Source: an uncultured Solirubrobacterales bacterium | Lineage (GTDB): Bacteria; Actinomycetota; Thermoleophilia; Solirubrobacterales; 70-9 | DNA: 64,000 bases | Assembly: GCA_963822295.1 (NCBI GenBank) | Contig: CAWGHD010000001.1 | Location: 4,577-68,576 of the forward strand | Direction of reading: 5' to 3' | Shown here: positions 1 to 64,000 of the stretch, one piece after another | Layout of the letters: the number at the start of each line of letters is the position of its first letter | Numbering within the stretch: position 1 is the first letter of the stretch | The notes under the pieces: model-generated | Database searches by the model: none | Seen by the model: only the letters and a program-made list of their open reading frames with translations | What the model was told of the DNA's origin: nothing | Made by a program: the position numbers and the translations under genes

Positions 1-543
1 TCGCCGCCTCCCAGAACGGCATCTTCATGACCGACGACGGGCGCGCCTTCTTCTCCACAGCCGATGCGCTGGTCCCGCGCGACGCCAACGGCATCGTCGA
101 CATCTACGAGTATGTCGAGGGCCGCGCACAGCTGATCAGCACCGGCACCGGCAACGACGCCGGCGAAGCGATTCGCCCGATCGGCTTGGTCGGGGTCTCG
201 GCCGACGGCACCAACGCTTTCTTCTCCACTTACCAGACCTTGGTGGGGCAGGACGAAAACGGCCCCTTCTACAAGCTTTACGTCGCCCGTACCAACGGCG
301 GCTTCCCGTTCAACAAACCTCCTGCTCCCTGTGCGGCCGCCGATGAGTGCCACGGGCCCGGCGCTGCCCCACCGGCGATGCCACAGGTCGGCTCGGGGGC
401 GATTGTCGGCGGCGGCAACGCGACTGTCGTGCGCAAGAAGCGAAAGCGAGCTCGCAGCGCAACTCACCGAGCGCCGACGCGATGCCAGGAAGCGCCGCGC
501 CAAGGAAAGGGCTCGGGCGAAGGCAGGAAGGTCGAAGAGATGA
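1..543 (+). CDS. 3' end of a large secreted beta-propeller (PD40/TolB-like repeat) protein, paralog of the C-terminus of 3351..8779 (5'-partial; one apparent +1 disruption near 420-440)
   Basis: Frame-3 translation 'DGRAFFSTADALVPRDANGIVDIYEY..DGTNAFFSTYQTLVGQDENGPFYKLYVARTNGGFPFNKPPAPCAAADECHGPG' parallels 'DGKDAFFFTREVLVGEDKNGQAMKVYDAREGGGFFVIPPPPPCAASDECHGPS' of the 3351..8779 protein. The basic tail '..RRAKERARAKAGRSKR*' is in frame 1 and stops at 541-543, overlapping the next ATG (ATGA). Confidence 0.55.
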
Positions 544-3354
544 GGTCGGCGGCGTGTAGGCAGACTGGTTCTTGGGGCGCTCGGCATGTGCGCTGCGGCC
601 TGCCTTCTCCTCGGCGGCTCGGCGCCGAGAGGGCCGAAGCAAAATCGACCGTCTTCACCTTCACCAACACCCCGTCGGGCACCCAGGCGGGGTCGCATCC
701 CAACGTCCTCACGAGCACAGAGCTGGGCAATCGCTTTAACCAAGGGCCGATGCCGGCCTGCGAATGCAACGACCCCAAAGACGTCACCATTCACGCCCCC
801 GCTGGGCTTGTCGCCAACCCCCACGTGGTCTCCGAGTGCACGACGGCTGAGCTCTCGACTTTTTCCTGCCCGCCTGATGCCCAGGCCGGGTTTGTGGTGC
901 TGCGTTTCTTTAGCTGGGGCGTGATCCCGCTTTACCGCACCGTGCCCCAGGAGGGCCAGGCGGCCCTTTTCGTCTTCCTGCCACCAATTGGCATCGCGAT
1001 CCCCCAATACATTGCGATCAACGCCAGGACCGGCGGAGACTACGGGATCGACTTTACGGTCACTGGGCCTCACCCACACCCTGCCGCCGAGCTCCTTCGG
1101 CAACGTCTTCTGGGGGGTGCCGGGGGCCGAGGATCACGACGTCGTCCGCTTCGGCCCGGCGGGAGCAGCTTCTCAACTGCAACACCAACCCGATCGAGTC
1201 GCTGTTTGTCGACGTGATTCCCGAGGACTGCAGCGTGGTCAACGCCAGTGGCTCCCAGAGCCCCAAGCAACCCGCACTCCTCCTCCCTGCCCGTCGCCCC
1301 TTTCACCCAGGCTCCGACCACCTGCGTCGGCCCACTCACCTCGAGCGTCGAAACCCTCGCCTACGACGGCGAGACCGACAGCGCCTCGGCCCCCTGGCCC
1401 GAAACCACGGGCTGCGACAAACTGAGCTTCGACCCGAGCCTGTCCGCGAACCCGACGACGACGCAGACCGACACCGCCTCGGGGTTGGCCGTCAACCTCA
1501 AAGTCCCCCAGTACCAGGACCCGGAGACCCCACTCTCCTCGGCGATCAAAGCGACCACGGTCACCCTGCCGGAGGGCTTCTCGATCAACCCCAACGCCGC
1601 CGACGGCAAGGTCGCCTGCACCGAGCAGCAGGCGGGCTTCGGCATCAGAGGCCCCATCGGGCTGCCCGGAGTTCTCAAAGATCGGCACCACCACCGTCGA
1701 CTCCTCAGCCCTCCCGGCCCCCATCAACGGCTACATCTACCTCGGCGAGCCCAAACCGGGAGACCGCTACCGGATCTTCCTCACCGCCGAGGGCTTCGGC
1801 ACCAACGTCAAGCTCTCCGGCATCGGTAAGGCCAGACCCGAAAACCGGCCAGATCGTCACCGCCTTCGAATCGCTGCCCCAGGCCCCCTTCCAGGAGTTC
1901 GACCTGCACTTCTTCGGCTCCGAGCGCGGACTTGCTCGCGACGCCCGAGCGCTGCGGCACCTATCCGGTCAAAACGCACCTTCAAGCCGTGGGCCGCAGA
2001 GCTCTCCGATCAGACCTCCACGCAGTTCTTCACGCTGGACTCCGGACCCGGAGGGCAAGCCCTGCCCACAACGGCCCACGTCCCTTCGCCCCCTCCCTGC
2101 AGGCCGGAGTCGCCGACAACACGGCCGGGACCCACTCGCCCTTCGTGCTGCGCTTCGACAGGACAGACGGCGATCAGAACCTGACCGGCGCCACCGTCAA
2201 GGCACCGCCGGGATTCGCCGCGACCCTCAAGGGCATCCCCTACTGCCCGGAGGCGGCGATCGCCCAGCTCGCCTCCGCCACCTACACCGGCCTCGCAGAG
2301 CAGGCCTCGCCCTCCTGTCCGGCCGCCAGCCAGATCGGCAGCGCCGTCGCCGCGGCCGGAGCGGGAAGCAGACCGATCCACGTCTACGGCCAGGTCTACC
2401 TCGCCGGCCCCTACAAAGGCTCCCCTTTGAGCCTGGTGGTCGTGATCCCGGCCGTCTCCGGTCCCTATGACCTCGGAGTCGTCGCGGTGCGAGCCGCGAT
2501 CGACCTCGATCCCCAAAGCGCCCAGGTAAGCGCCACCTCCGATCCCCTGCCCCAGATCCTCGAGGGAGTCCCACTGCGAACCAGGATGGTCCAGATCGAC
2601 CTCGACCGCCCCGGCTTCGCACTGAACCCGACCAACTGCGATCCCTTCGCAGTCGATGCGCTCCTGCTCGCGGACGAAGGCGCGAGCTCAAACCAAAGCG
2701 CCCACTTCCAGGTCGCCAACTGCGCCGACATGCCCTTCGCGCCGAAGCTCTCCCTGGCGCTGCAAGGGATCGACCAAGCGCACCGGCAACCCGGCCCTGC
2801 GGGCGACTCTGAGGACCGAGCCCGGCGAAGCCAACATCGCCCGCACCGCGGTGACGATGCCGGCCACCCTGCTGCTCGACAACGGCCACATCGGCAACGT
2901 CTGCACCAGGCCCCAGTTCGCAGCCAACGCCTGCCCGGCCGGATCGATCATCGGCACCGCCACCGCGACCACGCCGCTGCTCGATCGCCCCTGCTAAGCG
3001 GCACCGGTCCTCCTCAGGTCCTCATCGAACAAGCTCCCCGACCTCGTCGCAGACCTCGAGGGGCAGTTCGAGATCGAGCTCGTCGGCAAGATCGACTCCC
3101 CCAAAGGCCAGGGACTTCGCACCACCTTCGAGACGATCCCCGACGCCCCGGTCTCGAGCTTCACCTTGAGTCTCTCCGGAGCCTCCAAGGGGCTGCTGAC
3201 CAACTCCAAGGATCTCTGTAAAGCCCCCCAGAAGGCGAAGCTACAGATGACCGCACAAAATGGCCGCTCCTTCAACCGCAAGGTCAAGCTGCAGAGTGCC
3301 TGCAAGGCCCGCAAGAAGCAAAAGCGCGCCAAGCGAGGGGCGCTGCGGCGATGA
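540..3354 (+). CDS. secreted four-module Cys-pair repeat protein, paralog 1 (~935 aa if repaired). The frame is broken about 12 times as sequenced, so an automated pipeline would call it a pseudogene.
   Basis: ORF fragments 27..1217, 988..1425, 1214..2470, 1248..1829, 1932..3221, 2656..2997 and 3166..3354 chain into one protein collinear with 8776..11535. Examples: 'FWGVPGAEDHD' vs 'FWGMPGHEDND'; 'LSANPTTTQTDTASGLAVNLKVPQ' vs 'LSANLTSKETDSASGLDLNFRVPQ'; 'SKDLCKAP' vs 'TKDLCKGP'. ATG 540 overlaps the upstream stop (ATGA); stop at 3352-3354. Confidence 0.6.
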
Positions 3355-6300
3355 GGGCCTCCATCAAGACAGCGAGCCTCGCCCTGGCCTGCGCGGCTGC
3401 CTCGCTTGCGATCGGCGCGGGCGTCGCCCAGGCGGAGATCAGCTACCAGTCGAGCATCGGCGAATCAGGCGCCGGGGCGGGCAAACTCTCAAACCCGGCC
3501 GGCCTCGCCGTCAACACGACCACCGGCGACCTCTACGTGGCCGATCGCGGCAACAACCGGATCTCCCAGTTCAGCTCCGCGGGAGCTTTCATTCGCGCCT
3601 TCGGGTACAACGTCGTCGCCTCCGGCGAAGACGACAAACCCTTCGCCGACGAGGTCTCTGAAGTGCGGATCAGGGCGACCTCGGGTTCCTTCGCTCTGAC
3701 CTTCAAAGGCCAGAGCACCGCCCAGCTTGACTTCGACGCCTCCGCCGCTGAAGTCGAAGCGGCCCTCAACGGGCTCTCGACGATCTCAGAAGGCGGGGGA
3801 TCGGTCACCGTCTCCGGCGGTCCCGGCGACGTGAGCGGGGCCGATCCCTACGTCGTCACCTTCAGCGGTGGGCCATTGGCGAAAACCAACCTCGAGTTGG
3901 GGATCGATGCGAGTGGGCTCGGGATTCCCTGCGGGGACCGAGCTGAGCTGCCAGGGGGGCCCCAGCGACGCCGGCGCCTTCGCCTACCAGTGGCTGGCCA
4001 ATGGAGAGTCGGTCCCCGGCGCGACATCGCCGACCTTCACCCCTGGTGTCGGTGAGCAAGGCAAGGCAATCCAGTGCCGAGTGGCTGCGAGCTTCAGCTC
4101 AGTCAAAACCCTGGCGACCTCCCGTCCCTACTTTCTCGCCTCTCCGGCGCCCGCCACCCTTCCTCCGCTGGGTCCGACGTCCCTGGATGCCCCGGAAGGC
4201 AGTGCGGTGCTCGAAAGTGCCGGCGGCGTGCCGCTCACCTGCAACGCCGGCACTTGGACCCGGGGCCCGGAAACCTTCACCTACCGCTGGTATCGCAATG
4301 GAGTCGAAGTCGGGACGCCGACCATCACTGCGGCAACGTCGAGCCAATACGTGCTTACCCAGGGAGATTTGGCGACCCGTGCCGTCTTCCAGTGCTCGGT
4401 CACGGGCAACAACGCCGGCGGCTCGAGTATCGCGATCAGCAAATTCAACCCGACCGACCCCAAACCGATTCAGCCCGAGGCAAAAAACGCGACAGTGAGC
4501 ACTTCGCTCGCTCTCTCGAGCGCCTCCAGCGTGCTGACTCGCACCAACGGCGGCGCGGTCTTTGAGGTCTGCAAAGCCAGCCCGCCCTCAAACGACGTCT
4601 GCAAGGTTGGGATCGCGGGCGACGGGGTCGGCCAGTTCAATGCTCCGCGCAGCATCGCGATCGACAACTCACCGAGCGGGTCCGGTGCGGTTTACGTGAT
4701 GGACGACGGTAATCCACGGGTGCAGAAGTTCAGCGCCCTGGGGGCTCCGATCTCGATGCTCGGCGGTGGGGTCAATCAGACCACCGATGGCGACCTCTGC
4801 ACTATTGCCTCCGGCGATGCCTGCGGTGGGGGAGTGGTGGACGAAAGCGGGGCCGTGGGGGCATTCGGCGGCTCGCCCGGTACTTCCGCTGACTTCACCG
4901 AACTCGGCAACGAGCTGGCTGTGGACGCCGTCGGCAATCTCTATGTGGGCGATGCGCGCGCCGATTTGATCCAGCCGCGGATCCAGAAGTTCGATTCTGC
5001 TGGTGTCTTCCTGTCGCAGGCAAGGATGCCGTATGTGTTTGGCAACCCCTCTCAGCCGGTAAAGCCGGTGTCGGTTGCAGCCGACTCCACCCAGCGAGCC
5101 TTCGCGGCGACCCGCGGCGACGATGGGGGGATCGAGAAGTTCTCCACGGGGGAATTCAGCCCTCTGGGCCAAGGAGCGATCAGGGCGGGCAACTTCTTCC
5201 ACCAAGACGGCGATCCCGTTCAGCTGGCGCTTGACCCTCGCAACGACCGCCTCCTGGTTTCTGATCCAAACAAATCCGCGGCGCTTTCGCTCTGCGGCGG
5301 CCCGGGAGTTTCTGCTCTGGCCATTGCCGAGTACGACCCACAGTTGCACCGCATCGACTGCAGCATTCCGACCGGCCCCGGCCTGCTCACCCAGGTAACC
5401 GGCATGGCGGTCTCCAAAACGGGCACCCTCTACGCCTCGGTCGGCTCGGCCAACACGGTCAAGGTCTTCAAACTCCCGGTCTCGACCGCTCCGCAGCTGA
5501 CCAGCCCTTCGGTCACCGAGATCACAACCGAGACGGCGGTGGTCCACGCCCAGATCAACCCCGGCTTCGAGGACACCACCTACAAAGTCGAATACGGCCT
5601 CGCCAACTGCGCGACCAACCCCTGCGAAACGGCGGCTGGTCCCGACACCCTCTACGGCCTCAAATTCACCGACGGCGCCACCGCGATCAGCGGTCTGGAG
5701 CCCAACACCACCTACCGCTACCGGGTGATCGCCGAAAACAAACTCGGCAAAGCGACCGGACCCAACCGCTCCTTCCGCACCTTCCCCCTGGTCGACCTGG
5801 TCAACGACCCCTGCGCCAATGCCTTGGCCCGCAAGCAGACCAAGACGGTCGGCCTTTTGGACTGTCGCGCCTATGAGCTTGCCTCGGCGGCCTTCTCGGG
5901 CGGCTATGACGTCGTCTCTGACCTGGTCCCAGGCCAAAGCCCCTTCGAGGGCTACCCCGACGCAGAGGACAAGCTCCTCTACGGCGTAAAGGACGGTGGC
6001 ATCCCGGGAACCGGCAACCCGACCAACAGGGGCATCGACCCCTACGTTGCGAGCAGGGACGAGGACGGCACCTGGTCGACCACCTACGTCGGCATCCCCG
6101 CCGACAACCCGTTCGCTACAGGGCCCTTCTCCTCGACCCTGGCCGGCGCAGACAACGGACTGGATACCTTCGCCTTCTCAGGACCGGAGATCTGCGATCC
6201 CTGCTTTGCGGACGGATCCACCAACGTCCCCCTGCGGCTCCCCGACGGGGAGATCGTCAAGGGGATGGCGGGATCGCTCAATCCAGCAGCAGACTCCGCG

Positions 6301-8779
6301 GGAGGGATCGCAAAACCGCTCTCGGCAGACGGCTCCCACTTCCTCTTCAGCTCAGAGCTCCCATTTGAGGGCTCCCCGGTCTCAACCGGCGAAGTGATGA
6401 TCTATGACCGCGATCTGAAAGCCGGAACCACCCAGGTCGTCTCGACGCTGCCGAGCGGAGAAGCGATCCCCGGAGGAGTGCCCGGCTCAGAGGATGTCGC
6501 AGCCCTCGACATCTCCAAAGACGGCTCCAGGGTCCTGATCGGGCAGAGGGTCGCAACGGATGCAAAGGGCAACGCCCTCTGGCACCTCTACCTGCACCTC
6601 GGCACCTCGCCCAACAGCGTCGATCTGAGCGAAGGGACGACCTCGGGCGTCTACTTCAACGGGATGACCCAGGACGGCTCCAAGGTCTTCATCACGAGCA
6701 AAGACAAACTGCTGGGCGAAGACACAGACGAAAGCGCCGACATCTATAGAGCAGACGTCGACTCCGGCGGAGCACTCGGCCTCTCGCTCGTCTCGGTCAA
6801 ATCGACGGGAGCGGTCTCCAACTCAAACGCCTGCACCCCCGCCGGGGAACCGGCCAGCTGGAACTCCGCATCGGGCGACGGCAAATGCAATGCCCTGGCC
6901 TTCGCCGGCGGTGCGGGACTCGCCGCCGAGAGTGGTGCCTTCTACTTCCTCAGCCCCGAGCGCCTAGAGGGGACCAAAGGAACTCTCAACCAGGCCAACC
7001 TCTACCTGATCGCTCCCGGTGCCGCCCCCCGCTTCGTGGCGATGATCGACACCTCGGTCGGCAAGCCCCCGGCCTCGCCTCCCGAGCATCCTCTGATCGA
7101 CTCCGAATTCGGCGATGTGAGCTTCGAAGCCGTGCAGGCGCTCAGCGTCGATCAATCCAACGGCGATCTCTACGCGCTCGATCCCGGCGCCGGCGAGCTG
7201 CATCGCTTCGACTCCGCCGGCAGCCCTGAGAACTTCAGCGCCGGACCGGACGCCGGGACCAACACCCTGACGGGCCTCGCCCTGGGCAGCCCCTCCGTCG
7301 CCCAGGTCGCGATCGACAACTCCGCGAGCGCTCTCAGCGGTGACTTCTACGTCGCCAGTGAAGGCGGCGTCGACGTCTACGCCCCCAGCGGCGAGAAACT
7401 GGGCACGCTCGACGGCTCCGCCACCAACAAAGGCTCCTTCGGGGCGTCCTGCGGCGTCGCCGTGGACAAATCCAACGGCGCGCTCTACGTCGGTGACGCC
7501 GGTGGCAACCTCTGGCGCTACCAGCCCGAGCAGCCCGGTCGCCCCGATGATGACGCCGACTACACCGTCAAAGGGATCGCCACCACGGGGATGCAGCCCT
7601 GCGCGGTGGCGGCGGACTCAGCCGGCAAGGTCTATGCATCGCAGGTCTTCGGCGGCCCGGTGAAGCGGTTCGCGGCCGCGAGCTTCTCCTCCGGTAGTCC
7701 GACTCAATCGGCCGGGATCGAGATCGCCTCCGCCGCCCGCGCCCTAGCCGTCGACCCCGCCACCAACCACCTCTACGTCGATGAGGGCGACAGGATCTCG
7801 GTCTTCGACTCGGCGGGCAACCCGCTGGAGACGATCGGCCAGGGCAAACTCTCCTGCGGCTTCCTCGGCTCAAGAGGCGTCGCCGTCAACTCCACCACCC
7901 ACCACGTCTACGCCTCCTGCTTCGCGCCCTCGACGATCAAGGAGTTCGGCTACGAGGTGCCGCCATATACCCCCGTGGACAACCCGGCGATCCTCAACGC
8001 CACAAAGCAGGTCGGAGACCCACACCTACGGCGACTTCCAGGTAACCCCCGACGGTGCCTATGCGGCCTTCGCGACGATCATGCCGCTGAAAGCCGGCTA
8101 CGACAACGCCTCCCGCTATGAGCTCTACCGCTACGAGCCCACAGGCGGCGAAGAAGAAACGGGAGAGCTGATCTGCGCCTCCTGCAGCCCGACCGAATCT
8201 CAAGCCCAGAGCGACTCCGTCCTTCCCCCCAACGGATTGGGCCTGCTCGAAGACGGCAGGGTCTTCTTCAACACCGGTGAGCAGCTGACCCTCAGAGACA
8301 CCAACGGCAAGCTCGACGCCTACCAGTTCTCCCCGCAGGGAGACCCAGAAGTGCCGGGGGCCTGCAAGATCGAAGGCGGCTGCCAGCAGCTGATCTCGAC
8401 CGGCAACTCCGCCTTCCCCTCCGGAATGCTCGGAGCAAGCAGGGACGGCAAAGACGCCTTCTTCTTCACCAGAGAGGTCCTGGTCGGGGAAGACAAAAAC
8501 GGCCAGGCGATGAAGGTCTATGACGCCCGCGAGGGCGGAGGCTTCTTCGTGATCCCACCACCGCCCCCCTGCGCGGCATCGGATGAGTGCCACGGACCGA
8601 GCTCCCAGGCAGCTCCTCCGCCCCCGATCGGCTCCTTCAAGGGAAGCGGCGGCCAGCACACCGATGAAGCAAAGCCGGCCAAGTGCCGCAAAGGCAAGGT
8701 CCGCCGCCGCGGCAAGTGCGTCCCCAAGCCCAAGGCCAACCGCAACCGCAAAGCATCGAAGCGGGGGAGGGGCCGATGA
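3351..8779 (+). CDS. giant secreted NHL-repeat / beta-propeller / FN3-like exoprotein (~1809 aa; two apparent +1 disruptions near 3930 and 8013)
   Basis: Signal peptide 'MRASIKTASLALACAAASLAIGAGVAQA'. NHL-type repeats ('LSNPAGLAVNTTTGDLYVADRGNNRISQFS', 'AVYVMDDGNPRVQKFS', 'RALAVDPATNHLYVDEGDRISVFD'). Tandem Ig-like repeats 'YQWLANGESVPGATSPTFTP' / 'YRWYRNGVEVGTPTITAATSSQYVLT'. FN3-like 'LEPNTTYRYRVIAENKLG'. PD40-like 'DGSKVFITSKDKLLGEDTDESADIYRADV'. ORFs 3351..4055, 3868..8121 and 7781..8779 chain in order. Confidence 0.7.
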
Positions 8780-11535
8780 GCTCCCTCCATCAGCGAAGCC
8801 CCAGGTTTCTCCTCTGCGCCCTCACGGCAGCCCTCCTGGCGCTCGCCCTCTCCTCGAGCGCCCAGGCCAAAATCACCATCTCCTCGCTGACCACCACCGC
8901 CTCCGAAAACCAAGCCGGCGGCCACCCCGACCTCACCACCTCCTTTGAGCTGGCAAACCCAGGCGCACCGGAGGCGGCAAAAGACGTCATCTTCGAAGCC
9001 CCCGAGGGCATCTTCGGCAACCCCAACGCCCTGACCCGCTGCACGGCGTCTGACTTCGCCCTGCAGCAGTGCCCGGTCAACTCCCAGGCGGGACTGGTGA
9101 CGATCACCGCCAAGCAGGGCGCCGACCCCAACGTCTTGCTGGGAACCGCCCCCCTCTTTGACATGGAGCCCTCCGAGGGGGAGACGGCGAGGTTCAACCT
9201 CATCGTCCCGACATTGAACATCCCGATCGCGATCCCGGTCGCGGTCAGAAGCGCCGATGACTACGGACTTCGCTTCACGCGTCTCTGAAATCTCCCAGCT
9301 GACCCCGCTCTCAGAAGTCGACATGACCTTCTGGGGGATGCCCGGCCACGAAGACAACGATCCCTCCCGTTTCCCCAAAGGATCCCCAGGTGCCCCAGCC
9401 GGCTGCCCATCCCAGGCCGATGCCTCCTGCATCTCTGCGCCCTCATCGGTCTCGATCTCCGTCAAGCCCCTGATCGACTACCCGACCACCTGCAACGGCG
9501 ACCCCTTGATCACAAAGCTCTCGGTGCGCTCCTACCAGGACCCCAAAGCCCTCTCCACCGAAGAGGCCTCCTACCCCCCGGTCGACGGTTGTGAGAAAGG
9601 GACCTTCAACCCGGTCCTCTCCGCCAACCTGACGAGTAAAGAGACAGACTCCGCATCTGGCCTGGACCTCAACTTCAGGGTCCCCCAGACGCTCGGCAAA
9701 ACCCCCTCGCCCTCCCAGGCCAAGTCGGTCACCGTCGCCTTCCCACCCGGATTGACGATCAACCCCGACGCCGCCGACGGCCAGAGCGACTGCAAAGACT
9801 CAGAGGCCAACTTCGACTCAGAGGCCCCTGCCTCTTGCCCCGACAACGCCAAGATCGGCACCGTCTCGAGGTCGCCACCCCGGCCCTCGACGGCCCCCTC
9901 AAAGGCTCGATCTACATCGGTCGAGCCCAAACCAGGCGATCAGTACCGCCTGTTCATGGTCGTCTCTGGCTTCGGGATCAACGCCAAGCTGATCGGCTCC
10001 TTCAAACCCGATCCGACAACAGGGCAGCCTGACCGCTTCCTTCTCCGACCTCCCCCAGGTCCCCTTCGAGGAATTCGACATCCACCTCTTCGCCTCTGAC
10101 AGAGGCCTGATGGCGACCCCGACCGCCTGCACCCTCTACCCGGTCAAAGCGACCTTCGAGCCCCACAACGCCACCCTCGCCCCCCAGACCTCCCAGCAGT
10201 TCTTCAGCCTGGACTCCGGGCCCGGGGCAGCCCAGTGCCCGGGCCAGGTCAGGCCCTTCAGCCCAAGGCTCGTGGCGGGAACCTCAAACCCCCTCGCCGG
10301 AGCCTTCTCGAGCTTCCACCTCAAGCTCGACAGAGACGACGGCGACCAGTTCCTCGACGACCTCGGCTTCAAGATGCCCCCCGGCTTCACCGGATCGCTT
10401 AAAGGCATCACCTACTGCCCGGAGGCCCAGATCGCCGCGGCGGCCCAGAACCTCGGCAAGACAGAGCGGGGCAGCCCCTCCTGCCCCGGTAGCTCCTTCG
10501 TCGGCACCACCAACGTCGCCGCCGGACCGGGCAGCCATCCCTTCAACGCGGTCGGGCGGATGTACTTGGCGGGGCCGCTGCAAGGAGCCCCCCTCTCCCT
10601 GGCGGCGATCACCCCGGCCCTGGCCGGCCCCTATGACTACGGCGTCGTCGTCGTGCGGGTCGCCCTGCACGTCGATCCCCTCACCGCCCAGGTCTCAGCG
10701 GACTCAGAGCCGATGCCCCAGATCATCGGCGGCATCCCGATCAGGATGCGATCGATCCAGGTCAACATCGACAAGCCCAACTTCACGATCAACCCGACCA
10801 ACTGCTCGCAACTTCACGGTCGACTCCAAAGGCGTCGGAGACCAGGGCACCGCCACCCTCTTCTCCTCACCCTTCCACGCCGTCAACTGCAGATCGCTTC
10901 CCTTCGCCCCGAAGATGACGATCACCCAGCTCGGCAAGCGCAAGGACACCAAACGAAACAGAAACCCGGTCCTTCGCTTCGAGCTGAAAACAAGGCCAGG
11001 AGACGCCAACCTCAAAGACCTCTCGGTCACCCTCCCCAAGGCCTTCGCGATCGACCAGCGCCACCTCGGCAACCTCTGCTCCAAAGCCCAGCTTGCGTCT
11101 GAGCGCTGCAAAGGACGCCAGCCGATCGGATCGGCCTGGGTCAAGACCCCGCTCCTAGACGAGCCCCTGCAGGGACCCGCCTACGCGGTATCGGGCTTCG
11201 GCATCCTCCCCAGGGTCGCCTTCATCCTCGAGGGCCAGGTGACGATCATCCCCCAGGCGGAATCGGAGTCGGTCAAGCTCGGCAAACGCGAGGGCTTCTT
11301 GAAGACCACCGTCGGGGTCATCCCCGACGCCCCGATCGGGCACTTCAGACTCGACCTGCTCGGAGGCAAGCAGGGCTACCTGATCAACACCAAGGACCTC
11401 TGCAAGGGCCCGGTCATCGCCACCGTTGACTACGGGGCCCAGAGCGGCAAGAAGCTCAGGCAGAGGGTCCGGGCCAAGACGGCCTGCCCGGGGGCCCGCA
11501 AGGGCAAGCGGGGCGCCCAGCGCTCGCGGCGTTAA
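8776..11535 (+). CDS. secreted four-module Cys-pair repeat protein, paralog 2 (~920 aa if repaired; 5 apparent disruptions near 9280, 9866, 9922, 10028, 10809)
   Basis: ATG 8776 overlaps the upstream stop (ATGA). Signal peptide 'MSSLHQRSPRFLLCALTAALLALALSSSAQA'. ORFs 8683..9288, 9257..10099, 9835..10032, 10110..11102 and 10633..11535 chain into one protein collinear with 540..3354. Four repeats of a '..P.G(F/L)...C-x(8-20)-C...(I/V)G' module. K/R-rich end 'ARKGKRGAQRSRR*'. Confidence 0.65.
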
Positions 11536-11676
11536 GGAAAACCAAAGACACCTTGAGCATCCGGAGCGCTACAGTTCCCGCCCGGGTTTCGATAAACGAA
11601 GCGAATCTTTGAGCGCGCAGGGGGGTTCCTTTAACCGGAGCCGCGCACTCAAAACGCAAAGCGGAGGAGAGAGCAG

Positions 11677-12306
11677 ATGCATCTGGGGAATCGCAGTATC
11701 GGCAGGCCCTCACCGGCGATGATCGTCGCGATCATCGCCCTGATCGCCTCTCTTTCAGGCTCCGCCTACGCGGCGCTTGGCAAGAACTCGGTCGGCTCGC
11801 GCCAGCTCAAGTCGGCGGCCGTGACCACCGGCAAGATCGCCAACAACGCCGTCAACGGCAAAAAAGTCGCCAACGGCTCCCTCTCGGGCGAGGACATCAA
11901 CCTCGCCGCGCTCGGCACCGTCCCGGCCGCCACCACCGCGACCTCGGCCGGCAACGCCGACACCGTCGCCGGGCACGCCGCCGCCTGCCCACCGGCGACG
12001 ACCCTGATCCGCGGCACCTGCTTTGACTCCTCCGCGGGCCCGGTCGTTACCTCCGTCGAAGCCGCGGCGGACGCCTGCGCGGCCAAGGGCGGGCGCCTGC
12101 CAGACCCCTTGGAGCTCTACGCCACCCGCTCGATCCTCAACCTCGGCACCGGCACCGGCACCGACAACCAGTTCACCAGCGCCTACTACGCCAACACCAA
12201 CGGCGGCGACTACAACACGATCGTCGTCAACGGCACCGGCGCCCTGATCGAGCAGGAAATCACCTCCGACGCCCGCTACACCTGCGCCTACGCGCTGGTG
12301 CGCTAG
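11677..12306 (+). CDS. hypothetical N-terminally anchored or secreted protein (209 aa)
   Basis: Intact ORF with GGAGGAG 7 nt upstream of the ATG. Hydrophobic N-terminus 'AMIVAIIALIASLSGSAYAA'. Short 'VTTGKIANNAVNGKKVANGSLSGEDI' repeats followed by a Cys-containing C-terminal domain. No family recognised. Confidence 0.6.
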   Translation: MHLGNRSIGRPSPAMIVAIIALIASLSGSAYAALGKNSVGSRQLKSAAVTTGKIANNAVNGKKVANGSLSGEDINLAALGTVPAATTATSAGNADTVAGHAAACPPATTLIRGTCFDSSAGPVVTSVEAAADACAAKGGRLPDPLELYATRSILNLGTGTGTDNQFTSAYYANTNGGDYNTIVVNGTGALIEQEITSDARYTCAYALVR

Positions 12307-12316
12307 GGACCCGGCG

Positions 12317-13102
12317 ATGAGGATCGGCTTCTCAAAGACCGCCCTGGCGGCCCTCGGCATCCTCGCCGTGGCGGGGGCGGGCCTGGCCTCCGCGGAGGTC
12401 GGCCAAAAAGACAACATCCGGGTCACCTTCTCGGGCTCGATCGCCCCGGTCAAGCTGCCGCGCACCGGCACCGCCCCGATCGGGGTGCAGCTGGGCGGCA
12501 AGATCAAGACCACCGACCCGGCCAACCCGCCGATCCTCGACCGCATCATCCTCGAGATCAACCGCAACGGCCACATCCAGACCAAGGGCCTCGGGACCTG
12601 CTCGCTGGCAAAGCTGCGGTCGGTCTCCGCCGCGGCGGCCAAACGCAGCTGCGCCGAGGCCCTGATCGGCCGCGGCAACGTCACCTCCCGGGTCTCCTTC
12701 CCCGGCCAGGGCGCCTTCGCCGTCAACGGCACCCTGCTGGCCTTCAACGGCCGCCACAAGGGCGGGGAGGCGATCTTTGCCCAGGTCACCAACGGAGCGC
12801 CGCTGGTCACCACCTACGTGATCGTCTTCGAAGTCAAGAAGACCGGCGGCACCTTCGGTGCCTCCCTCAACGGCACCCTGCCCCCGATCGCCTCCGAATA
12901 CGGCTACATCTCCGCCTTCAACATGAACCTGCGCCGCACCTACACCTACAAGGGCAAGAAGATGAGCTACGCCTCTTCCGGCTGCCCGGCGGCGAAAGGA
13001 TTCCCCGGCGCCACCTTCCCGCTGGCAAGGGCGAGCTATGAGTTCGAGAGCGGGGTCAAGATAACGAGCACCTTGAATCGCGAATGCAAGGTAAGGGGGT
13101 AG
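12317..13102 (+). CDS. secreted single-module protein related to the four-module partners (261 aa)
   Basis: Signal peptide 'MRIGFSKTALAALGILAVAGAGLASA'. 'ILEINRNGHIQTKGLGTCSLAKLRSVSAAAAKRSCAEALIGRGNV' matches the Cys-pair module of 8776..11535. Paralog of 13108..13863. Confidence 0.65.
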   Translation: MRIGFSKTALAALGILAVAGAGLASAEVGQKDNIRVTFSGSIAPVKLPRTGTAPIGVQLGGKIKTTDPANPPILDRIILEINRNGHIQTKGLGTCSLAKLRSVSAAAAKRSCAEALIGRGNVTSRVSFPGQGAFAVNGTLLAFNGRHKGGEAIFAQVTNGAPLVTTYVIVFEVKKTGGTFGASLNGTLPPIASEYGYISAFNMNLRRTYTYKGKKMSYASSGCPAAKGFPGATFPLARASYEFESGVKITSTLNRECKVRG

Positions 13103-13107
13103 GGGAG

Positions 13108-13863
13108 ATGAGGAAGGCACTCGTATTGGTAGCAAGCCTGGCGCTGGTGGTGCCGGCGATCGCCCAGGCCGCCGGGCAGACGGTCAAGGCCGGCAACCTG
13201 GTGGTGAACATCGACGGCAAGATCACCCCCTCCAAGCTCTCCAAGACCAAGCCGGCGCCGATCGCCCTGGAAGTCAAAGGCTCCCTCGGCACCGCCGACG
13301 GCACCCACGTCCCCGCCCTCAAGGAACTGTTCCTGGAATTCGACAAAAACGGCCACCTCAACACCAAGGGCCTGGCCAGCTGCACGGTCGGCAAGCTGAA
13401 CTCGACCCTGACCTCCCAGGCCAAGCAGGTCTGCGGAGCGGCCCTGGTCGGCAGCGGTCGCGCCAGCGCCGAGATCGCCTTCCCAGAACAGCCCCCCTTC
13501 AGCGCCGGCGGGCCGCTTCTGATCTTCAACGGCTCCAAGGGCAACAAGCAGGAACTGATCATCCACGTCCACGCCTCGGTCCCGGCCCCGACCACCTTCG
13601 TCACCACCGCCAAGATCGGCAAGGGCAAGGGCCTCTACGGCACCTCGGCCAAGATCGCGGTGCCGACGATCACCTCCGGGCAGGGCTCCCTGATCGCCTT
13701 CAACGCGAAGATCTCCAAAACCTTCAAGGTCAAAGGTCAAAGCCAGGCGGTGCTGACCGCCACCTGCAAGACCGGCACCCTGCAGGCCTCGGGCGACTTC
13801 ACCTTCACCGACGGCACCAAGATGTCTGGCAAAGTAACCCGGCCCTGCACACCGAGCAAATGA
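13108..13863 (+). CDS. secreted single-module protein, paralog of 12317..13102 (251 aa from ATG 13108; ATG 13084 also possible)
   Basis: 'MRKALVLVASLALVVPAIAQA' signal peptide with GGGGAG just upstream. 'FLEFDKNGHLNTKGLASCTVGKLNSTLTSQAKQVCGAALVGSGRA' aligns residue-for-residue with the neighbouring gene. Confidence 0.65.
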   Translation: MRKALVLVASLALVVPAIAQAAGQTVKAGNLVVNIDGKITPSKLSKTKPAPIALEVKGSLGTADGTHVPALKELFLEFDKNGHLNTKGLASCTVGKLNSTLTSQAKQVCGAALVGSGRASAEIAFPEQPPFSAGGPLLIFNGSKGNKQELIIHVHASVPAPTTFVTTAKIGKGKGLYGTSAKIAVPTITSGQGSLIAFNAKISKTFKVKGQSQAVLTATCKTGTLQASGDFTFTDGTKMSGKVTRPCTPSK

Positions 13864-14351
13864 GGAGAGCCACCCCGATGAGAGCCCTCGCCGTCCTCGC
13901 CGCCACCGCGATCGCCGCCATGGCCATGGCCCCCGCGGCGCTGGCGATCGAGCGCCCCGAATACAAGGAAGCGGTCGAGCCGATCTGCCAGGCCAACACC
14001 AAAGCCAACGAACGCATCCTCAAGGGCGTGCGCAACTTGGTCAAAGACGGCAAGCTGGGCCCCGCCGCGACCAAGTTCTCAAAGGCCGGCGCCGCCTTAA
14101 AGAAAGCCCACACCCAGCTCACCGCGGTCGAAAAGCCCGCCGCCGACGTCGCCAAGCTCGACAAATGGCTGGGCTACGTAAAGACCGAGGCCGACCTCTT
14201 CAACCAGGTCGCCGCCAAGCTGCGCCAGAACAAGAAGGGCGCCGCCCAGACCCTGGTCAACAAGCTGACCACCAACGCCAACCAGGCAAACGCCCAGGTG
14301 CTGGCCTTCGGCTTCCGCTACTGCCGCTTCGAACCCTCCAAATTCACCTAG
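13860..14351 (+). CDS. small secreted hypothetical protein (163 aa; alternative start 13878)
   Basis: ATGA overlap with the upstream stop. Signal peptide 'MRALAVLAATAIAAMAMAPAALA'. Helical, Lys/Ala-rich mature part. No family recognised. Confidence 0.55.
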   Translation: MRRATPMRALAVLAATAIAAMAMAPAALAIERPEYKEAVEPICQANTKANERILKGVRNLVKDGKLGPAATKFSKAGAALKKAHTQLTAVEKPAADVAKLDKWLGYVKTEADLFNQVAAKLRQNKKGAAQTLVNKLTTNANQANAQVLAFGFRYCRFEPSKFT

Positions 14352-14364
14352 GGGCCAACGCGCC

Positions 14365-14893
14365 TTGCGCGCCAGCCTCATAGCCCTCGCCCTCACCGCC
14401 GCCCTGGCCCTCGCCGGCTGCGGCGGGGATGGCGATGGGGAGGACTCCACCTCCGTGGCACCGGCGGCTATCGCCGAAGCCGCCTCCCTCGCCGAACCGC
14501 CCCCCAAGGGCGCCTCCTTGCAGCTCAAAGAGCTCTACCGCCAGTTCCAGCCGCCAAAGCCAGACCCCGAGGTGGCAGGGGTCGGCCAAGGCGATCGAGA
14601 AGGGCGAAGCCACCTGCGAGGGCAAGACCCCGATCGAGATCCGCGAAGCCTTCATCGCCGAAGCCGACCTCAGCGAAGACCAGCAAGAGGCGGTATCGGA
14701 ACTGCCGCGCTTTGAAGCCAATCCCTCCCCGAGCTTCCCCGCCGGGCAGGTCGCCGCCCTCGTCTACCAGCGCAGCCTCCCCGGTGAGATCCTCCCCTCC
14801 TACGGCTTCCAGGGCTGCGTCTACGCGCTCTCGCTGGGGCTGAAGGCCGAGCTGGCGCCAAAGGCCGGCGCCAAGACCAAGGAAGGCAAATGA
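14365..14893 (+). CDS. putative lipoprotein (one apparent +1 disruption near 14580)
   Basis: Lipobox 'LALAGC' in 'MRASLIALALTAALALAGCGGDGDG'. ORF 14365..14715 continues in ORF 14429..14893 ('SAKAIEKGEATCEGKTPIEIREAFIAEADL..'), which keeps a coding-like composition. Confidence 0.55.
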
Positions 14894-15612
14894 AAAAGAC
14901 GATCGCGATAGCGCTGCTGCTGGGCCTGGCGATCGCCGGCGGCTGCGGCGGGGACTCCGGCTCAGACTCCTCGAGCACCGAGACCGCCACGACCGAGGCC
15001 ACCACAACCCAGGGCGGCAAGGACGAGGGCGCCGCCAAGGCCGCTGGCCCCGGCCAGGCCAAGGGCAACCAGGGTCCGCGAAGCAAGGCCAAGCGCAAGG
15101 TCGCCCAGCGCGAGGGCGCCTTGATCGAGGACACCGGAGGGGCCAAGACCCCCGCCGGAGCGGCCCCCGCCGAGCCCGAAGAGTTCATCGCCCCCAAGGG
15201 CGGCGATGACTCGATCCAGACCTACGGCGAGGCGGCCGATGGCACGGAAGAAGAAGAGATCATCGCCGCGATGCGCTCCTTCTTCACCGCGATGGCGACG
15301 CTCGATTACCCGGGCGTCTGCGCCGGCCTGACCGAGTCAAACCGCGAATCGCTGCTGCTCTACCTCAAAACCAAAGAGCAGCAGGGAAGCTGTGAGACGG
15401 TGCTCGAGGGGCTGCTGCTGGCCCAGGCCGCACCGGAAGCCCGCAAGGCCGCCAACGGCAGCGTCCTGGAAGCCCGCGTGCAGGACGGCAACGCCTTCGT
15501 CCTCTTTACCCCCGAAGGCGGCGAGCCCTCCTACTTCGTGATGAAAGCCGAAGATGATGGCTGGCGCTCGACCAGCCTCGCCGCTGGGACGCCGTTTGAT
15601 CCGGTGGGGTGA
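14890..15612 (+). CDS. putative lipoprotein (240 aa)
   Basis: ATGA overlap with the upstream stop. 'MKKTIAIALLLGLAIAGGCGGDSGS' (lipobox-like IAGGC). Low-complexity linker, then a globular C-terminal domain. No family recognised. Confidence 0.6.
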   Translation: MKKTIAIALLLGLAIAGGCGGDSGSDSSSTETATTEATTTQGGKDEGAAKAAGPGQAKGNQGPRSKAKRKVAQREGALIEDTGGAKTPAGAAPAEPEEFIAPKGGDDSIQTYGEAADGTEEEEIIAAMRSFFTAMATLDYPGVCAGLTESNRESLLLYLKTKEQQGSCETVLEGLLLAQAAPEARKAANGSVLEARVQDGNAFVLFTPEGGEPSYFVMKAEDDGWRSTSLAAGTPFDPVG

Positions 15613-15657
15613 GGAAGCGGGCCTCGCCCACGTCCCGTCGCTAGAGTTGCTTTTCCC

Positions 15658-15730
<73 letters not shown>

Positions 15731-15782
15731 TCTGCGCGCCCTGCGAGCCCTCCGCCGCGCGCTGACGCTAGGCTCCCCGCCC

Positions 15783-16929
15783 GTGGACTTCTCTCTGACC
15801 GACGAGCAGCAGGACTTCGTCGCCGCGATCCGCGATTTCTGCGAGCGCGAGTGCGGGACCCAGGAGCAGCGCGAGAGGCTGACCGAGGGCTACACGAGCT
15901 CCACCACAACGACGCCCTCTACAAGCAGATGGCCGAGCTGGGCTGGCTCGGCGTCACGATTCCCGAGGAGTACGGCGGCTCGGGCGGCTCGATGCTCGAC
16001 GCCTGCCTCTTCATGGAGGAGATCCGCGCGGGGTCTGGCCCCGATCGGCGGCTACGCGACGACGCTGATCGTCGCCGGCGCCACCCAGCGCTTCGGCACC
16101 GACGAGCAGAAGCGGGAGATCCTCGGCGGGATCGCCGGTGGCGCGGTCGAGGCGATCGCGATGACCGAGCCCGAGGCCGGCTCCGACGTCGGCGCTCTCA
16201 CCACCTCGGCCGAGCGGGTCAACGGCGGCTTCGTCCTCAACGGGCAGAAGGTCTTCATCTCCAACGCCCACATCGCCGACCACATCCTCGTCGTCTGCCG
16301 TACGACCAAGGGCGAGTCCAAGCACGAGGGCCTCTCGATGATCTGGCTCCCCCGCGAGACGAAGGGGCTCGAGATCGTCCCGATCAAGACGATGGGCGGC
16401 GAAGAGACCAACCACCTCTACCTGACCGATGTCGAGGCTCCCGGCCGACGCCGTCCTCGGCGAGGTCGACCAGGCCTGGACCCAGCTGATGGCGGGGCTC
16501 AACGTCGAGCGGCTGATCCTCGCCGCGACGATGCTCGGCATCGCCCAGCGCGCCTTCGACGATGCCCTCGCCTACGTCAAGGAGCGCAAGCAGTTCGGCC
16601 GCCCGATCGGCTCCTTCCAGGCGCTCCAGCACCGGCTCGCCGACATGGCAACCGAAATCGAGGCCGCTCGCCTGATGACCCGCTGGGTGGCGACCCTGAC
16701 CGACGAGGACCCCGGCCGGATGCTGCCGCGCGAGGCATCGATGGTGAAGCTGCATGTGACCGAGGTCGCCAAACGCGTCGCGGTCGAGGGAATGCAGCTG
16801 ATGGGCGGCTACGGCTACTCCTCCGAGTACGACATGGAGCGCCTCGTCCGCGCGACGATGGTCTCGACGATCTACGGCGGCACCTCGGAGATCCAGCGCA
16901 CGATCATCGCCAAGACGCTCGGGCTCTGA
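15783..16929 (+). CDS. acyl-CoA dehydrogenase (3 apparent disruptions near 15893, 16026, 16438)
   Basis: 'MDFSLTDEQQDFVAAIRDFCEREC', 'LYKQMAELGWLGVTIPEEYGGSG', 'AMTEPEAGSDVGALTTSAERVNGGFVLNGQKVFISNA' and 'ERKQFGRPIGSFQALQHRLADMATEIEAARL..YGGTSEIQRTIIAKTLGL' are typical ACAD motifs. They are spread over ORFs 15783.., 15689.. and 16429..16929. Confidence 0.85.
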
Positions 16930-17004
16930 GTAGGAGAGAGGGGCGCTAGGCACCGCGTCGGACGGCACCGCGCCTCGGTGCCTCATAGCGCTATTCTTCG
17001 GTTC

Positions 17005-17031
17005 AGCCTCGTGCCTCGGCCCGAGGCTTTT
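17005..17031 (+). terminator. intrinsic-terminator-like hairpin after the acyl-CoA dehydrogenase gene
   Basis: AGCCTCG..CGAGGCT stem (17005-17011 / 17022-17028) followed by TTTT. Confidence 0.45.
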
Positions 17032-17066
17032 CCTTGTAACGACTTCCGTACGGCAACGAGGGAGAA

Positions 17067-17231
17067 ATGGCTCGCGGAGATGTCCGCATCGCGGTGACGC
17101 TGGCTTGCGAAGACTGCAAGCGACGCAACTACCAGACCAACAAGTCCCGGCGGAATTCGCCGGATCGCATCGAGCTGCGCAAGTTCTGCCGCTGGTGCGG
17201 CCGCCACACGGCCCACAAGGAGACGCGGTAA
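17067..17231 (+). CDS. rpmG: 50S ribosomal protein L33 (54 aa, Cys4 zinc type)
   Basis: Not in the ORF track (<60 aa). My translation is '[54 protein letters not shown]'. GGGAG lies upstream. It occupies the canonical position before secE. Confidence 0.9.
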
Positions 17232-17237
17232 GAGCCG

Positions 17238-17766
17238 ATGGCGAAGACCCGCGCACAGCGCAAGGCCGAGCGCCGCGCTCGCGAAGCCCAGGAGCAGAAA
17301 CGCTCCGAGGGCGGCAGCAGCCGCCGAGTCCGCGCCCAGCACGACACCCAGGTCCCCGTCTCCGGCGACGTCGCCGAGGTCGAGGCGGTCGAGGCCGGCA
17401 TCGCCGCCGGCGCTCCCGAGAGCAGACCTCGAGACCCCCGACGCGCCGAAGCCGACTCGCGAGCCGAGCGCCGCGCCGAGGCCAAGAAGGCCAAGGAAGC
17501 GGAGAAGCGCAAGCGCGAGGAGCGCAAGCGCCGGGAGCGCGAGCAGCTCGCCAAGCGCCAGAAGCAGGCGCAGGCCGAGCGCCAGCGCGGCGGCGTGCTT
17601 CGGCTTCTTCGCCTCCTGCTGGGCCGAGCTGAAGAAGGTCCAGTGGCCCGACCGCGACACCCTGGTCCAGGCGACGGCGGTGACGATCATCTTCGTCGCC
17701 GTCGCGGCCGCCTACCTCGGCGCCCTCGACGGCGTCTTCAACTTCTTGATCCAGCGGATCCTTTAG
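17238..17766 (+). CDS. secE: preprotein translocase subunit SecE with a ~120-aa charged N-terminal extension (one apparent +1 disruption near 17593)
   Basis: Frame 1 gives 'FGFFASCWAELKKVQWPDRDTLVQATAVTIIFVAVAAAYLGALDGVFNFLIQRIL*', the SecE core, with stop at 17764-17766. That frame has no start. The K/R/E-rich ORF from ATG 17238 (frame 3) runs into it. Confidence 0.75.
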
Positions 17767-17804
17767 CCGCGGATTCCGACAAACCCCGAACAAAGGCTTC
17801 TCAG

Positions 17805-18329
17805 ATGTATCGCTGGTACGTGATCAACACCTACTCCGGGCACGAGAACAAGGTCAAGCACAACCTCGAGCACCGGGTGCAGACGATGAGCCAGAACCGC
17901 AACGTGCGCCAGGTCGTCGTCCCGACCGAGCAGGTGATGGAGACTAACAAGGACGGCCAGAAAGAACCGAACGAGAAACGGACGATGCCCGGCTACGTCC
18001 TGGTCAACATGGAGATGACCGACGACGCCTGGGGCCTGGTCAAGAACACCCCCGGCGTCACCGGCTTCGTCGGCTCGCGCAACAAGCCGGTGCCGCTCTC
18101 CAAACCCGAGGTCGACCGCCTCCTGCACCGCGAGACCGCCGAGCGGCCGCGGACCCAGGCCCAGTTCTCGATCGGCGAGTCGGTCAAGGTCATCTCCGGC
18201 CCGCTCTCCGACTTCTCCGGCGAGATCGCCGAGATCAACGAGGACGCCGCCAAACTCAAGGTGCTGGTCTCGATCTTCGGCCGCGAGACGCCGGTCGAGG
18301 TCGGCTACGACCAGGTCAAGAAGATCTAG
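17805..18329 (+). CDS. nusG: transcription termination/antitermination factor NusG
   Basis: '[109 protein letters not shown]' shows the NGN and KOW domains. It follows secE. Confidence 0.95.
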
Positions 18330-18357
18330 CTCAGGCCCGCTACCCTCTCCGATCCCG

Positions 18358-18780
18358 ATGGCGAAGAAAGTCCTCACAATCATCAAGCTGCAGATCCAGG
18401 CAGGCAACGCCAACCCGGCGCCGCCGGTCGGCCCCGCGCTCGGCCAGCACGGCGTCAACATCATGGAGTTCTGCAAAGCGTTCAACGCCCAGACCCAGGC
18501 CGAGGGCGGCACGATCATCCCGGTCGAGATCACCGTCTACGAGGACCGCTCCTTCGACTTCATCACCAAGACGCCGCCCGCCGCGGTCCTGATCAAGGAG
18601 GCGATCGGGATCTAGAAGGGCTCCGGCGAGCCCCACGTCAACAAGGTCGGGACGATCTCGATGGACCAGGTCCGCCAGATCGCCGAGCGCAAGATGCCCG
18701 ACCTCAACGCCAACGACCTCGACGCCGCCTCGAAGATCATCGCCGGCACCGCCCGCTCGATGGGCGTCGACGTCAAATAG
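18358..18780 (+). CDS. rplK: 50S ribosomal protein L11 with an in-frame TAG at 18613-18615
   Basis: '[113 protein letters not shown]'. The same frame continues with canonical L11 sequence after the TAG. Confidence 0.9.
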
Positions 18781-18786
18781 GGACTC

Positions 18787-19623
18787 GTGGCGCACGGCAA
18801 ACGCTACCGCCAGCAGTACGGCAAGGTCCAGCGCGACCGGGCCTACCCGCCGGCCGAGGCGATCGCCCTGGTCAAGGAGACCGCGAGCGCCAAATTCGAC
18901 GAGACGGTCGAGCTGCACATGCTGCTCGGCGTCAACGTCCGCCACGCCGAGGAGCAGCTGCGCGGGACCCTCGCTCTGCCGCACGGGCTCGGCAAAGACG
19001 TGACCATCGCCGTCTTCGCCCAGGGCCAGCAGGCCCGTGACGCAGAGGCCGCCGGAGCCGATTTCGTCGGCGGCGACGACCTCGCCGAGAAAGTCGAGGA
19101 GGGCTGGACCGACTTCGACGTCGCGATCGCGACGCCCGCACATGATGGGGACGGTCGGCAAGCTCGGCCGCGTGCTCGGGCCCGCAGGGCAAGATGCCGA
19201 ACCCGAAGGTCGGCACCGTCACCGACGACATCGAGAAGGCCGTCACCGACGTCCAAGGCCGGCAAGGTCGAGTACCGCACCGACCGCCAGGCGATCGTCC
19301 ACATGACGATCGGCAAGGCCAGCTTCGAGGCAGACGAAGCTGCTCGACAACTACACCGCGGTGATCGACGAGATCGTCCGCGCCAAGCCGTCCTCGGCCA
19401 AGGGCCGGTACATCCGCTCGGCGACGCTGACGACGACGATGGGCCCCGGCATCCGGGTCGACGCCGGCAAGGCGGGCGACACTCCCGAGCCGTCAAAGCG
19501 CGCCGCCGAGCCGGAGCCACAGGCCGAGGAGCCGGAGGCTCCCGAGGCCGACGCTCCCGAGGTCGAGGCCGAGCCCGAGGCTCCGCCGAGGCCCAGTCCG
19601 CAGAGGAAACGGCGACCGCCTAA
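18787..19623 (+). CDS. rplA: 50S ribosomal protein L1 with an acidic C-terminal tail (5 apparent disruptions near 19139, 19188, 19254, 19336, 19580)
   Basis: The chain '[23 protein letters not shown]' / '[14 protein letters not shown]' / '[21 protein letters not shown]' / '[27 protein letters not shown]' / '[41 protein letters not shown]' reconstitutes L1 across three frames. The likely end is '[12 protein letters not shown]' at 19623. Confidence 0.85.
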
Positions 19624-19695
19624 ACTGCGACGCCGCGCAAGCCCGAGACCACCGGCGGGGCCGCTAGGCCCGCAAGCCCGGTGCAGGTGAGACCA

Positions 19696-20478
19696 ATGAA
19701 CCGAGACGAAAAGTCAGCCACCATCGAGGAGATCGCCGCCCAGATCGAGGGCGCCGAGGCGATCTTCGCGGTTGACTACCGGGGCATCAGCGTCGCCCAG
19801 GCCGCCGAGCTGCGCGGCAAGCTGCGTGAGGCCGACGCCAGCTTCCGGGTCGTCAAGAACCGGCTGACCAAACTCGCCGCCGACAAGGCCGGCGAGGATC
19901 GCCTCGCCGAGCTGCTCCAGGGCCCGACCGCCCTCACCTTCGTCCGCGGCGACACCGCCAGCGCCGCGAAGGCGATCACGACCTTCAACAAAGAGCACGA
20001 CGTGCTCAGTCTTCAAGGGCGGCTTCATGGGCGAACGTCCTCGCTCGACGAGGACGGGTTCAAATCGATCGCCCGCCTGCCCTCGCGCGAAGTCCTCGAT
20101 CGGCAGCTCGCCGGCGTCGTCGCCAGCCCGCTGACCGGCCTGGTCCGCGGCCTCGGCTCGATGATCCAGGGCCTCGCCCTCCAGCTCGGCCAGATCGCCG
20201 AGAAAGGACTCGTCAGCGGGGAGGCCCCGGCCGAGGAGAAGGCGGAGGAGGCCCCGGCCGAGGAGCCCGCCGCCGAGGAGACCCCGACTGAGGAGGAGGA
20301 GGCACCCGCCGAGGAGCCCGCCGCCGAGGAGGAGGCCCCCGCCGCTGAGGAGCCGGCCGACGAGGAGGCCCCCGCGGAGGAGGACGCCCCCGCCGAGGAG
20401 GACAAGACTGATGAGCCCGAGGCCGAGCCGGCCGAGGACTCAGAGACTTCAGAGACTGACAAAAAGGAAGAGGAGTAG
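19696..20478 (+). CDS. rplJ: 50S ribosomal protein L10 with a ~85-aa acidic C-terminal extension (compensating indel pair near 20010 and 20040)
   Basis: 'MNRDEKSATIEEIAAQIEGAEAIFAVDYRGISVAQAAELRGKLREADASFRVVKNRL..ARLPSREVLDRQLAGVVASPLTGLVRGL'. The alternate frame gives the canonical 'FKGGFMGERP' between the two indels. The tail is 'EAPAEEKAEEAPAEEPAAEE..KKEEE*'. Confidence 0.9.
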   Translation: MNRDEKSATIEEIAAQIEGAEAIFAVDYRGISVAQAAELRGKLREADASFRVVKNRLTKLAADKAGEDRLAELLQGPTALTFVRGDTASAAKAITTFNKEHDVLSLQGRLHGRTSSLDEDGFKSIARLPSREVLDRQLAGVVASPLTGLVRGLGSMIQGLALQLGQIAEKGLVSGEAPAEEKAEEAPAEEPAAEETPTEEEEAPAEEPAAEEEAPAAEEPADEEAPAEEDAPAEEDKTDEPEAEPAEDSETSETDKKEEE

Positions 20479-20870
20479 ATGGCCACCAAAGTCAAAACTG
20501 AGGATTGGATCGAGGAGCTCAAAGGCATCTCGGTCCTCGAGCTCTCCGAGCGGATCAAAGCGCTCGAGGAGGAGTTCGGCGTCTCCGCGACCGCGGTCGC
20601 CGCGGCCGCCCCGGCCGCCGGCGCCCCCGCCGGCGACGGCGACGGTGCCGCCGAGGAGAGCTCCACGGTCGACGTGTGCTGACCGAGGTCGGCGGCCAGA
20701 AAGTGCCGGTGATCAAGGTCGTCCGCGCCGCGACGGGCCTCGGCCTGAAAGAGGCCAAGGCGATCGTCGACGATGCCCCGAAAGCGATCAAAGAGGGCCT
20801 CGACCGCGACGAGGCCGAGAAGTTCAAAGCCGAACTCGAGGAGGCGGGCGCCACCGTCGAGCTCAAGTAA
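20479..20870 (+). CDS. rplL: 50S ribosomal protein L7/L12 (one apparent 1-nt deletion near 20673)
   Basis: '[37 protein letters not shown]' then, in the other frame, '[64 protein letters not shown]'. Confidence 0.9.
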
Positions 20871-20915
20871 AGCCCGGTGTAGCAGCGGTTCGGGTCCAGG
20901 CAGGAAGCCGAGTCC

Positions 20916-20945
20916 GCGGCCGAGCGCGGCCGTGTGTTATTTTTT
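20916..20945 (+). terminator. hairpin + T-run between rplL and rpoB (attenuator/terminator-like)
   Basis: GCGGCCG-AGCG-CGGCCGT stem-loop (20916-20933) followed by GTGTTATTTTTT. Confidence 0.5.
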
Positions 20946-21026
20946 GCGGTCGCGCGCCTGTTGTGTCCCCCTGCCCATATCTGCGCTTTATCTACGTCCC
21001 TCTGACCGCCTGAGGAGTCGCCGACT

Positions 21027-28640
<7,614 letters not shown>

Positions 28641-28647
28641 CCGTCGA

Positions 28648-28695
28648 TCGAGTGGCGGCTCACCGCCCCCATGGGGGCGGTGAGCCGCCACTCGA
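28648..28695 (+). terminator. perfect 48-nt palindrome (24-bp arms) just after rpoC; terminator-like hairpin without a T-run
   Basis: TCGAGTGGCGGCTCACCGCCCCCA|TGGGGGCGGTGAGCCGCCACTCGA read directly; it starts 8 nt after the rpoC stop. Confidence 0.5.
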
Positions 28696-28717
28696 CGCTG
28701 CTCGGTAGATTGGCCGC

Positions 28718-30037
28718 GTGGCCAGTTCGGAGAAGGTCTGCATCATCGGCGCCGGGTCCTCGGGGATCACCGCCTGCCAGGTCCTGAAGGCGCGCGGGGT
28801 CCCGTACGACTGCTTCGAGAAGGGGTCGATGGTCGGCGGCAACTGGCGCTATGAAAACGACAACGGGCAGTCGTCGGCCTACCGCTCGCTGCACATCAAC
28901 AGCGCCCGCAAGCTGATGTCCTACCGCGCCTTCCCGATGCCGGAGGACTATCCGGACTATCCGAGCCATTGGCAGGTGGCCAAGTACTTCGACGACTACG
29001 TCGAGCGCTTCGGGCTGCGCGAGGGGATCACCTTCAACGCCGAGGTGGTCTCCGCCGAGCCCGCCGACGGGGAGTGGGACGTCACGGTCGAGGACGCCGA
29101 GGGGCGCCGCACAGAGCGCTACCGGGCTGTGCTCGTCTGCAACGGCCACCACTGGAACCCGCGCTGGCCCGAACCGGCCTTCGCCGGCGCCGAGGACTTC
29201 GCCGGCGAGCAGATCCACGTCCATCATTACCGCGAGCCGGACGTCCTCGAGGGCAGGCGGGTGCTCGTCCTCGGGATCGGCAATTCCGCCGTCGATCTCG
29301 CCGTCGAGGCCTCGCGGATCGCCGACAAGACCTTCCTCGCGATGCGCCGCGGGGCCTACGTCATCCCCAAGTTCCTCGGCGGCAAGCCGGTCGACGAAGC
29401 ATCGCCCCCCATGACGACCTACCTGCCGATGTCGGTGCGGCGCCTCTTCATGGGCAGGCTGCTGAAGCTGACCGTGGGGGAGATGACCGACTACGGCCTG
29501 CCCAAGCCCGACCACAAGCTGCTCGAGGCGCACCCGACGGTCTCCTCGGAGCTGCTGCCGCGGGTCGGGCACGGCGACATCACGATCAAGCCCAACATCG
29601 AGGCCTTCACGGGCGGCAACACGGTGCGCTTCGCCGACGGCAGCGAGGAGGAGGCCGACCTCGTCGTCTACTGCACCGGCTACCGGATCAGCTTCCCCTT
29701 CCTCGACCCGTCGGTGTTCGAGTCCAGGGACAACCAGATGCCGCTATACCGGCGCGTCGTGGACGTCGATCACCCGGGCCTGCACTTCATCGGCTTCGTC
29801 CAGCCGCTGGGGCCGATCATGCCGATCGCCGAGGAACAGTCCGAATGGGTCGCCGACCTCCTGCGCGGCAGGGCGACGCTGCCCTCGAAGGACGAGATGC
29901 GCAAGGAGATCGCGGCGCACGAACGAGCGATGAAAAAGCGCTTCGTCGCCTCTAAGCGTCACACGATCGAGGTGGACTTCCACCCCTATCTGCGCGAGAT
30001 CCGGCGCGAGCGAAAGCGGGCCGCCCAGCCGGTCTGA
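28718..30037 (+). CDS. flavin-containing (FMO / Baeyer-Villiger type) monooxygenase (439 aa)
   Basis: GTG start. FAD site 'VCIIGAGSSGITA'. FMO motif 'FAGEQIHVHHY'. NADPH site 'VLVLGIGNSAVDLA'. 'DLVVYCTGYRISFPFL'. Confidence 0.8.
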   Translation: MASSEKVCIIGAGSSGITACQVLKARGVPYDCFEKGSMVGGNWRYENDNGQSSAYRSLHINSARKLMSYRAFPMPEDYPDYPSHWQVAKYFDDYVERFGLREGITFNAEVVSAEPADGEWDVTVEDAEGRRTERYRAVLVCNGHHWNPRWPEPAFAGAEDFAGEQIHVHHYREPDVLEGRRVLVLGIGNSAVDLAVEASRIADKTFLAMRRGAYVIPKFLGGKPVDEASPPMTTYLPMSVRRLFMGRLLKLTVGEMTDYGLPKPDHKLLEAHPTVSSELLPRVGHGDITIKPNIEAFTGGNTVRFADGSEEEADLVVYCTGYRISFPFLDPSVFESRDNQMPLYRRVVDVDHPGLHFIGFVQPLGPIMPIAEEQSEWVADLLRGRATLPSKDEMRKEIAAHERAMKKRFVASKRHTIEVDFHPYLREIRRERKRAAQPV

Positions 30038-30263
30038 CGGGGGCTCGGGTCCTCGGTCTCGCAGCGCCACCGAGCGGTGAGCTGTGCGGGCCTCGCGGCC
30101 TGGGCCTGCCCGGGCTCCAGCGTTTGGGGCTGCCGCCGCCGTCCTCGCTCGGCTCATAGGCGGTGGACGCCGGGCGGCTCGCCCACCAGATCAGCCAGAG
30201 GGCGAAGAGCACCGGTGCCTTGAGCACGACCAGCAGGAAGAAGATCGGCCAGAAGCCCTCCAC
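29952..30263 (-). CDS. possible small membrane protein (GTG 30263; the 3' part overlaps the FMO gene end and may be spurious)
   Basis: 'VEGFWPIFFLLVVLKAPVLFALWLIWWASRP' is a clean hydrophobic helix 35 nt downstream of the HAD-like gene. The remaining Pro/Arg/Gly-rich part looks like off-frame sequence. Confidence 0.25.
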   Translation of the reverse strand: MEGFWPIFFLLVVLKAPVLFALWLIWWASRPASTAYEPSEDGGGSPKRWSPGRPRPRGPHSSPLGGAARPRTRAPVRPAGRPAFARAGSRADRGGSPPRSCDA

Positions 30264-30298
30264 GCGGTTCAGTCTAGACAGGCCGGACGCGGCAGCGC

Positions 30299-30790
30299 TC
30301 AGGCGCTCTCGCCGGCCAGGCTCCTGGCCCAGGCGAGCAGGGCTTCGGTGTGGGCCTCCTCGAGGCCCAGCGCCGCCTCGGTCGGGACCAGCAGCGTCGG
30401 CTCGGGCCGGCCCTGCGCCCACTCGTAACAGCTCTGGTCGAAGCTGTCGTCGATCCAGGCCAGCGGCCGGCCCTTGCCGTAGTCGTCGAGCGGCCCCAGC
30501 TTCCAGTGGGCCGAGCCGAAGCGGGCGGCGCCGTCGAAGCTCAGGAAGGGCAGCTCGGGCAGGCCGAGGATGTTCGGCAGGTAGTCGTTGGCTTTCTCCT
30601 CCCAGCCGGTCGCCCAGACCAGGTCGAAGTGCTCGGTCAGCCGCATCAGCCGCTCACCCGCCCCGAGGGAGATGCAGTGGACCATTCCGTCGACGAGCTG
30701 GAACTGGGCCATCGAGCTGGGTGGCGGCTCGTCGAAGCCGAAGAGGCTGATCACCCCGTCGACGTCGACGGCGAGCAGCGGGCGGCTCAT
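30299..30790 (-). CDS. HAD-superfamily hydrolase-like protein (163 aa from ATG 30790)
   Basis: 'MSRPLLAVDVDGVISLFGF' (HAD motif I, DxDG) and 'RPLAWIDDSFD' (acidic motif IV). Internal Met of ORF 30299..30982; starts 17 nt after the rpsG stop. Confidence 0.6.
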   Translation of the reverse strand: MSRPLLAVDVDGVISLFGFDEPPPSSMAQFQLVDGMVHCISLGAGERLMRLTEHFDLVWATGWEEKANDYLPNILGLPELPFLSFDGAARFGSAHWKLGPLDDYGKGRPLAWIDDSFDQSCYEWAQGRPEPTLLVPTEAALGLEEAHTEALLAWARSLAGESA

Positions 30791-30806
30791 CGGGGGAGGA
30801 GCCCGC

Positions 30807-31277
30807 CTACCAGCGGTAGTGCGCGAAGGCCTTGTTGGCCTGGGCCATGCGGTAGATGTCGTCCTTCCGCTTCCAGGCGCTGCCCTGCTGCTGGGCCGCG
30901 TCGAGGATCTCCCCGGCGAGGCGGTCCGCCATCGAGTACTCGCGGCGGTTGCGGGCGTAGTCGACCAGCCAGCGGACGGCAAGCGTGCGGGCGCGGCGGG
31001 CGGGAACCTCGACCGGCACCTGGTAGGTGGCGCCGCCGACGCGGCGGGAGCGGACCTCGAGCACCGGTGTCAGCTGTTTGATCGCCGCCTCCAGCGCCTC
31101 GACGGGATCCTCGCCGGACTTCTCGCCGACGATCGCGAGGCTGTCGTAGACGAGCCGCTCGGCGAGCGACTTCTTGCCGTCGCGCATGACCTTGTTGATC
31201 ACCTGCTGGACCAACCGGTTGCGATGGCGGGCGTCGGGCTCGAGCGGCCTGATCTGAGCTGCGGAACGACGGGGCAT
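30807..31277 (-). CDS. rpsG: 30S ribosomal protein S7
   Basis: '[70 protein letters not shown]'. TGATG overlap with rpsL. Confidence 0.95.
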   Translation of the reverse strand: MPRRSAAQIRPLEPDARHRNRLVQQVINKVMRDGKKSLAERLVYDSLAIVGEKSGEDPVEALEAAIKQLTPVLEVRSRRVGGATYQVPVEVPARRARTLAVRWLVDYARNRREYSMADRLAGEILDAAQQQGSAWKRKDDIYRMAQANKAFAHYRW

Positions 31278-31672
31278 CAGGAAGCTTTGACGCCGTAGCG
31301 GGAGCGGGCCTGCTTGCGGTCGGAGACGCCGGCCGCGTCGAGGGTGCCGCGGACGATCTTGTAGCGGACGCCCGGCAGGTCCTTGACGCGACCACCCCTG
31401 ACCAGGACCACGGAGTGCTCCTGCAGGTTGTGGCCCTCGCCCGGGATGTAGGTGGTGACCTCCATCCCGTTGGTCAGCCTCACACGCGCGATCTTGCGCA
31501 GCGCGGAGTTCGGCTTCTTCGGCGTTACGGTCGCGACGCGGGTGCAGACGCCCCGCCTCTGGGGCGCGGCGACGGCCTTCTTGCGCCCTTGCCCCGACTT
31601 GAGGCCCGGCGTCGTCGTCTTCTTCTTAGGCCGCTTGCGGCCCTTGCGTACAAGTTGGTTCGTGTTCGGCAC
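31277..31672 (-). CDS. rpsL: 30S ribosomal protein S12 (131 aa from GTG 31672; ~9-aa N-terminal insertion compared with typical S12)
   Basis: '[89 protein letters not shown]' forms the C-terminal part of ORF 31277..32470. Upstream of the GTG the frame turns into Arg/Pro junk. Confidence 0.9.
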
Positions 31673-32604
31673 GGCCGCGCATGGTAGCGGGCCGTCGCTT
31701 TTGGGGCGAGGACGAGGAGCGCTCCGCCCAGCATCAGCCCGGCGGCCGCGGCGAGCTGGGCGTAGAAGCCGTCTTCGAGGACGGCGGTCGCGCCGGAGAA
31801 GATCGCGGCCTGCTCGCCGACGTCGAGCCCCTGCGGCCGGTCGACCAGGAGCACGACCGCGATTGCGATCAGGCCGAGCAGGAAGACCACCCGGCCGAGG
31901 CGCGGCCGGCGGCGCCGGCCGGCGACGAAGCCGAGGGCCCCCGCCGCCAGGGCGACCGGGACGAGCAGATAGGAGTGGGCGTCGACCGGGGTCTCCTCCC
32001 CGACCGTCGGCGCCTTCGCCACTTCCGGCAGGCCCTCGTAGCCGGGCTGGCCGACCTCGACCCCGCGGTAGTCGACGAACTGGGAGACCAGCAGGCAGGC
32101 CGCTGCGGCGACGATCACAGCGCAGATCGCCCGCTCGGGGGTGGCGACGGCGCTGGCGCGGGTCGACGCGCGCACGGCCCAGGCCGCGCTCGCCCGGGCC
32201 CGCCGCTCGGCGACGCCGAGCAGGCGGAGCACGAGAACGCCCAGCGGCCGCAGCCGGCGGCCGGTCCAGCGCAGCGCCCCCATGACGCCGGCGTGCACGG
32301 GCCCGGCCCAGCGCTTCAGCCGCTTCGACCAGCGCCGGCCGGCGAGCCGGGCATCGCGGGAGAACTGGAGGATCAGGGGCTCGGCACGGACGAGGACCCG
32401 GTCCACCCGGCGGTCCACCCTGCGGGTCCACCTGACCATCAGCTGCGGCAGCGTCGCCCTGCGCCGCCAAATGGGCGCTGCTATCATCGCGCGTCGCTGG
32501 GTCCGCTTCTTCTTCGCGGGCTTCCGCGGGCCCGAGAGGGCCTTTTTCTTGCGCCGATCCCGGCTCTTGCCGGACGGCTCTCGTTTAGCTCGTCCCCGCT
32601 TCAC
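31525..32604 (-). CDS. hypothetical polytopic membrane protein with a basic N-terminus (start and stop uncertain; the ORF tail overlaps the rpsL 5' end)
   Basis: Hydrophobic helices '[18 protein letters not shown]', '[19 protein letters not shown]', '[16 protein letters not shown]' and '[18 protein letters not shown]', unlike the Arg/Pro-rich alternative frames. Candidate starts are ATG 32604 and Met40 at 32487. Confidence 0.5.
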
Positions 32605-32627
32605 GCCAACACGTTTACCTTAAGACC

Positions 32628-34739
32628 ATGCCACGAAGCTTCCCCCTAGAGAAAACTCGCAACATCGGAATCATGGCGCACATCGACGCCGGTAAGACGA
32701 CGACGACCGAGCGCATCCTCTATTACACCGGCCGCACGCACAAAATCGGCGAGGTGCACGAGGGCGCTGCCGTCATGGATTGGATGGAACAGGAGCAGGA
32801 GCGCGGGATCACGATCACCTCCGCCGCCACCGCCTGCGAGTGGAACGGGCACCGGATCAACATCATCGACACGCCCGGCCACGTCGACTTCACGGTCGAG
32901 GTGGAGCGCAGCCTGCGGGTGCTCGACGGCGCGATCGCCGTCTTCGACGCCGTCGCCGGAGTCGAGCCCCAGTCGGAGACCGTCTGGCGCCAGGCCGACA
33001 AGTACAAGGTGCCGCGCTTCGCCTACATCAACAAGATGGACAGGACCGGCGCCGACTTCTTCAACGCCGTGCAGACGATGACGGACCGGCTCGGCGCCAA
33101 CCCGCTGCCGATCCAGCTGCCGATCGGCAGCGAGGGCGACTTCATCGGCATCGTCGACCTGATCGAGATGAAGGCGCTGGTCTGGCAGGACGAGCTCGGC
33201 ACCGAGTTCGAGACGACCGAGATCCCCGACGACCTCAAGGAGCAGGCCGAGGAATACCGGACCCAGCTGATCGAGGCCTGCGCCGACTACGACGACGAGC
33301 TGATGGAAAAGTACCTCGGCGAGGAGGAGATCCCGCATGAGCGGATCGCCAAATCGCTGCACCGCGCCTGCCTCGACACCAAGGTCACGCCGGTACTCTG
33401 CGGCTCCTCGTTCAAGAACAAGGGCGTGCAGCCGCTGCTCGACGCGGTCGTCGAGCTGCTGCCCTCGCCGCTCGAGGTGCCGCCGGTCACCGGCATCGTC
33501 CCGGCCGCCAAGGGCGAGGAGGAGCCGACCGAGGCCGCGCGCCCGGCCGACGACAGCGGGCCCTTCGCCGCGCTCGCCTTCAAGATCATGACCGACCCCT
33601 ACGTCGGCAAACTCACCTACTTCCGCGTCTACTCGGGCAAGCTCGAAGCCGGTGGCCGCGTCCTCAACGTGAAAACCGGCAGGACCGAGCGGATCGGGCG
33701 GCTGCTGATGATGCACGCCAACAGCCGCGAGGAGATCGAGGAGGTCTACTCGGGCGACATCTGCGCCGGCGTCGGCCTCAAGGAAACCGGGACTGGCGAC
33801 ACGCTGGCCGCCCCCGACGCACCGGTCGCCCTGGAGAGCATCGAATTCCCCGAGACGGTGATCGCGGTCGCGATCGAGCCGAAAACCAAAGCCGACCAGG
33901 AGAAGATGGGCACCGCCCTGCAGCGGCTCGGCGAGGAGGACCCGACCTTCAGGATCGAATCCGACGAGGAAACCGGGCAGACGCTGATCCACGGCATGGG
34001 CGAGCTCCACCTCGAGGTGATCGTCGACCGCATGCTGCGCGAGTTCAAAGTCGACGCCAACGTCGGCAAGCCTCAGGTCGCCTATCGCGAGACGGTCCGC
34101 AAGGACGTCAAGAAGGTCGAGGGGCGCTTCGTCCGCCAGACCGGCGGACGCGGCCAGTTCGGCCATGTGGTGATCAACCTCGAACCCGCTCCCGGCGAGG
34201 GCTTCGAGTTCATCAACAAGATCAAGGGCGGCACCATCCCCGGCGAATACATCGGCCCGGCCGAGCAGGGGATGAAAGAGGCGCTCGAGAACGGCGTCAA
34301 GGCGGGCTACCCGATGGTGGACGTCAAGGTCGAACTGATCGACGGCTCCTTCCACGACGTGGACTCCTCGGAGATGGCCTTCAAAATCGCCGGCTCGATG
34401 GCGATCCAGGAGGCCGCCCGCAAGGCGGACCCGGTCCTGCTCGAGCCCGTGATGTCGGTCGAGGTGGTCACGCCCGAGGACTTCCTCGGCGACGTGATCG
34501 GCGACCTCAGCCGCCGCCGCGGCAAGGTTCAGGGCCAGGAGCAGCGCGGCAACGCGCTCGCCGTCCAGGCCTTCGTCCCGCTCGGCGAGATGTTCGGCTA
34601 CGCCACGGATCTTCGCTCCTCGACTCAGGGGCGCGCCACCTACACGATGCAGTTCGAGCGCTATGAGGAGGTCCCGGCGAACATCGCCGAGGACATCATC
34701 GAGCACCGCGCGGGGGAGCCGGCGGGAGCCACCGCCTGA
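32628..34739 (+). CDS. fusA: elongation factor G (703 aa, intact)
   Basis: '[24 protein letters not shown]', '[24 protein letters not shown]' and '[11 protein letters not shown]' are the GTPase motifs; the full-length EF-G layout is present. Confidence 0.97.
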
Positions 34740-34865
34740 TTCTGGCTATATTTCCCAGGTTCGCCCGCAGGCAGGGCGCAAAATGCTCTGCCCCCATTTG
34801 GACCCACAAGACTTAAGCAACGACAGCAGACAGAAAACGACTTTCGAAAGGTAGAACGGAGAGCG

Positions 34866-36050
<1,185 letters not shown>

Positions 36051-36060
36051 ACGCCTAACA

Positions 36061-36085
36061 GGGCGGGCCGCCGGTCCGCCCTTTT
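36061..36085 (+). terminator. intrinsic terminator after tuf
   Basis: GGGCGG..CCGCCC stem (36061-36066 / 36076-36081) followed by TTTT; it starts 10 nt after the stop. Confidence 0.55.
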
Positions 36086-36219
36086 GCTGCTCCAACCGGA
36101 GCGGCACGACAACTGCAAATACATACGACCGGGGGCGGCGCCCCAAGAATCACGGGGCCCGCCCTTTATGCGCGACAACAGCGCGCGAAATAACGACGCA
36201 AGAGAGACAGATTTCAGAA

Positions 36220-36540
36220 GTGGCAACCATCGCGGCACAGAAAATTCGAATCAGGCTCAAGGCGTACGACCACGACGCCATAGATCGTGCTGCCCGCGAG
36301 ATCGTCGAGACCGCCGAGCGCACCGGCGCCAGCGTCTCAGGGCCGGTGCCGCTGCCGACCGAGAAAAACGTCTACTGCGTGATCAAGTCGCCGTTCAAGG
36401 ACAAGGACTCGCGCGAGCACTTCGAGATCCGCACCCACAAGCGGCTGATCGACATCCTCCAGCCCTCGCCGAAAACCGTCGACTCGCTGCAGCGACTGGA
36501 CTCGCTGCCCGCCGGCGTCGACATCGAGATCCGGCTCTAA
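36220..36540 (+). CDS. rpsJ: 30S ribosomal protein S10 (GTG start)
   Basis: '[79 protein letters not shown]'. This is the C-terminal part of ORF 36004..36540. Confidence 0.92.
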
Positions 36541-36545
36541 GTGTC

Positions 36546-37175
36546 ATGGCCGCGATCCTCGGCAAGAAGCTCGGCATGACGCAGGTCTTCCGCGAGGACG
36601 GCGAGGTCGTGCCGGTCACCGTTATCGAGGCCGGCCCCTGCAAGGTGACCGCGGTCCGCGAGCAGGAGCGCGACGGCTACGCCGCCGTGCAGCTCGCCTT
36701 CGGCGAGGCCAAGCCGGGCAAGCTGACGAAGGCCGAGGAGGGTCACACCGCCAAGGCCGGCGCCGCCCCGATGCGCCACCTGGTCGAGTTCCGCGATGAG
36801 GACCTCGGCGCCGAGGAGGGCCCCAAGATCGGTGACGACGTCACCGTCGAGTCATTCGAGGCCGGCCAGAAGGTCAAGGTCTCCGGGGTCTCGATCGGCA
36901 AGGGCTTCCAGGGCGGGATCAAGCGTCACAACTTCAGCCGCGGCCCGGTCAGCCACGGCTCGCACAACGTGCGGGCCCCGGGCTCGATCGGCGCCAGCGC
37001 CTTCCCTGCCCGCGTCTTCAAAGGAATGAAGATGCCGGGCCAGATGGGCAACAAGCGCAAAACTCAGAAGGGCCTCGAAGTCGCCGACGTCGACGCCGAG
37101 CGCAACCTGCTGCTGATCAAGGGCTCGGTCCCTGGCTCCAAGAACGCCCTGGTGGAGGTGAGGACCGATGGCTAG
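36546..37175 (+). CDS. rplC: 50S ribosomal protein L3
   Basis: 'MAAILGKKLGMTQVFREDGEVVPVTVIEAGPC..VSGVSIGKGFQGGIKRHNFSRGPVSHGSHNVRAPGSIGA'. Confidence 0.95.
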   Translation: MAAILGKKLGMTQVFREDGEVVPVTVIEAGPCKVTAVREQERDGYAAVQLAFGEAKPGKLTKAEEGHTAKAGAAPMRHLVEFRDEDLGAEEGPKIGDDVTVESFEAGQKVKVSGVSIGKGFQGGIKRHNFSRGPVSHGSHNVRAPGSIGASAFPARVFKGMKMPGQMGNKRKTQKGLEVADVDAERNLLLIKGSVPGSKNALVEVRTDG

Positions 37176-37791
37176 CGCCAAAGCCGCGGTGCTCGGCAAG
37201 ACGACGAAGGCGGACCTGCCCAAAGAGCTGTTCGCCGAGCCGTTCCACCAGTCGCTGGTCCATGAGACCGCCAGGGCCGACCTGGCGGCGCGGCGCAGCG
37301 GCAACGCCTCGACCCTGACCCGCGGCGAGGTCGCCTTCACCACCGCCAAGGCCTGGCGCCAGAAGGGGACCGGCCGCGCTCGCGCCGGCACCCTCGGCGT
37401 GCCCAACCGCTACGGCGGCGGCGTCGCTTTCGGCCCGAAGCCCCGTCACTACACGGTCAAGGTCAACCGCAAAGCGCGCCGCAAGGCGATGCGCGCGGCG
37501 CTCTCGGTGCACGCCGAGCGCGACTCGGTCGCGGTCCTCGACGCCAAGGCGTTCGACACCCCTTCGACCAAATCCGCCGCCGAGGCGCTGGCGAAATGGG
37601 GCGCGAAGCAGCCCTCGCTCCTCGTCCTCGACGCGGAGGAGACCGGCGCCCTGAAGAGCTTCCGCAACATCCCCCGGGTCCAGGTCGCCGAGGTCGGTGC
37701 GATCGGCGTCGCCGACGTGATCGGCGCCGCCTCGATCATCCTCTCCGAGTCCGCGCTGGAAAAGCTGAACGAGCGACTGGGCGGCAGCTGA
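37168..37791 (+). CDS. rplD: 50S ribosomal protein L4
   Basis: 'RRSGNASTLTRGEVAFTTAKAWRQKGTGRARAGTLGVPNRYGGGVAFGPKPRHY'. Confidence 0.95.
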   Translation: MASAKAAVLGKTTKADLPKELFAEPFHQSLVHETARADLAARRSGNASTLTRGEVAFTTAKAWRQKGTGRARAGTLGVPNRYGGGVAFGPKPRHYTVKVNRKARRKAMRAALSVHAERDSVAVLDAKAFDTPSTKSAAEALAKWGAKQPSLLVLDAEETGALKSFRNIPRVQVAEVGAIGVADVIGAASIILSESALEKLNERLGGS

Positions 37792-38084
37792 TGGACCCGC
37801 GCACCGTGATCATCCGCCCCGTCGTCTCCGAGAAGAGCTATGCCCTGATAGCAGAGGGCAAGTACACCTTCAGGGTCAACGACCGTGCCCACAAGACCCA
37901 GATCGCGCACTCCGTCGAACAGATCTTCGGCGTCGGCGTCGCCAAGGTGCGGGTCTCGCGGGTCAACCCGAAGCCGAAGAAACGCGGCCTCTCCCAGGGC
38001 CGGACCCGAGGCTGGAAGAAGGCGATCGTCCAGCTCGCCCCCGGTGAGCGGATCGAGCTGTTCGAGGGCGCGGAGACCGCGTAG
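37791..38084 (+). CDS. rplW: 50S ribosomal protein L23
   Basis: '[53 protein letters not shown]'. TGATG overlap with rplD. Confidence 0.93.
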
Positions 38085-38088
38085 AGCC

Positions 38089-38931
38089 ATGGCCAACCGC
38101 AAAACGAAACCGACAAGCCCCGGCCGCCGCTTCGCCACCTACCCGCTGCGCGAGCCGCTGACCGTCGACGAGCCCGAGCGCAAGCTGACCGAAGGCCTGC
38201 GCAAGTCGGGCGGCCGCAACGTCAACGGCCGCGTCACCGCGCGCCACCGCGGCGGCGGCGCCAAGCGCCGTTACCGGAAGATCGACTTCAAGCGCCTCAA
38301 GGACGGGGTGCCGGCGAAGGTCGCGACGATCGAGTACGACCCGAATCGCACCTGCTACATCGCGCTGCTCCACTACGCGGACGGCGAGAAGCGCTACATC
38401 CTCGCCCCCGCCGGGCTCTCGGTCGGCGACGAGGTGCAGTCGGGCCCCGGCGCAGACATCACGCCCGGCAGCGCCCTGGCGCTCAGGGACATGCCGACCG
38501 GCACGATCGTCCACAACGTCGAGATGATCCCCGGCCAGGGCGGCAAGCTCGGCCGCGCCGCCGGCACCGCGATCCAGCTGGCGGCCAAGGAGGGCGACAT
38601 GGTCACCCTGCGGCTGCCGTCGTCGGAGATGCGGCTGGTCCGCGCCGACTGCCGGGCGACGGTGGGCACGCTCTCCAACGCGGAGCACCAGAACATGAAG
38701 ATCGGCAAGGCGGGCCGCAGCCGCCACAAGGGCATCCGGCCGCAGACCCGCGGCGTCGCGATGAACCCGGTCGACCACCCGCACGGCGGCGGCGAGGCCC
38801 ATCACACCCCCGGCGGGCACCCGGTCACCCCGTGGGGCAAGCCGACGCTCGGCTACCGGACCCGCAAGAAGGGCAAGCAGTCCGACCGCTACATCGTGCG
38901 CGGCCGTCGCCGCGGAAAGAAGAAGAGGTAA
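38089..38931 (+). CDS. rplB: 50S ribosomal protein L2
   Basis: '[15 protein letters not shown]', '[22 protein letters not shown]' and '[17 protein letters not shown]'. Confidence 0.96.
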
Positions 38932-38934
38932 GCC

Positions 38935-39210
38935 GTGGGCAGGTCGACCAAAAAGGGCCCGTGGGTCGAAGAGGCGCTGATGAAGCGGGTCAACGCGATG
39001 AACGACTCCGGCCAGAAACAGATGCTGAAGACCTGGTCGCGGACCTCGACGATCTTCCCGGAGATGGTCGGCCACACGATCGCCGTCCACGACGGGCGCA
39101 AGCACGTCCCCGTCTTCATCTCCGAGTCGATGGTCGGCCACAAGCTGGGTGAGTTCGCCCCGACCCGAACCTTCCGTGCCCACTCCGGCACGGGGAAGTC
39201 CGCTGAGTAG
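38935..39210 (+). CDS. rpsS: 30S ribosomal protein S19
   Basis: '[66 protein letters not shown]'. Confidence 0.95.
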
Positions 39211-39212
39211 AG

Positions 39213-39773
39213 ATGGCCGACGAGAAACAGAAAAAAGACGCGAAAAAAGCGGAGCCGAAAAAACCGGCTGCGAAAAAAGCCGCGAAAAAACCGGCTGCGA
39301 AAAAAGCGTCCGGCGAGAAAGCCGCGAAAAAAGCGCCCGCCAAAAAAACGCCTTCGAAAAAAGCTCCGGAGAAAAAAGCCGCTGCGAAAAAAGCCGAGCC
39401 GAAAAAAGCGGCACGGCCGAAAAAACCGGTGGCGATCGTCGTCCGCGCCAGCTCCCGCTACGTGCGGATCGCGCCCCGCAAGGCGCGCCTCATCGCCGAC
39501 CAGGTGCGCGGCCTTCACATCGACAAGGCGCGCGCGCTGCTCCAGTTCTCGCCCCGCGGCGCCGCCCACGACATCGGCAAGCTGATCGAGTCGGCGGCGG
39601 CCAACGCGGAAAACAACCACGATCTCGTCGCCGACGAGATGCGGATCGCCGAGATCACCGTCGACGAAGGGCCCACCCTGAAGCGGTTCCGGCCCCGAGC
39701 GCTCGGCCGGGCGACACCGATCCACAAGCGAACCAGCCACATCGCCGTGGCGTTGAGCCCGGAAGAGGACTAG
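39213..39773 (+). CDS. rplV: 50S ribosomal protein L22 with a ~75-aa Lys/Ala/Pro-rich N-terminal extension
   Basis: The core '[90 protein letters not shown]' is preceded by '[31 protein letters not shown]..'. Confidence 0.93.
39225..39430 (+). repeat. 13 A6-A7 tracts / degenerate tandem GCG-AAA-AAA-SCN units inside the rplV 5' extension
   Basis: Counted directly. There are runs of 6 or more A at 39231, 39243, 39258, 39273, 39285, 39300, 39327, 39342, 39357, 39372, 39387, 39402 and 39420. The segment 'GAAAAAACCGGCTGCGAAAAAAGC' occurs twice. Confidence 0.85.
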
Positions 39774-39780
39774 AGAAGAC

Positions 39781-40521
<741 letters not shown>

Positions 40522-40523
40522 CC

Positions 40524-40943
40524 ATGCTGATGCCGAAGCGGGTCAAGCACCGCAAACAGATGCGCGGCCGGATGCGCGGCAACACCAAGGGCGGCAGCAG
40601 CGTCGCCTTCGGCGAGTACGGCCTCAAGGCGCTCGACCGCGGCTGGATCACGAACCGCCAGATCGAGGCCGCCCGTGTCGCGATGACCCGCAAGATCAAA
40701 CGTGGCGGGAAGGTCTGGATCAACGTCTTCCCCGACAAGCCGTACACGAAAAAGCCGGCCGAGACCCGGATGGGCTCCGGCAAGGGCAACCCCGAGGGCT
40801 GGGTGGCCGTCGTCAAGCCGGGCAAAGTCATGTTCGAGCTGGCCGGCGTGCCCGAGGACTTGGCCAAAGAGGCGCTCCGCCTCGCCGGGCACAAGCTTCC
40901 CGTCCGCACCAAGTTCGTCGCGCGAGAGGGGGCCGAGTCCTGA
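40524..40943 (+). CDS. rplP: 50S ribosomal protein L16
   Basis: '[81 protein letters not shown]'. Confidence 0.95.
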
Positions 40944-41155
40944 TGAAGGCGGGCGAGGTCCACAACCTCAAGGACGACGAGCTCGTGGCGAAGCTGATCG
41001 AGGCCAAGCAGGAGGCGTTCAACCTGCGCTTCCGGCACGCGACCGGCGAGCTCGAGAACACCGCCGGGATCGGCGCCTCGCGGCGCGATGTCGCAAGGCT
41101 GATGACGGTCGCCCGCCAGCGCGGGATCGACGTCGACAAAGAGCTGAGGAAATGA
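40943..41155 (+). CDS. rpmC: 50S ribosomal protein L29
   Basis: '[61 protein letters not shown]'. TGATG overlap with rplP. Confidence 0.9.
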
Positions 41156-41348
41156 TGGCGACGACGAGACGAAAAAAGACGAGACGACCGAGGAGGCTCC
41201 TCAGGACGAGGCGCCCGAGGCGGCGGTCGAGGAGACCCCTGTCGAGGAGGCCCCCGCAGAGGAGGCGCCCCCGGCCGACGACTCTGCAGACGATGCTCCC
41301 GCCGACGCTCCTGCTCCTGAGAAGGGTGGGTCTTCGGACGATCCGGAC

Positions 41349-41792
41349 ATGCCTTGGAAGGCCAAGCGGCGCCTCGAGCGCTCGCGCCGGCCGCACGAGC
41401 CGCAGCCGGCGCTCAGCCCCGAGGAGCGGGCCGCGAAACGGCTTGCGGACCGCAAGGCCGCCGCGGCGACGCGGCGCAAGACCCGGGCCGCCGCCAAGGC
41501 GAAGCACCAGCCGGGCACCGGCACGCCGGTCGCCCAGCCCGACCCCAACGCCGCCAAGGTGCGGCAGGGGATCGTCGTCTCCGACAAAGGCGAGAAATCG
41601 ATCACGGTCCGGATCGACATCGTCCGGCGCCACCCCACTTACGAGAAGGTCGTCCGCCGCTCGCGCACGCTGCACGCGCACGACGAGGGCAACCAGGCGG
41701 GCGAGGGCGACGTGGTCCGGATCGTCGAGACGCGCCCGCTCTCGAAGACGAAGCGCTGGCGCCTGGTCGACGTGGTCGAGAAAGCGAAGTAG
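41349..41792 (+). CDS. rpsQ: 30S ribosomal protein S17 with a long N-terminal extension (first in-frame ATG used; the frame is open back to 41148)
   Basis: Core '[78 protein letters not shown]'. About 70 basic residues lie between the ATG and the core. See the finding on 41148-41348. Confidence 0.8.
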
Positions 41793-41801
41793 GGCAGCGA
41801 C

Positions 41802-42173
41802 GTGATCCAGCAGGAGTCAAGACTCAAGGTCGCCGACAACTCGGGCGCCAGCGAGATCCTCTGCATCCGGGTCAAAGGCGGCTCCCACCGGCGCTACGCC
41901 GGTGTCGGCGACGTGATCACCGCGACCGTCAAACAGGCGAGCCCGCAGGGCGGCGTCCGCAAGGGCGAGGTCGTCCAGGCCGTCGTCGTGCGCACCCGCA
42001 AGCAGCTCGGCCGCTCCGACGGCACCTACATCGCCTTCGACGAGAACGCCGCGGTGCTGATCGACCCGGCCAGCAACAACCCGCGCGGGACCCGCATCTT
42101 CGGCCCGGTCGCCCGCGAGCTGCGCGATCGCAACTTCATGAAAATCGTCTCGCTCGCACCCGAGGTGCTCTGA
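41802..42173 (+). CDS. rplN: 50S ribosomal protein L14
   Basis: '[73 protein letters not shown]'. Confidence 0.96.
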
Positions 42174-42175
42174 TC

Positions 42176-42515
42176 ATGGGCCGGACGATGCGGATCAGGA
42201 ACGACGACCAGGTGATCATCATCGGCGGCAAGGACGCCGGCAAGACCGGCCGGGTCGTCCCGCACCGAACCGAAAAAGCACCGCGTCTACGTCGAGGACC
42301 TCAACATCATCAAGCGCCACGAACGGCCGCGCTCGGTCAAAGACGCCTCGCGCGGCGGCGAGGTCGGCGGCATCGTCGAAAAGGAGGGGCCGATCCACGT
42401 CTCCAACGTGATGCTGCTCGACCCCAAAGACAACAAGCCGACCCGCGTCGGCGTGCGCCGCGACCAGGGCGGCAATCGCGAGCGCTTCGCCAAGCGCTCG
42501 GGAACGGCCTTCTGA
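42176..42515 (+). CDS. rplX: 50S ribosomal protein L24 (one apparent 1-nt insertion near 42260)
   Basis: '[28 protein letters not shown]' (KOW) then, after a +1 shift, '[64 protein letters not shown]'. Confidence 0.88.
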
Positions 42516-43327
42516 TGGAGGCGACCGCCACACAGACCCAGCCGGCGCCGCCGCCGCGCCTGCGCGAGCGCTACGAGGAGGAGGTGCTGCCCTCGCTGGT
42601 CAAGAAATTCAAGTACTCGACGCCGATGCAGGCCCCGACGCTGATCAAGATCACCCTCAACATGGGGGTCGGCGAGGCGAAGCAGGACAACAAGCTGCTC
42701 GAAGCCGCCCAGGAGCAGCTGGCGACGATCGCCGGCCAGCAGCCGAACGTGCGCCGCGCCCGCAAGTCGATCGCCTCCTTCAAGGTCCGCGAGGGGATGC
42801 CGGTCGGCGTCTCCGTCACCCTGCGCAGGGCGCGGATGTGGGAGTTCCTCGACCGCCTCTGCTCGATCGCGGTGCCCCGGATCCGCGACTTCCGCGGCCT
42901 CAACCCGCGCTCCTTCGACGGCCGCGGCAACTACTCGATGGGCGTCAAGGAGCAGCTGATCTTCCCGGAAATCGACTACGACTCGATCGACGAGGTCCGC
43001 GGTCTCGACATCACGATCACGACCACGGCACAGACGGACCTCGAGGCCTTCGAGCTGCTGCTCGCGCTCGGCATGCCATTCGCCCAGGACGGGCGGCCCG
43101 GCGGTGCCGACGAGGAGAAGCTGGCCGAGGAAGAGGAGGAGAAGCGCAAGGAGGAGGCCCGGCTCAAGGCCGAGGCCGAGGCGGCCGCGCTCGAGCAGCT
43201 CAAAGAGGAGAACCCCGAGGCCTATGCCAAGCCGGAGCCCGAAGAGGAGCGAGGCGAGGAGGGCGAAGCGGGCGACGACGGCGACGCGGACAGCTCGCCG
43301 GACGAGGAGAATCAGGACGATGGCTAA
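42515..43327 (+). CDS. rplE: 50S ribosomal protein L5 with a ~85-aa acidic C-terminal extension
   Basis: '[105 protein letters not shown]'. Tail '[33 protein letters not shown]'. Confidence 0.93.
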
Positions 43328-43505
43328 GACTTCCCAGAAGGTCCGACAGGGCCGCAAACCCAAGTTCAAGACCCGTGGCTACAGCCGCTGCCGGCGCTGC
43401 GGGCGCCCGCGCGCCTTTTACCGCAAGTTCGGCCTCTGCCGGATCTGCCTGCGCGAGGCGGCCCACGAGGGCTACGTCCCCGGCATGACGAAGTCGAGCT
43501 GGTGA
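43320..43505 (+). CDS. rpsN: 30S ribosomal protein S14, type Z (61 aa, Cys4)
   Basis: '[61 protein letters not shown]'. 8-nt overlap with rplE. Confidence 0.93.
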
Positions 43506-43512
43506 GGGCGAG

Positions 43513-43908
43513 ATGCAGACCGACCCGATAGCCGATTACCTGACCCGGATCCGCAATGCGATCGGCTCCGGCCATGACGAGGTGGAGATCCCCGCCTCGG
43601 GGCTGAAGCTGGAGATGTCCCGCATCCTCAAGGAGCAGGGCTACATCCGCGACTTCAACAAACAGCCCGCCAAGGTCGGCGAGGCGATCAGGATCCGCCT
43701 CAAGTACACCGAGGACCGCCAGCCGGTGATCCTCGGCCTGGAGCGGATCTCGCGCCCCGGCCGGCGCCGCTACGTCGACCACAAGCAGGTCCCGCGCGTG
43801 GACGGTGGAACCGGGACCGCGATCGTCAGCACCTCGGTCGGCGTGATGACCGGCCACGAGGCGAAGCAGAGGGGTGTCGGCGGCGAGGTAGTCGCGTACG
43901 TCTGGTGA
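43513..43908 (+). CDS. rpsH: 30S ribosomal protein S8
   Basis: '[76 protein letters not shown]'. Confidence 0.95.
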
Positions 43909-43915
43909 GGCAGCG

Positions 43916-44449
43916 ATGAGTCGAATCGGAAGAAAGCCAATCGAGTTGCCCGAGGCCGTCACGGTCGAGATCGCCCCTGGGCGGGTCGCCGTCAAGGGCC
44001 CGAAGGGCGAGCTCGACCAGCGCCTCTCGCCGGACATGAAGGTCGAGCAGGCCGAGAGCTCGGTCACCGTCGAGCGACCCACCGACCGCGGCGAGCACCG
44101 CGCCCTGCACGGCCTGACGCGCAGCCTGATCGCGAACATGGTCGAGGGCGTCACCAACGGCTTCGAGAAGAAACTGGAGATCCAGGGCGTCGGCTACAGG
44201 GCCCAGCTCAAGGGCAAGAACCTGGAGATGGCGCTCGGCTACTCGCACTCGGTCACGGTCGAGCCGCCCGAGGGCATCGAGTTCGAGGTCCCGCAGCCGA
44301 CGGAGATCGTCGTCCGCGGGATCGACAAGCAGCTCGTCGGCCAGGTCGCAGCGGACATCCGCAAGCGCCGGCCCCCGGAGCCCTACAAGGGCAAGGGCAT
44401 CCGCTACCGCGGCGAGCACGTCATGCGCAAGGTGGGTAAGCGCGCATGA
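43916..44449 (+). CDS. rplF: 50S ribosomal protein L6
   Basis: '[76 protein letters not shown]'. Confidence 0.95.
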
Positions 44450-44799
44450 CCGTCGTCACCAAGCGCCAGGCGCGCCTGCGCCGCCGTCGCCGCGTCCGCG
44501 CCCGCATCATCGGCACGGCCGAGCGTCCTCGCCTCTCGGTCTACCGCTCCAATCGCGGCGTCTTCGCCCAGCTCATCGACGACGGCAAGGGCCACACGGT
44601 CGCTGCCGTCAACTGGATCGAGCCCGAGCTGCGCAAGCTGACCGCCAGCGAGCAGGCCAAGAAGGCCGGCGAACTGCTCGCCGAGCGCGGCAAGGCCGCC
44701 GGCGTCGAGAGCTGCGTCTTCGACCGCGGCGGCTACCAGTTCCACGGCAGGGTCAAGGCCCTCGCCGAAGGCGCCCGCGAGGGAGGGCTGCGCTTCTAA
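44446..44799 (+). CDS. rplR: 50S ribosomal protein L18
   Basis: '[68 protein letters not shown]'. ATGA overlap with rplF. Confidence 0.94.
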
Positions 44800-44821
44800 C
44801 CGCTACGGTGAGCGACTCGCT

Positions 44822-45766
44822 ATGAAGGGCATGGACATGACAAACGTGGAGACGGTGAGCCCCAGGGGCCTCGATCTCCAGGAGCGGGTGATCGAGATCA
44901 ACCGCGTCGCCAAGGTGGTCAAGGGCGGCCGTCGCTTCTCGTTCACGGCGCTGGTCGCCGTCGGCGACGAGGAGGGCGTGGTCGGAATCGGCTACGGCAA
45001 GGCCCGCGAGGTCCCGCTTGCGATCCAGAAGGGCGTCGAGAACGCCCGCAAGAACCTGATCCGGGTGCCCAAATACGGGCAGACCCTGACCCACAAGATC
45101 ATCGGCCGCTACGGCGCGGGGCACGTCGTCCTGCGCCCGGCCAGCCCCGGTACCGGCGTGATCGCCGGCGGCGGCGTGCGGGCGGTGCTCGAGCTCGGCG
45201 GCGTCCGCGACGTGCTGACCAAGAGCATCGGAACCCAGAACCCGATCAACCTCGTCAAGGCGACGATGGACGGGCTGATCCGGTTGCGGCGGCCTGAGGA
45301 GGTTGCTGAGCTGCGCGGGTTGACTGTCAGCCAGGTGCTTGGGGTTGCTCCCAAGGCCGAGAAGGTTGCGGCGACACTTACTGCTGACGGAGGCGCTTCG
45401 GCCGCCGCTGACGCGGCATCCGAGGGGCCTGCGGGCGGGGGCTCCGCCTCCGTTCTCGACCCCTCGGATACCGCGCCACCGGCGGAGGAGCCGACTGCCC
45501 CAGCGACTGAGGTTCCGGCCGCCGAGGCTGACGCACCGGCCGAGGAGCCGGCTGAGCAGGACGCGAAAGCCGAGGAGGCGAAAGCCCCGGCCAAGGAGAC
45601 CGCTGAACAGCCGAAAGCCGAGGAGGCCGAGGCTCCCGCTGAGGAGGCGAGCGGCCCGGCCGACGCGCCTACTGAGGTGGAGGCGACCGAGCAGGCCGAG
45701 GCGGAGATTCCGGCCGCCCAGGAGGCCGCCGAGGAGGCTCCGGCCGCCGAGGAGGACAAGTCGTGA
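44822..45766 (+). CDS. rpsE: 30S ribosomal protein S5 with a ~140-aa Ala/Glu/Pro-rich C-terminal extension (start could be 44831 or 44837)
   Basis: '[92 protein letters not shown]'. Tail '[49 protein letters not shown]'. Confidence 0.93.
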
Positions 45767-45942
45767 GCGCGGTCAAGATCCGCCAGGTCAGGTCGGCCAA
45801 CGGGTCCAACCCGAGCCAGAAAGGCACTCTGAAGGCTCTCGGCCTCGGTCGCATCGGCAGGTCGGTCGAGCGCAAGGACTCGCCGCAGCTTCAGGGCCAG
45901 ATCAAGGTCGTCTCCCACCTGGTCGAGGTCGACGATGGCTGA
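45763..45942 (+). CDS. rpmD: 50S ribosomal protein L30 (59 aa, GTG start)
   Basis: Not in the ORF track (<60 aa). My translation is '[59 protein letters not shown]'. GTGA overlap with the rpsE stop. Confidence 0.88.
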
Positions 45943-46489
45943 GAAAGCCGCGAAAGAGAAGGACAAAGCCGCCAAAGCCTCCGAGGAGAAGGAGGCGGCC
46001 CCCAGCGAGCGCTCGCAGGAGATCGGCCTCCACAACATCAGGCCGAAGCCCGGCTCCAAACGGCCGCGCAAGCGCGTCGGTCGCGGCGAGGGCAGCCGCG
46101 GCAAGACCTCCGGTCGCGGCCACAAGGGCTACGGCTCGCGCTCGGGCGCGAAGAAGAAGGCCGGCTACGAGGGCGGCCAGAACCCGATCCACATGCGGAT
46201 GCGAAAGCTCCGCGGCCCGCACAAAAAGACGTCGATGCCGTTCGAGAACTTCCGCACCAAGACGCAGCCGGTCAACCTCGCCGACCTCGACGAGCGCTTC
46301 GACTCAGGCGCCGAGGTCAACCCCGACAGCCTCAGGGAGAAGGGCCTGGCGACCCGCAAGCTGCCGGTCAAGGTCCTCGCCCGCGGTGAGATCTCGAAGA
46401 AGCTCGACGTGCACGCTCACGGCTTCAGCGCCGCCGCCAAGGAGAAGATCGAGGCGGCAGGCGGCTCCTGCCACACTCTGGAGTCCTAA
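45935..46489 (+). CDS. rplO: 50S ribosomal protein L15 (with a ~25-aa charged N-terminal extension)
   Basis: 'LHNIRPKPGSKRPRKRVGRGEGSRGKTSGRGHKGYGSRSG..GYEGGQNPIHMRMRKLRG'. Confidence 0.93.
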   Translation: MAEKAAKEKDKAAKASEEKEAAPSERSQEIGLHNIRPKPGSKRPRKRVGRGEGSRGKTSGRGHKGYGSRSGAKKKAGYEGGQNPIHMRMRKLRGPHKKTSMPFENFRTKTQPVNLADLDERFDSGAEVNPDSLREKGLATRKLPVKVLARGEISKKLDVHAHGFSAAAKEKIEAAGGSCHTLES

Positions 46490-47763
46490 TGATCAGGACC
46501 ATCGCGAACGCATTCAGCGTCGCCGACATCCGCAAGAAGCTCGCCTTCACCGCGGCGATGCTGCTGCTCTACAGGCTCGGCGCCTACATCCCCTCGCCGG
46601 GGGTGGACATCGACGCCGTCAGGGAAGTCCAGGACAACTTCGGCGGCTCCAACATCCTCGGCTTCCTCAACCTCTTCTCGGGCGGCGGCCTCGAGCGCCT
46701 CTCGCTCTTCGCGCTGGGGATCATGCCCTACATCACGGCCTCGATCATCCTGCAGCTGCTGACCGTGGTCGTGCCCTCGCTGGAGAAACTCCAGAAAGAA
46801 GGCGAGGTGGGGCAGCAGAAGATCACCCAGTACACGCGCTACCTGACGGTCGGGCTCGCCTTCGGCCAGTCCTTCGGCTACGTCCTCCTCTTCCGGTCCT
46901 TCGGCGAACAGGCGGGCAGCGACAACCTCCTCGGCAGCCTCGCCGGCCCGAAAGTGCTGCTCATCGTGATCAGCCTCACCGCGGGCTGCACGCTGCTCAT
47001 GTGGCTGGGCGAGCTGATCACCCAACGCGGCATCGGCAATGGGATCTCGTTGATGATCTTCGCCTCGATCGTCTCCGGCCTGCCCGGGGGGATCACGGCG
47101 TGGTGGACCAACCCGGACCAGGTCTTCGTCGTGATGATGCCCTTCATCGCGCTGGCGGTGATCGTCGCGATCGTCTTCGTCCAGGAGGGACAGCGGCGGA
47201 TCCCCGTCCAGTACGCGAAACGGATGGTCGGCCGGAAAATGACCTCCGGCGGCTCGACCTACCTGCCGCTGCGGGTCAACATGGCCGGCGTCATCCCGGT
47301 CATCTTCGCCGCCTCGATCATGGCCTTCCCGCCGACGATCGGACAGCTCCTCAACACGCCCGCCGCGCTCGACTTCGCCGCCTTCTTCAGCCCCGACGGG
47401 TGGGCCTACGTGGTCGGCGAGGTGTTCTTCATCATCATCTTCACCTACTTCTACACGGCGGTCACCTTCAACCCCGTGGACCAGGCCGACAACCTGAAGA
47501 AATACGGCGGGTTCATCCCCGGGGTGCGCCCCGGTCGGCCGACCGCCGAGTACCTGGACCGCATCCTCTCGCGGCTGACCTTCCCGGGAGCGCTCTACCT
47601 GGGCGCGGTCGCGGCCCTTCCGACAATCCTGATCAGCCAGACCTCGGCGAACTTCTTCTTCGGCGGCACCTCGATCCTGATCGTGATCGGCGTCGCGCTG
47701 GACACTGTGAAGCAGCTCGAGGCGCAGCTGATGATGCGCAACTACGAGGGCTTCCTGAAATAG
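46489..47763 (+). CDS. secY: preprotein translocase subunit SecY (424 aa, intact)
   Basis: 'LAFTAAMLLLYRLGAYIPSPGVD', 'LFALGIMPYITASIILQLL', 'LMWLGELITQRGIGNGISLMIFASI' and 'GGFIPGVRPGRPTAEYL'. Confidence 0.96.
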   Translation: MIRTIANAFSVADIRKKLAFTAAMLLLYRLGAYIPSPGVDIDAVREVQDNFGGSNILGFLNLFSGGGLERLSLFALGIMPYITASIILQLLTVVVPSLEKLQKEGEVGQQKITQYTRYLTVGLAFGQSFGYVLLFRSFGEQAGSDNLLGSLAGPKVLLIVISLTAGCTLLMWLGELITQRGIGNGISLMIFASIVSGLPGGITAWWTNPDQVFVVMMPFIALAVIVAIVFVQEGQRRIPVQYAKRMVGRKMTSGGSTYLPLRVNMAGVIPVIFAASIMAFPPTIGQLLNTPAALDFAAFFSPDGWAYVVGEVFFIIIFTYFYTAVTFNPVDQADNLKKYGGFIPGVRPGRPTAEYLDRILSRLTFPGALYLGAVAALPTILISQTSANFFFGGTSILIVIGVALDTVKQLEAQLMMRNYEGFLK

Positions 47764-47770
47764 TCCGCGG

Positions 47771-48452
47771 ATGCCCGAGCTGAATCTCGTCCTTCTAGGC
47801 CCTCCAGGCAGCGGCAAGGGAACGCAGGGCGAGCGGCTGCGCGAAGACCTGCGGCTGCCCTACTACGCGACGGGCGACATCCTGCGTGCCGCCGTGCGCG
47901 ACGAGACCGAGCTGGGCCGCACCGCGAAGGAGTACATGGACCGCGGCGACCTGGTCCCGGACGAGGTGATCGTCGGCGTGATCGCCGACCGGGTCGACTC
48001 CGACGAGGCGGCCGACGGCTTCATCCTCGACGGCTTCCCCCGCACCGAGCCGCAGGCCGAGGCGCTGGCCGAGGAGCTGGAGAAGCTGGGACGGGGGCTG
48101 ACCGCGGTGCTGCTGATCGACGTCAGCGACGACGAGGTCGTCCGCAGGCTGGGCGGGCGACAGCACCTGCGAGGAGAGCGGCCACGTCTTCCATTTCGAG
48201 TTCAACCCCCCCGAGCGGGAGGGGGTCTGCGACCTCGACGGAAGCGCGCTCACGGTCCGTGACGACGACAAGCCCGAGGTGATCCGCCACCGGCTCGAGC
48301 AGTACCACGGGAAGACGGAGCCGCTGATCGACTACTACGACCACAAGAGCCTGCTGCGGCGGATCGACGGGGCGGCGACTCCGGACGAGGTCGCGGCGGA
48401 GCTCGAGCGGACGCTGGCGACCCTGAGGCTCGAAGGCGACGAGGCCATCTAG
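47771..48452 (+). CDS. adk: adenylate kinase (one apparent 1-nt insertion near 48160)
   Basis: 'LVLLGPPGSGKGTQGERL', 'YYATGDILRAAV' and 'GFILDGFPRT', then after a +1 shift 'TCEESGHVFHFEFNPPEREGVCDLDGSALTVRDDDKPEVIRHRLEQYHGKTEPLIDYY..*' (stop at 48450-48452). Confidence 0.9.
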
Positions 48453-48455
48453 AGC

Positions 48456-49217
48456 GTGTACAGGATGATCGTGCGCAAGACCCCTGAGCAGATCGACCAG
48501 ATGGCGGTCGCGGGCGACATCCTCGTCCGCTGCCTGCAGATGCTCGCCGCCAAGGCGCGGCCCGGGGTGACGACGAAGCAGCTCGACACGACGGCCGAGA
48601 AATTCATCCGCTCCCAGGGGGCGACGCCCGCCTTCAAGGGCTACCGGGGCTTCCCGGGCTCGATCTGCGCCTCGCCCAACTCGATGGTGGTGCACGGCAT
48701 CCCCGGCCCCTACGAGTGCCGCAAGGAAGACGTGCTCTCGATCGACGTCGGCGTCGTCAAGGACGGCTGGGTCGCCGATGCGGCGATGACCGTGCCGATC
48801 GGCCCGACCACGCCGGAGGCCGAGAAGCTGCTCGACGTGACCAGGGCCTCGCTCTTCGCCGGCGCCGAGCAGATGGTCCCCGGCAACCACGTCGGCGACG
48901 TCTCGGCGGCGATCCAGCGCACGGTCGAGGACGAGGGGCTCTCGATAATCCGCACCCTGGTCGGTCACGGCATCGGCCGGCAGATGCACGAGGACCCCCA
49001 GGTCCCGAACTTCGGCGAGCCCGGCAAGGGCCCCCTGATCGAGGAGGGGACGGTGCTGGCGATCGAGCCGATGGTCAACTTCGGCGGCCCGCAGGTCCGG
49101 ATGGGCGACGACGGCTGGGCCGTCTACTCGGAGGACGGCTCGCTCGCCGCCCATTTCGAGTTCACGGTCGCGGCCACCGGCGACGGGCCGCGCATCCTCA
49201 CCCCCTGGCACGAATAG
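48456..49217 (+). CDS. map: type I methionine aminopeptidase (GTG 48456 or ATG 48465)
   Basis: 'FKGYRGFPGSICASPNSMVVHGIP', 'SIDVGVVKDGWVADAAMT', 'VGHGIGRQMHEDPQVPNFG', 'GTVLAIEPMV' and 'AHFEFTVA'. Confidence 0.93.
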   Translation: MYRMIVRKTPEQIDQMAVAGDILVRCLQMLAAKARPGVTTKQLDTTAEKFIRSQGATPAFKGYRGFPGSICASPNSMVVHGIPGPYECRKEDVLSIDVGVVKDGWVADAAMTVPIGPTTPEAEKLLDVTRASLFAGAEQMVPGNHVGDVSAAIQRTVEDEGLSIIRTLVGHGIGRQMHEDPQVPNFGEPGKGPLIEEGTVLAIEPMVNFGGPQVRMGDDGWAVYSEDGSLAAHFEFTVAATGDGPRILTPWHE

Positions 49218-49223
49218 GGACCG

Positions 49224-49925
49224 ATGCCCGCACCGGCGGACCACGTGTTCGAGCCCGGGGACCAGCAGACCTGGTCCGCGGTCGACGATTACGTGTCCGA
49301 CCTGCTGTCGCCCCACGACGAGGCCTTGGAGCAGGCGATTGCCAGTGCCGTCGAGGCCGGTCTGCCGGCGATCCAGGTCTCGCCGCCGCAGGGCAAGCTG
49401 CTCGCCCTCCTGGCCCGCTCGATCGGTGCCCGCACGGCGCTCGAGTTCGGCACGCTCGGCGGCTACAGCACGATCTGGATCGCCAGGGCGCTGCCGGCAG
49501 ACGGGCGGCTGGTCACGCTCGAGGCCGATCCCACGTACGCGGAGGTGGCGCGGGCCAGCATCGAGCGCGCCGGGGTCGGCGACCGGGTCGAGGTCCGGGT
49601 CGGGCCCGCGCTCGAGACGCTGCCGCGGCTGGCGGAGGAGGGGGCGGGCCCGTTCGACCTCGTCTTCATCGACGCCGACAAGGTCAACACGCCGGAGTAC
49701 TTCGCCTGGTCGCTGGACCGCACCCGCCCCGGCGGCCTGATCGTCGCCGACAACGTCGTCCGTGACGGCGCCCTGGTCGACGAGGCGAACGAGGACCCCG
49801 CGATCGCCGCCCAGCGTCGTTTCCACGAGATGCTCGCCGCCGAGGCGCGGGTCGACGCGACGACGATCCAGACCGTCGGCGGCAAGGGCTACGACGGCTT
49901 CACCCTCGCTTTGGTCGGGCCCTGA
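49224..49925 (+). CDS. class I SAM-dependent O-methyltransferase (caffeoyl-CoA OMT-like, family 3)
   Basis: 'QVSPPQGKLLALLARSIGARTALEFGTLGGYSTIWIARALPADGRLVTLEADP', 'FDLVFIDADKVNTPEYF' and 'LRPGGLIVADNVV'. Confidence 0.8.
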   Translation: MPAPADHVFEPGDQQTWSAVDDYVSDLLSPHDEALEQAIASAVEAGLPAIQVSPPQGKLLALLARSIGARTALEFGTLGGYSTIWIARALPADGRLVTLEADPTYAEVARASIERAGVGDRVEVRVGPALETLPRLAEEGAGPFDLVFIDADKVNTPEYFAWSLDRTRPGGLIVADNVVRDGALVDEANEDPAIAAQRRFHEMLAAEARVDATTIQTVGGKGYDGFTLALVGP

Positions 49926-49934
49926 TGCGGATCT

Positions 49935-49971
49935 CATCAAGTTCGCCAGGCATCGCATGGTCAACTTGATG
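49935..49971 (+). other. 9-bp stem hairpin just after the O-methyltransferase stop
   Basis: CATCAAGTT (49935-49943) pairs with AACTTGATG (49963-49971) across a 19-nt loop; the T-tract is weak (TTTCTC). Confidence 0.35.
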
Positions 49972-49978
49972 CGATTTC

Positions 49979-50026
49979 TCCCGGTCGGCCTCGTGAACGC
50001 TGCCCTGCTATCTTTCCCGGTCGGCC
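49979..50026 (+). repeat. 12-nt direct repeat TCCCGGTCGGCC x2 upstream of rpmJ
   Basis: Identical 12-mers at 49979-49990 and 50015-50026 (36-bp register), in the 180-nt gap before rpmJ. Confidence 0.6.
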
Positions 50027-50105
50027 CAAGTGGCCGTTTAGTTGCGCCTGCCGTCCGACTCCTGGGGCGTCGCGGGAGTCCTGTTTTCGATACGAATCCG
50101 GAGCG

Positions 50106-50219
50106 ATGAAGGTCCGAGCTTCCGTAAAGCCGATGTGCGAAAAGTGCAAGATCATCCGCCGCAACGGCGCGGTGCTGGTGATCTGCCCGAATCCCCGCCA
50201 CAAGCAGCGGCAGGGCTAG
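50106..50219 (+). CDS. rpmJ: 50S ribosomal protein L36 (37 aa, zinc type)
   Basis: Not in the ORF track. My translation is '[37 protein letters not shown]', with GGAG upstream. Confidence 0.92.
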
Positions 50220-50231
50220 GGGCAGGCGACG

Positions 50232-50612
50232 ATGGCACGCATCGCGGGAGTCAACATCCCGGTTCAACAAACGGGTCGAAATCGGCCTCACCTACGTCTA
50301 CGGGATCGGCCAGTCGACCGCCCAGAAAATCCTCGCGAGACCAAGATCGACACGAGCACGCAGGTCAAGGACCTGACCGAGGACGAGGTCATCCGCCTGC
50401 GTGAAGCCGTCGAGCAGCACGAGGTCGAGGGCGACCTGCGCCGCGAGCGCTCGCAGAACGTCAAACGGCTGATGGAGATCGGCTCCTACCGCGGGCTGCG
50501 ACACCGCCGCGGGCTTCCCGTCCGCGGACAGCGGACCAAGACCAACGCGCGCGGCCGCAAGGGCCCGCGCCGGATGAGCGTCGCCGGCAAGCGCAAGGCG
50601 CCGCAGAAATAG
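50232..50612 (+). CDS. rpsM: 30S ribosomal protein S13 (compensating indel pair near 50264 and 50337)
   Basis: '[10 protein letters not shown]' and '[61 protein letters not shown]' are in frame. Between the indels the alternate frame gives the canonical '[24 protein letters not shown]'. Confidence 0.9.
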
Positions 50613-50620
50613 AGATTTAG

Positions 50621-51022
50621 ATGGCCGCACCGAAAAAACCCGCGAAGGGGCGCTCACGGCGCCGTGTCAAAAAGAACGTCACCTACGGGCAGGCGCACAT
50701 CAAGACTTCCTTCAACAACACGATCGTCACCCTGACCGACACCGAGGGCAATGTGATCGCCTGGGAGTCGGCCGGCTCGGCCGGGTTCAAAGGCTCGCGC
50801 AAGTCGACTCCGTTCGCCGCCCAGGTGACCGCCGACGCCGCCGCCAAGAAAGGCATGGAGCACGGGCTCGAGAAAGTCGAGGTCTTCGCCAAGGGCGCCG
50901 GCTCCGGCCGCGAGACCGCGATCCGCTCGCTGCAGGCCGCCGGGCTCGACGTGACCACGGTCAAGGACGTCTCCCCGCAGGCGCACAACGGCTGCCGCCC
51001 GAAAAAGCGGCGGAGGGTCTAG
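50621..51022 (+). CDS. rpsK: 30S ribosomal protein S11
   Basis: '[86 protein letters not shown]'. Confidence 0.95.
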
Positions 51023-51028
51023 GCGCTA

Positions 51029-51649
51029 ATGGCTCGCGACACCTCCCCCCAGTGCAAGCAGTGCCGCCGCGAGGGCCAGAAGCTCTTCCTCAAGGGTGAG
51101 CGCTGCTTCACCGACAAGTGCGGCGTCGAGCGGCGCTCCTACCCGCCCGGCGAGCATGGGCGCGGGCGCATGCGCCAGTCCGAGTACCGGGTGCAGCTGC
51201 GCGAGAAGCAGAAGACGCGCCGCTACTACCAGGTGCTGGAGAAACAGTTCCGCGCCTACTACGACAAGGCTTCGCGGCAGGACGGCGTCACCGGCGAGAA
51301 CCTGCTGCGGCTGCTCGAGTCGCGGCTCGACAACGTGCTGGTCCGGCTCGGCTTCGCCGCCTCGCGGCGCCAGGCACGCCAGCTCGTCCGCCACGGGCAC
51401 TGGATGGTCAACGGCCGCCGCGTCGACATCCCCTCCTACCAGGTGCGGCCCGAAGACGTGATCTCGATCAAGTCAGACTCGGCCGCCACCGACACGATCC
51501 GCCGGGCTACGGAGCTGGTCTCGACCGTTCCCGCCTGGCTGCAGGCCGATCACGACTCGCTCACCGCCAAGATCCTGCGTTACCCGGAGCGCGCCGAGAT
51601 CTCGGCGCCGGTGCAGGAGCAGCTGATCGTCGAGCTGTACTCCAAGTAG
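51029..51649 (+). CDS. rpsD: 30S ribosomal protein S4
   Basis: '[23 protein letters not shown]', '[17 protein letters not shown]' and '[44 protein letters not shown]' (S4 domain). Confidence 0.95.
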
Positions 51650-51686
51650 TCCGGGCTTTCCATTTCCGAACACAACGAAGGAACTC

Positions 51687-52670
51687 ATGACCACTGACTT
51701 CCAGGTCCCTCGCATCAGCTCAGAGAAGGTCGACGACCGTCGCGGCACCTTCACCATCGAGCCGCTCGACAAGGGGTTCGGCTACACATTCGGCAACAGC
51801 CTTCGCCGCGTCCTGCTCTCCTCGCTCGGCGGCGCCGCCATCACCAGCGTCCGCATCGAGGGGGTGGCGCACGAGTTCTCGAGCGTCCCCGGCGTCAAAG
51901 AGGACGTCACCGACATCATCCTCAACCTGAAGGATCTCGTCGTCCGCATGCACACCGACGCCGACGAGGTCGAGGCGCCGCTGGTCGCGACCGGGCCGGG
52001 TGAGATCAAGGCCAAGGACATCGACCTCCCCTCGGGAGTCGAGATCCTCAACCCGAACGCGCCGATCGCGACGCTCGAGAAAAAAACCAAACTCGAGGTC
52101 TACCTGACGATCGGCCGCGGCCGCGGCTACTCGCCCGCCGAAGAGAACAAGTCGGACGAGCAGCCGATCGGCGTGATTCCGATCGACTCGATCTTCTCGC
52201 CGATCCGGCGTTGCTCCTACGCGGTCGCCACCGCCCGCGTCGGGCAGCGGACCGACTTCGACAAACTGAGCCTCGATCTCGAGACCGACGGCTCGATCGA
52301 GCCGGCCGCCGCGCTGCGCGAGGCCTCCGAGATCCTGATCAAGAGCCTGGCGATCTTCACCGACGCCGAGCGGGTCGAGGAGCTGACCACCCGGGAGCCG
52401 GTCGCCGCGATGCCGGCCGACACGCTCTCCGGCGGTCCCGCCGGAGAAGGCGGCCCGAGCGCCAACGGCCTCGACGAGATCCTGATCGAGGAGCTCGAGC
52501 TGGGCGTGCGCTCGTACAACTGCCTGAAGCGGGCCGGCGTGCAGACCGTGGGCGACCTCGTCCGCAAGTCGCGCTCGGAGCTCAACGCGATCCCGAACTT
52601 CGGTCAGAAATCGATCGAGGAAGTGATCGAGACCCTGCACTCCCGCGGACTCGACCTCCAGCAGGACTGA
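51687..52670 (+). CDS. rpoA: DNA-directed RNA polymerase subunit alpha
   Basis: 'FTIEPLDKGFGYTFGNSLRRVLLSSLGGAAITSVRIEGVAHEFSSVPGVKEDV' and the C-terminal domain 'IEELELGVRSYNCLKRAGVQTVGDLV..LNAIPNFGQKSIEEV'. Confidence 0.96.
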   Translation: MTTDFQVPRISSEKVDDRRGTFTIEPLDKGFGYTFGNSLRRVLLSSLGGAAITSVRIEGVAHEFSSVPGVKEDVTDIILNLKDLVVRMHTDADEVEAPLVATGPGEIKAKDIDLPSGVEILNPNAPIATLEKKTKLEVYLTIGRGRGYSPAEENKSDEQPIGVIPIDSIFSPIRRCSYAVATARVGQRTDFDKLSLDLETDGSIEPAAALREASEILIKSLAIFTDAERVEELTTREPVAAMPADTLSGGPAGEGGPSANGLDEILIEELELGVRSYNCLKRAGVQTVGDLVRKSRSELNAIPNFGQKSIEEVIETLHSRGLDLQQD

Positions 52671-52695
52671 CGGACGACGGGAGCGGAGCGGACCG

Positions 52696-53049
52696 ATGCG
52701 CCATCGCAAGAAGCGGAACAAGCTGAGCCGCGACTCCGCGCACCGTGAGGCCCTGCTCTCGAACCTCTCGAAGCAGCTGATCGAGCACGACCGGATCAAG
52801 ACCAGCCAGGCGAAGGCCAAGGCCGTCAAGCCCGAGGTCGAGAAGCTGATCACGCTCGCCAAGCGCGGCGACCTGCACGCGCGCCGTCAGGCCCTGGCGA
52901 CGCTGCACAACGACAAGTTCATCGTCCACAAGCTGTTCGAGGAAGTCGCGCCGCGCTACACCGAGCGGCCCGGCGGCTACACCCGGATCGTCAAGTTGGG
53001 CCCGAGGAAATCGGACTCGACCGAGATGGTCTATTTGGAGCTGGTCTAG
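52696..53049 (+). CDS. rplQ: 50S ribosomal protein L17
   Basis: 'MRHRKKRNKLSRDSAHREALLSNLSKQLIEHDRIKTSQAKAKAVKPEVEKLITLAK..RPGGYTRIVKLGPRKSDSTEMVYLELV'. Confidence 0.95.
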   Translation: MRHRKKRNKLSRDSAHREALLSNLSKQLIEHDRIKTSQAKAKAVKPEVEKLITLAKRGDLHARRQALATLHNDKFIVHKLFEEVAPRYTERPGGYTRIVKLGPRKSDSTEMVYLELV

Positions 53050-53064
53050 TACCAGCTCCAAATA
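53032..53064. terminator. 14-bp stem / 5-nt loop hairpin between convergent rplQ and truA (bidirectional terminator candidate)
   Basis: TATTTGGAGCTGGT-CTAGT-ACCAGCTCCAAATA read directly. The rplQ stop TAG (53047-53049) sits in the loop, and the truA stop is 4 nt beyond the stem. Confidence 0.55.
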
Positions 53065-53067
53065 GCC

Positions 53068-53889
<822 letters not shown>

Positions 53890-54960
53890 TCAGCCGCGGG
53901 GAAGCACGTCGACGGGTCCCTCGATCCAGACCCGCACGCGGTCCCCCGGATGCCAGGCCGGGAAGCCGAGCCGGCGGGCCCGCACCGTGCGGCCGGAGGG
54001 CAGCTGCAGCGAGAGCATCTGGTCGTGCCCGTAGAAGCTGCGTGAGACCACCTTCGCCTCGAGGCTGCCCTTGCGGTCGCCGGGCTCGACCGTGCCGACG
54101 GCGAGCGACTCGGGGCGGATCAGGACGTCGACCTCGCCGCGCAGGCCGTCGCGGTGTGAGACATGGCCCAGCTCGCACTCGACCCTGCCGTCGGCGGCGG
54201 CGGTGCCGGGCAGAACCTCGATCTCCCCCAGGAAGCCGGCGACCCAGCGGCTCGCCGGGCGCGAGTAGACCTCCTCGGGGGTTCCGACTTGCTCGACCCG
54301 GCCCTCGTTCATCACCGCGACCACGTCGGCGACGCTGAGCGCCTCCTCCTGGTCGTGGGTGACGAAGACCGAGGTCACGCCCTGCGCGCGGAGGATCTCG
54401 CGGACCTCGTCGCGCACCTTCTCGCGCAGGCCGGCGTCGAGGTTCGAGAAGGGCTCGTCGAGGAGGACCGCACGCGGCTCGGTGACGAGCGCCCGCGCGA
54501 GCGCCACCCGCTGCTGCTGGCCCCCGGAGAGCTCGTGCGGGTGGCGGTCGCCCAGGCCGCGCAGGCCGACGGTGGCGAGCATCTGCTCGACCCGCCCGGC
54601 GTCGGGTCTGCGCCCGAGGCCATAGCCGACATTTGAGGCGACGTCGAGGTGGGGGAAGAGCGCGTAGTCCTGGAACACCATCCCGATCCGGCGGCGCTCG
54701 GGCGGCAGCGAGCGCTGCGCGGTCGAGACCGTCTTGCCGTCGATCTCGACCTCGCCGCCGTCGGGGGTCTCCAGGCCCGCGATCAGGCGCAGGGTCGTCG
54801 TCTTGCCGCAGCCGCTGGGCCCGAGCAGGGCGCAGGTCGTCCCGGCCTCGATCTCGAGGTCGAGGCCGTCGACGGCGACGACGTCGCCGTAGGACTTGCT
54901 CAGGCCGCGCAGGCGCAACGCCGCGCCCCGGCCCTCGTTTTTGTCTGAAGTTGGCTCCAC
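53890..54960 (-). CDS. ABC transporter ATP-binding protein, Fe(3+)/polyamine importer type (FbpC/PotA-like)
   Basis: Walker A 'LLGPSGCGKTTTLRLIAG', 'MVFQDYALFPHLDV', signature 'LSGGQQQRVALARAL', Walker B 'VLLDEPFSNLD', 'VTHDQEEA', and a C-terminal TOBE-like domain. Its stop directly abuts the truA start. Confidence 0.88.
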   Translation of the reverse strand: MEPTSDKNEGRGAALRLRGLSKSYGDVVAVDGLDLEIEAGTTCALLGPSGCGKTTTLRLIAGLETPDGGEVEIDGKTVSTAQRSLPPERRRIGMVFQDYALFPHLDVASNVGYGLGRRPDAGRVEQMLATVGLRGLGDRHPHELSGGQQQRVALARALVTEPRAVLLDEPFSNLDAGLREKVRDEVREILRAQGVTSVFVTHDQEEALSVADVVAVMNEGRVEQVGTPEEVYSRPASRWVAGFLGEIEVLPGTAAADGRVECELGHVSHRDGLRGEVDVLIRPESLAVGTVEPGDRKGSLEAKVVSRSFYGHDQMLSLQLPSGRTVRARRLGFPAWHPGDRVRVWIEGPVDVLPRG

Positions 54961-54972
54961 GGTGAGAAAAAC

Positions 54973-54991
54973 TAAGATTAGGGGAACCTAA
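54973..54991. promoter_or_regulatory. DtxR/IdeR-type iron box candidate in the divergent ABC promoter region
   Basis: TAAGATTAGGGGAACCTAA matches the consensus TWAGGTWAGSCTWACCTWA at 16 of 19 positions. It lies 13 nt from the ATPase start codon and 34 nt from the binding-protein start codon. Confidence 0.55.
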
Positions 54992-55024
54992 CCGCCCCCG
55001 AGCCCACCCGACCCTCCAAACCCC

Positions 55025-56071
55025 ATGCCCAACTTCCCCCGGCGGCCCCTGGCCGCAGCCACCCTGATCGCCGCGGCCCTCCTCCTGGCCGGCTGCGGCT
55101 TCGACACCTCCGACACCGGCGGCGGCTCGAACGAGCCCGAGACGGAGGGTGTGACCCTCTACTCGGGCCGGATCCCCGCTGCGATCGGCGGGGCCGTCGA
55201 CGGCTACGAGGCGCGGGCCGACCGCGACGTGCAGGTTCGCTTCGCGGACACCGCCGACCTGGCGGCGACCCTGATCGAGGAGGGCGACGCCTCGCCCGCC
55301 GACGTCTTCTTCGCCCAGGAGCCGGGCGCGATCTCGGCGGTGGCCGAGGCCGGGCTGCTGGCGACGCTGCCCGCCGACGTCCTCGAGCTGGTGCAGCCGC
55401 GCTTCCGCGACCCGGAGGGGCGCTGGGTCGGCGTCACCGGTCGCGCCAGGGTGATCGCCTACGCCCGCGAGCGGGTCGGGCGCTCCGAGCTGCCGCCGTC
55501 CCCGTTCGGCCTCGTCGACCCGCGCTGGGAGGACAGGGTCGGGTGGTCGCCCGCCAGCTCCAGCATGCAGGAGTACGTGACCGCGCTCCGCGCCCGCTAC
55601 GGCGACGACCGCACCCGCGAGTGGCTGGAGGGAATGGTCGACAACGGCGCCCAGGCCTACAAGGACAACGTCTCGATCCGCGACGCGATCGCGGCGGGCG
55701 AGATCGACGCCGGCCTGATCAACCACTACTACGTGGCCCAGGCGGTCGCCGAGGAGGGGCCCGACTACCCGGTCGCGGTCTACTTCCCGCCGGGCGGCCT
55801 CGGCTCCCTGATGCTGCTCACCTCGGTCGGCGTCCTCGACTCGAGCGACCGCAAGCCGGAAGCGTTCGAGTTCGTGCGCTCGCTGCTCTCGCCGCCCAGC
55901 CAGGGCTTCTTCACGAACAGCGCCAAGGAGTACCCGCTGGCCAGCGGCGTAGAGCCCGACCCGGCGCTCGAGGTCCCCCTCGCGAGTGTGCCGACGACCA
56001 GCGCCGAGCTGGTCGACCTCGGCGAGCTGCAGGCGACGATCGAGCTGATGCAGGAGAGCGGAGCGCTCTAG
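55025..56071 (+). CDS. ABC transporter substrate-binding lipoprotein, iron(III)-binding (FbpA/AfuA-like)
   Basis: Lipobox 'LLLAGC'. 'VTLYSGR..', 'ADVFFAQEPGAI', 'RWVGVTGRARVIAY' and 'IDAGLINHYY' are typical of the iron/thiamine-type periplasmic binding fold. Context: next to a two-domain permease and an FbpC-like ATPase. Confidence 0.75.
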   Translation: MPNFPRRPLAAATLIAAALLLAGCGFDTSDTGGGSNEPETEGVTLYSGRIPAAIGGAVDGYEARADRDVQVRFADTADLAATLIEEGDASPADVFFAQEPGAISAVAEAGLLATLPADVLELVQPRFRDPEGRWVGVTGRARVIAYARERVGRSELPPSPFGLVDPRWEDRVGWSPASSSMQEYVTALRARYGDDRTREWLEGMVDNGAQAYKDNVSIRDAIAAGEIDAGLINHYYVAQAVAEEGPDYPVAVYFPPGGLGSLMLLTSVGVLDSSDRKPEAFEFVRSLLSPPSQGFFTNSAKEYPLASGVEPDPALEVPLASVPTTSAELVDLGELQATIELMQESGAL

Positions 56072-57642
56072 TGCCCGCGGCTCAACGCCGGGCGCCGGCC
56101 TGGCTCTCACTGGCCGGGATCCTCGTCGCCGCCTGCGCGGTGCTGCCCGCCGCCTACCTCTTCGTCGTCGTCGCCGGCGACCTCGGCGACGCGCTGGAGA
56201 CCGCGTTCTCCTCGCGCACGCTGGCGGTCGTCCTGCGCACCGTGGCGCTGACCGTCTCGGTGACCGCCGCCGCGATCGCGATCGCGCTGCCGATCGCCTG
56301 GCTGACGGTGCGCACCGACCTCCCGGCCCGGCGGTTGTGGACGGTCCTCTGCACCCTTCCCCTGGTCATTCCGAGCTACGTCGGCGCCTATCTCTTCGTC
56401 GCCGCCCTCGGCCCGAACGGCATGCTCCAGGACGCCCTCGGCGTCGAGAGCCTGCCCTCGATCTACGGGTTCTTCGGCGCCTGGCTCGTGCTCACCCTCT
56501 TCACCTACCCGCTGGTGCTGATCCCCCTGCGCGGGGCGCTGCGGCGCATCGACCCCCAGCTCGAGGACGCGGCGCGGGCGATGGGCCGGCGGCCGCTGGA
56601 TGTTTTCCGCAGCGTCGTCCTGCCGCAGCTCTGGCCCGTGCTGGCCGCCGGCGGGCTGCTCGTCGCGCTCTACGTCGTCAGCGACTTCGGGGCGGTCTCG
56701 CTGCTGCGATTCGACTCCTTCACCCGGGAGATCTACGTCGCCTACAGGTCGAGCTTCGACCGCACGGCCGCCGCCAGCCTCGGCGCCGTTCTGGTGATCC
56801 TGATGCTCGGCATGCTGCTGCTCAGCTCGCGGCTGCGCTCCTCGAAGGTCGTCTACCGCCTCGGCCCGGGGGCCCTGCGGCCGGCGCGGCCGTACCCGCT
56901 CGGGCGCTGGCGCTGGCCGGCGCTGGCCTTCTGCGCGACGGTCGTCGCGATCGCCTTCGTGCTGCCGGTCGGGGTCCTCCTCTACTGGGCCAGCGAGGGC
57001 GTCGCGAGCGGGGCGACCTCATGGCAGCGGGCGGCGGCGCTGAGCGGCAACTCGTTCCTGATCTCGGCCGGCGCGGCGGCCTTCGGCGCGCTCGCCGCCC
57101 TCGTCGTCGCCGCCCTCGTCGCCCGCTATCCAAGCGTGGCTTCTCGCGCTGTCGAGCGCGCCTCGCACGCCGGCTACGCCCTGCCTGGGATCCTCGTCGC
57201 GCTCGCCCTCGTCTTCTTCGCGACGCGCCTGGCGCCGCCGCTCTACCAGACCACCGGGCTGCTCATCTTCGGGGTCACGATCCACTACCTGCCGCTCGGG
57301 ATCGCCCCGATCGTCGCCTCGCTCCTGCTGGTCTCCCCGCGCGTCGAAGAGGCCGCGCGCGGCCTCGGGCGCGGTCGCGCCAAGGTCTTCAGGACGGTGA
57401 CGGCCCCGCTCGCGCGCGGCGGCCTGCTCGCCGGCGCGGCGCTGATCTTCCTGCACGCGATGAAGGAGCTGCCGGCGACACTGATCCTCGCCCCGATCGG
57501 GTTCGAGACGCTGGCGACCGACATCTGGACCCAGACCAGCTTCGGCTTCTACGAGGCGAGCGCAATTCCCGCGCTGCTCCTGCTCGCGGTCGCCGCGGCG
57601 CCCGTCTACCTGCTCAGCGAGCGCGGCGCCACGGTCCCCTGA
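56071..57642 (+). CDS. ABC transporter permease, fused two-domain iron(III) type (FbpB-like; GTG start)
   Basis: Two copies of the permease EAA loop: 'IDPQLEDAARAMGRRPLDVFRSVVLPQLWP' and 'VSPRVEEAARGLGRGRAKVFRTVTAPLARG'. About 12 hydrophobic segments. TAGTG overlap with the binding-protein gene. Confidence 0.85.
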   Translation: MPAAQRRAPAWLSLAGILVAACAVLPAAYLFVVVAGDLGDALETAFSSRTLAVVLRTVALTVSVTAAAIAIALPIAWLTVRTDLPARRLWTVLCTLPLVIPSYVGAYLFVAALGPNGMLQDALGVESLPSIYGFFGAWLVLTLFTYPLVLIPLRGALRRIDPQLEDAARAMGRRPLDVFRSVVLPQLWPVLAAGGLLVALYVVSDFGAVSLLRFDSFTREIYVAYRSSFDRTAAASLGAVLVILMLGMLLLSSRLRSSKVVYRLGPGALRPARPYPLGRWRWPALAFCATVVAIAFVLPVGVLLYWASEGVASGATSWQRAAALSGNSFLISAGAAAFGALAALVVAALVARYPSVASRAVERASHAGYALPGILVALALVFFATRLAPPLYQTTGLLIFGVTIHYLPLGIAPIVASLLLVSPRVEEAARGLGRGRAKVFRTVTAPLARGGLLAGAALIFLHAMKELPATLILAPIGFETLATDIWTQTSFGFYEASAIPALLLLAVAAAPVYLLSERGATVP

Positions 57643-57647
57643 GCCCG

Positions 57648-58982
57648 GTGCGCTCGCCGCTGCGGATCGCCGTCGGCCTCGCCCTCTCGCTGGCGGCGCT
57701 CTCGCTCGCGCTGCCCTACGACCCCGTCTACGACCCCTGGGCGTGGCTGGTCTGGGGCCGCGAAGCCGCCGGCCTCGACCTGAGCACCGCCGCCGGCCCG
57801 TCCTGGAAGCCGCTGCCGGTGCTGGTCGACGCGCCGCTCTCGCTGCTCGGCGACGGCGCGCCGAGCGCCTGGCTCCTCGTCAGTCGCAGCGGCTGGCTGC
57901 TGGCGCCGGTCCTCGCCGGCTGGCTGGCGGCGCTGCTGGCGGGGCCGGAGGCGGGACGCTGGCGCTGGCCGGCGGCGGCGCTCGCCGGCGCCTCGGTCGC
58001 CCTCACCTGGGACGCCTTCACGCCGCCGCTCCGGCAGTTCAGCGGCGGCCTCTCCGAGCCCCTGGCGGTCAGCTTCGTGCTGGGGGCGATCCTCGCGGCG
58101 CTCGCCCGGCGCCCGGCCCTCACCCTCTGGCTCGGCGTCGGAGCCGCCCTGCTGCGTCCGGAGGCCTGGCCCTTTCTCGCCGTCTGGGCGGCGCTGGAGC
58201 TGCGGCGCAGCCCGGCGCTGCGCCGCCAGGCGATCGCGGCGGGGGCGCTCGTCCTCGCCGCCTGGTTCGTGCCCGACCTGGTCGGATCCGGCAACCCGCT
58301 CGAGGGGTCGGACACGGCGCGCCGCGGCGGCGTCGAGCTCGGGGAGTTGCTCGAGGTGTCGGGCCGAGCGCTGGCGGCGCCGCTCGCCGCCCTCTGGCTC
58401 GGCGTTCTCCTGCTGCTGCCCGAGTGCAGGCGGGAGCCTCGCGGCGCGGCGGCCATCCTGCTCGCCGGCGCGGCCGCCTGGGTCGCGGTGGTGGCGGCGA
58501 TGGCGGTGGTCGGCTTCGCCGGCCTGCCGCGCTTCCTCGCCCCGGCGACCGCGGTCCTCTCGGTGCTCGGCGCCGCCGGGCTGGCCCGCGCCGGAGCCGC
58601 GGCGTTCGGCGCCCCGCGCCGGCGCGCCCTCGCCGCTCTGGTCGCCGCCGCGCTCCTCGCCGCCTGCGTCGGCGTCGGGCTGCGGGTGGGGGAGGTGCCC
58701 GGCAACGTCGAGACGGTGCGCGCGCAGGCGGACTCGATCGACCGGCTCTTCTCGCTCGCCGACCGGGTCGGTCGCGAGCGCCTGCTCTCCTGCGGCGGGC
58801 GCGTGCGGATCACCGAGCTGCTCGGGCAGACGGCGCTCGCCTGGAAGCTGGAGACGCCGATCGAGAACGTGCGGGCCCTGCGCCGTCCGCGCCACGGGGT
58901 CGTGCTGAGCACGGAGCCCCTGGGGCGGGGGGTCGAGATCGACCGCGTCGGCCAGTGGCGGGCGACGCGGCTTCCCTGCTAG
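57648..58982 (+). CDS. polytopic membrane protein (possible GT-C / DUF2029-like glycosyltransferase; function uncertain)
   Basis: GTG 57648, 6 nt after the permease stop. At least 9 hydrophobic segments ('IAVGLALSLAALSLAL', 'GWLLAPVLAGWLAALLAG', 'AWPFLAVWAALEL', 'ILLAGAAAWVAVVAAMAVVGFAG'..) followed by a soluble C-terminal ~100 aa. Confidence 0.55.
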   Translation: MRSPLRIAVGLALSLAALSLALPYDPVYDPWAWLVWGREAAGLDLSTAAGPSWKPLPVLVDAPLSLLGDGAPSAWLLVSRSGWLLAPVLAGWLAALLAGPEAGRWRWPAAALAGASVALTWDAFTPPLRQFSGGLSEPLAVSFVLGAILAALARRPALTLWLGVGAALLRPEAWPFLAVWAALELRRSPALRRQAIAAGALVLAAWFVPDLVGSGNPLEGSDTARRGGVELGELLEVSGRALAAPLAALWLGVLLLLPECRREPRGAAAILLAGAAAWVAVVAAMAVVGFAGLPRFLAPATAVLSVLGAAGLARAGAAAFGAPRRRALAALVAAALLAACVGVGLRVGEVPGNVETVRAQADSIDRLFSLADRVGRERLLSCGGRVRITELLGQTALAWKLETPIENVRALRRPRHGVVLSTEPLGRGVEIDRVGQWRATRLPC

Positions 58983-60469
58983 ATGGTGGGCTCCTCGACC
59001 AGCGGCCGCGCCATCGCCGGGGTCTCCGGCGCCGCCCGGTAGGGCTGCTCCTCGGGCTCGAGCCGCTCGTGGTAGACGCTGTCGGCGTTGACCGCCCAGA
59101 TGTCGTGGCCGGCGCCGTCGCAGTGGTTCTCGACCGCCCGCATCGCGGTCAGCATCGAGTGGTCGGAGTTGTTGTATCGATGGAGGCCGTTGCGACCGAT
59201 CTGCTGCAGGTTGGCGATCCCGTCGAGCCAGCCGCGCATCCTGCCGACGCGGGCCGCGTACTCGGCGTCGTAGATCGGATAGGCCTTCGGCACCCGGATC
59301 ACGTGGCCCTCGCGGAAGCGCCCCGCCGGGACCAGGCCGAGCCCGTCCGCCTCCTCGCGGGCCAGCGCCACGAGCTCGGCGTCGCCGGCCCCCCAGAGCT
59401 CGTCGCCCTCGAAGCAGAAGTACTCGAGGCCGATGCAGGAGCGACCGGGGCGGGCGCTCATCCAGGGGCTCCAGGCGCGGTAGTTCTGGATCCTGCCGAC
59501 GCGGACCCCCGGCTCGTGGACGTAGACCCAGTTGTCGGGGAAGGGAGGCTCGCCGTCGATCACCAGGGCGACGGTGAGGAAGTCGCGGTAGCGAAGCCCG
59601 CCGGCGGCCTCGGCGACCGCGGCCGGGGCCTCGCCGCCGGCCATCCCGGCGAGCGCCCGCAGCGGCGCCGAGGAGATCGCGGCGCCGACCTCCACCCGCT
59701 CGCCGCCGGCGACGATCGCGGCGACCCGGTCGCCGTCGAGCTCGAGCGAGTCGACCGGGGCCTCAAGGCGCAGCTCGCCGCCCGCGGCGACGATGCGGCG
59801 CGCCATCTCCTCCCACATCTGCCCGGGGCCGAGGCGGGGGTAGCGGAACTCCTCGATCAGGCTTTTCGGGGTCTCGCCGCCGCGGCGCGGCAGGGAGGCG
59901 CGGGCGGCGCTCATCAGCGAGAGGCCGGCGATCCGCTGCGCAGCCCACTCGGCGCGCAGCTGGTCGGTCCCGACCCCCCAGACCTTTTCGGTGTAGGACT
60001 TGAAGAAGAGCTCGAAGAGGCGGCGGCCGAAGCGGGCGGTCACCCAGTCCTCGAAGCTGGCCTCCTCGCCGCCCCGGCGGGCCCTTGCCGCCGCGTAGGA
60101 GGCGACGCAGCGGGCCAGCTCGAGCGGCCCGACCTTGGCGACGACGTCGGCCGCGCGCAGCGGGTAGTCGAGGAAGCGCCCCCGCCAGTAGATCCGCGAG
60201 AGTCGCGGCCGGAGCAGCATCTCGGGCCCGAGCAGCTCCTCCCACAGGGCCTCGACCTCGGCGCTCTTGGTGAAGAACCGATGGCCGCCGAGGTCGAAGC
60301 GATGGTCGCCGCGCACCACCGTCTGCGCCAGGCCGCCGATCGCGCCGGTCGCCTCGAAGACGACGACCCGACGCCCGCGGCGGGCGAGCAGGTAGGCGGC
60401 GGTCAGGCCCGCCGGGCCGGCGCCGATCACGCCGACCGGGGCCGCGCCCTCTGTTCCCGCCTCCGTCAT
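58979..60469 (-). CDS. FAD/NAD(P)-binding oxidoreductase (amine-oxidase / UDP-galactopyranose-mutase-like fold)
   Basis: Rossmann motif 'VGVIGAGPAGLTAAYLLARRGRRVVVFEATGAIGGLA'. 'HRFFTKS', 'FFKSYTEKVWG' and 'GRNGLHRYNNSDHSMLTA'. Confidence 0.75.
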   Translation of the reverse strand: MTEAGTEGAAPVGVIGAGPAGLTAAYLLARRGRRVVVFEATGAIGGLAQTVVRGDHRFDLGGHRFFTKSAEVEALWEELLGPEMLLRPRLSRIYWRGRFLDYPLRAADVVAKVGPLELARCVASYAAARARRGGEEASFEDWVTARFGRRLFELFFKSYTEKVWGVGTDQLRAEWAAQRIAGLSLMSAARASLPRRGGETPKSLIEEFRYPRLGPGQMWEEMARRIVAAGGELRLEAPVDSLELDGDRVAAIVAGGERVEVGAAISSAPLRALAGMAGGEAPAAVAEAAGGLRYRDFLTVALVIDGEPPFPDNWVYVHEPGVRVGRIQNYRAWSPWMSARPGRSCIGLEYFCFEGDELWGAGDAELVALAREEADGLGLVPAGRFREGHVIRVPKAYPIYDAEYAARVGRMRGWLDGIANLQQIGRNGLHRYNNSDHSMLTAMRAVENHCDGAGHDIWAVNADSVYHERLEPEEQPYRAAPETPAMARPLVEEPTI

Positions 60470-60498
60470 CAGGGCAAAGATGCTATTAGGTATCCCTA

Positions 60499-61443
60499 AT
60501 GCCCGCGTCCGACGGCCCCAGCGGCCGGCCCAGCCCGCGCCTGGTCGTCGTGATCCCCGCCGGGGACGCGCCGCCCACCCTCGACCGCTGCCTCGCGGCG
60601 CTCGCCGCCGGCGACCGCCGCCCGGACGAGGTGATCGTCCAGACCGAGCCCGCCGGGGCCGGGCCGGCGGAGCTGCGCAACGCCGGCGCCCGCCTCGCCG
60701 AGGCCGATCTGATCGCCTTCGTCGACTCCGATGTCGAGGTGAGGCCCGACGCGCTGGCCCTGGTCGAGCGCCACTTCGTCGAGGATGCGGGCCTCGACGC
60801 CGTCTTCGGCTCCTACGACGACGAGCCCGATGCCCCGGGCGTGACCTCGCGCTTCCGCAACCTGCTCCATCACCACGTCCACACCGAGGCGGCGGGGCCG
60901 GCGGCGACTTTCTGGGCCGGGCTGGGGGCGGTCCGCAGCGAGGCGTTCGCGGCGGTCGGAGGGTTCGACGCGCGGCGCTTCCCGAAGGCGAGCATCGAGG
61001 ACATCGAGCTCGGCATGCGGATGAGGCGCGGCGGCGCGCGGCTCCTGATCGACCCTCGGATTCGCGGCCGCCATCTGAAGGCCTGGACGCCGCTGACGAT
61101 GGTTCGCACCGACTTCTCGCGGCGGGGGGTCCCCTGGGTCAGGCTGCTCCTGCGCGACGGCGGCGACATCGGGACCCTCAACCTGGGCTGGCGCCACCGC
61201 GCCAGCGCGCTCGCGAGCGTCCTCGTCGCGGCCGCCGTCCTGGGCCGCCGCCCCCGGCTGGCGGCCGGGTCGCTGGCCGCCGTGCTCGTCCTCAACCGCA
61301 GGCTCTACCGGCTGCTCGCCAGGCGCGGCGGCGCGCCCCTGCTGCTCGGCGGGGTCGCCCTCCACATCGCCCACCAGCTGACCGCCGTCGCGGCCCTTCT
61401 CGCGGGCGCCCTCGCCCACCTGGCCGGCGGGAGACGGCGGTGA
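60499..61443 (+). CDS. family 2 glycosyltransferase with a C-terminal membrane segment
   Basis: 'RLVVVIPAGDAPPTLDRCLAAL', 'AELRNAGARLAEADLIAFVDSDVEV' (DxD), 'GFDARRFPKASIEDIELGMRM', and a hydrophobic C-terminus. Confidence 0.8.
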   Translation: MPASDGPSGRPSPRLVVVIPAGDAPPTLDRCLAALAAGDRRPDEVIVQTEPAGAGPAELRNAGARLAEADLIAFVDSDVEVRPDALALVERHFVEDAGLDAVFGSYDDEPDAPGVTSRFRNLLHHHVHTEAAGPAATFWAGLGAVRSEAFAAVGGFDARRFPKASIEDIELGMRMRRGGARLLIDPRIRGRHLKAWTPLTMVRTDFSRRGVPWVRLLLRDGGDIGTLNLGWRHRASALASVLVAAAVLGRRPRLAAGSLAAVLVLNRRLYRLLARRGGAPLLLGGVALHIAHQLTAVAALLAGALAHLAGGRRR

Positions 61444-62390
61444 GCCGGCCCCGCCTGCGGCTGGGCCTGGTCGGCTGCGGGCGGATCGCCGAGCGCGGCT
61501 ACGCCACGGCGCTCGAGGGCCTCGACGCGATCGAAGTCGCCGCCGTCGCCGACCCCGATCGCGACCGTGCCGCGCGGCTCGCCGAGCGCTTCGGGGGCGC
61601 CGTGAGCCATCCGGGCGCCGAGGAGCTGGTCGCGGCGGGCGGCATCGACGGCCTGATCGTCGCCGCCCCAGCGGCGCTCCACCTGCCGGTTGCGCGGCTG
61701 GCGGCCGCGGCCGGGCTCCCCAGCCTGGTCGAGAAGCCGCCCGCCCCCGACCTCGCAGGCGCCACGGCGATGGCCGAGCTGGCGACACCGCCCGCCGTCG
61801 GGTTCAATCGCCGCTTCCTGCAGGGCGACGCGATCATTGCCGGCCTTCCCGCCGACGTCTGGCTCGACCTCGACCTCGAGCTCCGCTTCCGCCGCGACGG
61901 CTGGGGCGCGCACGAGAGCCGCGACGAGGCGCTGCTCGACGCCGGCACCCACCTGATCGACCTTGCCTGCTTCCTGACCCGGTCCGACCCGATCGCGGTG
62001 CGCGACGCGACTCTCGACCAGGAGCGGGCATCCCTCTCGCTGGAGCTGGCCCGGGGGAGGGCCCGCCTGCGCTGTGCCACCGACGCGGGCTACCGCGAGC
62101 GGGTCGTGGTTCGCGACAGCGGCGGCCGTGTCGTCGCCTCCCACGCTCTGGGAGGCGTGCGCACCCGCCTCGCCCGCCTGGGGGGCGCACCCGACCCGCT
62201 GGCCCTCTCCCTGCGCCGGCAGCTCGAGGCATTCGCGGCGTTCGCCGCCGGCGCCGGGCCTGGCGCCCTGGCAGGGGCCGGCGACGGCATGCGCGCGATG
62301 GCCGCGGTCGAGGCGGCGAGACGCTCGGCGGAGCTGGGCGGCGCCGAGGTCACGGTCGGGCCGGCGCCCGCCCCGGCGGCGGAGCGATGA
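61440..62390 (+). CDS. Gfo/Idh/MocA-family NAD(P)-dependent oxidoreductase (GTG start)
   Basis: 'LRLGLVGCGRIAERGYATALEGLDAIEVAAVADPDRDRAARLAERFG' and 'SLVEKPPA' (EKP motif). GTGA overlap with the GT2 stop. Confidence 0.72.
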   Translation: MSRPRLRLGLVGCGRIAERGYATALEGLDAIEVAAVADPDRDRAARLAERFGGAVSHPGAEELVAAGGIDGLIVAAPAALHLPVARLAAAAGLPSLVEKPPAPDLAGATAMAELATPPAVGFNRRFLQGDAIIAGLPADVWLDLDLELRFRRDGWGAHESRDEALLDAGTHLIDLACFLTRSDPIAVRDATLDQERASLSLELARGRARLRCATDAGYRERVVVRDSGGRVVASHALGGVRTRLARLGGAPDPLALSLRRQLEAFAAFAAGAGPGALAGAGDGMRAMAAVEAARRSAELGGAEVTVGPAPAPAAER

Positions 62391-63895
62391 TCGCCGTCCT
62401 CCAGTTCGACGCGGTCAGCGCCGGCCTGATGGGGCGGCTCGGCTCGGAGGGCCGGCTGCCCAACCTCGAAGCGCTGGCGGCCCGGGGGACGCGCCTCGAG
62501 CTGGACGGCCCGGCGGCGCACTTCCCCGCCAGCGCCTACCAGGACCTCTACCGGGGAGTGGAGGTCGGCGACCACGGCCTCTTCTACCCCTTCCAGTGGT
62601 CGGCGGGCCGTCAGGCGATCCGCCTCGCGGCGGAGTTCCAGGCGCCGCCCGCGATCTGGGAGCGGCTCGCCGCCGCCGGTCGGTCGACCCTCGCGATCGA
62701 CCCCTACGAGTGCCACGCGCCGCGGGTGGCCGACGGGGTGCTGGTCAGCGGCTGGGGCATGCGCGAGCGGGTGGTGCTCGAGCGCTGGTCGCATCCGACC
62801 GGCGCCGAACGGCCCCTGCGCCGCCGGCACGGGAGGCCGCCCGACGTCACCGAGGTCTTCGGCGCCCAGCGCCCCGCCGAGCTCCTCCGCCTTCGCGAGC
62901 GCTTCCTCGCCGCCCCCGCCCGGGTCGCCGACGCCGCGATCGAGCAGCTCGGCGAGCGCAGCTTCGACCTCGCCTGGCTCACCTTCGCCGCCCCCCACCT
63001 CGCCGGGCACCGGCTCTGGGAGGTCCCGCCCTACGTCGAGGGCCTCGCGGCGGGGGATCGCGAGCTCCTCGACGCGGCCCTCGCCGACGTCTACGCCGAG
63101 GTCGACACGCAGGTCGGCCGGGTGCTCGCCGCCCTTCCGGAGGACGCCGACGTGATCGTCTGTTCGGTGCTCGGCATGGACGTCAACACGAGCCGGGCCG
63201 ACCTCCTGCCCGGGATGCTCTCCGCGGTGCTCGGCGGCGGGACCGGGGAGGACGACGAGGAGGATTCGGACTCGGGCGCGATTTGGCGGCTGCGGGGGGC
63301 GCTCTCGGGACGGCTGCGCGGCGCGGTGGCGGGGGCGATGCCCGATCGCATGGCGCTGGAGCTGACCGCGCGCCTCGAGCTGCGCGGAATCGACTGGTCC
63401 CGCACCCGCGCCTTCGCGCACCCCGCCGACAACCAGGGTTACGTGCGGCTCAACCTGAGGGGGCGGGAGAGCGACGGCATCGTCGACCCCGCCGCCGCGG
63501 ATGAGCTGGCCGCCGAGATCGCCGCCGGCCTGCGCGACTTCCGCGACCCCGACGGCGAGCCGGCGGTTGCATCCGTCGACACGGTCCGCGGGCGCTGGAG
63601 CGGGGAGGCGGCTGACCGCCTCCCCGACCTCGTCGTCGGCTGGAGGCCGACCTCCTCGATCTCGCTCGACTCGGTGCGCTCCGAGCGGTTCGGGGTCGTG
63701 CGCCGCCAGGGCTACGGCAGCGGCCGCACCGGCAACCACACCGACGGCGACGCCTGGGCGGTGCTGGCGCCGGCCTCCTCGCGCCTGCGCGACCCGTCGC
63801 GGCCGGCACGCATCGTCGACATAGCCGCCACGGTCGCCGCCCATTGCGGCGTCGAGGACGCCGGCCTCGCCGGCGAGCCGCTGCTCGAGCGCTAG
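62387..63895 (+). CDS. alkaline-phosphatase-superfamily protein (type I phosphodiesterase / nucleotide pyrophosphatase-like)
   Basis: 'MIAVLQFDAVSAGLMGRLGSEGRLPNLEALAARGT', 'LTFAAPHLAGHRLW' and 'GSGRTGNHTDGDAWAVL' resemble the metal-ligand segments of PF01663-type proteins. ATGA overlap with the upstream gene. Confidence 0.5.
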   Translation: MIAVLQFDAVSAGLMGRLGSEGRLPNLEALAARGTRLELDGPAAHFPASAYQDLYRGVEVGDHGLFYPFQWSAGRQAIRLAAEFQAPPAIWERLAAAGRSTLAIDPYECHAPRVADGVLVSGWGMRERVVLERWSHPTGAERPLRRRHGRPPDVTEVFGAQRPAELLRLRERFLAAPARVADAAIEQLGERSFDLAWLTFAAPHLAGHRLWEVPPYVEGLAAGDRELLDAALADVYAEVDTQVGRVLAALPEDADVIVCSVLGMDVNTSRADLLPGMLSAVLGGGTGEDDEEDSDSGAIWRLRGALSGRLRGAVAGAMPDRMALELTARLELRGIDWSRTRAFAHPADNQGYVRLNLRGRESDGIVDPAAADELAAEIAAGLRDFRDPDGEPAVASVDTVRGRWSGEAADRLPDLVVGWRPTSSISLDSVRSERFGVVRRQGYGSGRTGNHTDGDAWAVLAPASSRLRDPSRPARIVDIAATVAAHCGVEDAGLAGEPLLER

Positions 63896-63901
63896 GGCGG
63901 G

Positions 63902-63925
63902 GAGGGGGAGGTGCCCCTCCCCCTC
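63902..63925. terminator. 10-bp G/C-rich hairpin after the last gene (no T-run)
   Basis: GAGGGGGAGG-TGCC-CCTCCCCCTC, starting 7 nt after the stop at 63895. Confidence 0.35.
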
Positions 63926-64000
63926 TCGGCCAGGACTCCGGCTGCGGTCGCCAGCTGCGCCGCGAGCACCAGAGAACCCACGGTCGGGCCGCGGGAGAAG

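Follow-up and report, generated by a model that had tools for sequence, protein, structure and literature searches.

The first 11,535 nucleotides of the analysed window (the whole stretch of 64,000 nt, from an uncultured Solirubrobacterales bacterium) encode two large proteins and two partner proteins, hereafter L and P, which belong to four distinct, co-diverged subfamilies arranged in the fixed order L_A-P_A-L_B-P_B. This unit is specific to the Solirubrobacterales (Thermoleophilia), in which it is carried by uncultured soil members. P, a constant protein rich in disulfides, is composed of four beta-sandwich modules homologous to one another, and no curated database recognises its domain family. 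The most likely function, in our view, would be that of a cell-surface binding complex held non-covalently. Gene limits were set by frameshift-aware alignment to the intact orthologues of a related locus, L001 (Table 1), and the order large-partner-large-partner proposed in a preliminary description of the sequence proved to be real, with L_A represented by its 3' end.

Table 1. Genes and junctions of the L-P unit and of the genes that follow it (positions of the window).
Positions	Strand	Feature	Remarks
1..543	+	L_A, first large protein, 3' end (last ~180 aa)	67% identity over 169 aa to the C-terminus of L001 L_A (tblastn); PD40/TolB-like repeats (by eye); CAAADECHG at 330-356; K/R-rich tail
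540..543	+	L_A/P_A stop/start overlap, ATGA	Orthologous junction in L001 likewise ATGA
540..3354	+	P_A, A-type partner, ~934 aa repaired	618/912 identical to L001 P_A (frameshift-aware alignment); four ~200-aa beta-sandwich modules; AGSHPN at 687-704; basic tail ...CKARKKQKRAKRGALRR
3351..3354	+	P_A/L_B stop/start overlap, ATGA	
3351..8779	+	L_B, second large protein, ~1808 aa repaired	1198/1767 identical to L001 L_B; signal peptide, Ig-like and PD40-like repeats (all by eye); NHL repeat, FN3-like domain and second NHL/SGL-like propeller (Pfam); CAASDECHG at 8570-8596, then C-x11-C basic hairpin and K/R tail
8776..8779	+	L_B/P_B stop/start overlap, ATGA	GGGGGAGGGG 5 nt upstream
8776..11535	+	P_B, B-type partner, ~917 aa repaired	664/899 identical to the orthologue P0001; AGGHPD at 8914-8931; four modules; tail ...CPGARKGKRGAQRSRR; TAA stop
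11677..12306	+	c4, 209 aa	N-terminal hydrophobic anchor or signal; Cys-containing C-terminal domain
12317..13102	+	c2 copy 1, 261-aa exported protein	Most frequent accessory family
13084..13863	+	c2 copy 2, 259-aa exported paralogue	
13860..14351	+	c5, 163-aa exported protein	Apparently helical (by eye)
14429..14893	+	c12, ~154 aa	N-terminus probably frame-damaged; 5 relatives at 42-62% identity
14890..15612	+	Putative lipoprotein, 240 aa	Lipobox-like LAIAGGC (by eye)

Of at least 570 confirmed stretches, the best 80 were inspected for related loci. Among 81 distinct related loci, 53 were called as L-P-L-P, and A precedes B in every one of these units. The adjacency of large protein and partner, on which the preliminary description had built, turned out in this neighbourhood survey to be near-obligate: an L adjoins P upstream for 129 of 140 P genes, and a P adjoins L downstream for 88 of 94 L genes. 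When L_A and L_B cores are compared, 120 of 122 have a nearest neighbour of their own type, and the A subfamily is the best match of the P_A of the window. Within the window, protein identity amounts to 45% between P_A and P_B and to 47% between the L_A tail and L_B; the duplication of the pair is real and took place long ago. The earlier claim that the pair was duplicated as a unit stands to that extent, but not as a simple tandem duplication, as what is found instead is a fixed unit of four subfamilies that has itself been multiplied across genomes. The unit makes up a large share of coding capacity: among the best 80 loci, the highest copy number is that of a metagenome-assembled genome (MAG) with 8 loci, at least 17 P ORFs and at least 18 L genes, more than 120 kb in all, and another feature of this multiplication is a genome with three copies of ~14 kb that are 82-95% identical. 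The mycobacterial PE/PPE and EsxA/EsxB proteins offer an analogy, being side-by-side pairs that have expanded to many loci in an actinobacterial lineage; however, they have no relation to L and P in sequence or fold, they use type VII signals rather than Sec-type ones, L and P are ten times larger, and an L-P heterodimer is only putative.

The three ATGA junctions reported earlier (at 540, 3351 and 8776) are present, each start being preceded by a Shine-Dalgarno-like motif, and tight junctions are kept in relatives. Among 136 L-to-P junctions, a 4-nt overlap occurs in 54, an 8-nt one in 29 and a 1-nt one in 6, and among 64 P-to-L junctions there are 24 with a 4-nt overlap, 6 with a 1-nt overlap and 12 with a 3-nt gap. 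Because overlapping stop and start codons are common in operons in general, these overlaps show co-expression, not stoichiometry. A scan of positions 1-16000 for promoters and terminators found nothing resembling a promoter, and terminator-like sites were less frequent than in shuffles; the Rfam search yielded one tRNA-Thr and nothing else.

The modules of P, of ~200 residues each, align with one another at hhalign E-values of 1e-6 to 1e-15, and Cys accounts for 16 of the 101 invariant columns of the family. Models were obtained with AF2 both for P0001, an orthologue of P_B (pLDDT 88.6, pTM 0.77), and for module 4 of P_B as read from positions 10870-11532 of the window (pLDDT 90.3, pTM 0.85). 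The family comprises 6,957 clusters at 50% identity, and its modules are also found as tandem arrays in giant proteins (3,000-7,000 aa) and in single chains fused to NHL/FN3 heads. That the partner had looked unfamiliar from the letters alone is matched by every search: P has no match in Pfam even at E<=1, none in NCBIfam and none in PHROGs, and the family profile has none among PDB sequences at E<=1. Foldseek likewise returned nothing specific, whether for one module (pLDDT 90) against the PDB (no match at E<=1e-3; best query TM-score 0.38) or against BFVD (one uninformative match, TM 0.41), or for full-length P against the PDB (generic multi-Ig matches, TM 0.1-0.17). The top matches of full-length P were the legs of integrin alpha-chains, which share with it a string of Ig-like beta-sandwiches, but the TM-scores of 0.11-0.17 and the identity of 7-10% speak for a generic beta-sandwich similarity, not for homology.

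In L, it is the C-terminal core that is common to most members (67-91% of L proteins), whereas the N-terminal heads (NHL/Ig/propeller) are each found in 3-20%. The core consists of an FN3-like domain, a PD40-like propeller, a C-x5-CH motif (129 of 153 L ORFs carry C-x-A-[SA]-[DE]-E-C-H) and, behind a P/G/S spacer, a polybasic K/R/H tail; the tail comes after C-x5-CH, and a C-x9-12-C loop is often present. The PD40, NHL, FN3 and Ig-like folds named in the preliminary description were recovered, NHL and FN3-like with the support of Pfam, PD40-like and Ig-like by eye. In the N-terminal head of L_B (window 3351-3950), the NHL repeat (PF01436) scores 35.1 bits (E 1.1e-8) against a gathering threshold of 20 bits; the score is 42.5 bits for the L_B of L001, and the head matches the NHL domains of TRIM71 and Brat in the PDB. 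Several L proteins have no recognisable NHL/SGL match. L_B thus shares a genuine NHL repeat with six-bladed NHL propeller proteins such as ScyF, but differs from them in that NHL is a variable accessory head only. Membership in ScyF itself (NF035926) was rejected, with a score of 62.5 bits against a cut-off of 350 and no hydrophobic C-terminal sorting helix (PEP-CTERM). A polymorphic toxin of the Rhs/CDI type was also discarded, as the polarity of L is the opposite one, with a conserved C-terminus and a variable N-terminus.

K/R-rich tails had been described on all four proteins, and they are a family-wide trait: in related loci, a K/R content of 32% or more over the final 25 residues is seen in 86% of L and 58% of P, vs. 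6% of other ORFs. Of the Sec-type signal peptides announced with them, those of L_B and P_B are clear by eye, while that of P_A appears only after repair. Neither LPx[TA]G nor a TM-like stretch was found in any of 153 L tails and 143 P tails, and among 83 loci there is no recurrent cluster of enzymes. A sortase-anchored surface protein or pilin was rejected on these grounds, namely L and P without LPXTG or hydrophobic anchor and loci without sortase. Gram-positive fibrillar adhesins (MSCRAMMs, SpaD-type pilins) share with L and P their export, their tandem Ig-like beta-sandwich modules and their variable heads; long module arrays also occur in the giant relatives of P, and repeats of SpaD and of RTX adhesins are among the weak Foldseek matches. 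They differ from the L/P loci in the very anchoring features just listed, and because head and stalk are here mostly separate polypeptides from coupled genes. Another comparison is the Lys-rich tail of the mycobacterial HBHA, L and P likewise having a K/R(/H)-rich, unstructured C-terminus without hydrophobic anchor; yet there is no sequence relation, and in L the tail stands behind a conserved C-x5-CH and, in many cases, a C-x9-12-C loop.

The four genes contain no enzyme, secretion component or regulator, as stated in the preliminary description, which on the other hand closed the block too early at 11535: the conserved block extends as far as ~15612 and includes another six small exported proteins (Table 1). 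In related loci, c4 lies directly after P in 15 cases, c2 forms a family of 51 ORFs in 37 loci, and c5 recurs behind c2 or behind an MMPL transporter, and the putative lipoprotein stands behind the same gene set in loci L040, L055 and L080. Neither c4 nor c2 copy 1 has a match in Pfam or the PDB, and a pattern noticed by eye, which would have made c2 a single-module relative of P, was rejected (hhalign E 0.015-0.2, probability <=3%). The recurrent neighbours among 83 loci are c2, c4, c5, c12, TetR, a PucR-like regulator and MMPL; the window has neither the PucR-like regulator nor the 400-aa gene that lie 3' of the unit in L001 and L003.

A homologue search from a Paraconexibacteraceae copy returned MAG or metagenome "hypothetical proteins" only, and no cultured organism. 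A phage origin was discarded for want of relatives on viral contigs (IMG/VR), as were prophage or tail-fibre genes, PHROGs giving none for P and a weak repeat match for c4 (E 0.004). The literature on Solirubrobacterales and Thermoleophilia surface proteins, S-layers and NHL proteins yielded nothing relevant, and no expression data were found. The Solirubrobacterales are widespread in soil, almost wholly uncultured, and among the most abundant uncultured soil actinobacterial orders. The role of L_A-P_A-L_B-P_B would reveal how they bind or sense their surroundings. Moreover, if the P module were defined as a new domain, thousands of "hypothetical proteins" would gain an annotation, the giants of 3,000-7,000 aa among them.

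The best explanation as a whole, which we put forward tentatively, is that of functional genes for an exported four-protein unit forming a non-covalent surface binding complex. Positions 1-11535 contain an operon-like unit of four Sec-exported proteins, followed by six small exported accessory proteins, and the genes are functional in nature, the frame breaks of the window being assembly indels. L and P would be produced jointly and assemble extracellularly into hetero-oligomers, with P as the invariant scaffold or stalk and L as the variable ligand-binding (or catalytic) head, while the polybasic tails may bind anionic wall polymers and so hold the complex on the wall non-covalently. The many paralogous units could then provide a range of binding specificities that serve adhesion or the capture of substrates in soil.

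Enzymes are frequent among six-bladed NHL/SGL propellers, so that a catalytic function in place of an adhesive one is possible. L propellers would then be lactonase- or lyase-like, P a carrier or substrate-binding subunit of a secreted enzyme machinery, and the paralogous units a repertoire for the breakdown or scavenging of soil substrates. This alternative, unlikely though to be taken seriously, draws on weak matches of L to SGL (gluconolactonase-like) and NHL, on the partial ScyF NHL match and on the combination of variable heads, constant core and many paralogous units per genome. Yet all matches to enzyme families are far below curated cut-offs (22 bits vs. 26.3 for SGL, besides the ScyF score given above), the NHL/SGL match is missing from several L proteins, no catalytic residues were identified, and the loci show no consistent link to a transporter or catabolic gene.

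It is rather unlikely that the four proteins are co-expressed and act independently, as abundant exported proteins on one promoter that form no hetero-oligomer. Stop/start overlaps and a fixed order can indeed persist for regulatory reasons alone, but the near-obligate adjacency of L and P, the co-divergence of L_A/P_A vs. L_B/P_B, the natural fusions of head and P in a single chain and the duplication of whole units together all speak against this reading.

A bolder form of the surface complex, which we consider improbable, would see in L_A, P_A, L_B and P_B a monoderm surface appendage of a kind not described before. P would provide a disulfide-rich stalk of four modules belonging to a new beta-sandwich domain family, on which exchangeable L propeller heads would dock; only the polybasic tails would fix the whole to the wall, with no sortase, SLH or lipid anchor involved; the C-x5-CH of L might be a metal, haem or inter-subunit cross-linking site; and 8 or more units per genome would amount to a combinatorial adhesion or substrate-capture repertoire.

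Quite improbable is a lattice-forming, S-layer-like envelope layer of L and P. Export, large size, basic tails and a non-enzymatic appearance, together with the probable co-expression of the four genes, would suit such a layer; however, Pfam and NCBIfam scans gave no SLH or other S-layer family for P or L, S-layers normally depend on one or two highly expressed genes, as opposed to at least 8 divergent loci of four genes each whose heads vary, and the searchable literature yielded no S-layer report for Thermoleophilia. Nothing in this analysis supports an S-layer in particular.

Very improbable, in turn, is that the C-x5-CH near the C-terminus of L binds haem or a metal and makes L a redox-active or metal-binding exoprotein: the motif is widely kept in L and resembles the extended c-type haem motifs (CXnCH), but we know of no documented CX5CH haem site, cytochrome-maturation or redox genes are absent from the loci, and the two Cys may simply form a disulfide.

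The raw sequence of 1-11535 has at least 18 frame breaks and no intact ORF for P_A, L_B or P_B. Breaks were counted by protein-guided alignment, a GC3-based segmentation being too crude for this purpose. P_A needed 11 frame repairs and has one in-frame stop at ~2995-2997, which is read as two further compensating indels, while 2 repairs were made in L_B (~3927, ~8011) and 5 in P_B (~9277, 9870, 9922, 10028 and 10812). Furthermore, in the raw sequence the reading frame upstream of 540 runs in phase into the ATG and meets no stop before 1215; therefore, the L_A stop at 541-543 needs one more 1-nt indel at ~470-541, a low-complexity part of the tail in which the alignment found no shift. These breaks, almost all of them single extra bases, are sequencing or assembly errors and not gene decay, because rpoB (over at least three frames) and an acyl-CoA dehydrogenase of the same window are also split, because the repaired proteins keep the invariant residues of the family (98 of 101 in P_A, 100 of 101 in P_B) and because the four genes are intact in relatives, including the orthologues in L001 and L003. 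Their density is about tenfold higher in P_A (about one per 215-250 nt) than in L_B (one per ~2.7 kb), which we put down, without being able to prove it, to uneven assembly quality, as rpoB is broken while rpoC is clean. The practical lesson for genome scanning is that raw ORF calls are untrustworthy in a window so noisy in indels. That this copy, or at least P_A, would be a pseudogene cluster under decay, as at least 18 breaks in 11.5 kb and 11 to 13 within P_A alone might suggest, is scarcely credible: the essential rpoB is equally broken, single extra bases are typical of read or assembly noise, disruptions are not confined to the L/P genes, conserved residues are not lost, and the repaired P_A shares 68% identity with its orthologue, a value equal to that of L_B.

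The large exported propeller-type proteins L_A and L_B and their partners P_A and P_B form a four-gene unit (L_A–P_A–L_B–P_B, hereafter L-P-L-P) that recurs in related genomes. Searching GTDB with one genome for each species confirmed at least 570 stretches; the 80 best loci come from 33 assemblies, all of them labelled as Solirubrobacterales or Paraconexibacteraceae MAGs, save one labelled just “uncultured Actinomycetes”. After ORF calling and clustering over all loci (L002 being the same as L001, and ORF calls being unusable in a few noisy loci), L-P-L-P was found in 53 of 81 distinct related loci, the A-type partner always preceding the B-type (53/53); two further windows count as B-then-A, each being the tail end of an L-P-L-P-L-P locus with a divergent third P. 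Of 140 P genes, 129 directly follow an L gene, and of 94 L genes, 88 have a P gene next downstream. Hence, the adjacency reported in the preliminary description is conserved, as are the tight junctions: 4-nt overlaps account for 54 of 136 L-to-P junctions in relatives (8-nt: 29; 1-nt: 6) and for 24 of 64 P-to-L junctions (1-nt overlap: 6; 3-nt gap: 12). L001 and L003, the contigs on which the nearest homologues of the partner lie, show the same order with intact ORFs, whose junctions are overlaps of 1, 4 or 8 nt or a 2-nt gap. Such junctions support co-transcription of the unit, and translation of its genes is probably coupled.

L_A and L_B also differ in their C-terminal cores, which form distinct subfamilies (median identity 47% within type, 37% between types): for 120 of 122 cores, the nearest neighbour belongs to the same type. 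Since these subfamilies are distinct and the gene order is fixed, while P_A and P_B of the window are 45% identical, the duplication is ancient. The pair was thus duplicated, as proposed earlier, but not simply so: the unit is made of four different components and is itself copied around the genome, with up to eight loci and 17 P ORFs in one MAG among the best 80 loci. In another genome, OY970304, three ~14-kb copies including accessory ORF clusters c4 and c2 (L-P-L-P-c4-c2; L024, L025 and L027) are 82–95% identical, in a mosaic fashion (90–95% over P_B-c4-c2 vs. 82–87% over L_A-P_A-L_B), a pattern suggestive of segmental duplication combined with either gene conversion or unequal divergence.

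In the window (G+C content of 66–77%), the plus-strand coding frame shifts repeatedly over the unit, and long ORFs are absent from the raw sequence. Frames were repaired with a frameshift-aware dynamic program comparing the intact orthologues of L001, a related soil-metagenome contig, to the window. The preliminary description was right about the gene order, the ATGA junctions (at 540, 3351 and 8776, each start preceded by a purine-rich Shine–Dalgarno-like motif) and, after repair, the product sizes (~935, 1809 and ~920 aa), but its ORFs are broken in the raw sequence. The breaks are nearly always single extra bases, in no obvious homopolymer context, and the in-frame stop of P_A is read as two further compensating indels. 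The ATG at 540 shares its frame with the upstream reading frame, where the first stop occurs only at 1215, so that an end of L_A at 541–543 requires one extra indel in the low-complexity tail; a search of this tail did not locate it. Frame breaks are about ten-fold denser in P_A (~1 per 215–250 nt) than in the adjoining L_B (1 per ~2.7 kb), a contrast that would fit uneven polishing or coverage.

Features of the window, with positions and state of the reading frames
Feature	Position	Strand	Description
L_A, 3' end	1–543	+	encodes the C-terminal ~180 aa of a further large protein
P_A	540–3354	+	~934 aa repaired; 11 frame breaks, in-frame stop at ~2995–2997 (frameshift-aware alignment)
L_B	3351–8779	+	~1808 aa repaired; 2 frame breaks, near 3927 and 8011 (frameshift-aware alignment)
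P_B	8776–11535	+	~917 aa repaired; 5 frame breaks (frameshift-aware alignment)
C-x-A-[SA]-[DE]-E-C-H motif of L	330–356; 8570–8596		
Downstream exported set	11677–15612		c4, 209 aa; c2 twice, 261 and 259 aa; c5, 163 aa; c12, 154 aa; putative lipoprotein, 240 aa
tRNA-Thr (GGT)	15658–15730		
Rest of window			nusG-rplKAJL-rpoBC-fusA-tuf-S10/spc region
Acyl-CoA dehydrogenase	15689–16489; 15783–16949		split
rpoB	21283–22341; 22374–23465; 23038–24591		at least three frames
rpoC	24591–28640		intact
Flavin-monooxygenase-like gene	28718–30037		between rpoC and str operon
S12 (rpsL) match	31277–32470 (ORF)	−	opposite to fusA and tuf
fusA	32628–34739		intact
tuf	34866–36050		intact

These breaks could be taken for the decay of a pseudogene cluster. 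However, the essential rpoB gene of the same window is scattered over several frames and the acyl-CoA dehydrogenase gene is also split, while no breaks affect rpoC, fusA and tuf; indel noise thus pervades the window, in an assembly of uneven quality. Moreover, repaired P_A and P_B keep 98 and 100, respectively, of the 101 invariant columns defined in a 60-sequence family alignment, the identity of P_A to its L001 orthologue (68%) is no lower than that of L_B (68%), and all four genes run without interruption in L001 and L003. Taken together, these observations make decay very unlikely, the least probable of the readings considered.

The partner family went unrecognized in the preliminary description, and our searches agree: P has no match in Pfam (even at E ≤ 1), NCBIfam or PHROGs, its family profile matches nothing in the PDB, and its homologues are invariably annotated as “hypothetical protein” at source. 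Yet the family is very large: among 50%-identity clusters, 6,957 representatives match at E ≤ 1e-3 (2,508 at E ≤ 1e-30). P consists of four homologous modules of ~200 aa (profile–profile comparison, E 1e-6 to 1e-15) and ends with a GQNG stretch, a cysteine and a basic tail; the cysteines in 16 of the 101 invariant columns suggest that P is oxidised and extracellular. AlphaFold2 confidently predicts an all-beta structure, both for the P_B orthologue P0001 (pLDDT 88.6, pTM 0.77) and for module 4 read directly from the window at 10870–11532 (pLDDT 90.3, pTM 0.85). With Foldseek, full-length P retrieved integrin legs and RTX-adhesin repeats from the PDB (TM 0.11–0.17), a generic Ig-like similarity, whereas a single module had no PDB match at E ≤ 1e-3 (best query TM-score 0.38) and nothing useful among viral predicted structures. 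The P module is an undescribed domain family. Giant relatives from Actinomycetota MAGs (2,000–7,167 aa) carry 5–17 stretches matching P modules, and in single-chain relatives (e.g., P0252), NHL/FN3-type heads are joined straight to the P region, with neither tail nor signal peptide between; together, they suggest that the module is a head-carrying stalk or scaffold element. None of the giants in the representative library (P0241–P0250, P0391, P0392) has an LPXTG tail; the source gives one giant-protein cluster the erroneous name “Cu/Ag efflux protein CusF”. L and P frames are sometimes fused into one ORF (L066, 6317–12724; P0255; P0264): some fusions look genuine (P0252), while others, retaining the basic tail of L mid-chain, may have arisen from frameshift errors in long-read MAGs.

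For L, the generic folds first described were partly recovered, as one genuine NHL repeat (35–42 bits) and FN3-like domains, along with weak SGL/DUF6923 propeller signals; PDB sequence matches are to NHL domains only, and the NHL head is the only part belonging to a known family. When 149 other L proteins were mapped onto L_B of L001, the N-terminal ~700 aa (NHL, Ig-like and NHL-propeller parts) were common to only 3–20% of them and the internal propeller (residues ~1250–1550) to ~35%, against 64–91% for residues ~700–1250 and ~1550–1750; L is therefore a conserved core with variable heads. A cysteine/histidine motif (see the table) lies near the C-terminus of 129 of 153 L ORFs, followed by a P/G/S-rich spacer, often a C-x9-12-C basic loop, and a K/R/H-rich tail. 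The K/R-rich tails seen initially are family-wide (86% of L and 58% of P vs. 6% of other ORFs). Neither L nor P tails contain a hydrophobic stretch or LPXTG, and nothing sortase-like recurs among the neighbours of the unit.

The unit thus combines four co-diverged exported proteins, tightly coupled in a fixed order, with a constant P resembling a scaffold, an L whose heads vary, many paralogous copies, and polybasic tails free of any known covalent or lipid anchor. Our tentative reading, to which we give slightly less than an even chance, is that L and P would be produced together and associate outside the cell, that the complex would be kept on the wall electrostatically by its tails, and that paralogous units would supply differing binding specificities. 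The foremost alternative, though rather unlikely, is an enzyme complex that is secreted and works through the NHL/SGL propellers. Stop/start codon overlaps are common in operons and do not alone prove a stoichiometric complex, and L and P might be co-expressed without interacting, which we regard as unlikely. An S-layer-like lattice is improbable. By the membership tests applied, the unit does not fit S-layer families, sortase substrates, polymorphic toxins or phage fibres. Haem or metal binding by the C-x5-CH of L is highly improbable. We rate the unit among exported multidomain surface proteins; its closest functional counterpart would be a Gram-positive fibrillar adhesin, but with stalk and head encoded by different genes. 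Across an important, uncultured order of soil bacteria, the genomic pattern is strong and lineage-defining, the window contributing one noisy copy; the function is one that we infer.

The block does not end at 11535, as initially described, since conserved exported ORFs run on to 15612. Each has a signal peptide, anchor or lipobox-like sequence (by eye), none has a family match, and all belong to clusters recurring downstream of P_B in many related loci. Cluster c2 occurs in 37 loci of several neighbourhood kinds, and c4 and c2 were duplicated along with the unit; a suspected homology of c2 to the P module was non-significant on comparison. In eight loci (L003, L005, L029, L037, L038, L039, L053, L065), c2, an MMPL transporter and c5 are linked to the unit downstream of P_B, with an opposite-strand cis-prenyltransferase and a protein of DUF2600, the YtpB-type terpenoid synthase family; this kind of locus may be an envelope-lipid export neighbourhood. 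The tRNA-Thr gene, besides which Rfam and ARAGORN found nothing in the 64 kb, separates the exported-protein block from the acyl-CoA dehydrogenase/nusG region. Either the layout from the flavin-monooxygenase-like gene to the rpsL match is itself unusual or the assembly is locally wrong there. Finally, between ~54000 and 64000, G+C climbs from ~0.66–0.70 to 0.73–0.77 and the AT skew changes sign, possibly marking a segment of distinct composition; a GFO/IDH/MocA oxidoreductase and a type I phosphodiesterase are among the proteins encoded there.

Follow-up and report, generated by a model that had tools for sequence, protein, structure and literature searches.

What kind of protein is encoded next to the giant exoprotein gene in this window, i.e., the whole stretch of 64,000 nucleotides analyzed, and does its recurring cysteine-paired module belong to any known domain? 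The genome is assigned to the Solirubrobacterales, which are among the commonest uncultured soil Actinomycetota. A preliminary description of the sequence had noted a short Cys-pair module, four times in a ~920-aa protein and once in each of two small secreted proteins. We found all six peptides quoted there at their positions in the window. The count of six family members at the locus was, however, wrong: the window holds four such genes with ten domain copies. The features are as follows:

540..3354, + strand: second four-repeat gene, type B partner, damaged
3351..8779, + strand: giant Ig/FN3/NHL-propeller exoprotein gene, frameshifted, preceding the type A partner
8776..11535, + strand: type A four-repeat gene (the "920-aa partner"), from the ORF listing and paralog comparison
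8776..8868, + strand: Sec-type signal peptide, MSSLHQRSPRFLLCALTAALLALALSSSAQA / KIT..., read from the sequence
8869..9604, + strand: repeat R1; the module described earlier (8986-9099) is its Cys pair 1
9605..10250, + strand: repeat R2, with the module at 9728-9865
10251..10896, + strand: repeat R3, with the module at 10362-10508
10897..11487, + strand: repeat R4, with the module at 11020-11142
11488..11532, + strand: short Lys/Arg-rich C-terminal tail, past the last Cys
12317..13102, + strand: small protein S1, 261 aa, signal peptide and one domain
13084..13863, + strand: small protein S2, one domain, with the same four Cys as S1

The type A product of about 919 aa is predicted to be Sec-exported, and its N-terminal hydrophobic segment is kept in paralogs. 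Its ATG overlaps the stop codon of the upstream giant gene (ATGA, 8776-8779). Repeat R1 starts with a conserved QAGGHPD strand and, besides Cys pairs 1 and 2, contains an optional additional pair (9398-9436); among paralogs, no other repeat diverges as much. R3 is the best-conserved repeat and also the best match to the small family. The K/R tail is about 50% basic, and neither an LPXTG motif nor a hydrophobic anchor was found in it. In S1 and S2, the module peptides lie at 12566-12682 and 13348-13464, respectively. S2 comprises 259 aa when counted from its first ATG; the ATG at 13108, which follows GGGGAG, is the likelier start.

The ORF listing splits the interval 8776..11535 into 8683-9288, 9257-10099, 10110-11102 and 10633-11535, and since the four module peptides fall in three reading frames (mod3 = 1, 2, 0, 1), it is not one ORF as assembled. 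By comparison with intact paralogs we located five single-base indels in the interval, near 9275, 9863, 9921, 10021 and 10806:

9273..9280, + strand: indel 1, extra C, frame 1 to 2
9862..9866, + strand: indel 2, one base missing, frame 2 to 1
9919..9925, + strand: indel 3, extra C, frame 1 to 2
10019..10027, + strand: indel 4, extra C, frame 2 to 0
10803..10812, + strand: indel 5, one extra base, frame 0 to 1

The five indels amount to a net +3 nt, and start and stop of the type A gene are therefore in phase. They are almost certainly contig errors, because the only rpoB of the genome, located on the same contig, is also split. One might instead regard the type A gene and its upstream twin (540..3354) as real pseudogenes, i.e., as decaying members of a large paralog family. 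The former carries five indels, the latter several frameshifts together with an in-frame TAA at 2995-2997, and with 24 intact paralogs elsewhere the loss of two copies would be tolerable. Yet the damage on this 71.7-kb contig extends to essential single-copy genes, with rpoB broken into three ORFs and L1 split, and neither rpoB nor rpoC is found anywhere else in the genome. The gene for an acyl-CoA dehydrogenase on this contig is split as well. On contig C2, by contrast, 23 of the 24 paralogs are full-length and the remaining one has a single N-terminal frameshift. Outside the indels the frames show no decay, with 55-74% identity to paralogs; the type B gene shares 42-54% identity with the paralog at C2:2127845-2130577. 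We hence consider pseudogene decay very improbable.

The segments R1-R4 were compared with each other by hhalign at two alignment depths, i.e., with 24 intact paralogs and with 118 metagenome homologs added. All six pairs aligned with probabilities of 92-99% and E-values from 4.7e-7 to 9.6e-18. The internal repeat is thus statistically significant: the four tandem copies proposed for the large protein were confirmed, and a chance motif as their source is ruled out. The repeat unit had been drawn too small, however. Instead of a ~40-aa module, the unit is a domain of ~210 aa that has two Cys pairs, and the module noted earlier corresponds to its first Cys loop. Across the repeats, domain length is about 200-245 residues, and the type A protein is made up of four tandem homologous domains of this size.

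An AlphaFold2 (AF2) model of the four-repeat protein was made from an intact paralog (pLDDT 86.9, pTM 0.74); for S1, the AF2 model reached a pLDDT of 88.4 and a pTM of 0.83. In the paralog model, every domain starts with b1-b2-b3, followed by LPxGxxxNP, Cys, one or more short helices, Cys and xxxG. It continues with b4-b9, NPTxC, b10-b11 and Cys. The modeled domain has 11 strands, with the second invariant Cys pair around the last hairpin, and is predicted to be a β-sandwich. DSSP assigned the order b1-3, C, helix, C, b4-9, C, b10-11, C in four of four units, R1-R4. For S1, it gave strands at 34-43, 56-65 and 74-82, then C95, helices, C112, six strands, C223, two strands and C257.

S1 matches R1-R4 in strand order and in where both Cys pairs lie, as judged by comparing the order in independent AF2 models. 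Profile comparison of the small family gave its best hhalign scores with R3 (E 7.7e-5 to 5e-4, probability 32-62%), and R1 reached E 2.8e-4; no signal was obtained with R2 and R4. R1 and R3 align to the small family over equivalent stretches of 110-140 columns with both pair-1 Cys in register. The best of about 84 reversed and shuffled decoys reached E 0.006-0.01 in this comparison, and the E-values of the small family to R1 and R3 are 10-100 times better than the best decoy. The score did not improve with a merged four-repeat profile (E 2.5e-3 to 1e-2), nor was there a gain from AF2-derived secondary structure in the HH profiles. Broadening the small-family profile to 137 diverse representatives left the E-values similar. 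Within the same genome, small-family ORFs were among the top non-family matches of the repeat HMMs and were enriched in a rank test against all ORFs (MWU p 5e-3 to 2e-13), to which we give little weight since the control set holds many non-coding ORFs. A search for stand-alone R3-type proteins returned fragments of four-repeat proteins and nothing else.

The single copies reported in the small proteins share the predicted strand order and both Cys pairs with the repeats, with borderline profile scores. Taking these scores together with the model topology, we think it quite likely that the ~260-aa neighbors are single-domain versions of the repeat domain and share common ancestry with it. Otherwise, the locus would hold two families, the small one being an unrelated β-sandwich protein that converged on two Cys pairs and on a similar size. 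The modest hhalign probability with R3, the silence of R2 and R4, the merged profile without gain and the level reached by decoys would all agree with convergence, as would a narrower spread of the small family in related genomes than that of the four-repeat family. We nevertheless regard it as rather unlikely, given that two repeats align equivalently and well ahead of the decoys, that strand order and all four Cys positions are identical in independent models, and that both domain types go with NHL-propeller proteins.

The Cys of pair 1 are residues 84/94, 335/350, 542/564 and 762/772 in R1-R4, respectively, and those of pair 2 are 235/268, 446/482, 671/699 and 865/893. All are invariant, and for these 16 repeat Cys this holds across 142 sequences. 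Four-repeat proteins have 18 conserved Cys, i.e., nine spaced pairs, of which the optional ninth, C206/C214, is lost as a pair. Exactly 18 Cys are present in 13 of 24 four-repeat paralogs, and most paralogs have no other Cys. Exactly four occur in 17 of 21 small proteins; in S1 they pair by position as Cys95-Cys112 and Cys223-Cys257. Moreover, N-terminal signal peptides are present in the family proteins, and the genome contains a VKOR homolog (G000:C2:783044-783403, 82.9 bits, above the cut-off). Signal peptides, Cys invariance, pairwise Cys loss and the fit with VKOR are consistent with an extracellular, disulfide-stabilized domain. The two invariant Cys pairs would then form disulfides, one clamping the helical b3-b4 loop and the other stapling the C-terminal hairpin.

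Pfam-A and NCBIfam contained no family for the window pieces, four intact paralogs or 66 family members (32 four-repeat, 34 small); stray matches had E 0.005 or worse and lay far below the cut-offs. A precomputed Pfam assignment was found for none of the 360 listed database homologs. Profile searches against PDB sequences gave nothing below E 0.1, and in the literature we found nothing on the four-repeat/single-domain system. The Pfam-A, NCBIfam and PDB-profile scans thus rule out a known family as the identity of the domain, which maps to no existing Pfam or DUF entry, in line with the earlier suggestion that the family may be undescribed.

We searched for structural neighbors with Foldseek. 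For the single domain, there was no match at E ≤ 0.001 in PDB and BFVD, and the TM-score to any solved structure was 0.34-0.38. Neighbors of the four-repeat model were integrin legs, large adhesin repeats, pilus subunits and macroglobulin domains. Integrin α ectodomains were the top matches of this model (1jv2_A, E 2.7e-9, TM 0.13, among many others) and among the top for S1 (8gcd_A, 3fcs, 8t2v; probability 0.98-1.0, TM 0.36-0.38, E 0.05-0.19). Integrin α legs (thigh, calf-1, calf-2) resemble the predicted four-repeat protein in being tandem extracellular β-sandwiches with disulfides under a β-propeller head. In contrast, sequence similarity is absent (6-9% identity, empty PDB profile search), and TM-scores stay at 0.12-0.18 when the whole chain is compared and at 0.36-0.38 for the single domain. 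S1 does not reach the integrin α leg fold at a TM above 0.5 (best TMq 0.36-0.38). Moreover, the propeller is of the NHL type here and resides mostly on a separate polypeptide, and there is no transmembrane anchor. Because the TM-scores are low, "integrin-leg-like" describes a loose resemblance.

Ig-like domains of Gram-positive adhesins and pilins (Sgo0707 N-domain 4igb, BcpA 3rkp, EbpB 9lr7, SdrD 4jdz), likewise secreted tandem β-sandwiches, were among the best matches of S1, albeit weak ones (E 0.019-0.2, TM 0.28-0.36). They have isopeptide bonds and LPXTG with sortase, whereas two invariant Cys pairs are found here. No LPXTG or hydrophobic run near the C-terminus was detected in any of 142 four-repeat and 141 small proteins. 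With this combination absent and the basic tail alone present, we rejected a sortase-anchored Gram-positive adhesin or pilin as identity of the proteins.

A further related group are NHL exoproteins with a "divergent InlB B-repeat" (PF01436, PF18998), some of which carry a fused small-type domain (P0272, P0304). The giant neighbor in the window is of the same kind. These proteins are the partner or carrier of the Cys-pair domain, which itself matches neither PF01436 nor PF18998. Of the 26 four-repeat genes, about 22 have a giant Ig/FN3/NHL-propeller exoprotein gene immediately upstream, with one type of giant for type A and another for type B. In metagenome homologs, an NHL propeller, sometimes with InlB-B repeats, is fused to the small-type domain; in other Solirubrobacterales, the single-type domain occurs C-terminally in NHL-propeller proteins. 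The propeller of the fused proteins resembles that of the giant (E 2e-5 to 2e-6). Within the genome studied here, NHL propeller and small-type domain are encoded as a pair of adjacent genes.

From this context and the predicted fold, we infer that the four-repeat protein likely serves NHL-propeller surface proteins as a stalk or scaffold partner stapled by disulfides. Its domains would act as rigid modules, like the β-sandwiches of integrin legs, and would bind or carry the NHL-propeller heads of a binding complex at the cell surface. Attachment of the protein to the envelope might be through its basic C-terminal tail, and the variable N-terminal R1 might add specificity. As a whole, a four-domain repeat protein with small relatives, serving as stalk or scaffold for NHL heads, is the best explanation, and we put its probability at roughly 0.7.

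The gene pairing could also mean that the four-repeat protein serves the giant NHL protein as a dedicated helper and not as a stalk; it might be, e.g., a chaperone for extracytoplasmic folding or assembly, an inhibitor or an immunity-like partner. A helper role would explain strict one-to-one pairing and co-diversification. The pairing is indeed nearly strict, with overlapping genes and with each of types A and B behind its own giant, and the pTM of 0.74 for the four-domain chain suggests a defined, possibly compact arrangement. However, the Pfam and NCBIfam scans detected no catalytic or chaperone family, and four large Cys-paired β-sandwiches with Foldseek neighbors typical of structural or adhesive surface proteins argue against it. 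Fusion of a related domain to the C-terminus of NHL propellers also fits a structural part better than an inhibitor, and we judge the helper role improbable.

The stalk or scaffold reading might be extended by analogy with the integrin α layout. Giant NHL protein and four-repeat partner would then form a two-chain "head on legs" surface receptor, amplified into at least 20 diversified copies as a variable recognition repertoire, with the single-domain proteins as minimal or accessory legs. We offer this extension as speculation that is probably not correct; if it were true, the repertoire would account for about 6% of a 2.7-Mb genome in abundant soil Solirubrobacterales.

Four-repeat paralogs number 26 in the genome and single-domain paralogs 21, and the spans of their loci sum to about 155-170 kb of 2.74 Mb, i.e., about 6% of the genome. 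Clustered at 90%, the known four-repeat proteins number at least 1,789, and the single-domain type forms 2,599 clusters at 50% identity. The domain is thus abundant yet absent from Pfam, NCBIfam and PDB. A domain definition would name and delimit thousands of "hypothetical proteins" and would make experiments possible on a major protein system of soil bacteria that is probably surface-exposed and diversifying. Among genomes of the same genus, the four-repeat family was present in 18 of 18, with 9-35 matches per genome.

The secreted protein of ~920 residues encoded next to the giant Ig/FN3/NHL-propeller gene is built from four homologous domains. Repeat segments were cut from an intact reference paralog, L021 (904 aa), as follows:

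L021 residues 27–272, repeat R1
L021 residues 273–486, repeat R2
L021 residues 487–702, repeat R3
L021 residues 703–896, repeat R4

All six segment pairs were significant in hhalign (probability 95–99%, E 4.5e-8 to 9.6e-18; 92–99% with the 142-sequence alignments), which establishes the fourfold internal repeat claimed in the preliminary description. Its interpretation was also largely right, with four corrections that concern unit size, the link to the small proteins, frameshifts and gene count. In the alignment of 24 intact paralogs we found 18 conserved cysteines forming nine spaced pairs, two pairs in each repeat unit. The cysteines of pair 1 are separated by 9–21 residues, with LPxGxxxNP before the pair and xxxG after its second cysteine. 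Pair 2 spans 27–35 residues, has NPTxC at its first cysteine, and its second cysteine lies immediately ahead of FxP, the start of the next unit. The Cys-pair module first noticed is therefore real but comprises only the pair 1 region; the full unit is a domain of ~210 residues with two Cys pairs. The 16 repeat cysteines are invariant across 142 sequences, the two cysteines of the extra R1 pair (C206/C214) are lost together, and most four-repeat paralogs have no further cysteine. In the AlphaFold2 model of L021 (pLDDT 86.9, pTM 0.74), all four units follow the same order: three strands, Cys, helix, Cys, six strands, Cys, two strands, Cys. Among paralogs, R1 diverges most (42–50% identity) and R3 is most conserved (59–76%).

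No Pfam-A or NCBIfam model matched the gene pieces, paralogs or alignment members, and profile searches of PDB sequences gave no match. The listed database homologs are all annotated as hypothetical protein without a precomputed Pfam domain. The domain family is hence uncatalogued, as had been suspected. With a single domain, Foldseek searches of PDB and BFVD returned nothing at E ≤ 0.001; the best matches (TM 0.34–0.38) were Ig-like domains of adhesins or pilins and the legs of integrin alpha. Integrin alpha ectodomains were matched by the four-domain model at E 2.7e-9; its other hits were large adhesin repeats, Saf pilus subunits and macroglobulin domains, and TM was low throughout. The models place the fold among large extracellular β-sandwiches, and the system can be grouped, as a variant, with a known kind, tandem disulfide-stabilized β-sandwich surface repeats.

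The six peptides quoted in the preliminary description were all located in the window, which contains four genes with ten domains rather than six members of the family:

~540..3354, four-repeat gene, type B (upstream twin)
8776..11535, four-repeat gene, type A
12317..13102, small gene S1
13084/13108..13863, small gene S2

The four peptides of the type A gene are spread over three reading frames, and the ORF listing shows four overlapping pieces instead of a single intact gene. Alignment with intact paralogs and DNA inspection placed five single-base indels near 9275, 9863, 9921, 10021 and 10806; with four insertions and a single deletion, the start at 8776 and the stop at 11533–11535 remain in phase. 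The upstream twin is more heavily damaged, with an in-frame TAA at 2995–2997 within its R4 in addition to frameshifts. Three further genes of the same contig, C1, of which the window covers positions 4577–68576, are broken by frameshifts:

15689–16949, acyl-CoA dehydrogenase
18787–19623, ribosomal protein L1
21283–24591, rpoB (three ORFs)

The source genome (2.74 Mb, 70% GC, two contigs) has its sole rpoB and rpoC copies on the 71.7-kb C1, and since this rpoB is split, C1 must carry many indel errors. As L1 and the acyl-CoA dehydrogenase are split as well and 23 of 24 four-repeat paralogs on the other contig, C2, are intact, the lesions in the window genes are almost certainly contig errors and not biology.

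S1 and S2 (31.5% identical) belong to a small family with 21 paralogs in the source genome, in which four cysteines, 95/112 and 223/257, are invariant. They had been read as single copies of the module. In the S1 model (pLDDT 88.4, pTM 0.83), the order of strands, helix and cysteines matches each repeat unit, whereas the sequence link is only borderline. Hhalign aligned the small family with R3 (E 7.7e-5 to 5e-4, probability 32–62%) and with R1 (E 2.8e-4 to 7e-3) over equivalent 110–140 columns with both pair 1 cysteines in register. The main alternative is that the small family is not homologous to the repeats: R2 and R4 gave no match, and neither merged profiles nor secondary-structure scoring strengthened the link. 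Reversed and block-shuffled decoys reached E 0.006–0.01 in ~84 trials; the real values are 10–100 times better than the best decoy, yet not overwhelming. We consider common ancestry probable, at about three chances in four.

The source genome holds 26 four-repeat genes, of which ~22 come immediately after a giant Ig/FN3/NHL-propeller gene, mostly as double cassettes (giant B, partner B, giant A, partner A). In the window, the partner ATG overlaps the stop codon of the giant as ATGA. Of the 21 small genes, seven are no more than ~5 kb away from a four-repeat gene, and in many cases homologs of the window's 209-aa and 163-aa genes accompany them. From summed coordinates, the cassettes total ~155–170 kb, ~6% of the assembly. 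This scale of expansion in an abundant soil lineage makes an otherwise moderately interesting system more so.

The 209-aa gene (11677–12306) sits between partner and S1. Full-length homologs occur at C2:1749987–1750613 and at C2:2277493–2278095, the latter likewise flanked by a partner gene and by small genes; its N-terminal 60–80 residues recur in ~10 tandem paralogous small genes (C2:2484933–2492110, ~750 bp spacing). The 163-aa gene (13860–14351) encodes a helical secreted protein, and its ATG overlaps the S2 stop (ATGA). It looks like a cassette accessory gene because three of its five paralogs adjoin small-family genes (C2:2278113, 2119980, 1963810).

An exhaustive profile search found the small-type domain in 2,599 clusters at 50% identity, including tandem doublets (P0247, P0299). 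In proteins of 600–1,010 residues it follows an NHL/SGL propeller on the C-terminal side, some of these proteins also having divergent InlB B-repeats, and this propeller resembles that of the window giant (E 2e-5 to 2e-6). In the source genome, the matching parts are separate but adjacent:

C2:1971060–1973323, minus strand, NHL-propeller gene with a small-family gene immediately downstream, flanked by two four-repeat genes

Metagenome homologs combine the two parts in a single chain; one of them, P0262, is 55% identical across the propeller. The fusion/fission pattern suggests a functional link of the Cys-pair domain to NHL propellers.

The proteins carry export signals, and the genome encodes VKOR. 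No sortase signal or membrane anchor was found in the proteins. Short Lys/Arg-rich tails lacking a hydrophobic segment close all partners and giants (in the window, 3303–3354, 11488–11532 and the giant end at 8545–8779), and may be a non-covalent envelope-retention signal. Partner tails have a median of 12 residues and 50% Lys plus Arg (142 homologs). We envisage that the Cys pairs form disulfides that would clamp the β3-β4 loop and the C-terminal hairpin into rigid extracellular modules. Four modules could then act as a stalk or scaffold associating with the giant propeller protein co-translated with them; the basic tail would keep this complex attached to the anionic envelope of the cell, and variable R1 and propellers would supply diversified binding. 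The main alternative to a stalk or scaffold is a helper or inhibitor role of the partner.

The four-repeat family occurred in all 18 same-genus genomes searched (9–35 matches each) and in most other families of the order. A phylum-wide sample yielded four of 201 genomes, three from the same order. All 18 same-genus genomes likewise contained the small family, which also extends to some sister families. Named database homologs are from Solirubrobacterales MAGs. A few database homologs, among them P0158 and P0457, are labeled Limnocylindrales or Anaerolineales (Chloroflexota), and one match in the phylum sample belongs to a distantly related actinobacterial family (genome G218; 89% complete, 4% contamination); these could be due to mis-binning or rare transfer.

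Follow-up and report, generated by a model that had tools for sequence, protein, structure and literature searches.

The window, a 64,000-nt stretch of DNA from an uncultured Solirubrobacterales bacterium, carries rpsL, rpsG, fusA and tuf between rpoC and the S10 cluster. These are the four genes of the canonical str operon, in which they are adjacent on one strand, and rpsL and rpsG are still adjacent and apparently coupled. Here, however, rpsL and rpsG are on the - strand, fusA and tuf are on the + strand, and a divergent membrane gene separates the two pairs. Because of this geometry, a single promoter before rpsL cannot serve all four genes, as fusA and tuf are out of its reach. Few bacterial gene orders are as conserved as that of the rpoBC-str-S10-spc cluster. 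The sequence-only reading of the window had reported a split str cluster with rpsL-rpsG pointing away from fusA; the gene coordinates and strands agree with it, and all genes that it had named in the rpoC-fusA interval were found using Pfam and NCBIfam. The genes are as follows.

24591-28640, + strand: rpoC, which bounds the interval on the left, with a GGAGG Shine-Dalgarno sequence 4 nt 5' of the ATG
28706-30037 (GTG start at 28718), + strand: FMO-like flavin monooxygenase (PF00743, E = 6e-94)
29952 to about 30275, - strand: small membrane ORF, convergently overlapping the 3' end of the FMO gene
30299-30790, - strand: HAD-like hydrolase (163 aa) with a DVDGV motif and a weak PF18143 match below the cut-off
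31277-30807, - strand: rpsG (S7, 156 aa; PF00177, E = 6e-58)
31672-31277, - strand: rpsL (S12, 131 aa, GTG start; TIGR00981, 204.7 bits, cut-off 113)
31525-32604, - strand: basic polytopic membrane ORF, 45-74% identity in relatives
32628-34739, + strand: fusA (Pfam)
34866-36050, + strand: tuf, with GGAG 4 nt 5' of the ATG

Both rpsL and rpsG are present in a single copy in the whole genome, adjacent to each other, and encode bona fide S12 and S7; the rpsL product has a lineage-specific basic insert of 8 aa. The rpsL stop and the rpsG start overlap as TGATG, an arrangement that indicates probable translational coupling of rpsG to rpsL. In E. coli, the rpsL-rpsG spacer serves S7 autoregulation; there is no such spacer in the cassette considered here. 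The ATG of the HAD-like gene was placed at 30790 (MSRPLLAVDVDG), 16 nt past the rpsG stop, by synteny and start-site comparison. A longer ORF (30982-30299) was rejected, its first 64 codons being merely an alternative frame of rpsG. In this genome (G000), the HAD-like gene is preceded by no TANNNT box and no Shine-Dalgarno sequence. The conserved part of the small membrane ORF begins near 30275 (40-69% identity in relatives), and the Pfam search gave no family match for it. The polytopic membrane ORF matches nothing in Pfam or NCBIfam. Its start is the GTG at 32604, the ATG at 32488 being less likely, and in-frame indels among relatives show that its coding extends at least as far as the hairpin upstream of fusA described below. 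The start codons of this ORF and fusA (32628) are indeed 23 nt apart. The Pfam domain search revealed no transposase, integrase or recombinase, in line with the earlier impression for the first two. The GC content is slightly raised at 30-33 kb of the window.

The sequence-only reading had placed the inverted rpsL-rpsG inside a 4-kb block of non-ribosomal genes and had seen no terminal repeats. Comparison with relatives makes both points more precise. In blastn alignments with four non-flipped relatives, the region between 30790/30804 and 31682/31694 aligns in reverse and both flanks are colinear; only the following cassette is inverted, and not the 4-kb block, with a short inverted repeat exactly at its breakpoints.

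30804-31694 (about 0.89 kb), - strand: flipped cassette with rpsG, rpsL and flanks
30801-30812: left arm of the inverted repeat; the - strand reads TGGTAG-G-CGGGC, the rpsG Trp-stop plus flank
31682-31692: right arm, complementary to the left one; the - strand reads GCCCGCTACCA and overlaps the rpsL -10 box

Apart from the coding sequences of both genes, the cassette has about 20 nt 5' of rpsL and at most a few nt past the rpsG stop. Non-flipped members of the same family have the FMO, small membrane, HAD and membrane genes at the same position and on the same strand as here, and these neighbours recur in the non-flipped genera studied closely; in those relatives, the HAD-like gene is divergent from rpsL. 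The FMO gene is thus ancestral at the site across the family. Since the neighbours are ancestral to the family, the splitting of the str operon predates the flip. The flip leaves a co-directional - strand block of the membrane gene, rpsL, rpsG, the HAD-like gene and the small ORF. The membrane ORF now overlaps rpsL by 148 nt; as a product of the flip, it ends with 49 codons that run into rpsL in an alternative frame. Another consequence is the head-on orientation of rpsL-rpsG to replication: in five closed relatives, the cluster is located 0.27-0.58 Mb from dnaA, with rpoC and fusA transcribed with the fork and rpsG against it.

The length of the inverted repeat (CCCGCTACCA/TGGTAGCGGG) is 6-10 nt. 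It is perfect over 10 nt in the non-flipped G077 and the flipped G006, and its core is just 6-7 nt in most genomes. We regard it as a likely, unproven recombination substrate of the flip. Its part may also be coincidental, because the repeat partly follows from the independently conserved -10 box and S7 Trp-stop.

An identical flipped order was found in all 41 assemblies checked, which represent at least 11 genus-level groups. It is present in all 13 further genomes of the same genus that have the region, in 10 additional MAGs built by other projects with other assemblers, and in genomes of 10 other genus-level groups. In the phylogenetic tree, which took in the 28 of the 41 flipped assemblies with enough sequence, all 28 form one clade (SH-aLRT 100) and a single change is needed; the flip is therefore an old lineage trait. 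In other genera of the family and in five other families, rpsL-rpsG are co-directional with fusA, and rpsG lies directly 5' of fusA in other orders of the class and in one Solirubrobacterales family (G023). The arrangement is accordingly not peculiar to this genome; the alternative named in the sequence-only reading, a lineage trait, proved correct at the sub-family level and not class-wide.

The expression signals at the locus are as follows.

31681-31686, - strand: TACCAT, a -10-type box 8 nt 5' of the rpsL GTG, inside the flipped cassette
32616-32621, + strand: TACCTT, a -10-type box 6 nt 5' of the fusA ATG
32528-32548, + strand: hairpin GGGCCC-GAGA-GGGCC followed by TTTTT, 80 nt 5' of the fusA ATG

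TANNNT dominates among the -10 motifs of mycobacteria, where no -35 motif is found and leaderless mRNAs are common (Cortes et al. 2013, PMC3898074); in high-GC bacteria, TANNNT about 12 nt before the start codon marks leaderless genes (Zheng et al. 2011, PMC3160421). The genes studied here resemble these actinobacterial leaderless genes in having a box 6-9 nt before ATG or GTG, no Shine-Dalgarno sequence and no recognisable -35; they differ in that their assignment to this class in Solirubrobacterales is statistical and made from sequence. In this genome, the first start codon follows the end of a TANNNT by 6, 7, 8 and 9 nt in 120, 58, 53 and 62 of 1688 ORFs, respectively, against a background of about 3-5 ORFs per offset (293 in total, or about 17%, vs. 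about 16 expected). Locally, fusA, rpsL and the FMO gene (TAGATT 6 nt upstream of its start) have the leaderless geometry, in contrast to rpoC and tuf with their GGAGG and GGAG. No GGAG, GAGG or AGGA occurs within 45 nt of the rpsL and fusA starts in this genome. In 33/33 readable genomes of six families, flipped or not, the rpsL start is preceded at a distance of 8 nt by TANNNT, which has a TGN-extended form in the families other than this one. We infer that rpsL is transcribed from its own -10-only, leaderless-type promoter; this probable promoter is a further difference from the canonical operon. Tight gaps, and a scan of 28.5-32.8 kb that found no terminator-like site between the - strand genes, leave room for co-transcription of rpsL-rpsG with unrelated genes. 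Such co-transcription is not required, because rpsL has kept its own -10 box. Read-through may also feed rpsL-rpsG, given the HAD-like gene with neither upstream signal, the membrane ORF overlapping rpsL and the lack of terminators between them.

At fusA, the earlier description of TACCTT at 6 nt and no Shine-Dalgarno sequence is accurate, and the suggested leaderless geometry is real and matches the very strong genome-wide TANNNT signal. The TACCTT-6 nt-ATG arrangement is kept in most of the flipped clade, 6 nt being the modal gap in the genome; the nearest non-flipped relatives have TACGCC or TACGCA in place of TANNNT. On this basis, fusA in the flipped clade probably also starts a leaderless mRNA. 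The opposite strand offers TAAGGT (32622-32617), the complement of TACCTT, as a possible -10 box for the divergent membrane gene; it lies 12 nt 5' of that gene's GTG. The hairpin lies within the coding frame of the membrane ORF (KKALSGP). It has the form of a terminator (a stem of six pairs, a loop of 4 nt, then TTTTT), forms in the minimum-free-energy structure and is the sole + strand terminator-like site within 28.5-32.8 kb; its place, however, is not the 3' end of a co-directional unit, as expected of a terminator. The gene upstream of it is divergent in the flipped clade and most other families, and co-directional in G023 and G022 alone. The hairpin with its T-run precedes fusA in 44/44 Solirubrobacterales genomes and has four strict copies in the whole genome; it has no Rfam match. 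In other orders of the class, a hairpin and then TTTCGCATGC are located between rpsG and fusA, and AGGA occurs near or before the fusA ATG in some members of the clade.

These data bear on several explanations of the locus. The genome is a MAG and the contig that holds the window measures 72 kb, circumstances in which an assembly error or a chimeric join might be suspected; the 41 concordant assemblies were produced in different projects with different assemblers, closed single-contig chromosomes among them, and the chance of an artefact is practically negligible. The short inverted repeat at both cassette ends and the slightly higher GC content would suit a reversible inverton or a recently inserted foreign island, yet the repeat has just 6-10 nt, no recombinase, transposase or integrase accompanies it, the neighbouring genes are ancestral, and one orientation of single origin is fixed in all 41 flipped assemblies, which makes this explanation highly improbable. 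In the flip of the S12-S7 genes we see a genuine variant of gene order that is passed on by descent; it neither stems from faulty assembly nor constitutes a new kind of system.

The expression of the turned genes leaves more room for alternatives. First, rpsL-rpsG might owe most of their expression to a position inside a new five-gene operon driven from a promoter of the membrane gene beside fusA, with TACCAT secondary or inactive. The overlap of the membrane ORF with rpsL, the 16 nt between rpsG and a HAD-like gene that lacks signals of its own, the - strand free of terminator-like sites and TAAGGT 5' of the membrane GTG all agree with such an operon. We nevertheless consider it unlikely: the rpsL box at 8 nt is kept in every genome regardless of the upstream neighbour, rpsL lacks the Shine-Dalgarno sequence normally needed by an internal cistron, and a ribosomal protein gene requires far higher expression than a gene for a poorly conserved membrane protein. 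A somewhat stronger, still minority case can be made that fusA is not leaderless and that its promoter lies upstream of the hairpin, which would be an attenuator or 5' stabiliser in a C-rich leader of 80-100 nt without a Shine-Dalgarno sequence. The constancy of the hairpin whatever gene precedes it, its rarity elsewhere in the genome, its counterpart in other orders, the AGGA of some clade members and the absence of TANNNT between hairpin and ATG in non-flipped relatives speak for this leader. Against it are the retention of TACCTT at the modal leaderless gap in most of the flipped clade, the position of the hairpin inside the coding frame of a divergent gene there, and the failure to detect a promoter-like site upstream.

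We therefore favour, with a probability of about 0.8, one ancient in-place inversion of a self-sufficient 0.89-kb rpsL-rpsG cassette in the ancestor of a multi-genus clade within an uncultured Solirubrobacterales family. Before it, the family order was rpoC and the FMO gene on the + strand, the small and HAD-like genes on the - strand, rpsL-rpsG on the + strand, the membrane gene or genes on the - strand and fusA on the + strand; with this order, the str operon was already broken and fusA-tuf already had their own expression signals. Recombination between the arm in the rpsL -10 region (CCCGCTACCA) and the arm at the rpsG end (TGG TAG CGGG) would probably have turned the cassette. The putative promoter (CGC-TACCAT, 8 nt, GTG) sits at most 20 nt from the start codon, so it would have moved along with rpsL. 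The cassette would have kept its function through this leaderless-type promoter of rpsL and the translational coupling of rpsG.

Operon concatenation and inter-operon insertions in the translation supercluster were described for Gammaproteobacteria together with their fitness costs (Brandis, Cao and Hughes 2019, PMC6735719). As in that work, an ancient colinear cluster is broken in a lineage-specific manner, and the hairpin next to the start of the downstream operon recalls the terminator-promoter overlaps reported there; unlike in those cases, the break is within the str operon itself and is accompanied by an in-place flip.

For annotation, the locus carries two warnings: the long HAD ORF and the end of the membrane ORF either are artefacts of an alternative frame or arose as by-products when the cassette flipped, and gene finders relying solely on ribosome-binding sites will misplace starts in these genomes. 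The flip is a reliable synteny marker for this clade of uncultured soil Solirubrobacterales. It is a doubtful idea that the flip is a natural experiment, with -10-only, leaderless promoters making even essential ribosomal protein genes portable, and, separately, that the hairpin is an undescribed cis-regulatory element of fusA-tuf. If this were true, ribosomal modules would have been cut from a two-billion-year-old operon and turned head-on to replication, yet fixed, and the hairpin would act, for example, as an attenuator, an insulator or a 5' stabiliser; if regulatory, it would be dual-coded in the flipped clade because it lies inside the divergent gene. Clean, datable exceptions to the order of the cluster reveal its constraints. 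At this locus, it seems to be promoter architecture that freed the genes from the constraint: a -10 box close to the start codon would make up a complete expression unit together with it, and therefore a nearly pure coding cassette could flip and survive even head-on.

The genes named in the sequence-only reading of the rpoC–fusA interval were all confirmed by profile searches. The window corresponds to G000:C1:4577-68576, where G000 is a metagenome-assembled genome of 2.74 Mb in two contigs with 86% completeness; the interval is organized as follows.

24591-28640, plus strand: rpoC
28718-30037, plus strand: FMO-like monooxygenase
about 30275-29952, minus strand: small membrane ORF
30790-30299, minus strand: HAD-like gene (true start ATG 30790, ORF end 30299)
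31277-30807, minus strand: rpsG
31672-31277, minus strand: rpsL (GTG start; 204.7 bits against the bacterial S12 equivalog model)
32604-31525, minus strand: basic membrane ORF (probable start GTG 32604)
32528-32548, plus strand: hairpin before fusA
32628-34739, plus strand: fusA
34866-36050, plus strand: tuf

Pfam and NCBIfam profile searches gave no family match for the membrane and small proteins, and for the HAD-like protein no more than a weak match to PF18143, below the cut-off. The G000 genome contains one copy each of rpsL and rpsG; a second copy was searched for and none was found. The S12 protein is 131 aa in length and carries an 8-residue basic insert (e.g., GQGRKKAV ahead of APQRRG), which is shared by S12 across the whole order, including loci L044-L050, and distinguishes it from the proteins of E. 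coli and M. tuberculosis. A second EF-G paralogue (G000:C2:945745-947811, minus strand), 43% identical to FusA, is present in G000 and in most of its relatives too.

When the synteny of rpoC–fusA was compared with that of related genomes, the inverted position of rpsL and rpsG proved not to be a peculiarity of G000. The order of the genes and their strands is identical in the 13 other genomes of this genus-level group in which the region is present, and in ten more MAGs retrieved via the membrane protein. The latter originate from other projects, with short-read MEGAHIT assemblies and one marine-sediment bin among them. A survey of the family covered 58 genus-level groups, represented by 80 genomes. 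In 11 of these groups (g1, g22, g25, g33, g34, g39, g40, g55, g61, g63, and g67), rpsG and fusA lie on opposite strands; every other group with both genes on one contig is co-directional. The two genes are also co-directional in five other families of the order, and in other orders of the class rpsG immediately precedes fusA. The flip is thus a lineage trait at sub-family level, but not the class-wide arrangement that had been named as a refuting condition. On the tree based on the FMO, HAD, S7, and S12 proteins (886 columns), all 28 flipped entries form one clade with a support of 100, requiring a single change; the sister group consists of G068 and G079, both co-directional. The arrangement is genuine rather than an assembly artefact, is cleanly explained, and is ordinary in kind. 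Co-directional adjacency, which defines the str operon, is absent here, whereas the rpsL–rpsG pair stays intact; it is a str-operon variant specific to the lineage and agrees with what has been published on breaks in the translation supercluster (PMC6735719).

Non-flipped relatives (G068, G079, G077, G031, G071, and G089) have rpoC and the FMO gene on one strand, the small and HAD-like genes on the other, then rpsL and rpsG co-directional with rpoC, and two opposite membrane genes (membrane-186 and membrane) before fusA, which again runs with rpoC. Since the neighbours are the same, their positions and strands, and the splitting of the str operon itself, predate the flip. A blastn comparison of the window with four non-flipped genomes indicated that both sides are colinear, the sole reversed alignment running from 30790/30804 to 31682/31694, so the inversion covers this segment rather than the 4-kb block. 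It comprises the two coding sequences with 10-22 nt of sequence upstream of the rpsL GTG and no more than a few nt beyond the rpsG stop. A perfect 48-nt palindrome can be noted at 28648-28695, 8 nt past the rpoC stop. It lies away from the inversion breakpoints. Relatives do not share its sequence: blastn alignments to them break off near 28613-28628 and restart near 28730.

Two reading frames now run across the junctions. A longer HAD ORF (30982-30299) can be drawn, but its first 64 codons simply read rpsG in another frame. The membrane ORF continues without a stop into rpsL, and its last 49 codons (31525-31672, minus strand) pass through the 5' end of rpsL in an alternative frame; the conservation of this tail is due solely to that of rpsL. 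The second membrane gene is retained beside the flipped cassette in G102 and is gone from the other flipped genomes examined, and the flip together with this loss seems to have produced the 49-codon tail as a side effect. The idea that the second membrane gene's 'ARY' tail was ancestral coding sequence across the right arm of the breakpoint repeat was dropped owing to ambiguous reading frames. Four other families of the order have a DMT-type transporter gene (~290 aa) immediately before rpsL on the same strand (L044 1223-2092, L046 1273-2145, L049 2437-3312, and L050 953-1906); the family of G000 has none at this site.

As for the cause of the flip, no mobile-element genes occur within 28.7-32.6 kb, as had been noted earlier. 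The accompanying statement that terminal repeats are lacking holds for long inverted repeats at the breakpoints, but a short repeat of 6-10 nt is present. The sequence just ahead of the rpsL -10 box, CCCGCTACCA, and the rpsG end, TGG TAG CGGG, are mutual reverse complements. The repeat reaches a perfect 10 nt in the non-flipped G077 (inverted-repeat pair I18) and in the flipped G006, and 6-7 nt in many other genomes; in G000, it amounts to 6+6 nt with one extra base, and this interrupted copy was missed by the repeat finder. Recombination or template switching inside the repeat would re-create the stop codon as well as the -10 box, and would yield exactly the observed junctions, with the rpsG TAG followed immediately by HAD-proximal sequence. 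The repeat core follows from two features that are each conserved for their own reasons. A causal role of the repeat is plausible and unproven, and we hold it tentatively, as a somewhat less than even prospect.

The rpsL promoter appears to have travelled with its genes. A TANNNT hexamer (TACCAT, TACTAT, TAGGAT, TACCCT, TAGCAT, or TATTGT) precedes rpsL in 33/33 readable genomes of six families, flipped or not, at a spacing of exactly 8 nt from the start codon and without a Shine-Dalgarno sequence; the box is part of the flipped segment. In other families, TGC stands ahead of the hexamer, a TGN-extended -10 form. The rpsG start overlaps the rpsL stop (TGATG), so rpsG requires no signal of its own. 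The minus-strand genes are closely packed and no terminator-like site separates them, so transcripts reading through from the membrane gene may contribute to rpsL–rpsG expression. The cluster is located 0.27-0.58 Mb from dnaA in five closed relatives, where rpoC and fusA run with the replication fork and rpsG against it; if the origin is near dnaA, as the fork direction assumes, the flip put two essential, highly expressed genes head-on.

At fusA, the earlier description was borne out: the divergent starts of the membrane ORF and fusA are 23 nt apart, TACCTT occupies 32616-32621, and a Shine-Dalgarno sequence is absent. In 44/44 Solirubrobacterales genomes (L031-L074; a G-U variant in L047), a GGGCCC-N4-GGGCC hairpin followed by T5-7 precedes the fusA ATG by 29-107 nt, regardless of the upstream gene. 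It is the sole plus-strand terminator-like site of the interval, and the motif is rare, with only four strict copies in the whole G000 genome. An Rfam search of the window gave no hit at the gathering threshold, nor did 30.7-32.7 kb yield any at E <= 1. The hairpin lies between rpsG and fusA in a family with the canonical order (G023), and a related hairpin followed by TTTCGCATGC occupies the same place in other orders of the class; it therefore looks like an old rpsG–fusA intergenic element that remained with fusA. In the flipped clade, it falls within the membrane gene reading frame (KKALxGP). A start of the membrane gene at the conserved MIAA methionine, which would leave the hairpin intergenic, was rejected as the general case: the five hairpin-to-methionine distances (54, 57, 60, 72, and 75 nt) are all multiples of 3, so coding extends at least to the hairpin. 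The fusA box reads TAAGGT on the opposite strand, 12 nt ahead of the membrane GTG, where it could serve as a divergent -10 box. The two boxes overlap (32616-32622), and the predicted divergent transcription starts would be ~18 bp apart, a spacing reported for symmetric bidirectional promoters.

A scan of 1688 coding-like ORFs of G000, taken from the first ATG or GTG, revealed TANNNT ending 6, 7, 8, and 9 nt before the start in 120, 58, 53, and 62 ORFs against a background of 3-5 per offset, which gives ~17% of genes with a leaderless signature. In the window, it precedes fusA (6 nt), rpsL (8 nt), and the FMO gene (TAGATT, 6 nt), while rpoC and tuf, both internal to operons, carry GGAGG or GGAG 4 nt before the start. 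From this signature, we infer leaderless rpsL and fusA mRNAs. For fusA, the balance tips only slightly that way, given the conserved hairpin and the lack of a TANNNT box before fusA in the nearest non-flipped relatives. A sigma-70 consensus scan of the interval found 0 sites, as expected for promoters with only a -10 box. In mycobacterial transcription-start maps, TANNNT is the dominant -10 motif, a -35 motif is lacking, and leaderless mRNAs are plentiful (PMC3898074); a TANNNT signal ~12 nt before start codons has been proposed to identify leaderless genes in bacteria of high GC content (PMC3160421). The arrangement fits this known picture of actinobacterial leaderless genes. Leaderless genes seem to be as frequent in G000 as in mycobacteria, and if they are this common, gene callers that use only ribosome-binding sites will misplace many start codons.
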